A stretch of 28,975 bases of DNA from Gemmatimonadota bacterium. Its GTDB lineage: Bacteria > Gemmatimonadota > Gemmatimonadetes > Gemmatimonadales > GWC2-71-9. Every line of letters starts with the position of its first letter. Positions within the stretch are counted from its first letter, which is position 1. The notes under the pieces are model-generated. The model worked only from the letters and a program-made list of their open reading frames with translations, was not told where the DNA came from and made no database searches. The translations under genes were made by a program, and so were the position numbers. This document shows positions 1-28,975 of the stretch, one piece after another. Where the stretch lies: positions 1 through 28,975 of the forward strand of contig JBDHKN010000109.1 in the NCBI GenBank assembly GCA_039586365.1. Direction: 5' to 3'.

Positions 1-412
1 CGCTGAGAGGGAGCGCTTGGATCCTCGTCCAGAGACGCGAATCCCGGCGCTCACCGCGCCGGCTTGGCTCAGAACTCGGGCTGGAGATCGGCCGGGGTTT
101 CGCCCACGGCAGCCCGCAACGCGGCGAGAGCCTCCCGCTCGGCCAACTAGGCGTCCCAGTACTCCAGCTCTGCAGCCTTGGAGCCGGCCCCAAAGCAGTG
201 CCGTCGGCAGATCCATGTGGCCGGCCACGGAGGCCGTCTCCAGTAGGCCTTGGTCTGAAGCCATGCGGCTAGCGCTGCAGAGGGTGGCTGAATTCGTGGC
301 GGCGTCGGGCGAGGGCCGTGTCTCGGATGCGTCGTAGGGTCGTTTCATACTATAGGGCTCTCGAAACCGTTCCGCCAACTCCCAGCCAACCGCTGTCGGC
401 CTGCCTTCTTAC

Positions 413-1114
413 TCAGCCCGCCTGCCAAATGTTCATGAACCTCGCGGCCAGCTCGGGGCCCGCTCCCTCGTCTTCGTGCTTGAAGAATACGAACACGCTG
501 GACCAGGGCTGCTCCCGCAGCCGGTCACACCAGCCCGCGAGGTCGCCGTCACTGTACTCCTTGCGCCTCAATCGCACGTAGCCCCAGTCCGCCGTCGCGA
601 CCAGAGGGGGAGAGCTCTCAGTGGCGTCAGTATTGACCAGAGCAACATTGTGGTCGCGCAGCAGCCCATAGACTGCGTCGTCGAACCACGACTCGTTGCG
701 GAATTCCATGGCGGTCCGTGCACCACTCGGCACCAACTGGAGAAAATCTGCCAGACGGTCCAGGTCTCGCTTCAGGTTGGGAGGCAACTGAACCAGCAGC
801 GGTCCAAGTTTCTCTCCCAACGTTGCCACCGTACGGAGCAGGTAGGACATCTCCTCCGCCACATTCTTGAGGCGCTTGATATGCGTGATCTTGCGCGACG
901 TCTTGAGGACGAAGGCGAATTCGGCCGGTACTTGCTGCGACCACTGGACCAGCATCTTCTCGGTCGGCATGCGGTAGAAGGTACTGTTGATTTCCACGGT
1001 GCTGAGATGCCGGGCATAGTAGGAGAGCATAGCGTCCGCCGCCATGTCGTCCGGATAGAACTTGCCCTTCCATTCCTTGTAGGAATAGCCACTAGTGCCT
1101 ACGTAAGTTTGCAT
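413..1114 (-). CDS. DUF72 (YecE/YunF-like) family protein
   Basis: Motifs YVGTSGYSY, TVEINSTFY, LGPLLVQLPP, MEFRNESW, YVRLR. Start placed at ATG 1114 with GAGGG upstream; the longer 1267 start reads as non-coding-like. Confidence 0.9.
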   Translation of the reverse strand: MQTYVGTSGYSYKEWKGKFYPDDMAADAMLSYYARHLSTVEINSTFYRMPTEKMLVQWSQQVPAEFAFVLKTSRKITHIKRLKNVAEEMSYLLRTVATLGEKLGPLLVQLPPNLKRDLDRLADFLQLVPSGARTAMEFRNESWFDDAVYGLLRDHNVALVNTDATESSPPLVATADWGYVRLRRKEYSDGDLAGWCDRLREQPWSSVFVFFKHEDEGAGPELAARFMNIWQAG

Positions 1115-1265
1115 GCGGTCCCTCAGCCATGAGGATTGGTGGCGCCCGTGAGCGCGACCTCGACTGTGACAGTAACAACGAGTGCAGTCACGCGTCTGGC
1201 CGCTGACTCGGGCGAGCAGTAGATTATCGCCGACCACCGAGCATTTGGCGAACCGGAGCTGACAC

Positions 1266-1664
1266 ATGAGACGAATCGCCGTGACGCTGGCGGCCGGCCT
1301 CGCGCTGGCAGCGTGCGCCCGACCGAGTAACGACGTCGCGCCGCCACCTGCACCACCTCAACCCGCAGCCGCACCGACACTCGACCCGGTAGGGGTGTAC
1401 GACTTCAGCACCGAAGTTGACGGCCAACCAGTCAGCGGCGTGCTGTCGATCTCGGGTTCACCCGGCGCCTACACCGCCACCATGAGCAGTGATATCGGGA
1501 ACATCGGGGTTCGAAACATTGCCGTGGAAGGTATGAGACTGAGTTTCATCGGAGACCATCCCGACGCCACGGTATTCATTGAACTCGTGTTCTCGGGCGA
1601 TTCGTTCAGCGGCGAGTGGGACGCCGGCGACACCTTCGGCTACCTATCAGGTTCCCGGCGCTGA
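1266..1664 (+). CDS. Hypothetical lipoprotein with small beta-rich domain
   Basis: GGAG upstream of ATG; signal peptide [17 protein letters not shown] with lipobox LAAC; Pro/Ala linker then beta-strand pattern. Overlaps the convergent yyaL end by 18 nt. Confidence 0.8.
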
Positions 1665-3731
1665 CGACTGCTCCAGCGCCGCCGCTACCTGCTGTGGCTC
1701 GGTGACCGGGGCCTGGCACGCGAAATTGCGGCACACATAGAGTGCGGCTTTGCCTCCCACCAGCGTCTTGTTCTCGAGCAGCGGTGGAACTCGACCGGTG
1801 CCGGTGGGATCACCCAACACCTCGATGCGCCGCGGCAAGTAGTGTCTAACCACCTCGCGGCGCAGCTGCTCCAGGTCGGCTGAGCCGGGTCGTCCCACGA
1901 GCGCCAGCTCAACGGGACCCTCGAGCAGGAGATCCGCTACCATCAGACTCTTGGCGAAGCCGCGGGGGAAGCGGGCTATCAGGCTGCCATACGACTCGAT
2001 GCTGCGCCGGGCCGCTGTTCGAAAATCGTTCCGCGCCAGGTGATAGGACGCCCGGGCGAGCGCATTGGCGGCCACCGCATTGGGTGCGGGAGTAGCCCCA
2101 TCGGCTCCATCCCTGTAGCGCATCAGCAACGTCTCATGATCGCGCGAGGTACTGTAGCAGGCACCCGTTTCGGGGTCGACGAAGTCAGCCACGACGAGCT
2201 CGAGCAGTCGTTCCGCCCGCCACAGATATTCCCACTGGCCACCTGCCTCGAACAGATCGATCAGCGCTTCGGACAGATATGCGTAGTCGGCGAGGTAGCC
2301 GTCGAGTCTGGCCTGGCCGGCGCGGTAGGTGCGGAGCAGACCACCATCAGCACGCGTGAGCGTGCCAAGCACGAAATCCGCCGCTCTCGTTGCTGCGAGC
2401 AAATAGCGGCGGTCGCCGAGCGTGCGGTATCCTGCGGCCAGGGCGCTGATCATGAGTCCGTTCCATGATGTCAGCACTTTGTCATCGAGACTGGGAGCAA
2501 CCCGCTCCAGTCTGGCAGCGTACACCTTGCGGCGTGCTGCGTCCCGGGCCGTGAGCAATTCTGCGAGCGGCATCCCCAACTCCGCAGCAACTTGGCTGGG
2601 ATCACGCGGGACGTTCAGGACATTCTTCCCCTCCCAGTTGCCGGCCGGTGTTATGTCGTAGTAGGTGCAGAATATGCGGGCAGCATCCCTATCGAGCACA
2701 GCTGCAATCTCATCTGGCGTCCAGATGAAGAACTTGCCCTCCTCACCCTCCGAGTCGGCATCCGTGGAAGAATAGAAACCGCCGGCCGGATCGGTCATCT
2801 CACGCAGCACGTAGTCGAGCGTCTCTTCAGCGACACGACGATAGTCCGGTCTCTGAGTGACCTGGTACGCCTCGAGATACGCTCCGCTCAGCAGCGCGTT
2901 GTCATACAGCATCTTCTCGAAGTGGGGTACCAGCCACTGCCGATCTGTCGAGTAGCGTGCAAAACCGCCGGCCACGTGGTCGTAGATGCCTCCCTGCCCC
3001 ATTCGGTCCAGCGTCTTGCACACCATGTCCAAGGCCCTGGAGTCGCCGAGGCGGTCGTGCAGCCGCAGCAGCAGAGAGAGACCAGTAGCCGGCGGGAACT
3101 TGGGTGCCGACCCGAAACCCCCATACACAGAGTCGAAGCTCCCCCAATACTGGTCCACCGCGCGCTCCAATTCGGCCTCCCCCACCGACATTGCCGGACC
3201 GATCTCGGCCGTCTGATTCCGCAGGTGAGCCGCGATCCGCTGCGCCTGCACGCGTACGCTGTCTCGCTTCTCACCCCACGCCGCGGCAATCGCGTTCAGC
3301 ACGGTAGGGAACCCCGGACGCCCATATGCGTCACCGGCCGGAAAGTACGTGCCGGCAAAGACAGGCTCCAAGTCGGGAGTCAGGAAGACGGTCATCGGCC
3401 AGCCACCCTGGCCCTGATTCAGGGCCATCGTCGCCGCCATGTAGATCTCGTCCAGATCCGGGCGTTCTTCTCTGTCGACCTTGATGTTCACGAAATGCCG
3501 GTTCATGATCGCGGCGATCTCGTCATCTTCGAAAGACTCCCGCTCCATGACGTGGCACCAGTGACACGCGGCATAGCCGATCGACAGGAGTATCAGACGA
3601 TCTTCCCGCCGGGCTCGATCCAGTGCTTCGTTACCCCAGGGATACCAGTCGACCGGATTGTGGGCGTGTTGCAGGAGATACGGGCTCGTCTCTCCAATCA
3701 AGCGATTGGTGTGCACGGGACGCTCGGTCAA
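1647..3731 (-). CDS. yyaL: Thioredoxin-domain / six-hairpin glycosidase-like protein (YyaL/SPATA20, DUF255)
   Basis: [61 protein letters not shown]. Confidence 0.93.
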
Positions 3732-3759
3732 GCTACATCGTCCTACAGACTGCTTGACT

Positions 3760-4539
3760 TCACCACTTGAGACCGACTCGCGCAGCTGCGATTTTGAGTC
3801 CGAGCAGAGTCAGATGGGGTTCGTGGGCCTCTATCTCTTGGCTCAGCGGTACGATCTTGTCCGCCAGGCCACCGGTTGCCACCACGTAGGGGACCCCTCC
3901 GTCGGGCCACTCGGCCTTGATCCGCCGCACGATTCCATCCACCGCTTCTGCGGTGCCGAACAGCACGCCGGCTTTGATGCAGTCTTCCGTACGTCGGCCG
4001 ATAATGTGACTGGGCGGCTCGAGCTCGGTCGCCGGCAGTTTCGCCGCCCGCTGACTCAACTCCTCAGCGGCTGACTGGAGACCGGGAGCTATCACGCCGC
4101 CCAAGAATCGGCCCTCTGCGGTGATGCAGTCGAAGGTAGTGGCGGTGCCGAAGTCGACTACCACGGTGTCCCGCCGGTACAACTCGGCGGCCGCGAGCGT
4201 GTTTACTATCCTGTCAGCTCCTACCTGCTTGGGTTCTTCCACGTCGAGCACAACAGGCAACGGTGTAGAGGAATCGATCAGAACCGGTCTGATCCCGATG
4301 GCAGTCTCCACACCCTGACACAGGTTCTCAGTCACCGACGGAGCAACCGAGGCAGCAATCGCGGCGCCTATCTCATTGGTGGAGTGACCAGCGTGACTCA
4401 AATAGGAAGTGAGCGTGGCGGCCCACTCGTCGGAGGTTCGCCGTGCCAAGGTGGTGAGCCGCCAGTCGGCACTCAGTTGATCCCCGGCGAAGAGACCCAC
4501 CGTGATCTCGGTATTGCCGACATCAACTACCAGCAGCAT
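3760..4539 (-). CDS. coaX: Type III pantothenate kinase
   Basis: [35 protein letters not shown]. Confidence 0.96.
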
Positions 4540-5551
4540 CGGGCCGACCCTCGCCAGGTATCCGCTCCACGAGGCCCTTCTCTCTGGCCACCCAGTAGCA
4601 CAGCAGACCGGCGATGAGCAGCGTCACGAACCAGACGGATGGTGGCACGCCTGCCTCGTCAGCCGCGCCGGCGGCAACCGGACGCGCCAGTTCGACCGCC
4701 CAATAGCTGGCCGCAAATGCGGCATTGTATGCAGCCGACACCAGCAGCGAGCAGGACAATACGAAGAGACATCCCGCTGTCACGGCAGCTACACCGCTCA
4801 AGAGTGCGCCCGCCGTTCCGGTGACGCCAGCCCGGGCAAGTATGACGTACCAGGCTGTTGCGGCCACCCCGGCGGCCAGCACCGTGAGTAGGCCAGAGTT
4901 CCCGGAGCAGCCAATGAACAGGCGACGGAAGGCAACTTCTTCAGTGATGAGCTTCGAGGTTACACCGATCGCGAACAGGAACAAGAAAGACGGTAAAGCG
5001 GCGGCCCGACACGTCAGCAACTCACTCTCGGTCACGCTGGATTGTCCCAGCGTGACCAAGCAGAAACGCGCGCCGCTGGCGGAGGATGCCGCGGGGCTCG
5101 AAAACAGCAGGCCGATGATATGCGGCAGCAGGGCCAAGCCAAGCGCGATCGCGTACCACCTTACGTACGGTCGCTGTTTCACCATAGCGAAGCCGAACCC
5201 CAACAGCACCGTACCGGCCAGGACCAGAACGAACATCCCGACATCGGCGAAGTCCGTGAGTGCTTCGGAGGTCCCAAGTCGCGACAGTAGCAGCAGAGCT
5301 GCGAGCAGCAGCGCGACTGCCAGCACCGCCGGGATCGAGAATTTCCGGCGGTAGGGCCCTTCGGGCCAGATTCGACTGGGAAGATGCATCCCGCGCAGGA
5401 TCGAGAACGCGATCACCCCTACGCCAATCAACCCGACCGAGCTGCCGACGCTACTCGTCAATGCATCCGTGCTGAGGAGCCACCACGACGCAAACAAGAG
5501 CAACCCCGCCGCGACGCCACGAGCCCAAATCGGGAGTTCACTGGGTGACAA
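4523..5551 (-). CDS. Multi-pass membrane protein, degenerate CPBP/Abi (CAAX protease-like) family
   Basis: Many hydrophobic segments; EEVAFRR matches CPBP motif 1 (EExxxR). The expected His motifs are not seen. Overlaps both neighbours. Confidence 0.6.
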   Translation of the reverse strand: MSPSELPIWARGVAAGLLLFASWWLLSTDALTSSVGSSVGLIGVGVIAFSILRGMHLPSRIWPEGPYRRKFSIPAVLAVALLLAALLLLSRLGTSEALTDFADVGMFVLVLAGTVLLGFGFAMVKQRPYVRWYAIALGLALLPHIIGLLFSSPAASSASGARFCLVTLGQSSVTESELLTCRAAALPSFLFLFAIGVTSKLITEEVAFRRLFIGCSGNSGLLTVLAAGVAATAWYVILARAGVTGTAGALLSGVAAVTAGCLFVLSCSLLVSAAYNAAFAASYWAVELARPVAAGAADEAGVPPSVWFVTLLIAGLLCYWVAREKGLVERIPGEGRPDAAGS

Positions 5552-6278
5552 CGCTACCTCCTACGACTCGCTGGACTCCACGATCAGTGTCCACCAGCAG
5601 TGCACCGTCCTCATCTATCCCGGCGGCCGTTCCGCTGATGGGATTGCGTAGGCGCCTGCCACGGAGCCAATCATGTCGCGAATACCACTCACGCTCGTTG
5701 CCGCTCATCTTGGGGGAATGCGACACTCGCTGGAGCCTGGGGACGAGCCGCTCCAACACCTCTATGCGAGTGATTCCGGGTTTCACGTCATGCAGCGTAG
5801 CGGCCTGTGCTCCGATCTCCAGTGGCAGTCTGCCGCTCACGTTGATGCCGATGCCAAGAGCTATCCATCGCATCCGGGAGCCCATCCAGCGGGCTTCGCT
5901 CAGCACTCCCGCCACCTTGCTTCCCTCGAGCATCACGTCGTTGGGCCACTTGAGGTGGCTGGCGATGCCGAGATCTTGCAGCGTGGCAACCAGCGCAAGG
6001 CCCACCCTGAGGGACAAGACGCCAGGTTCCAGCTGAGTCTCGGGACGTACCAGATAGCCGAGCCATATACCCGTTTGTGGTGGGCTGCTCCACCGCTTGC
6101 CGAAGCGGCCGCGGCCAGCCACCTGCTCGTCGGCCAGCACCACGCTTCCGTCTGGCGCTCCTTCAGCCGCGAGTTCATGTATGATGTCCAAGGTGCTCGT
6201 AACTCTGGCGAGACTCAGGCAACTGGGCGCCTTGAGCCGTGCGGCCAGTTCCGAGGGTTCCAAGCCGTCGTAGCTCAT
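5538..6278 (-). CDS. birA: Biotin--[acetyl-CoA-carboxylase] ligase (no N-terminal HTH)
   Basis: QVAGRGRFGKRW, LKWPND, KVAGVL, GIGIN. ATG 6278 overlaps the stop of the uppP C-terminal remnant (ATGA). Confidence 0.93.
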   Translation of the reverse strand: MSYDGLEPSELAARLKAPSCLSLARVTSTLDIIHELAAEGAPDGSVVLADEQVAGRGRFGKRWSSPPQTGIWLGYLVRPETQLEPGVLSLRVGLALVATLQDLGIASHLKWPNDVMLEGSKVAGVLSEARWMGSRMRWIALGIGINVSGRLPLEIGAQAATLHDVKPGITRIEVLERLVPRLQRVSHSPKMSGNEREWYSRHDWLRGRRLRNPISGTAAGIDEDGALLVDTDRGVQRVVGGSVVTQ

Positions 6279-6596
6279 CCGATTACCACCCACCCAAGCG
6301 TGATCAGACCCAACACCAGACAATACGGTGCAAACCGATGAAACCTACCTTGCCACAGCAGTCGAACCAACACACGGATAGCGAAGATACCGGACAGGAG
6401 AGCCGACGGAAATCCCCAGGAGCGGACCTGTGCCTATCGCTCCTGCGTCTAGAGTTGCATCGGGTAGCTGCAGCAAAGCCGCACCTAGAATCGCCGGGAT
6501 CGCTAGCAAGAACGAGCACTCTGCTGCAGGTTGTGCGTTTACTTTGACCCACATCGCGGCTGATATGGTGGAGCCGGAACGCGATACGCGGGGGAC
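6275..6596 (-). pseudogene. uppP: C-terminal fragment of undecaprenyl-diphosphate phosphatase (frameshifted)
   Basis: VPRVSRSGSTISAAMW...AAECSFLLAIPAILGA matches BacA PGxSRSG..T and SFLL.IP motifs. After a frameshift near 6407-6413 it continues SALLSGIFAIRVLVRLLWQGRFHRFAPYCLVLGLITLGWVVIG*. Confidence 0.88.
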
Positions 6597-6601
6597 GCTC
6601 C

Positions 6602-6741
6602 TCGCATTATCATGTCGTGATACTCCCAAAAACGGCCATCCTCGGCTGCCTTGACCGAATCAGGATGCGTGAAGCCATCACGGCTCCGCCTCCGAATCCA
6701 GCCACGGCCACGGCGGCAGTGAGCAAGTAGAATCTACGTAC
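6602..6741 (-). pseudogene. Internally deleted remnant of a DsbA-like thioredoxin-fold gene
   Basis: Manual translation: VRRFYLLTAAVAVAGFGGGAV (membrane-anchor-like, from 6741), then in another frame HPDSVKAAEDGRFWEYHDMIMR (6667-6602), resembling DsbA H.P.A..AA...QG[KR]FW.[YM]HD. No CxxC remains. Confidence 0.5.
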
Positions 6742-7028
6742 CGTAGCTTGTATGAAATCACCCTCCGGTCTGAACAGCGGTATCGAATCCTCCGGTCGGC
6801 AAGCAGTCCGCTTCGTCCCAATCTACTGCAAGGCAGGCCACACACACAGTTGCGGGTTCCGACGAAGCCCCCGCGATTGCGGTGCAGACGCTACCCACGA
6901 CGGCTACCCGCCGCAGCGATTCGAATGGGCGATCCGCAATCGACCCTGGAATCCTTGCGTCGGATTCTGTATTGTGCGGCTTCCGATTTCATGACCAAGA
7001 AGCCAGGGAAACAACCAGGGACACCCGC

Positions 7029-9515
7029 ATGGCAGCTGAGTACTCGGTGGATCTTTGCAAGAAGTTGGAGAAGCGCTTCGGCGGCCTGCAGCTGCACCGG
7101 CCGTTCCGCATCGAGCGCTATGATGCAGGCGACGAACTCGAATACGACGTTACGCCCACCGACGCACCGGGAACTTCATGCCGCGTCAGATTGGCGGTCG
7201 AGCAGTTTGTCGGAGGCGGGTTTGCCGGCCAGGTGTACAGAGTCCGGGTGAAAAGATCGACCGGCGCGATGGAAAGGGTGCTACCGACCGGTGGCGTGTT
7301 CGCACTCAAGATCCTCATTCCGCCGAGCGCGGGCTCGCGCTTGTTCAGGAACGTGCTGCACGTCATCGGCTTTCAGGGAGTTTTCCAGCTGCAGACAAAT
7401 CCGATTGCAGCCAGGGCCGGCGCGATCTGGCAGAAGTTCATAAGGCGGGGCGCGCGAATCCGGTTCGGTGACGAATCGTGCGTCAACGACGTGCACTGCA
7501 CGTTCGTCGATCGAAGGCTCGGCAGTTGCGGCGAGATCAGCGACTGGATCGACGGCAGAGTCTGGCAGTTGGAGGTCGACGACCGCGTCGACCTCTTGAA
7601 ACGGTGGAGAAAGGGGAAGCCGGTCGATCCGACAAAGCTCGGGTCGCCGGAATACCGCGCCAAGCGGCAGTTCATGACCTCGTTTGTACGCCTGTTGAAC
7701 GACTTGGGGGCACACGAATTCGCCAGGCAATATGAATGGACGACATGTAAGAGCCAGCCCAACTGTCTCAAACGAACATCCACCGAGGGAAAAGCGGACG
7801 CGGGCCTGGTAGCCGTCGACTTCAGGGCCGGCCTGACTTTGCTGCCATTCCTCCCGATGAGTCCCGGCGACTTCCTGCTCATTCTCAAGGGCCTCGGTCG
7901 GGGTAGTCTGGTACAGTTCGATCGCGGCAGTTTGAAGAAACTCAGGGCCTTCGTGCAGGAACACGCCGCGGACTTCTCTGACATGACCGGCCTGCTTGCG
8001 GAACTCGAGCGGGCCGAGAGGGTGTACCGAGATTCCCTCATAGACGTCACCCACAATCACGTCAGGCTACTGTTCAGTCGGTCGTTGTGGAAGCAGATTC
8101 TTGCGAGCGCGGTTACGGGATGGCGCGTTCGCGGGCTCATCGACGACCGGCATGAGGCAACCCTTCGTGGCCGCACCCTGCCGGTGTTGCTGGTGCAGAC
8201 CGTAGGTCTGGTACCGTTTGCCGGAAGAGCACTGATCAAGACCTGGGGAGAGGCCAGCTACAGACGCCACTATCGCGCGTTAATCACGAGCCCAGGTTAC
8301 CTCGGAAGAGCCTTTGCGGGGAAGATGCTCGAGCGAGTAGTGGTCTGGCATCGAGCTGGGAGAATCGCGGAGCACAAGGCCGAGAAAGTGGCGAGCAGCG
8401 GGCTCTCCTTCTTTGGCCATGCGATCGCCTCGGTCCTTCCTCTGGGAATCCATAAGTGCCTGACCGACCGAATTTACCTCAGAGAACGCCTGTACCACCT
8501 CATCGTACGTCCGGTCAAGCTCTACTTCGACGCGGAGCTTCGTGAGGAGTGGCTGCGCGACATGGTGTCGGAGGGCCGCAAGAAGCGCATAATAAGCGAG
8601 GACGATTCCGCGACGATTCTGTCACGGATCAAGGAACCGTTCATCCAGAAGTACCTGAAGTCGCTTGCCGTACACGTCTGTACCTTGCCGGTAACACAGG
8701 TGGTCTCGGTCTTTGTCGCCGTGTTGTACGTGCTGCTCCACCCCGAGATGCCGCGTGCGCAGTCATGGACAATTGGATTGGGGATCATCGCGCTGTTTCA
8801 GGTCGTGCCCATATCTCCTGGCTCGCTGGTGCGAGGCTTCTACGTCGTGTACTTGGTTGTAAGAGACCGCAACTTCAAGGACTACAATATTGCGGTGTTC
8901 CTCGGGTTCTTCAAATACGTTGGATACCTGGCATTCCCGATTCAGATGGCGTACCGCTACCCCACTCTCGCCAGATTCATGGCGGCCCACTGGGCGACGG
9001 AGGCCGTTCGTATTGTGCCGGTGTTCGGCGAGAATGGCGCTCTGTTGGAACACAAGGTGTTTACGTGGTTCTACAACGTGCCGCTGACACTCCGCGGACG
9101 GATGCGGAGACGCGCGGATGCTCGTGCGGTCAAGGCGTCGCGACTGGTGCACGTTCTTCCACTGGCCGCCGGCGCCGCGGCAGCCCTGGCGACGGCTCAA
9201 CACTACTTCGGCCACTTCACCAGAGGCGTGCCCAGCCTTGCAAGCATCTGGTGGGCCATCCTGTTGGTCCCACTGCTGTTCGGATCGTTTGCGACTCTGA
9301 GCGCCGGTGGGGCTGACCTCGGCAAGCGCGTCATTGGAGCTGCGCTGTGCGGAGCAGCTACAGGCGTTCTCTTTTCGTTGGCATCGTTGAGTTTGGCGGG
9401 CTGGGTGGCGACGCCAGCCGGGATCCTGGCAGCGACTGTGTGGGTGGTATTCATCCTGACCGTACTCTCACCGATCGGCGCGATAGTCACTGAAGTGAGC
9501 CTGCCTGAACCCTAG
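7029..9515 (+). CDS. Uncharacterised protein-kinase-like (probable pseudokinase) domain fused to a multi-pass membrane domain, 828 aa
   Basis: Long intact ORF; ATG 7029 with AGGGA upstream. G-loop FVGGGFAGQVYRV, beta3 FALKIL, hinge SDWIDG, CKSQPNCL, AVDF; hydrophobic helices in the C-terminal part. Confidence 0.75.
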   Translation: MAAEYSVDLCKKLEKRFGGLQLHRPFRIERYDAGDELEYDVTPTDAPGTSCRVRLAVEQFVGGGFAGQVYRVRVKRSTGAMERVLPTGGVFALKILIPPSAGSRLFRNVLHVIGFQGVFQLQTNPIAARAGAIWQKFIRRGARIRFGDESCVNDVHCTFVDRRLGSCGEISDWIDGRVWQLEVDDRVDLLKRWRKGKPVDPTKLGSPEYRAKRQFMTSFVRLLNDLGAHEFARQYEWTTCKSQPNCLKRTSTEGKADAGLVAVDFRAGLTLLPFLPMSPGDFLLILKGLGRGSLVQFDRGSLKKLRAFVQEHAADFSDMTGLLAELERAERVYRDSLIDVTHNHVRLLFSRSLWKQILASAVTGWRVRGLIDDRHEATLRGRTLPVLLVQTVGLVPFAGRALIKTWGEASYRRHYRALITSPGYLGRAFAGKMLERVVVWHRAGRIAEHKAEKVASSGLSFFGHAIASVLPLGIHKCLTDRIYLRERLYHLIVRPVKLYFDAELREEWLRDMVSEGRKKRIISEDDSATILSRIKEPFIQKYLKSLAVHVCTLPVTQVVSVFVAVLYVLLHPEMPRAQSWTIGLGIIALFQVVPISPGSLVRGFYVVYLVVRDRNFKDYNIAVFLGFFKYVGYLAFPIQMAYRYPTLARFMAAHWATEAVRIVPVFGENGALLEHKVFTWFYNVPLTLRGRMRRRADARAVKASRLVHVLPLAAGAAAALATAQHYFGHFTRGVPSLASIWWAILLVPLLFGSFATLSAGGADLGKRVIGAALCGAATGVLFSLASLSLAGWVATPAGILAATVWVVFILTVLSPIGAIVTEVSLPEP

Positions 9516-9535
9516 CGCAGTTATCCCTCCCCGAT

Positions 9536-9863
9536 CTTCCAAGCACCCGTGCACCTACACTGCTTGCGTTGGGTGATCACGACCTGCACGGGCTCGAGAT
9601 CATGAACGAAGTATTGGATCCCACGGACGGAGACATGCACCTGTGGCCAGGACAGCTCTATGGATCCTTGAGGCAGCTCACCGATCTTGGCTTTGTCACG
9701 GAGGTCGAGCAGCCCCCCCGAGGCCGAGCACGGAGGTGGGCGTCCCCGGTACCACAGCATCACCGATGAAGGACGTCGTGTTCTGGCAGACGATGTCAGC
9801 CGACTGGCCCGGTCCGTGAAGGACGCCCGTTTGAAGAAACTCGTGAGCCGTTCGGAGGCGTGA
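9536..9863 (+). pseudogene. PadR-family transcriptional regulator (5' truncated, frameshifted)
   Basis: LLALGDHDLHGLEIMNEV...LWPGQLYGSLRQL...GFVTEV. Removing one C from the C7 run at 9713-9719 gives GRPRYHSITDEGRRVLADDVSRL...SEA*. In-frame TGA at 9506 and no ATG before the domain. Confidence 0.85.
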
Positions 9864-9937
9864 TGGAGTACCGATTCTCTCGGAGCCTCTACAGGCTGTT
9901 GCTTTGGCTCTACCCGACCGCGTTTCGAGACAGGTAC
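9863..9937 (+). pseudogene. N-terminal stub of a PadR-associated (ADOP-type) permease/membrane protein
   Basis: TGATG coupling to the padR stop; [25 protein letters not shown] matches the 'YRxLLxLYPxxFRxxY' N-terminus typical of PadR-linked permeases. Similarity stops at the uppP junction. Confidence 0.65.
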
Positions 9938-10059
9938 ACTCCCGGCATGGCCAAGCCGAACATTGCCTGGGTCACGACCATTTGTCCGGAACTCGACACC
10001 GGCAGGAACTCGGTCAATCCCTGGACGACGCCGAGTACCAGGCCTTGCAGCCACGTCAT
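9910..10059 (-). pseudogene. uppP: N-terminal fragment of undecaprenyl-diphosphate phosphatase
   Basis: ATGA-coupled to the bshA stop. Manual translation [41 protein letters not shown](YLSRNAVG*) contains the BacA motif [14 protein letters not shown] with H changed to Q. 49 aa, absent from the ORF track. Confidence 0.92.
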
Positions 10060-11186
10060 CCTCGCACCACGCGCTCGTAGAGGGCCTCGTACTGCGGCAC
10101 AACCAGCTCAGTGGCAAACTCCCTGGCACGGGCGACTGCGGCAGTCCTGGTGGCGGCGTAACGCGCCTCATCGCGAAGCAGCTCCACCGCTCTGGCAGCC
10201 ATGCCATCTACGTCACCCAGTGGCATCAACGCACCAGTCACACCATCCACCACGACCTCGGGCAGGCCACCAACCTTGCTGGCCACCACAGGTACGCCGC
10301 AGGCCATGGCCTCGAGGGCGCTCAACCCAAACGACTCGGATCTGCTGGGCAGCAAGTAGAGATCGGCAGCCCGCAAGAGATCGGCCACGGCATCGACTTT
10401 TCCCAGGAAACGCACCCGATCAGCCACCCCCAAGCGCACCGCCTCTGCCTCAGCTTCTGGCCGTTGCGGTCCGTCACCGGCCAGGACCAACACTGCAGGG
10501 ATCTCCCGCTGGACCAGCTCGAATATCCGCACCACGTCGGGGACCCGCTTGACCTCACGGAAATTAGAGATGTGGGTAAGCACCTTGGAACCCGGAGGAG
10601 CAAAAGAGCCGAAACAATCCGATCTGGCTTCGCACGGATAGTATTCCGCCGGACTCACGAAGTTGGGAATGACTTCGATGCCGCACCCGACGCAACCGAA
10701 CTCCAGGTACGTCGCATCGCGGAGGTACTCCGAGACCGCGGTCACGGCGTCGGACCGTTCGATAGCGAACTTGACGACGGTGAAAAACGATTTCTCCAGC
10801 CCGACCAGCGTGATATCGGTGCCGTGTAGCGTCGTCACGACTTTGATGTCGTGGTCTTCCTCCAGCATCTGTTTGGCCAAGAAAGCAGCAGGGGCGTGCG
10901 GAATGGCGTAGTGCACGTGGAGAATGTCGAGCTGTTCCCGCAGCGCCACTTCGTGTTGCTTGACGGCCAGGGCCAGCGAGTAGGGGAAGTACTCCAGTAG
11001 TGGATATGCTCCACTCAGATCCACTTCGTGGTAAGAGACGTGCTGGTCGAATCCCCGCAGTCGGAAAGGCGATGCGTAGGAAATGATGTGAACCTCATGA
11101 CCCCGACGTCCCAGCTCCAGAGCCAGTTCGGTGGCGACAGCTCCCGAGCCTCCGTAGGTGGGATAGCAGGTGAGCCCAATGCGCAT
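10056..11186 (-). CDS. bshA: N-acetyl-alpha-D-glucosaminyl L-malate synthase (GT4)
   Basis: [58 protein letters not shown] coupling to miaA. Confidence 0.93.
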
Positions 11187-12109
11187 CAGCCATCTCGTCC
11201 TTTCCAAAGGTGAAACAATCGCTCAGCCAGCAGGTTGGGGCGCTCGGTCGCATCCAACGTCACCACGGGTGCATCGCCCAGCTGGTGCCGGAACCAAGTC
11301 TCTTGCCGCTTGGCATATCTCCTCGTGCTCTGCACTATCGCTTCCGCTAGCTGCTCGGGCGACAACTGCCCCCGCAGATACTGAATGACTTCACGGTACC
11401 CAACTCCATCCAAGCCCCGTGCGTCGGCGGGCACTCCTTCCGCCAGCACCGCTTCCACTTCGGCCACCAAACCTGCGGCGAGCATGTCGGCAGCTCTCTG
11501 CTTGATTCGCGCGTGGAGCACCGGCCGGGGAACCGTCAGTTGGACATACCACGGCCGCATGACACCTTCAACCTTGGCCCGACTCTGCCACCACGATAGA
11601 GGTCTACCCGTGAGCAACGCGACTTCGATCGTTCTAGCCGCCCGCTGTCTGCCACCTCCGGAGTAGCATGTGTCGAGGCGCTTTGCCCAGCGTCCGAGAC
11701 CTGCCGCAGTGCGCGCCCACTGACGCAACCGCTCACGTCTGGCGGAGTCCATGGGTGGCTCGCGGAACAGGCCGTCAGCCAGCGCACGAATGTAGAAACC
11801 GGTGCCCCCAACCACCCAGGGTTGGGTCCCGGCAGGCACAGCACCCAGCCAACCCACTGCCTCAGCAGCGAACCGGCCGGCACTGTAACGATCCCCAGGA
11901 TCCACTATGTCGATGCCCATATGTGGCACCACAGACTGCTGCTCCACGGTCGGTTTCGCGGTACCGATGTCCAGCCGTCGATAGATCTGTCGTGAATCGG
12001 CCGAGATCACCGTCACGGGTAGGTGCCGGGCCAGTTCCATGACGACGGCGGTTTTCCCGACCGCGGTCGGGCCCAGGATGACAGGGATCAAGGGCCTAGG
12101 CGCGTCCAA
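11186..12109 (-). CDS. miaA: tRNA dimethylallyltransferase
   Basis: GPTAVGKT, SADSRQIY, DIGTAKP, VGGTGFY, TRRYAKRQETWF. Start likely TTG 12109 with GGAG upstream. Confidence 0.96.
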   Translation of the reverse strand: MDAPRPLIPVILGPTAVGKTAVVMELARHLPVTVISADSRQIYRRLDIGTAKPTVEQQSVVPHMGIDIVDPGDRYSAGRFAAEAVGWLGAVPAGTQPWVVGGTGFYIRALADGLFREPPMDSARRERLRQWARTAAGLGRWAKRLDTCYSGGGRQRAARTIEVALLTGRPLSWWQSRAKVEGVMRPWYVQLTVPRPVLHARIKQRAADMLAAGLVAEVEAVLAEGVPADARGLDGVGYREVIQYLRGQLSPEQLAEAIVQSTRRYAKRQETWFRHQLGDAPVVTLDATERPNLLAERLFHLWKGRDG

Positions 12110-13838
12110 ACCTGCGCTCCAGTTCACTCAGGGGTAGCTGTACGATCGAGGGTCGACCGTGCACGTCGTGGGGGGGCAGTTCACACGCTAACAATCTGTG
12201 CAACAGGTCCCTGACCTCACCATGATCCAGTGTCTGTCCCGCCTTGATGGCGGCACGACAGGCATAGGTCGCGGCAAACCGCTCCAGCCGATTCAACCCC
12301 TCCAGCCGACCATGCGCCAGATCCGCAACCAGCTCTTCGAAGCAGCGTCGGGCGTCGAACCGGGGGTGAGGATTCGGCACGGCATGGATGACGACTGACT
12401 GGCCACCGAATCCCTCTACCTCGAAACCGATGGCATTGAGTTGTTCCTGATTCTGCTCCACGGCCTCGAGTTCGGGTGGTTCCAGATCGACAGTGAGTGG
12501 CAGCAGGAGACGCTGAGCCGCGCCACCCCCCGCTTTGAGTTCCGCCATCGCACGCTCGTAGAGGACCCGCTCGTGAGCCGAATGCTGGTCGACTATGGCA
12601 ATCCCAGCCGGAGTCTCGAACAGGATATAGGTATCGAATACCTGGAGGAATTTACGGCCATAAGCGGCGACCGAAGCTGGCGGGCCGTCGAGAGCAAGAC
12701 CCAACGTACCGTATGTGCCAGCGTCCTCGCGGCGGCCCGGGAAACCGGAGCGCTGGTCTGGCACAGAACCCACGAATTGCCTATCGTCTGTCCCGGCAGC
12801 GTCGCGGTCCAACCCGACCATCCGGACCGCTGCCTCCAGCGGCCGCAACGCGTCGCGCACCGCCTCCTCGACAGCACGCTCGATGAACATCTTGTCGCGA
12901 AACCGGACTTCGAGTTTTGCCGGGTGCACGTTGACGTCGACCCTGTCACCGGGAATCCCAATGGCAAGAAACAGCGTCGGTCGCACGCCGGCAGGAATCG
13001 TGGCGCGGTATCCGTTCTCTGCCGCGCGAATCAAAAAAGGGTCTCGGAACGGCCTGCCGTTGACGAACAGGTGAGCCTTCCGGCCACTCGATTTGGCTTC
13101 AGCCGGCCGCTGCACGAAACCACGAATGGAGATCGGACCGTTGGCGTAGTCGACCGGCAGGAGTTGTGCGGCGAGCTGCCTCCCGAACAGTGCTGCGACC
13201 CGATCGGCGACCGCCGAAACCCTGGGTGCAGTCAGCAAGGTCCTGCTATCACTCACGAGTGAGAAGGAAACGTCCAACCGCGCCAGCGCCAGCACGGTCA
13301 GGGCCTGCACTGCCGCGCGAGTTTCTGACCGCTGAGATTTGAGGAACTTGCGCCGGGCCGGCGTATTGAAGAACAACCTCTTGACCGTCACTGTCGTACC
13401 CTGGTTCCGGGCCACCGGCTCGACTTTCTCGATGCGGCCGCCGCGCGAAACGACCTTCGTCCCTTCGCCGGCCGCCGTGGCTTCCGACGACGCAGCAGCC
13501 GACTCCAGTTCGAGCAGCGACACAGAGGCAACCGAAGGCAGGGCCTCACCGCGAAACCCGTAGGTGGCTACACCGATCAGGTCCGTGGTAGAGGAGATCT
13601 TGCTGGTGGCGTGGCGATCGAGCGCGAGGACCGCGTCTTCCCGGTCCATCCCCACTCCATCGTCCGACACTCGAATGAGCGCACGCCCACCGTCCTCCAA
13701 CTCGACAGCAATGGTATACGATCCAGCATCGAGCGAATTCTCGACCAGTTCCTTCACAACCGAAGCAGGTCGTTCGACTACCTCGCCGGCCGCAATCTGG
13801 TCGGCTACGGTATCGGACAGGACTCTGATCCGGCCCAT
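12096..13838 (-). CDS. mutL: DNA mismatch repair protein MutL
   Basis: Start at ATG 13838 (MGRIRVL; TGATG coupling). IAAGEVVERPASVVKELVENSLDAG, GFRGEAL, DVNVHPAK, DQHSAHERVLYE, QRLLLP, ACRAAIK. Confidence 0.97.
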   Translation of the reverse strand: MGRIRVLSDTVADQIAAGEVVERPASVVKELVENSLDAGSYTIAVELEDGGRALIRVSDDGVGMDREDAVLALDRHATSKISSTTDLIGVATYGFRGEALPSVASVSLLELESAAASSEATAAGEGTKVVSRGGRIEKVEPVARNQGTTVTVKRLFFNTPARRKFLKSQRSETRAAVQALTVLALARLDVSFSLVSDSRTLLTAPRVSAVADRVAALFGRQLAAQLLPVDYANGPISIRGFVQRPAEAKSSGRKAHLFVNGRPFRDPFLIRAAENGYRATIPAGVRPTLFLAIGIPGDRVDVNVHPAKLEVRFRDKMFIERAVEEAVRDALRPLEAAVRMVGLDRDAAGTDDRQFVGSVPDQRSGFPGRREDAGTYGTLGLALDGPPASVAAYGRKFLQVFDTYILFETPAGIAIVDQHSAHERVLYERAMAELKAGGGAAQRLLLPLTVDLEPPELEAVEQNQEQLNAIGFEVEGFGGQSVVIHAVPNPHPRFDARRCFEELVADLAHGRLEGLNRLERFAATYACRAAIKAGQTLDHGEVRDLLHRLLACELPPHDVHGRPSIVQLPLSELERRFGRA

Positions 13839-14486
13839 CAGAGTCCGATGATCTCCGCTGCGCGAAGCCAGCCTTGCTCGTCGCCTCGCTGGGCGAGGAC
13901 CCACTGGCCTTCCACACGGGACACCTCCACAGCACTGCCTTGCTCGAGGGAACGGCGCGCCGGAGCGGTACCATAGGGAGCCCACCGTAACGGTGTATCC
14001 GCGGCACCGACGATAGCGACCGGCCGGGCGTACTCGTGTCGCACGTATGCGCCGAAGCCACCCAGCAGAAGCGCAGCAACGACCAACACCAGCCCAGCAA
14101 GCGAGCGCCGCCAGGAACGCTTCGCCTTGAGTGACGGGAGAGATCCGAGTGAGTCGCCGCGAGATCCTGTCCGTAACCGGAATGAGTTCGAGCGCCTCGC
14201 TCACGTGTCCGTTGCGCGGACTGAGCCGCGCGGCACGCAACCACGCAACTCTGGCCCGAGAGACCTCCCCGAGCTGATACAGGCTGTTGCCCCAATTCTG
14301 CCAGTGACCCGAGAACCAGGGCTCCTGTTCTGCTCGCACTCTGAAGCTGTCTGCAGCAGACCGGAAGGCACCCGCCTCATAAAGGCGTTCGGGAGACTGA
14401 ACCAGCGATTGGCCCAGCGTCCCGGTCATCACGACGAGCACTATTGCCCCAATCAGCACCGGACGCTCGGTGTCAGCCGTACGCAC
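13838..14486 (-). pseudogene. BatE-like TPR + TM + SH3-like region, frameshifted
   Basis: TPR-like segment (NWGNSLYQLG..RARVAWLRAARLSPRN) lies in the mutL frame. The TM and SH3-like tail (LRWAP...LEQGSAVEV..VEGQWVL...GWL) lies in another frame ending at 13838. Shift near 14090. Confidence 0.75.
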
Positions 14487-16123
14487 GTCAGCGCCCGCAG
14501 GACTTCCTCCACTTCACGAGCCAGCTCGGTGGGATCAAGGCCACCTTCCGGCCCATAGTTCGCTTGCCACAGTCGATCGCGCACCCGGGCAGCGTGTGCC
14601 GCCACAGGTGCTTCGACGCCCACAGCACGCAACGCGTCTACCAGCCCTCGCGCATCCCTCGTCTCGGCGTCGGGCACCAGTTCTGCCAGAGCCCCGTGGA
14701 ATTCTCGCTCGAGGTGCTGCAGGGCACTTGGGGTGGCTTTGGCTTCTTCCGTGGCCCGTAGCTGGCGCCGCTCGACCTCCCGAGCGAGTCCCACCAGGGC
14801 CGGCGCCAGCGCAACCACAAGCAGCCAGATCCACAGCGGTATCCGTCGGACCAACCGTGCGACGTCGAAGACTGCCGGAGGGTCGGCGAGCGGAAGTGGC
14901 TGCTGCGGTCGCTCAACCAGGCCGGCCAGGTCTCCTTCAGTGACGACTTCGATAGCTTCGAGCCTGAGCGTTACGTATCGGCGCGCATCCAGATCGAAGT
15001 AGTCGTACGTTGGGGCTTGGATGCTGTGCACTCCAACCGAGTCGGGCACGACCAGGAACCGGAACACCTTGGTGCCGGCCATCTGACCTTCCCGCGGGGC
15101 GATCTCCACCTCGACGTTCTCGGGGTAGACGTTGAGCCCCTCGGGCCAAGCAAGTGTCGGCTCGGGCCACAGGGCCACATTCCCGCGACCCGACAGAGTC
15201 GCGACCACCGTACCGGCATCACCCACCTTCAGCTGTGAGGGGTCAACCTCTACTGTGAATCGCAACTCTGCTGCACCGGTGCCTTGGAACTGTGCAGGTC
15301 GTCCCGCTGAGGGCTGAGGTAGCACTTCGACTTGTGCAGGTTCACTCTGAGGCTCGTGTCTCACTTCACGACTCAGAAACGAGTAGGTGACCGGCAGGCT
15401 GTACGAGACGGTCGCCGGATCGATATGCAGCACGCCCGGACTCAGAGGGAAGACCACTTCATGATAGACGTAGATGTCGTACGTGACACCGCCGACCCGT
15501 CTACTCACCACGACGGCACCGGGAGCGTTCTGCTGATAGATCCAAGCTCCTTGCAGCTGTGGTGGGAGCAGAGTCGGTGGTATCCTGAGCCTGGACCTTA
15601 TAGCCCGCGGGAACCAAGCTAGCACGACGAGGTCCAGTTGCTCGCCGAGGACCACCCTGTCGCGGGTCGTCAGAACTTGAACGCTGACTTCATCTGACGA
15701 CATTGGCGGGGGCGCCCGCCGTTCCACAAACGATCGGATATGAGGTTGCAGAGACACGGAGATCTCCGCTCCGCCTCCGGTTACGGTCAACTCAATCGGG
15801 TCGGTGCTGACTTCCACCTCCGCCTGAATCACGCGTACGGCGCCTATCGTCACCCGACCCGACCTGGTCGCAGCAAGGCGAATGTCTCGCGTCGTGATCC
15901 GTGTGAGTATTCCAACATCGACCGACACATCTGATCGTTCGCTCGTCCCCCGCACTTCCAGCCCATCCAGCGCCGGATCCACGATCCGAATCGGCTCGTT
16001 TCCGGTCGCTCGCACGCTGATAGTCAGAACCACTTCCGTGCCGAACTCCAACTCCCGTCTGTCGACGGTGGCGGTCGCTTGCACCTGCTGCAAGGCAACG
16101 ACGGCGGCGCAGAGCAGTATCAC
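14453..16123 (-). CDS. batD: BatD-family protein (possibly the 5' part of a broken BatD-BatE fusion)
   Basis: Signal peptide, ATATVDRREL, repeated beta-sandwich segments, SGRGNV..WPEP, YDYFDL, TM helix; position after the VWA genes. Confidence 0.8.
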   Translation of the reverse strand: MILLCAAVVALQQVQATATVDRRELEFGTEVVLTISVRATGNEPIRIVDPALDGLEVRGTSERSDVSVDVGILTRITTRDIRLAATRSGRVTIGAVRVIQAEVEVSTDPIELTVTGGGAEISVSLQPHIRSFVERRAPPPMSSDEVSVQVLTTRDRVVLGEQLDLVVLAWFPRAIRSRLRIPPTLLPPQLQGAWIYQQNAPGAVVVSRRVGGVTYDIYVYHEVVFPLSPGVLHIDPATVSYSLPVTYSFLSREVRHEPQSEPAQVEVLPQPSAGRPAQFQGTGAAELRFTVEVDPSQLKVGDAGTVVATLSGRGNVALWPEPTLAWPEGLNVYPENVEVEIAPREGQMAGTKVFRFLVVPDSVGVHSIQAPTYDYFDLDARRYVTLRLEAIEVVTEGDLAGLVERPQQPLPLADPPAVFDVARLVRRIPLWIWLLVVALAPALVGLAREVERRQLRATEEAKATPSALQHLEREFHGALAELVPDAETRDARGLVDALRAVGVEAPVAAHAARVRDRLWQANYGPEGGLDPTELAREVEEVLRALTCVRLTPSVRC

Positions 16124-17730
16124 CAATCTCGTCTCGCGCGAGTTTCCCGTAGCGAGGAGCGATTGCGCAACAACCTCTGGCGGGCCCGCCGCTCCTCTTC
16201 AGCAATCGAGTTGAGAATCTGCTCTGCCTGTGCCACACTCAATCCCTGAGGTGGCAGCGGTTCCTCCGTCTCGTCTGCGCTAGGCGGCGTTCCGGCGGCG
16301 GCGCCACCCTGTTGCGGCATTCTCCGCAACGCCACCTCAAGATTCCATTTTGCGTTCGCATCTCCGGGCCGCAGCAGGAGCGCTTCGCGATAGTGGCTCC
16401 TCGCCGCCTCGAGGTGCTCGATCTGGTTGAGCGAGTCTTGCGCAGCGAGCTGCAACTCGACGAGCCCCAGGTTGTATCTCGCGCGGAACCTGACCGCTGG
16501 ATCCACTGAACCCGCTGCTCGTTCCAGTGCCGTGCGGGCGACACCGGAATCGCCAGCCGTCCAGGCAGCCGTCCCCAGGTTGAACCACACCGTATCACCC
16601 CCCAAGCCGGCAGTGGCCTGCTCTAGGTACAGTATCGCAGCGCGCGCGTAGTCTCCGTCCAGCCACGCCCTGTCGGCCGCGTTGCCTGGCGCCTGTGCCT
16701 GGAGATCCGTCGCCGTAGCCAAGGAAAGCACCACCCCAACGAGCGCCGCAGTACGACGCGTCACAGTGTGCAGCAACAGCACGAGTACGGCTACCAGCAA
16801 GGGAATCCAGGCTCGGGAGACATCCTGAGCTGCCGTCGTAGTTGCCGTAGGAGCCCGCTTGAAGGCCAGCACCATTTCGCGCACCGCACCCGCTTGGTCG
16901 TTCACCTCCGCCGATACGAAGATGCCGCGCGCCGCATCCGCGACGACCGAGAGGATATCGTCGCGGCGTCTAGTAGCTACGATGTTCTCCGCGGGGTCTC
17001 GCTGATAGCCGATCAGTTCACCGGTTTCATCGCGCACCGGGATTCGCGCTGGCTCACGACCACCCTCGGCAACCAGTATCAGGTGCACTCCCATTCGCCG
17101 CAGCTGTTCCGTCTCGGCAATGATATCCGGCAGCGAGTCATGGGCCTCACCATCAGTGAACACGACCAACACACGATCGGCCACTTCGTCGCCCGCCAGC
17201 AGGAGCTCGCGGCCCCGGCGAATCGCGCGCGCCAGTTCACTGCCACCGGCACTGGTGAGATCCGGGTCCAGCGCGTCCACCATCAAGTGCAGCGCACTCC
17301 CATCGATCGTCAGTGGGGACAAGGTGAAGCTCTCGCCCGCAAATGCCACCAGCCCAATCCGGTCCCCTTCCAGATCGTGGATGAGCCTACGTGCCTCACG
17401 TTGTGCTCGCATCAGTCGTGACGGTGCCACGTCTTCAGCGAGCATTGACCGCGAGATGTCTACCGCGAGCACCAGGCTCAAGCCCTTGGTCTCTGTCTCG
17501 ACCACGCGAGTGCCCCAGCGTGGGCCGGCGAGTCCCACCGCCGCGCCCAAGGCGGCCAACCCCAAGAACAGTGAGGCTACCAGGCCATGGCTTGCGGCCG
17601 TCTCAGCCAAGGCGTTGGACCAACGTGCTGCGCGGCGAATTCGGGTGGCACGAGCCCACAACGCGAGGCCGATGGTGGCGAGCGCCACAGCGGGCGCCAT
17701 GAGAAGCAGGTATGCGGAGTCGAACGCCAT
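16120..17730 (-). CDS. VWA domain + TPR protein (BatB-BatC-like fusion)
   Basis: AGPRWG, MIDAS DISRSM, DVAPSRL, FTDGE; TPRs (WFNLGTA, ARYNLG, AKWNLE); C-terminal ..RDW. Confidence 0.85.
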   Translation of the reverse strand: MAFDSAYLLLMAPAVALATIGLALWARATRIRRAARWSNALAETAASHGLVASLFLGLAALGAAVGLAGPRWGTRVVETETKGLSLVLAVDISRSMLAEDVAPSRLMRAQREARRLIHDLEGDRIGLVAFAGESFTLSPLTIDGSALHLMVDALDPDLTSAGGSELARAIRRGRELLLAGDEVADRVLVVFTDGEAHDSLPDIIAETEQLRRMGVHLILVAEGGREPARIPVRDETGELIGYQRDPAENIVATRRRDDILSVVADAARGIFVSAEVNDQAGAVREMVLAFKRAPTATTTAAQDVSRAWIPLLVAVLVLLLHTVTRRTAALVGVVLSLATATDLQAQAPGNAADRAWLDGDYARAAILYLEQATAGLGGDTVWFNLGTAAWTAGDSGVARTALERAAGSVDPAVRFRARYNLGLVELQLAAQDSLNQIEHLEAARSHYREALLLRPGDANAKWNLEVALRRMPQQGGAAAGTPPSADETEEPLPPQGLSVAQAEQILNSIAEEERRARQRLLRNRSSLRETRARRDW

Positions 17731-18710
17731 CAGGGGACCCGCACAATGACGGTAGCGGCCAGCGTGAACTCGAGCACCAGTGCGGCGAACCCCACCAGCA
17801 CCAGCGGCTCGTACGACTCATCGAAATCGGTATGCCGAATGACAGTGACAGGCGTGGTCTCCAGTTGATCTATCTGTCTGAAGATTCGGTTCAGAGCCTC
17901 CGCGTCCGTCGCCCTGAAGTAACGTCCACCCGTGATCCGAGCCACCTCTCGCAGTAGATCTTCGTCTATTTGAACGGGAAGCATCTGGTAGCGGATCTGT
18001 CCCAGCGGACCCCGCCCAATCGGCATGCGTGCTTCCCCGTCCGTTCCCACGCCGACAGTGTACACCTTGATCCCAAGCCTCTCTGCTGCACGAGCGGCCG
18101 TGATCGGATCGACTGTCCCTCTGTTGTTCTCGCCATCGGTGAGCAGCACCATCACCTTGCTCACGCCCGGGGCGTGTCGCAGCCGGTTCGCCGCCGTTGC
18201 AATCGCACTTCCGATGGCTGTGCCGTCTTCCAGTTCCCCCACCCGTATCTGATTGACCGCCTCTTCGAGGACCCGGTAATCCACGGTGATCGGCACTCTG
18301 GTCAAGGCGTCGGCCGCAAATACTACGAGTCCAATCCGGTCAAATTCCCGCCCGTGAATGAAGGCTACTGACTGCTCCTTGGCGACATCGATGCGTCTAT
18401 AGGGCTCAAAGTCTTCCGCCAACATGCTGCTGGATAGATCGACGGCAAGCACAATGGCAATGCCTTCGCTGGTGACTTCGCTCGACCCCGGCCCGAGATG
18501 GGGTCCCGCGGCCGCAAATATCCAGGATCCCAGCGCCAGCGATCTGAGCGCCGCCGGTATCTCTGCGATCCAGCGTCGGCGCGTCACCGCCTGCGACAAC
18601 GAAGCCACATCACTGTACGAACTGACGACCCTCGGTCGCCGCCAGCGCCACCACCACCAGGCTGGCAGTGCGACCAAGCAGAGTAGCACCCAAGGCCGGG
18701 CTACGATCAT
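17730..18710 (-). CDS. batA: BatA-like VWA domain membrane protein
   Basis: N-terminal TM, AVDLSSSMLAEDF, DRIGLVVF, GTAIG, LLTDGENN, TGGRYFRA, C-terminal TM. Confidence 0.88.
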   Translation of the reverse strand: MIVARPWVLLCLVALPAWWWWRWRRPRVVSSYSDVASLSQAVTRRRWIAEIPAALRSLALGSWIFAAAGPHLGPGSSEVTSEGIAIVLAVDLSSSMLAEDFEPYRRIDVAKEQSVAFIHGREFDRIGLVVFAADALTRVPITVDYRVLEEAVNQIRVGELEDGTAIGSAIATAANRLRHAPGVSKVMVLLTDGENNRGTVDPITAARAAERLGIKVYTVGVGTDGEARMPIGRGPLGQIRYQMLPVQIDEDLLREVARITGGRYFRATDAEALNRIFRQIDQLETTPVTVIRHTDFDESYEPLVLVGFAALVLEFTLAATVIVRVP

Positions 18711-19549
18711 GTATCACCCTCCCCGGCCGGGCCCGCAGGCAACGATTGCAGCAACTCATCCGCCCGCGCCGCCAACTCAACGACATCGCTGGGGACCGCG
18801 GGCGCGAACTGGGCTCGATCGAGCGAGTGAAGAACATCTCTCAAGGCCCGTATGGGCCAATCCGGCCGCTCCGCTTCGATGGTCTCGAGACACTCCGCCG
18901 TGCTGAGCTGCCGGCGGGCCTGCGGAAGTCCTTGCTCGATGCGAGACCGCACTACGTCTGTGACTGCCGACACCGCAGCTCTCAGCTCGCCAGCCTGAAT
19001 CCACTGTTCGATGGGGGGGTAACCGAACTTCCCCCGCCTGCCGTGCCACACCGGCCGTTCAGCCACTCGCAATCTGGCATGCCCCCATATGCCCATGGCG
19101 ATCACGACGAGTGATGCTAGCACGGCAACGATCCAAGCTCGCTGCTGCCGGCGCGCAAGAGGCCCCAGGGAAGGTTTGGGTGCGATGGCGGAGTCTGCGG
19201 CGGGGAGTACTGATCTTACGCTCACCCAGGCCGTATCCCCTGCGATGTGCTCGACGTGTCCATCAGGATAGGAGAGCTCCATATCCGGCATGACCACGGC
19301 GTGTTCACCAGGCTCGAAGAACGCCAGGGTGAATCTGACGAGTACCCTGCCCTCGGCGTATCCGATGACGGGATCGTCTAGTGGCTCGAGCGTGGCGCTC
19401 GACCCGATGGCTGTCACGTGTGGCACTACGCCCGGAGCGGCGATCACCTGGCGCGTCAGGTGCACGGTGTCGCCGATGGTCACCTCAGGTGGTGTGACTG
19501 TCCAAGCGGAGCCCTGTGCCGCACACAGCAGGAGGACAAGCGTGATCAC
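18707..19549 (-). CDS. Hypothetical membrane-anchored protein of the bat cluster
   Basis: Signal peptide, beta-rich domain, one TM, helical tail; coupled to DUF58 and batA. Confidence 0.7.
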   Translation of the reverse strand: MITLVLLLCAAQGSAWTVTPPEVTIGDTVHLTRQVIAAPGVVPHVTAIGSSATLEPLDDPVIGYAEGRVLVRFTLAFFEPGEHAVVMPDMELSYPDGHVEHIAGDTAWVSVRSVLPAADSAIAPKPSLGPLARRQQRAWIVAVLASLVVIAMGIWGHARLRVAERPVWHGRRGKFGYPPIEQWIQAGELRAAVSAVTDVVRSRIEQGLPQARRQLSTAECLETIEAERPDWPIRALRDVLHSLDRAQFAPAVPSDVVELAARADELLQSLPAGPAGEGDT

Positions 19550-20442
19550 CGTCTCAGCCGCCGGGCTCTCTCAGCGAATACACGATGCAGGACCTCCGCA
19601 TACGGACGGTCGGTTCTCAGGGCAACGTGGTCCACACCGGCCTGCTTGAGAGCGCGCGCCCGGGCGAGCCTGACCCCCTCTGCCGCGATCTGCAGCTTGA
19701 GACGTGCTCCCTCACTCGAGGTGTCTATGAGGATCCGATCATCCGACTCGGCGTCACCAAGATCGATCCAACCCACATTTGGCAGGTTACTTTCCCGCGT
19801 GTCGTCCACCGTTATGGCCACGACCTCGTGGCGACGCACCAGACTACGCAGCGCCTCTTCCCATCCTTTGGCTCGGAAATCGGACAGGACGACAACTATG
19901 GAGTGATGCCGCAACAAGCGCGAAACGTAGTTGAGCGCCAGCGCGATATTGGTACCACGCTGCTGGGGGGCAAACGCTATGAGGTCGCGGATCACTCGCA
20001 GCGCGTGTCTCCTGCCCTTGGTTGGCGGGACGACATGATCGATGCCGGAGGAAAATATCACGGCGCCGACGCGGTCGTTTTGCCTGGCGGCGGCGAGGGC
20101 CAGCACGGCGGCGACCTCAACAGCCCGCTCGGCCTTAGTGCACGGCCGACCGAACTCCACCGACCCCGAGCGATCCACCACGAGCATCAACGTCAGTTCA
20201 CGCTCTTCCTCGAATGTCTTGACGTAGGGAGATCCCATCCGAGCCGATACGTTCCAGTCAATGGAGCGGTACTCGTCACCGGGCTGGTAGGCGCGCACCT
20301 CTGCGAACTCGATACCCTGGCCGCGGAATACGGAGCGGTATTCACCCGAGAAGAGAGTGTTCACGAGCCGCCGCGCCCGGAGCTCGATTCGCTTCACCTG
20401 CCGCAGAACGTCTGCTCCGACGACACGGGCTGGATGCATCAC
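19546..20442 (-). CDS. DUF58 domain protein
   Basis: GEYRSVFRGQGIEFAEVRAYQPGD, IDWNVSAR, FEEERE, VDRSGS, LSDF. Confidence 0.92.
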   Translation of the reverse strand: MMHPARVVGADVLRQVKRIELRARRLVNTLFSGEYRSVFRGQGIEFAEVRAYQPGDEYRSIDWNVSARMGSPYVKTFEEERELTLMLVVDRSGSVEFGRPCTKAERAVEVAAVLALAAARQNDRVGAVIFSSGIDHVVPPTKGRRHALRVIRDLIAFAPQQRGTNIALALNYVSRLLRHHSIVVVLSDFRAKGWEEALRSLVRRHEVVAITVDDTRESNLPNVGWIDLGDAESDDRILIDTSSEGARLKLQIAAEGVRLARARALKQAGVDHVALRTDRPYAEVLHRVFAERARRLRR

Positions 20443-21413
20443 GGAACTTCCACCGCCTCCAGTATCTGCCGGATCAGGTCATCGGACGTAACGTCCTCGG
20501 CTTCCGCTTCAAATGTGAGCAGCACGCGGTGACGCAACACATCGGGTGCCATCGCCTTTACATCTTCAGGCACCACGTAGGCGCGGCCGCGGATGAATGC
20601 GTGTGCTCGCGCCGCTTGGGCCAGGTAGATCGTGGCCCGCGGACTGGCGCCGTAGGCTATCAACGGACGGATATCATGCAGACCTATGGCTTGTGGCTCG
20701 CGGGTTGCCCTCACCACGTCCACGACATAGTCGACCAGCTTCTGATCCATGTAGAGTTCGGCAATCGTCTGCCGCAGCCTGAGGATCTCGCTGGGTTCGG
20801 CCATGGGCTCCAGGGGGATCGGCCGGCCACCCGACATGCGCCAGAGCACTTCCTTTTCTTCCTCGCGGGAGGGATAGCGCACCTTGATCTTGAGCATGAA
20901 ACGATCGAGCTGAGCTTCCGGAAGGGGGTAGGTACCTTCCTGCTCGATCGGGTTTTGGGTTGCCAACACCATGAACGGCTCGTCGAGACGATGGGTCTCG
21001 CCACCGATGGTGACCTGCGTCTCCTGCATCGCCTCGAGCAGCGCCGCTTGGACCTTGGGAGGCGAGCGGTTGATCTCGTCGGCTAGGACTATGTTGGCAA
21101 ACAGCGGCCCCCGCTTGGGGTAGAATTCGTTGGTCTTCTGATTGAACACCATCGTGCCGATGATGTCTGCGGGAAGCAGATCCGGGGTGAATTGAATGCG
21201 CTGAAACGCGGTTCGGATCACTTCCGCCAGAGAACGTACTGCCAGTGTCTTGGCTAGACCGGGCACTCCCTCGAGCAAGACGTGCCCTCCGGTCAGCAGG
21301 CCGATGAGCATGCGTTCTATCATCGACTCCTGGCCGACCAGTCGCCTGCCGATCTCCTTGGTGATGGCCTCGGTAACGGTCGCGTCCACCGTCTTGGTCG
21401 CCCGCGAGGTCAT
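20439..21413 (-). CDS. moxR: MoxR-family AAA+ ATPase
   Basis: LLEGVPGLAKT, RIQFTPDLLPAD, LADEINR, ATQNPIEQEGTYPLPEAQLDRF, GASPRA. Confidence 0.96.
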   Translation of the reverse strand: MTSRATKTVDATVTEAITKEIGRRLVGQESMIERMLIGLLTGGHVLLEGVPGLAKTLAVRSLAEVIRTAFQRIQFTPDLLPADIIGTMVFNQKTNEFYPKRGPLFANIVLADEINRSPPKVQAALLEAMQETQVTIGGETHRLDEPFMVLATQNPIEQEGTYPLPEAQLDRFMLKIKVRYPSREEEKEVLWRMSGGRPIPLEPMAEPSEILRLRQTIAELYMDQKLVDYVVDVVRATREPQAIGLHDIRPLIAYGASPRATIYLAQAARAHAFIRGRAYVVPEDVKAMAPDVLRHRVLLTFEAEAEDVTSDDLIRQILEAVEVP

Positions 21414-21519
21414 GAGATTTCACCGCTGGCCAGAGTGGGCCCCGGCGCGGAAGTACGGTTTCGTGTTTCGTGCACGAGTGTCGAATCCAGTTTGCCCATG
21501 CGTCAGCCTGTGCCAGTAG

Positions 21520-23157
21520 TCAACGTTTGATGCGTTCCCCATCATCTTCGTAGCGGAACACCCAAGCGGCGAACCGGGATGGAGATATCTCGTCGCTGGC
21601 AGAGAGCGCCCCCCACTCGAAATCGCTCCCCGAGCCCTGCGCTCTGGCGCGTTCTTGCTCCACCATTCTGGCCGCCCGCTGGATCCATATGTGGCAGTTC
21701 TCCGTGCGGAGATCTACCCAACCTCGTCCCACCGTTCGCTCCAGATCATCTCCTGCGCTGTAGGGTACCGCAACCCTCTCGGCCCGGTACACCCTCTCGT
21801 CCGGAATGATGATCGGGATGCCTACCGAGACGATCGTGGCCCGCAGATCCGCATCCTCAGCGATGACGCGTACCGCGCCCGCCGACAGCTCGGCGGCATC
21901 GCTCTCAGCCAACTCCTCAACCGATTGCTTGAGTCGCGATAGAATAAACGCTTCGTACAGGAGCTTGGCGAGACGTGGCGGGCCAAGATTCTCGAACGCG
22001 ATCGAGCGAGTGCCATGCTGCGCTTCGAGATCCCGGAGTCTCTCGATGGCTGCCGCCCGAAGGACACCGGCGCGATAGGTGGGCCCGGACGTCGCGGAGT
22101 CCAGTGCGGCAATTATGTCTCGTCCGGTGGGCCGCCCCTGCAACTCCATGATCACATGATCGGCCACTTCTTCAGGGGTGATGAACTCCATCTGTCCCAG
22201 AGCTGTCAACGTCTCAAACTCATCCCGCGCGAACAGTCCGTTCTCTCCCGTGTTTATGTAGACCGAACGCAGTGGATCGCCGGTGTTCGACCAGCCTGTT
22301 GCACCGGGACAGAAAGCGGCGTCCAGAGGAATCGCTGTGGGACAGTCGTAGCGCCCGATGGCCTGTGTCTGGCGGCGGATCGGGCCGTACCCGATGTCGC
22401 GCCATGCGATGGCGGTCGTCGGCTTAACCTCTACCGTGGCAGGCGCTCCCGGCGTGCGTCCAACCAGAAACAGCAACAGTGACTGCGCCCCCGCAACGGC
22501 AGACTTGCTGAGCAGCGTGCGGGACGGCCGTTCCTCCGAGTGAGTATACGGGATATTCATACCCATGCCCCCCGTTCCACTCGTCCCGATCTTCGCGTAC
22601 GCCTCGGTCCCGGCGACCTTCATAGACTCCACCAAAACCTGCACGTGGCGGATCAACTGCGGCATGGTCAAGGTGAGGATGTGCTCCTCGATCTGTCTGC
22701 CGGTAACCGGCCCGCTCCGCGCCTCCTCTAAGAGATCACGGGCGCTGTGAAATACATCGCGATACGCCACGGCAGTGGCCGTGTTGATGCAATCCACCAC
22801 GGCGTGAGGCCTATAGCGTTGAAACAACTGGAAAAGAAAGCTCCGATGCAACACATCATCGGTGAGTTCGCCCAGCAGATCGCTGATCACAAGCTGTCGC
22901 AGCCTATCGTTCGCCAACATGGACTTCCGATCCAGACGAGCAGCGTCCGTGGGTAGGAACACATCCCCCCAGGCCGTCGCTATCTCGGTATCTCCGGCAC
23001 TGCGGCGGAAGTGTTGCGCAGCCTCCTGCACCTCGCTCTCATATAGAGCAACCAGCACTATCTTGCCCAGTCGATGTTCCAGCAGACGACGAGTAATTGC
23101 ACGACCTACCAGCCCGCTTCCTCCCAGGATCAGGATGGTCTTGTCTCGCAGTTCCAT
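21520..23157 (-). CDS. Atypical, long short-chain-dehydrogenase-like Rossmann protein, function unknown
   Basis: N-terminal ILILGGSGLVG nucleotide-binding motif; 545-aa intact ORF. Confidence 0.7.
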   Translation of the reverse strand: MELRDKTILILGGSGLVGRAITRRLLEHRLGKIVLVALYESEVQEAAQHFRRSAGDTEIATAWGDVFLPTDAARLDRKSMLANDRLRQLVISDLLGELTDDVLHRSFLFQLFQRYRPHAVVDCINTATAVAYRDVFHSARDLLEEARSGPVTGRQIEEHILTLTMPQLIRHVQVLVESMKVAGTEAYAKIGTSGTGGMGMNIPYTHSEERPSRTLLSKSAVAGAQSLLLFLVGRTPGAPATVEVKPTTAIAWRDIGYGPIRRQTQAIGRYDCPTAIPLDAAFCPGATGWSNTGDPLRSVYINTGENGLFARDEFETLTALGQMEFITPEEVADHVIMELQGRPTGRDIIAALDSATSGPTYRAGVLRAAAIERLRDLEAQHGTRSIAFENLGPPRLAKLLYEAFILSRLKQSVEELAESDAAELSAGAVRVIAEDADLRATIVSVGIPIIIPDERVYRAERVAVPYSAGDDLERTVGRGWVDLRTENCHIWIQRAARMVEQERARAQGSGSDFEWGALSASDEISPSRFAAWVFRYEDDGERIKR

Positions 23158-23170
23158 GTGAAGCTCGTCT

Positions 23171-23884
23171 CTATGCGGCTCGCGTGGCGCTCACCGCGGT
23201 GATTTCGCGTTTGGTGAGATACCGCCATTCACCACTGTGCAGCCTACCCAAGCGAACTGGACCGTGACTAGTTCGGGTGAGACGCTCCACCGTCAAGCCC
23301 AGTAGGTGACAAACCCTACGGACTATTCTATGGCGTCCCTCCGTCAGCACCAGTACGATCTCTGCCGCTCCACTCCTCAAGGAGCGGACTTCCGACCGCA
23401 CGATCCGAACCTGTCGGCGATCCACCATGATCGGTTGGTCCAAGGCCTCGGCTATGGCGCCATACTGGAGACCATGTACGCGCACGCGGTAAGTGCGTTG
23501 CACCGCGTAGCGGGGATGGGTCAACCGGTTTACGGCCTGCCCATCCGTGGTCAGAAGCAGCAGTCCCTCAGTCATGACGTCGAGCCGGCCCACATAGGTA
23601 AGACCGGGGATCGCAGGGACGAGATCGAATACAGTCGGTCGCCCGCGCTCGTCATGCTTAGTGACGACGTACCCGACCGGTTTGTTTAGCGCAATCCACA
23701 CCGCGGCACCGGGCGTTACCCTGCGCCGGCCTACCGTCACGAGGTCCACGGCAGGGTCGACGCTCATTCCTATGGTAGCCACGTGCCCGTTTACCAGCAC
23801 CTGTCCCTTTCTTATCAACTCCTCGGCACCACGCCGTGATGCGAATCCCGCCCGCGCCAAGACCCGTTGCAGGCGGACGGGCAT
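23171..23884 (-). CDS. rluB: rRNA pseudouridine synthase (RsuA/RluB family, S4 domain)
   Basis: RLQRVLARAGFASRR, LNKPVG, VGRLD, LTEGR..IVRR; follows scpAB. Confidence 0.88.
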   Translation of the reverse strand: MPVRLQRVLARAGFASRRGAEELIRKGQVLVNGHVATIGMSVDPAVDLVTVGRRRVTPGAAVWIALNKPVGYVVTKHDERGRPTVFDLVPAIPGLTYVGRLDVMTEGLLLLTTDGQAVNRLTHPRYAVQRTYRVRVHGLQYGAIAEALDQPIMVDRRQVRIVRSEVRSLRSGAAEIVLVLTEGRHRIVRRVCHLLGLTVERLTRTSHGPVRLGRLHSGEWRYLTKREITAVSATRAA

Positions 23885-24438
23885 TACTCAGTGGTCTCCG
23901 GTATCGGTTCGGGATACCGCAGCGCGACCGACAGTTCCTCCAGTTTGGGCAGTTGGTCCGTACTGTTGAGACCCAACAGCTGCAAGAAAGCGCCGGTTGT
24001 GCCGTACAGCAGCGGTCGGCCGATCCCGTCGGCCCTCCCAACCACCCCGATCAACCCACGTTCTTGCAGTGAGCGGAGCACGCCTTCCACCGACACACCG
24101 CGAATCTCTTCTATCTCTGCCCTGCCCACAGGTTGCCGGTACGCTATGATCGCGAGCGTCTCCAGGGCGGCAACCGAAAGCCGCCGGGGCCGAGTGACCA
24201 AGTTGGCCTGTGCAATGGTGTCTGCGAATTCGCGCCGCGTCAGTATCTGATATCCGGCCGCCACGTCGACGAGTTCCACACCGTGGCCAGATCGATCGTA
24301 TTCCTCACCCAACTGCTGTAGTGCTGTGAGTAACTCGGTCTCGGTGGCATCCCGATCCAGAGCTGCAAGCTCTTTCAGCGAGAGCGGGCTGTCAGATGAA
24401 AACAGCGCTGCCTCGATCAACCGCGCCAGTCTATCCAC
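23884..24438 (-). CDS. scpB: SMC-Scp complex subunit ScpB
   Basis: IEAALF, LSVAALETLAIIAYRQPV.RAEIEEIRGV, GRPLLYGTT..FL. Start placed at GTG 24438. Confidence 0.95.
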   Translation of the reverse strand: MDRLARLIEAALFSSDSPLSLKELAALDRDATETELLTALQQLGEEYDRSGHGVELVDVAAGYQILTRREFADTIAQANLVTRPRRLSVAALETLAIIAYRQPVGRAEIEEIRGVSVEGVLRSLQERGLIGVVGRADGIGRPLLYGTTGAFLQLLGLNSTDQLPKLEELSVALRYPEPIPETTE

Positions 24439-25147
24439 CAGCGACTCCCACCGATCCAAAGGGCACAGCCTGGACCAGTTGCACCCGACCCACGCGAGCA
24501 AGCTCCAGCAGCGCCATTAATGCGGACAGGATGTCTGCCGCCGTCGGTTCCGGGCCGAGCAGCTCCGCAAGATCGAACCGGGACTTTGTAGCGAGGAATT
24601 CCACGATGCGGCGTGTTGCCCCCTCCACGTCGAGCGGCCGTGGTACCACACGATGTAACATCGGCTGAGGGAGCGATTCCACGACTCGGTCCACCGCCGC
24701 TACGATCTCGGCGAGGTCGAGTACCACCGGCGGTGCATCTCGCTCCGGCTCAGCGGGTACCCAACCCCGCGGGAACTGACCGGACCTCAAGTCTACTTGC
24801 GCTTCCAACCAGTGAGTCACTTCGCGTATCTGTTCGTATTCCAACAGGCGCCGGACCAACTCGGCCCTGGGATCTTCCCAGTCTTCCTCATCGAACGGCC
24901 GCGGCAGGAGCAACTGCACCTTGATCCGAAGCAGCCACGCCGCCATGTCGAGGTAGTTGGCCGCTTCATTCAATCCGAGGGCTTCGATGGCCGCCAGAAA
25001 CTGATCGGCCACACGTGCGATCGGAATATCAGCAATGTCGATCTCTTGCTCGCGAATGAGATGCAGCAGCAGGTCCAGCGGACCGGAAAAGGTGTCCAGT
25101 TCTACTACGAACGGCCGCTCCGAATCAACCAAGAAAGCGACGCCCAT
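24431..25147 (-). CDS. scpA: Segregation/condensation protein ScpA
   Basis: FSGPLDLLLHLI, DIPIA, AAWLLRIK..LLP, DPRAELVRRLLEYE, ALLEL. Start uncertain. Confidence 0.94.
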   Translation of the reverse strand: MGVAFLVDSERPFVVELDTFSGPLDLLLHLIREQEIDIADIPIARVADQFLAAIEALGLNEAANYLDMAAWLLRIKVQLLLPRPFDEEDWEDPRAELVRRLLEYEQIREVTHWLEAQVDLRSGQFPRGWVPAEPERDAPPVVLDLAEIVAAVDRVVESLPQPMLHRVVPRPLDVEGATRRIVEFLATKSRFDLAELLGPEPTAADILSALMALLELARVGRVQLVQAVPFGSVGVAGG

Positions 25148-25148
25148 A

Positions 25149-25826
25149 CTAGAAGGGCAGAGGTTGCAGAGCGAACGGAGCCGCGAGGTCAAACGCGGCG
25201 CGAGCTACCAGAAATGCCGGCATCAACAGCAGGTAGAAAACGTCCTTCAAGAAGAAGATTACCGCGAGGAGAATCAGGAACCCATAGCGCGACAATTGCC
25301 GGTACTTAGCGCCAAGTTCTGGCGGCAGCAGATGGTACAGCAGGTGCGATCCATCCAACGGCGGGATCGGTATGAGGTTGAAGAACGCCAGCAGTATGTT
25401 GAGCCAGATGCCCCAGAAGAGCATCCGCTGTCCCACCGCAAGGAGGCCCTCCGCTGGCTGTACCAAGCCAGCGACGATACCCAGCACAATGCTCAACAGC
25501 AAGCACACCACGAACAGCCCGAGATTCGCGACGATGCCGGCGGAGGATACGATTATGTCGCCTCTTCTGTAGTTCTTGTAGTACCGCGGATTTACCGGAA
25601 CCGGCTTGGCCGCCCCGAATACGAACTGGCCTCCCGACCCAAACCAGAGCAGCGCTGGAAACAGAACGCTCATCCAAGGATCGATGTGTTTGAGTGGATT
25701 CAGCGTGAGGCGACCCAACTGCATTGCAGTGGGATCTCCCTGACGCAACGCAGCATAGCCGTGTGCGTACTCGTGGGCCACCACCGAAAGCAGCAACACG
25801 GGCAAACCAAGTATGAATTCTTGCAC
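25149..25826 (-). CDS. Site-2 protease (M50) family membrane metalloprotease
   Basis: HEYAH, GDPT..GRLTLNP..HIDP, AKPVPVNP, FNLIPIPPLDG. Confidence 0.93.
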   Translation of the reverse strand: MQEFILGLPVLLLSVVAHEYAHGYAALRQGDPTAMQLGRLTLNPLKHIDPWMSVLFPALLWFGSGGQFVFGAAKPVPVNPRYYKNYRRGDIIVSSAGIVANLGLFVVCLLLSIVLGIVAGLVQPAEGLLAVGQRMLFWGIWLNILLAFFNLIPIPPLDGSHLLYHLLPPELGAKYRQLSRYGFLILLAVIFFLKDVFYLLLMPAFLVARAAFDLAAPFALQPLPF

Positions 25827-25861
25827 TTACGGGACGTCATCCGGGGTAACAATGCGGCCGA

Positions 25862-25890
25862 AAGGTAACGGTGGCCCAAAGGGGTGTCAA
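25862..25890 (-). promoter_or_regulatory. Sigma70-like promoter for the leftward gene run
   Basis: TTGACA (25890-25885), 17-nt spacer, TACCTT (25867-25862). Confidence 0.65.
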
Positions 25891-25902
25891 AGCCCTAGAC
25901 GC

Positions 25903-25931
25903 TTGACTCTAATATACTTGCACGGTACAAT
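25903..25931 (+). promoter_or_regulatory. Sigma70-like promoter of rpsT
   Basis: TTGACT (25903-25908), 17-nt spacer, TACAAT (25926-25931); RBS AAGGAG at 25971-25976. Confidence 0.8.
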
Positions 25932-25982
25932 TCGCCTCTGACTTTGGAGCCCTTTCGGTATAGCAAGATCAAGGAGTAAGTG

Positions 25983-26234
25983 TTGCCACACGCAAGTTCG
26001 GCCAAGAAGAGGATGCGCCAGGCTGGTAAGCGCTACGCGCGTAATCGCAAAGCCCGCTCAGCGCTCAGAACTGCAATCAAGAAGGTGCGGAATGCGTCGG
26101 GAGATGCTGCTGCTTCCGCCTATCGGGAGGCCGAGCGCCTACTTGATCGGGCCGGCCGCAAGGGGCTGATCCACAAGAACACCGCCGCCAGAAGCAAGAG
26201 TCGTTTGAAGAAGCTGCTTTCCATCGCGAACTGA
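25983..26234 (+). CDS. rpsT: 30S ribosomal protein S20
   Basis: SAKKRMRQ...RN..RSALRTAIKKV, LDRAGRKGLIHKNTAARSKSRL. TTG start 6 nt after AAGGAG. Confidence 0.97.
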   Translation: MPHASSAKKRMRQAGKRYARNRKARSALRTAIKKVRNASGDAAASAYREAERLLDRAGRKGLIHKNTAARSKSRLKKLLSIAN

Positions 26235-26239
26235 CGACG

Positions 26240-27100
26240 TCACAATGCGGCAAGCTCGGCGCCGCAGCGCTCACAGTACCACTCGGTCGGCAGGTTCATC
26301 GTTCCACACTCATCACACTTGAGGGTCTTCGCAGCAGCTTTGCTGCCATCGTTCGACGCCACCCCACCCTTCGGAGAGATCTCAGCCCGAGTCTCCCCAG
26401 TTTGTGGCTCCGAAAACGCCTCGGGAATGATCCGCATCTTGCCGCTGGCCCTCGCAGGTGCCGGTCCCTGGCTCTCGTCTTCTGTCACCGACCTGAGGAA
26501 CTCGAGTTCCTCAACTGGCTCCTTTTGAGGTTGAGTCTGCTCCGCAGCAGCGGGTTTTCCTGCTGCGACATCTGCGGGCTGGGAGGCTGGAGGTGACACG
26601 ACTTCTCCCAGCAGCTTGGTAACTGCTTCAGTTTCCGCTGCCCCTTCGGAGACCGGTTGCGGGCTGGCTTCCAGCAAGCCCATCACCTCATCCAGTCTGG
26701 CTATCTCGGCATCCAGGCTAGTCAACTCCTCCCGAATCTTCGCCAGAGACTGCGTTATTTCGGCTTGCTCTTCAGACCAGCGAGTCTCGTCGAACTCCCC
26801 TACCGTGTGTCGGAGTTCCGCCTCAGCCAGCCGCTCCGCCGCATCAGACTCCTGTGCGGCGAGCCCGTCGCGAACGGTGCGGTGGCGCTCTAGCGCTTCT
26901 GCTAGCTCGCCACTGTAGCTGTGTAATTCGGCGACGACTTCATCCAGGCGATTCTTGTAGTCCCTCTCGACCCTATCGCGCACCTGCCGCGGTGTTTTGT
27001 CGGCAGCGGTCTTGAGTCGATGCAGCCAGTGTTCGATCTTCTGCCGTTCCTGCAGCAGAGGTTCGATAGAGTCAACAGACTTCAATGGGTCTTTCGCCAT
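26240..27100 (-). CDS. Hypothetical coiled-coil protein with C-terminal zinc ribbon
   Basis: N-terminal coiled coil, acidic/Pro-rich linker, CDECG..N...EWYCERCG; GGAGG RBS. Confidence 0.8.
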   Translation of the reverse strand: MAKDPLKSVDSIEPLLQERQKIEHWLHRLKTAADKTPRQVRDRVERDYKNRLDEVVAELHSYSGELAEALERHRTVRDGLAAQESDAAERLAEAELRHTVGEFDETRWSEEQAEITQSLAKIREELTSLDAEIARLDEVMGLLEASPQPVSEGAAETEAVTKLLGEVVSPPASQPADVAAGKPAAAEQTQPQKEPVEELEFLRSVTEDESQGPAPARASGKMRIIPEAFSEPQTGETRAEISPKGGVASNDGSKAAAKTLKCDECGTMNLPTEWYCERCGAELAAL

Positions 27101-27778
27101 CTATTCCTCCGTGTCACCAGCGGGACAACCAGGATAGGGCCCCGCCAAATCCCGCCCCAACCGCATTTTCTCTAGACGTTCAATCTGCTCCCGTTCGAGA
27201 GGCTTCACTTGTCCCAGCATCCGCGCCGTGAAGATGATCTTTGCTGCGTGCTCCAGACTCTCCATGCGGATCCGAGCTTCGTCGAGCGTGGGCCCCATGG
27301 TCACCGCACCGTGGTTCGCCAGGATCACTGCATTGTAGCCCGATATGTACGGTTCCAACACCTCACCGAGATGAGGCGTGCCGGGCGTCCCGTAGGGAAC
27401 CAAGGGCACGTGGCCCAACTGAAAAATAAGTTCTGGCAATACACATTCGTCAAATGCCAGTCCGGCCACACCGAATCCGGTGGCCACCGGTGGATGCGCA
27501 TGCACTACCGCCCCGACGTCGTGCCGTTGGCTGAGAATGCGCAAATGCATGTCGAGCTCACTGGACGGCGTGCGGAAACCCCTGACGCGCCGTCCGGAGA
27601 AATCTACCTCCACAATGTCATCGGGCCCCAACTCGGCTTTGATCAGCCCACTCGGCGTCACCAAGGCCCGATCGCTCCCGATTCTGACTGCTACGTTGCC
27701 GTCAGCACCAGCAATCAGGCCGGCTCGGGCCAGGCTGCGGCAACAGTCCGCGATCCTGCGGGCTGTGTCCAGCCTCAT
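27101..27778 (-). CDS. Class II aldolase/adducin family protein
   Basis: DGNVAVR, VTPSG, PSSE..MH, VVHAHPP, LANHGAVT. Confidence 0.92.
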   Translation of the reverse strand: MRLDTARRIADCCRSLARAGLIAGADGNVAVRIGSDRALVTPSGLIKAELGPDDIVEVDFSGRRVRGFRTPSSELDMHLRILSQRHDVGAVVHAHPPVATGFGVAGLAFDECVLPELIFQLGHVPLVPYGTPGTPHLGEVLEPYISGYNAVILANHGAVTMGPTLDEARIRMESLEHAAKIIFTARMLGQVKPLEREQIERLEKMRLGRDLAGPYPGCPAGDTEE

Positions 27779-28975
27779 TGCGGTGTGTCGGCCTCGAACA
27801 CCGTCCTGCCGCCGACGATCGTGCGGGTCACTCGACCGACCAGTTCCCGACCGGCAAAGGGCGTGTTGTGGCTCTTGGACAGGAACTTCTCAGGAGTCAC
27901 TGTCCATGCAGCCTGAGGATCGAAGACCACAACGTCTGCCGCAGCCCCTTTTGTCAGCGTGCCCGCAGGCAAGTGATACACCCGAGCCGGTACCGTACTC
28001 ATTCGTGCTATCAACTCAGATAGTGTCAAGATACGGTTTCCGACCAATTCCGTGAGACCCAGACCCAGAGCGGTCTCCAAACCAACCACCCCAAAGGGCG
28101 CATCGTCGAAGTCACGCTCCTTTGCCTCATAGTGGTGCGGTGCATGATCGGTCGCGATCACATCCAGCGTCCCGTCCTTGAGGCCCTCACGCACTGCCGC
28201 AACATCCGCTGGCTCTCGTAGTGGCGGGTTCATCTTGGCATTGGTGTCAAACCCCTCACAGGCTGAGTCGGTGAGAGTGAAATGATGGGGGGTAGCCTCA
28301 GCTGTGACTTGGATCCTCTTGTCTTTGGCTCGGCGGATGAGTTCCACGGATCCCCGCGCCGAGATATGCTGCAGGTGGACATGTCCACCAGTGAGCTCGG
28401 CCAGGATGACGTTGCGAGAAACCATGATCTCTTCAGCAGCGGAGGGAATACCCTTGAGACCCAGTCGCGTAGATACGGCTCCCTCATGCATGGCACCTCC
28501 AGCGAAGAGGGCCGGATCTTCACAGTGGTCGGCCACCGGGATGCCGAAAGTGCGGGCGTATTCCAGCGCGGTCCGCATGATGTGGCTTGAGACGACTGGG
28601 TGTCCGTCGTCGCTCACACCTACGGCACCGGCATGGACCAGCTCGCCGAACTCCGCCAGGTGCGCACCTTTTTGCCCCAGCGTGATGGCGCCGATCGGAT
28701 AGACCCGCGCCGCACCGGCGGCCGCTCCCTGCTTCACTATGAAGCCGGCAGCAGCCTGGTTGTCGGTCACCGGATCGGTGTTTGGCATGGCACATACCGA
28801 GGTGAATCCTCCAGCAGCTGCCGCCCGCGCCCCACTCGCCACCGTCTCTACATCCTCACGACCCGGCTCTCTGAGATGCGCGTCGACGTCAACCAGGCCG
28901 GAGGCGACGACCTGGCCCGACACATCCACGATTACCCCACCGGACGCACCCAGGTTCCTGCCCAGCGCCGCGATC
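27775..28975 (-). CDS. pyrC: Dihydroorotase (type I), 5' end outside the window
   Basis: HLREPG, GGFTSVCAMPNT, SDDG, DHCED, QHIS, KMNPPLR, ATDHAPH, SKSHNTPF; frame open to the window edge. Confidence 0.92.
   Translation of the reverse strand, partial: IAALGRNLGASGGVIVDVSGQVVASGLVDVDAHLREPGREDVETVASGARAAAAGGFTSVCAMPNTDPVTDNQAAAGFIVKQGAAAGAARVYPIGAITLGQKGAHLAEFGELVHAGAVGVSDDGHPVVSSHIMRTALEYARTFGIPVADHCEDPALFAGGAMHEGAVSTRLGLKGIPSAAEEIMVSRNVILAELTGGHVHLQHISARGSVELIRRAKDKRIQVTAEATPHHFTLTDSACEGFDTNAKMNPPLREPADVAAVREGLKDGTLDVIATDHAPHHYEAKERDFDDAPFGVVGLETALGLGLTELVGNRILTLSELIARMSTVPARVYHLPAGTLTKGAAADVVVFDPQAAWTVTPEKFLSKSHNTPFAGRELVGRVTRTIVGGRTVFEADTPQ

Follow-up and report, generated by a model that had tools for sequence, protein, structure and literature searches.

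A kinase-like membrane protein family that probably replaces the undecaprenyl-diphosphate phosphatase BacA/UppP

The window analysed here is a 28,975-nucleotide stretch of DNA from a Gemmatimonadota bacterium (GCA_039586365.1, contig JBDHKN010000109.1). It carries an intact gene for a kinase-like membrane protein of 828 amino acids, here called X, whose insertion destroyed the host gene for the undecaprenyl-diphosphate phosphatase BacA/UppP. X and BacA occupy the same chromosomal slots in distant bacteria and rarely occur in the same genome. Together, these observations suggest that X is probably an undescribed route to the lipid carrier of the cell wall, and we consider it quite likely that X has taken over the supply of undecaprenyl phosphate from BacA/UppP. 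If this is true, an unrelated kinase-like protein adds a route to a near-universal pathway as well as a new use of the kinase fold. The host locus and its relatives, moreover, show the displacement of a gene in place at several stages.

The X Gene and Its Family

The X gene (7029..9515, plus strand) runs in the opposite direction to a long minus-strand series of housekeeping genes, and its translation gives the 828 residues that the original prediction had read opposite the surrounding operon. The frame remains open up to an alternative, longer GTG start at 6882; the start at 7029 fits the closest homologs, which have 828–829 residues and align from residue 1. The gene call is based on the open reading frame, the alignment of homologs, and the selection analysis given below. 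The frame does not occur by chance, since 3024 homologs were found among 8000 scored candidates and the family comprises 484 representatives at 50% identity. Homolog records come from Planctomycetota, Desulfobacterales, Cloacimonadota, Aminicenantes, Fibrobacterota, and Gemmatimonadota, among other groups, and their identities lie mostly at 50–62%. GTDB genomes yielded 243 X-related stretches, and the 79 best loci among them were read.

Comparison of X with Pfam, NCBIfam, and PDB sequences gave no match, including none to SelO- or SidJ-type families, in agreement with the earlier impression that it belongs to no named family. The Pfam scan gave no match of X to PF00069, PF03109, PF02673, or PF01569, and no kinase family was matched by the 29 family members scanned. 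Judged by its sequences, the X family is real, strongly conserved, and unnamed. No description of the family or of the idea that it replaces BacA was found in searches of the open-access literature. The promoter search gave no match to a sigma-70-like promoter, and terminator matches were at chance level only.

Insertion into the Host bacA Gene

A segment of 3.3 kb (approximately 6597–9940) splits the host bacA/uppP gene. Comparison with relatives identified a 5′ remnant comprising codons 1–41 (9937..10059, minus strand) and a 3′ remnant comprising approximately codons 154–252 (6302..6596, minus strand) with a frameshift near 6416, and the middle of the gene between them is missing. In relatives, bacA is flanked upstream by a GT4 glycosyltransferase gene, which we take to be bshA-like, and downstream by the biotin-protein ligase gene birA; in the host, these lie at 10056..11207 and 5538..6323, respectively, both on the minus strand. 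An intact bacA is found between the two flanks in all five relatives showing the birA locus (G002, G003, G006, G007, and G008). In the host genome (G000, 86% complete), the only bacA matches are three remnant pieces. X was found in none of 40 host relatives and in three of 301 genomes of the host phylum, the host included.

X is the only surviving gene of the segment, as had been predicted, and the genes transferred with it are remnants. These are a DsbA-like gene with a frameshift and a deletion of about 100 codons (6598..6988, minus strand), a PadR-family gene that lacks its 5′ end and has a frameshift near 9716 (9560..9857, plus strand), and the first 26 codons of a MacB/FtsX-type permease gene (9863..9940, plus strand). 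The insert resembles a block of dsbA-like, X, padR, and permease genes at five loci (L001, L002, L017, L237, and L248) and partly at a sixth (L016), with 70–75% nucleotide identity. Its synonymous distance to L001, L002, L016, and L017 exceeds 1.2, and none of these is therefore the direct donor. A search for birA in donor-like genomes gave weak matches only.

Two other loci and three contigs, found among four of the 24 sequencing runs listed, bear on the history of the insertion. At locus L236, where the X protein is 94% identical, X is found at the same site, and nothing is left of the dsbA, padR, and permease remnants or of the 5′ bacA piece. Locus L276, with an X protein of 91% identity, shares the right junction close to bacA codon 40 but retains a different piece of the permease gene. 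In one contig from run X5, position 9516 is followed by 10051 after 26 intervening letters, a second contig from this run links birA to the start of X while skipping parts of the 3′ bacA remnant, and a contig from run X2 spans the left junction of the insert. These junctions indicate one ancestral insertion that has been trimmed differently in different relatives. Misassembly of the locus was considered and rejected, because the remnants are frameshifted and because L236, L276, and the contigs from runs X2 and X5 link X to the same flanks.

X is under purifying selection while the debris of the insert is being deleted. Compared with L236, X has a dN/dS of 0.167 (95.5 silent and 52.5 replacement changes), and the flanking birA and GT4 genes have values of 0.142 and 0.077, respectively. 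None of the 48 changed residues of X falls, by eye, at the listed near-invariant sites. Selection on X amid decayed neighbours, which had been suspected from the intactness of its frame, is thus borne out.

Domain Architecture of X

X comprises four parts, all encoded on the plus strand: a kinase-like domain of residues 25–345 (7101..8063), delimited by conservation and by hhalign comparison to Hanks kinases; a basic helical region of residues 346–535 (8064..8633) with two internal repeats (residues 345–440 versus 430–535, hhalign probability 96.5%, E 8e-10); a conserved membrane core of residues 536–700 (8634..9128); and an optional C-terminal membrane module of four helices, residues 701–828 (9129..9512), the last two being delimited by alignment. 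Of 41 diverse full members, 10 have the C-terminal module filled, and in the members P0132 and P0145 its place is taken by PgpA. The hydrophobic segments found agree with the multi-pass membrane part that was first proposed; the core itself has only two clear membrane spans. The hydrophilic N-terminus and the basic loops suggest that the kinase-like domain is probably cytoplasmic.

The profile of residues 25–345 matched 66 Hanks kinases, picked by motif from the same genome, with an hhalign probability of 91% and an E value of 1.1e-6 over the glycine-rich loop and the β-3 lysine; for an ABC-ATPase control, the probability was 0.2%. When a low threshold was used for the alignment, the match continued collinearly and paired Cys240 with the catalytic Asp, Ser242 with the loop Lys, Asn245 with the Asn, and Asp-Phe-Arg with DFG. 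The C-lobe alone gave no significant match to kinases (probability 0.3%). Among approximately 14,300 open reading frames of the genome, the X profile had 82 weak matches, of which 31 were Hanks kinases; a profile search with X matched a kinase N-lobe at E 0.36, and the Atlas language-model features of X indicate kinase-like families (0.90–0.91). The kinase-like domain of the original prediction, with its motifs in kinase order, was thus recovered: a kinase-like fold is supported by these comparisons, and beyond the N-lobe we infer it. A match of X to MurJ (E 0.0017) was rejected, since it is centred on the junction of a cytochrome b562–MurJ chimera.

The motif positions originally proposed also agree with the alignment and the profile comparison. 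The glycine-rich loop extends from Gly62 to Tyr70 (7212..7238), Lys94 (7308..7310) is the equivalent of the nucleotide-binding β-3 Lys, a rewired catalytic loop extends from Arg233 to Asn245 (7725..7763, with Cys240 at 7746 and Asn245 at 7761), and Asp264-Phe-Arg266 (7818..7826) lies at the place of DFG, Asp264 being aligned to the DFG Asp at the low threshold. Conservation was counted in an alignment of 150 rows, taking the filled rows of each column. Lys94 is conserved in 128 of 136 rows, Asn245 in 134 of 142, Asp264 in 138 of 141, and Arg266 in 129 of 139, so the nucleotide- and metal-site motifs singled out at the outset are kept among homologs. Cys replaces the catalytic Asp in X, and the loss of this Asp extends to the family: position 240 is variously C, W, L, M, F, A, G, or R, and none of 142 rows has Asp or Glu at positions 239–242. 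The place of the loop Lys is taken by Ser242, and conserved arginines are found near the site (Arg177, Arg233, Arg249, and Arg266). The kinase-like domain has 64 columns with at least 90% conservation and the membrane core has 14, the invariant-like residues of the core being Pro594, Pro597, Arg602, Pro664, Gly667, Gly670, and Glu674.

Shared Slots and Near-Exclusive Occurrence of X and BacA

The survey of gene neighbourhoods that had been proposed as a check found X in the place of BacA in two further groups. In Cloacimonadota, the order is a divergent polysaccharide deacetylase gene, then bacA or X, and then two genes that are presumably holA and era. Of the 30 best-scoring among 104 bacA loci, nearly all had matches to both flanking genes, with 30 matches for the deacetylase and 28–29 for holA, and X lies in this deacetylase–holA slot at five loci (L013, L034, L035, L042, and L070). 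In Phycisphaerae, carriers of X have the order DUF6263, HIT, HD, pgpA, X, two uncharacterised genes, purA, uppS, and cdsA; uppS and cdsA thus lie in the X gene run. The slot itself can be written as pgpA, X or a fused BacA, F3, F4, and purA. Two genomes (G836 and G843) with the same order have a kinase-less remnant of X together with a PgpA–BacA gene in the slot. The PgpA–BacA fusion was scanned at L224, and L225 has a 442-residue frame matching both proteins. PgpA is therefore found fused to X (P0132 and P0145) as well as to BacA (L224). A pgpA gene is nearby in seven of the 32 Phycisphaerae bacA loci read, and pgpA profile matches occur at 46 of 177 X loci; beside X it is absent in this window and in the Cloacimonadota loci. 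Apart from the host lineage, a truncated bacA was found beside X at one of 177 loci (L244), approximately 290 bases upstream.

BacA was found in four of 78 X-carrying genomes, these being the genomes behind the best 79 of the 243 loci after removal of L019, which is the same isolate as L010. Among the 40 non-carrier relatives of the host, 36 have BacA (one of them, G021, being unpublished data), and the four without it are 63–88% complete. Three clades, each sampled with a centre genome that had been chosen as a carrier, gave a similar picture. In the class of G325 (251 genomes), BacA is missing from 10 of 11 carriers and was found in 235 of 240 non-carriers; two of the carriers have a split or partial X, and G626 has both proteins. 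In the phylum of G333 (111 genomes), BacA is absent from all six carriers and present in 104 of 105 non-carriers. In the class of G373 (121 genomes), all 31 carriers lack BacA and 88 of 90 non-carriers have it, four BacA-positive genomes with weak partial X matches only being counted as non-carriers. When the 483 genomes are pooled, BacA is missing from 47 of 48 carriers and present in 427 of 435 non-carriers, although Fisher values for this exclusivity are overstated because kin are not independent. The exclusivity recurs in separate phyla. A FastTree tree, which has many open forks and was used for broad grouping only, places the X sequences of Gemmatimonadota, Cloacimonadota, Planctomycetota, and Desulfobacterales in several groups.

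Other enzymes of the carrier-lipid cycle were also surveyed. The host genome has four PAP2 matches, and a PAP2 match is present in nine of 10 carriers tested, which weakens any claim that X is essential, as X need not be the sole route. In Phycisphaerae, no match to BacA or to PAP2 was found in nine of 31 carriers, and PAP2 matches better than E 1e-14 are limited to one of the 31. Five of these nine were tested further, and all five keep MraY-family genes and none has PAP2_3. The DUF368 flippase family was not found in the genomes G000, G042, and G050, nor in the BacA-bearing relative G006, and it was found in the carrier G357.

Proposed Role and Alternative Explanations

The original prediction left the function of X open among a nucleotide sensor, a small-molecule kinase, and an enzyme with unusual chemistry. 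Its premise, a kinase-like protein without the catalytic Asp, stands. The insertion inside bacA and the near-exclusivity with BacA speak rather for X as an enzyme or a transporter acting in the undecaprenyl-phosphate cycle, and a signalling pseudokinase or a protein modifier of the SelO/SidJ type is disfavoured by comparison.

As to the chemistry, it is perhaps slightly short of an even chance that X passes the terminal phosphate of undecaprenyl diphosphate to ADP, or hydrolyses it in an ADP-dependent manner, in the cytoplasm. The kinase-like domain would bind ADP or ATP and a metal through Lys94, Asn245, and Asp264, and the membrane core would hold the polyprenyl chain. The terminal phosphate would be transferred to ADP at X and be either kept as ATP or freed by hydrolysis, as in the phosphatase mode of AceK. 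The catalytic Asp of kinases takes a proton from a hydroxyl acceptor; phosphate-to-phosphate transfer needs no such base, and an acid at the site would repel the diphosphate. This would explain the loss of the catalytic Asp across the family and the conserved arginines, and the retention of the nucleotide and metal ligands favours transfer to ADP. An IP6 kinase that runs as an ATP synthase is reportedly a precedent. Further precedents have been described: LpxT uses undecaprenyl diphosphate as phosphoryl donor (PMC2229476), and AceK is a kinase fold that acts as an ADP-dependent phosphatase (PMC6591243). Against transfer to ADP, AceK requires its catalytic Asp457 (PMC6591243), of which X has no equivalent. 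The main difficulty is that the recycled carrier is released on the outer leaflet, so that a cytoplasmic site of X would require a flip, by the core of X or by another protein. The topology, substrate, and chemistry of X are inferred. In its fullest form, the proposal is tentative: X may represent a third class among the enzymes that generate undecaprenyl phosphate, namely an undecaprenyl-diphosphate:ADP phosphotransferase of kinase fold that faces the cytoplasm, recovers the anhydride bond as ATP rather than hydrolysing it, and has repeatedly been swapped for BacA in place by energy-limited sediment bacteria, with one swap in progress in this window.

Several other explanations can be considered. 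It is unlikely that X replaces BacA with its core as the phosphatase, the kinase-like domain being a true pseudokinase that gates the core by sensing ATP and ADP. All of the exclusivity evidence is compatible with such an arrangement, neither the catalytic Asp nor the loop Lys remains, and the core has invariant-like residues of its own in Pro/Gly loops that resemble helix-break phosphate pockets. However, 64 conserved columns in the kinase-like domain versus 14 in the core are an excess for a simple sensor, and the core matched BacA or PgpA profiles with a probability below 1%. A nucleotide-driven flippase or extractor of undecaprenyl diphosphate or monophosphate, similar to UbiB/COQ8 and leaving dephosphorylation to PAP2 or other enzymes, is distinctly unlikely. 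BacA has been proposed to flip its own product (PMC5852022), most carriers retain a PAP2 match, and DUF368 was not found in G000, G042, and G050; but DUF368 is likewise not found in BacA-bearing G006 and is present in carrier G357, nine of the 31 Phycisphaerae carriers show no match to either BacA or PAP2, and the conserved core has two clear spans only.

It is very improbable that X is an undecaprenol kinase that phosphorylates the free alcohol with ATP to give the carrier. A kinase-like nucleotide site joined to a membrane domain would suit this activity and would make BacA less needed, but phosphorylation of an alcohol normally needs a base, no acid is found at positions 239–242 in the 142 rows, and uppS, found in the same run of genes, yields the diphosphate, for which dephosphorylation is still required. 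Quite improbable, too, is the view that X does another envelope job and replaces nothing, being incompatible with BacA or accompanying a bacA loss of other origin, for example because BacA serves as a bacteriocin receptor. UppP is the receptor of lactococcin G (PMC4985602), the choice of bacA itself as the insertion site suggests that losing it is of benefit, and PAP2 could cover that loss in the host. Loss without X is nonetheless rare (BacA is missing in eight of 435 non-carriers), X and BacA coexist in five genomes, and BacA beside a kinase-less remnant of X in G836 and G843 is what is expected of interchangeable genes. Finally, we give hardly any credence to X as a partner of PgpA in phosphatidylglycerol synthesis. 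The pgpA matches at X loci and the X–PgpA fusions would speak for such a partnership, but the BacA–PgpA fusion in the same slot indicates that the PgpA link follows the slot, there is no pgpA beside X in the window or in the Cloacimonadota loci, and the exclusivity with BacA would be left unexplained.

Comparison with Known Systems

To our knowledge, only BacA and PAP2-family enzymes have been described for the dephosphorylation of undecaprenyl diphosphate, and both face outward. X resembles BacA/UppP (PF02673) in its slots, its near-exclusive distribution, its PgpA fusion partner, and presumably its product. In contrast, X is about three times longer and contains a kinase-like domain, which probably lies in the cytoplasm, and the active site of BacA opens to the periplasm (PMC5852022). 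PF02673 and both BacA motifs are absent from X, and hhalign to 65 BacA sequences gave a probability below 1%. A resemblance of a loop in the X core to the first BacA motif was considered and found not significant by hhalign.

Compared to Hanks-type kinases (PF00069), with which the bacterial pseudokinases MviN and EssB are grouped here as the nearest known systems, X has the glycine-rich loop, β-3 Lys, hinge, Asn, and DF motif in order; however, it has neither the HRD Asp nor the loop Lys, has DFR for DFG, and gives no PF00069 match. The UbiB/ABC1/COQ8 proteins (PF03109), which act on isoprenoid lipids, share with X a kinase-like domain with C-terminal membrane helices. Unlike X, they keep the catalytic Asp; X gives no PF03109 match, and the carrier G357 has a separate ABC1 gene. 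In MviN, too, a pseudokinase is linked to a membrane protein of the cell wall (PMC12599244), but this pseudokinase lacks the Lys and the Asp and does not bind ATP, whereas X keeps both residues. A MurJ flippase domain of the MviN type was not detected in X beyond the chimera-junction match noted above.

AceK is similar in that it removes phosphate with a kinase fold in an ADP- and metal-dependent manner (PMC6591243). In contrast to X, it is soluble, acts on a protein, and needs Asp457, and there is no family match between the two. LpxT and PAP2 enzymes (PF01569) make undecaprenyl phosphate, LpxT by phosphotransfer (PMC2229476); they belong to a different family with a periplasmic site, to which X has no match. 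The confinement of this step to the outer leaflet is considered an open question in a 2025 review (PMC12826051), and a cytoplasmic pyrophosphatase of unknown identity was mentioned in 2018 (PMC5852022). The accessible part of a 2025 review of pseudokinases (PMC12599244) does not mention BacA, undecaprenyl, or lipid. Collectively, these comparisons suggest that X falls outside the definitions of Hanks kinases, UbiB, BacA, PAP2, and MviN and would work like BacA. Most likely, X is a protein of a new kind that generates undecaprenyl phosphate and that, in this window, is displacing bacA in place.

Sequence divergence and possible gene exchange

Compared with its counterparts at the two relatives' loci that share the insertion (L236 and L276), the kinase-like membrane protein X (window 7029-9515) has a silent divergence of 0.17-0.20, which is below that of its flanking genes in the same comparison (GT4, 0.33-0.51; birA, 0.28; miaA, 0.38). 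The X allele may have been spread between species by recombination.

At L244, a truncated bacA (2981-3685), whose tail is similar to the end of the upstream pilin-like ORF, lies about 290 bases upstream of an intact X, and this displacement of bacA is probably an independent one. Genome G321 possesses both genes, with bacA (L230:2808-6014) located behind a kinase-TPR gene and outside the GT4-birA slot; bacA was perhaps re-acquired. At two Phycisphaerae loci (L224:2853-4933 and L225:2299-4736), the position that pgpA and X hold in relatives contains an X remnant without the kinase part, 250 aa long in L224, and after it a PgpA-BacA fusion of 442 aa, possibly a swap from X back to BacA. Neither BacA nor X was matched in eight sampled genomes (G413, G415, G607, G615, G629, G728, G760, and G803), which could reflect incompleteness, the use of PAP2 alone, or a further family.

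Variants of the X family

Distant X paralogs of about 600 aa (L226:2605-4353 and L227:2286-4112) contain the kinase-like part and the membrane core with a different loop. Since BacA is present in both genomes, these paralogs may represent a second subfamily with another job. Another family member, P0147 (1216 aa), has a weak GDSL-like match and carries a long C-terminal extension.

Other genes in the window

Relatives retain a 342-aa membrane protein with no Pfam match (4523-5551), which has birA on one side and type III pantothenate kinase on the other. The sole match of a 545-aa protein (21520-23157) is weak, N-terminal, and Rossmann-type, and a coiled-coil protein (26240-27100) carries a C-terminal zinc ribbon. 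In the mutL frame (12096-14486), a TPR match precedes the MutL domains, and a cluster of MoxR ATPase, DUF58, vWA, and BatD (14453-21413) is found immediately before mutL.
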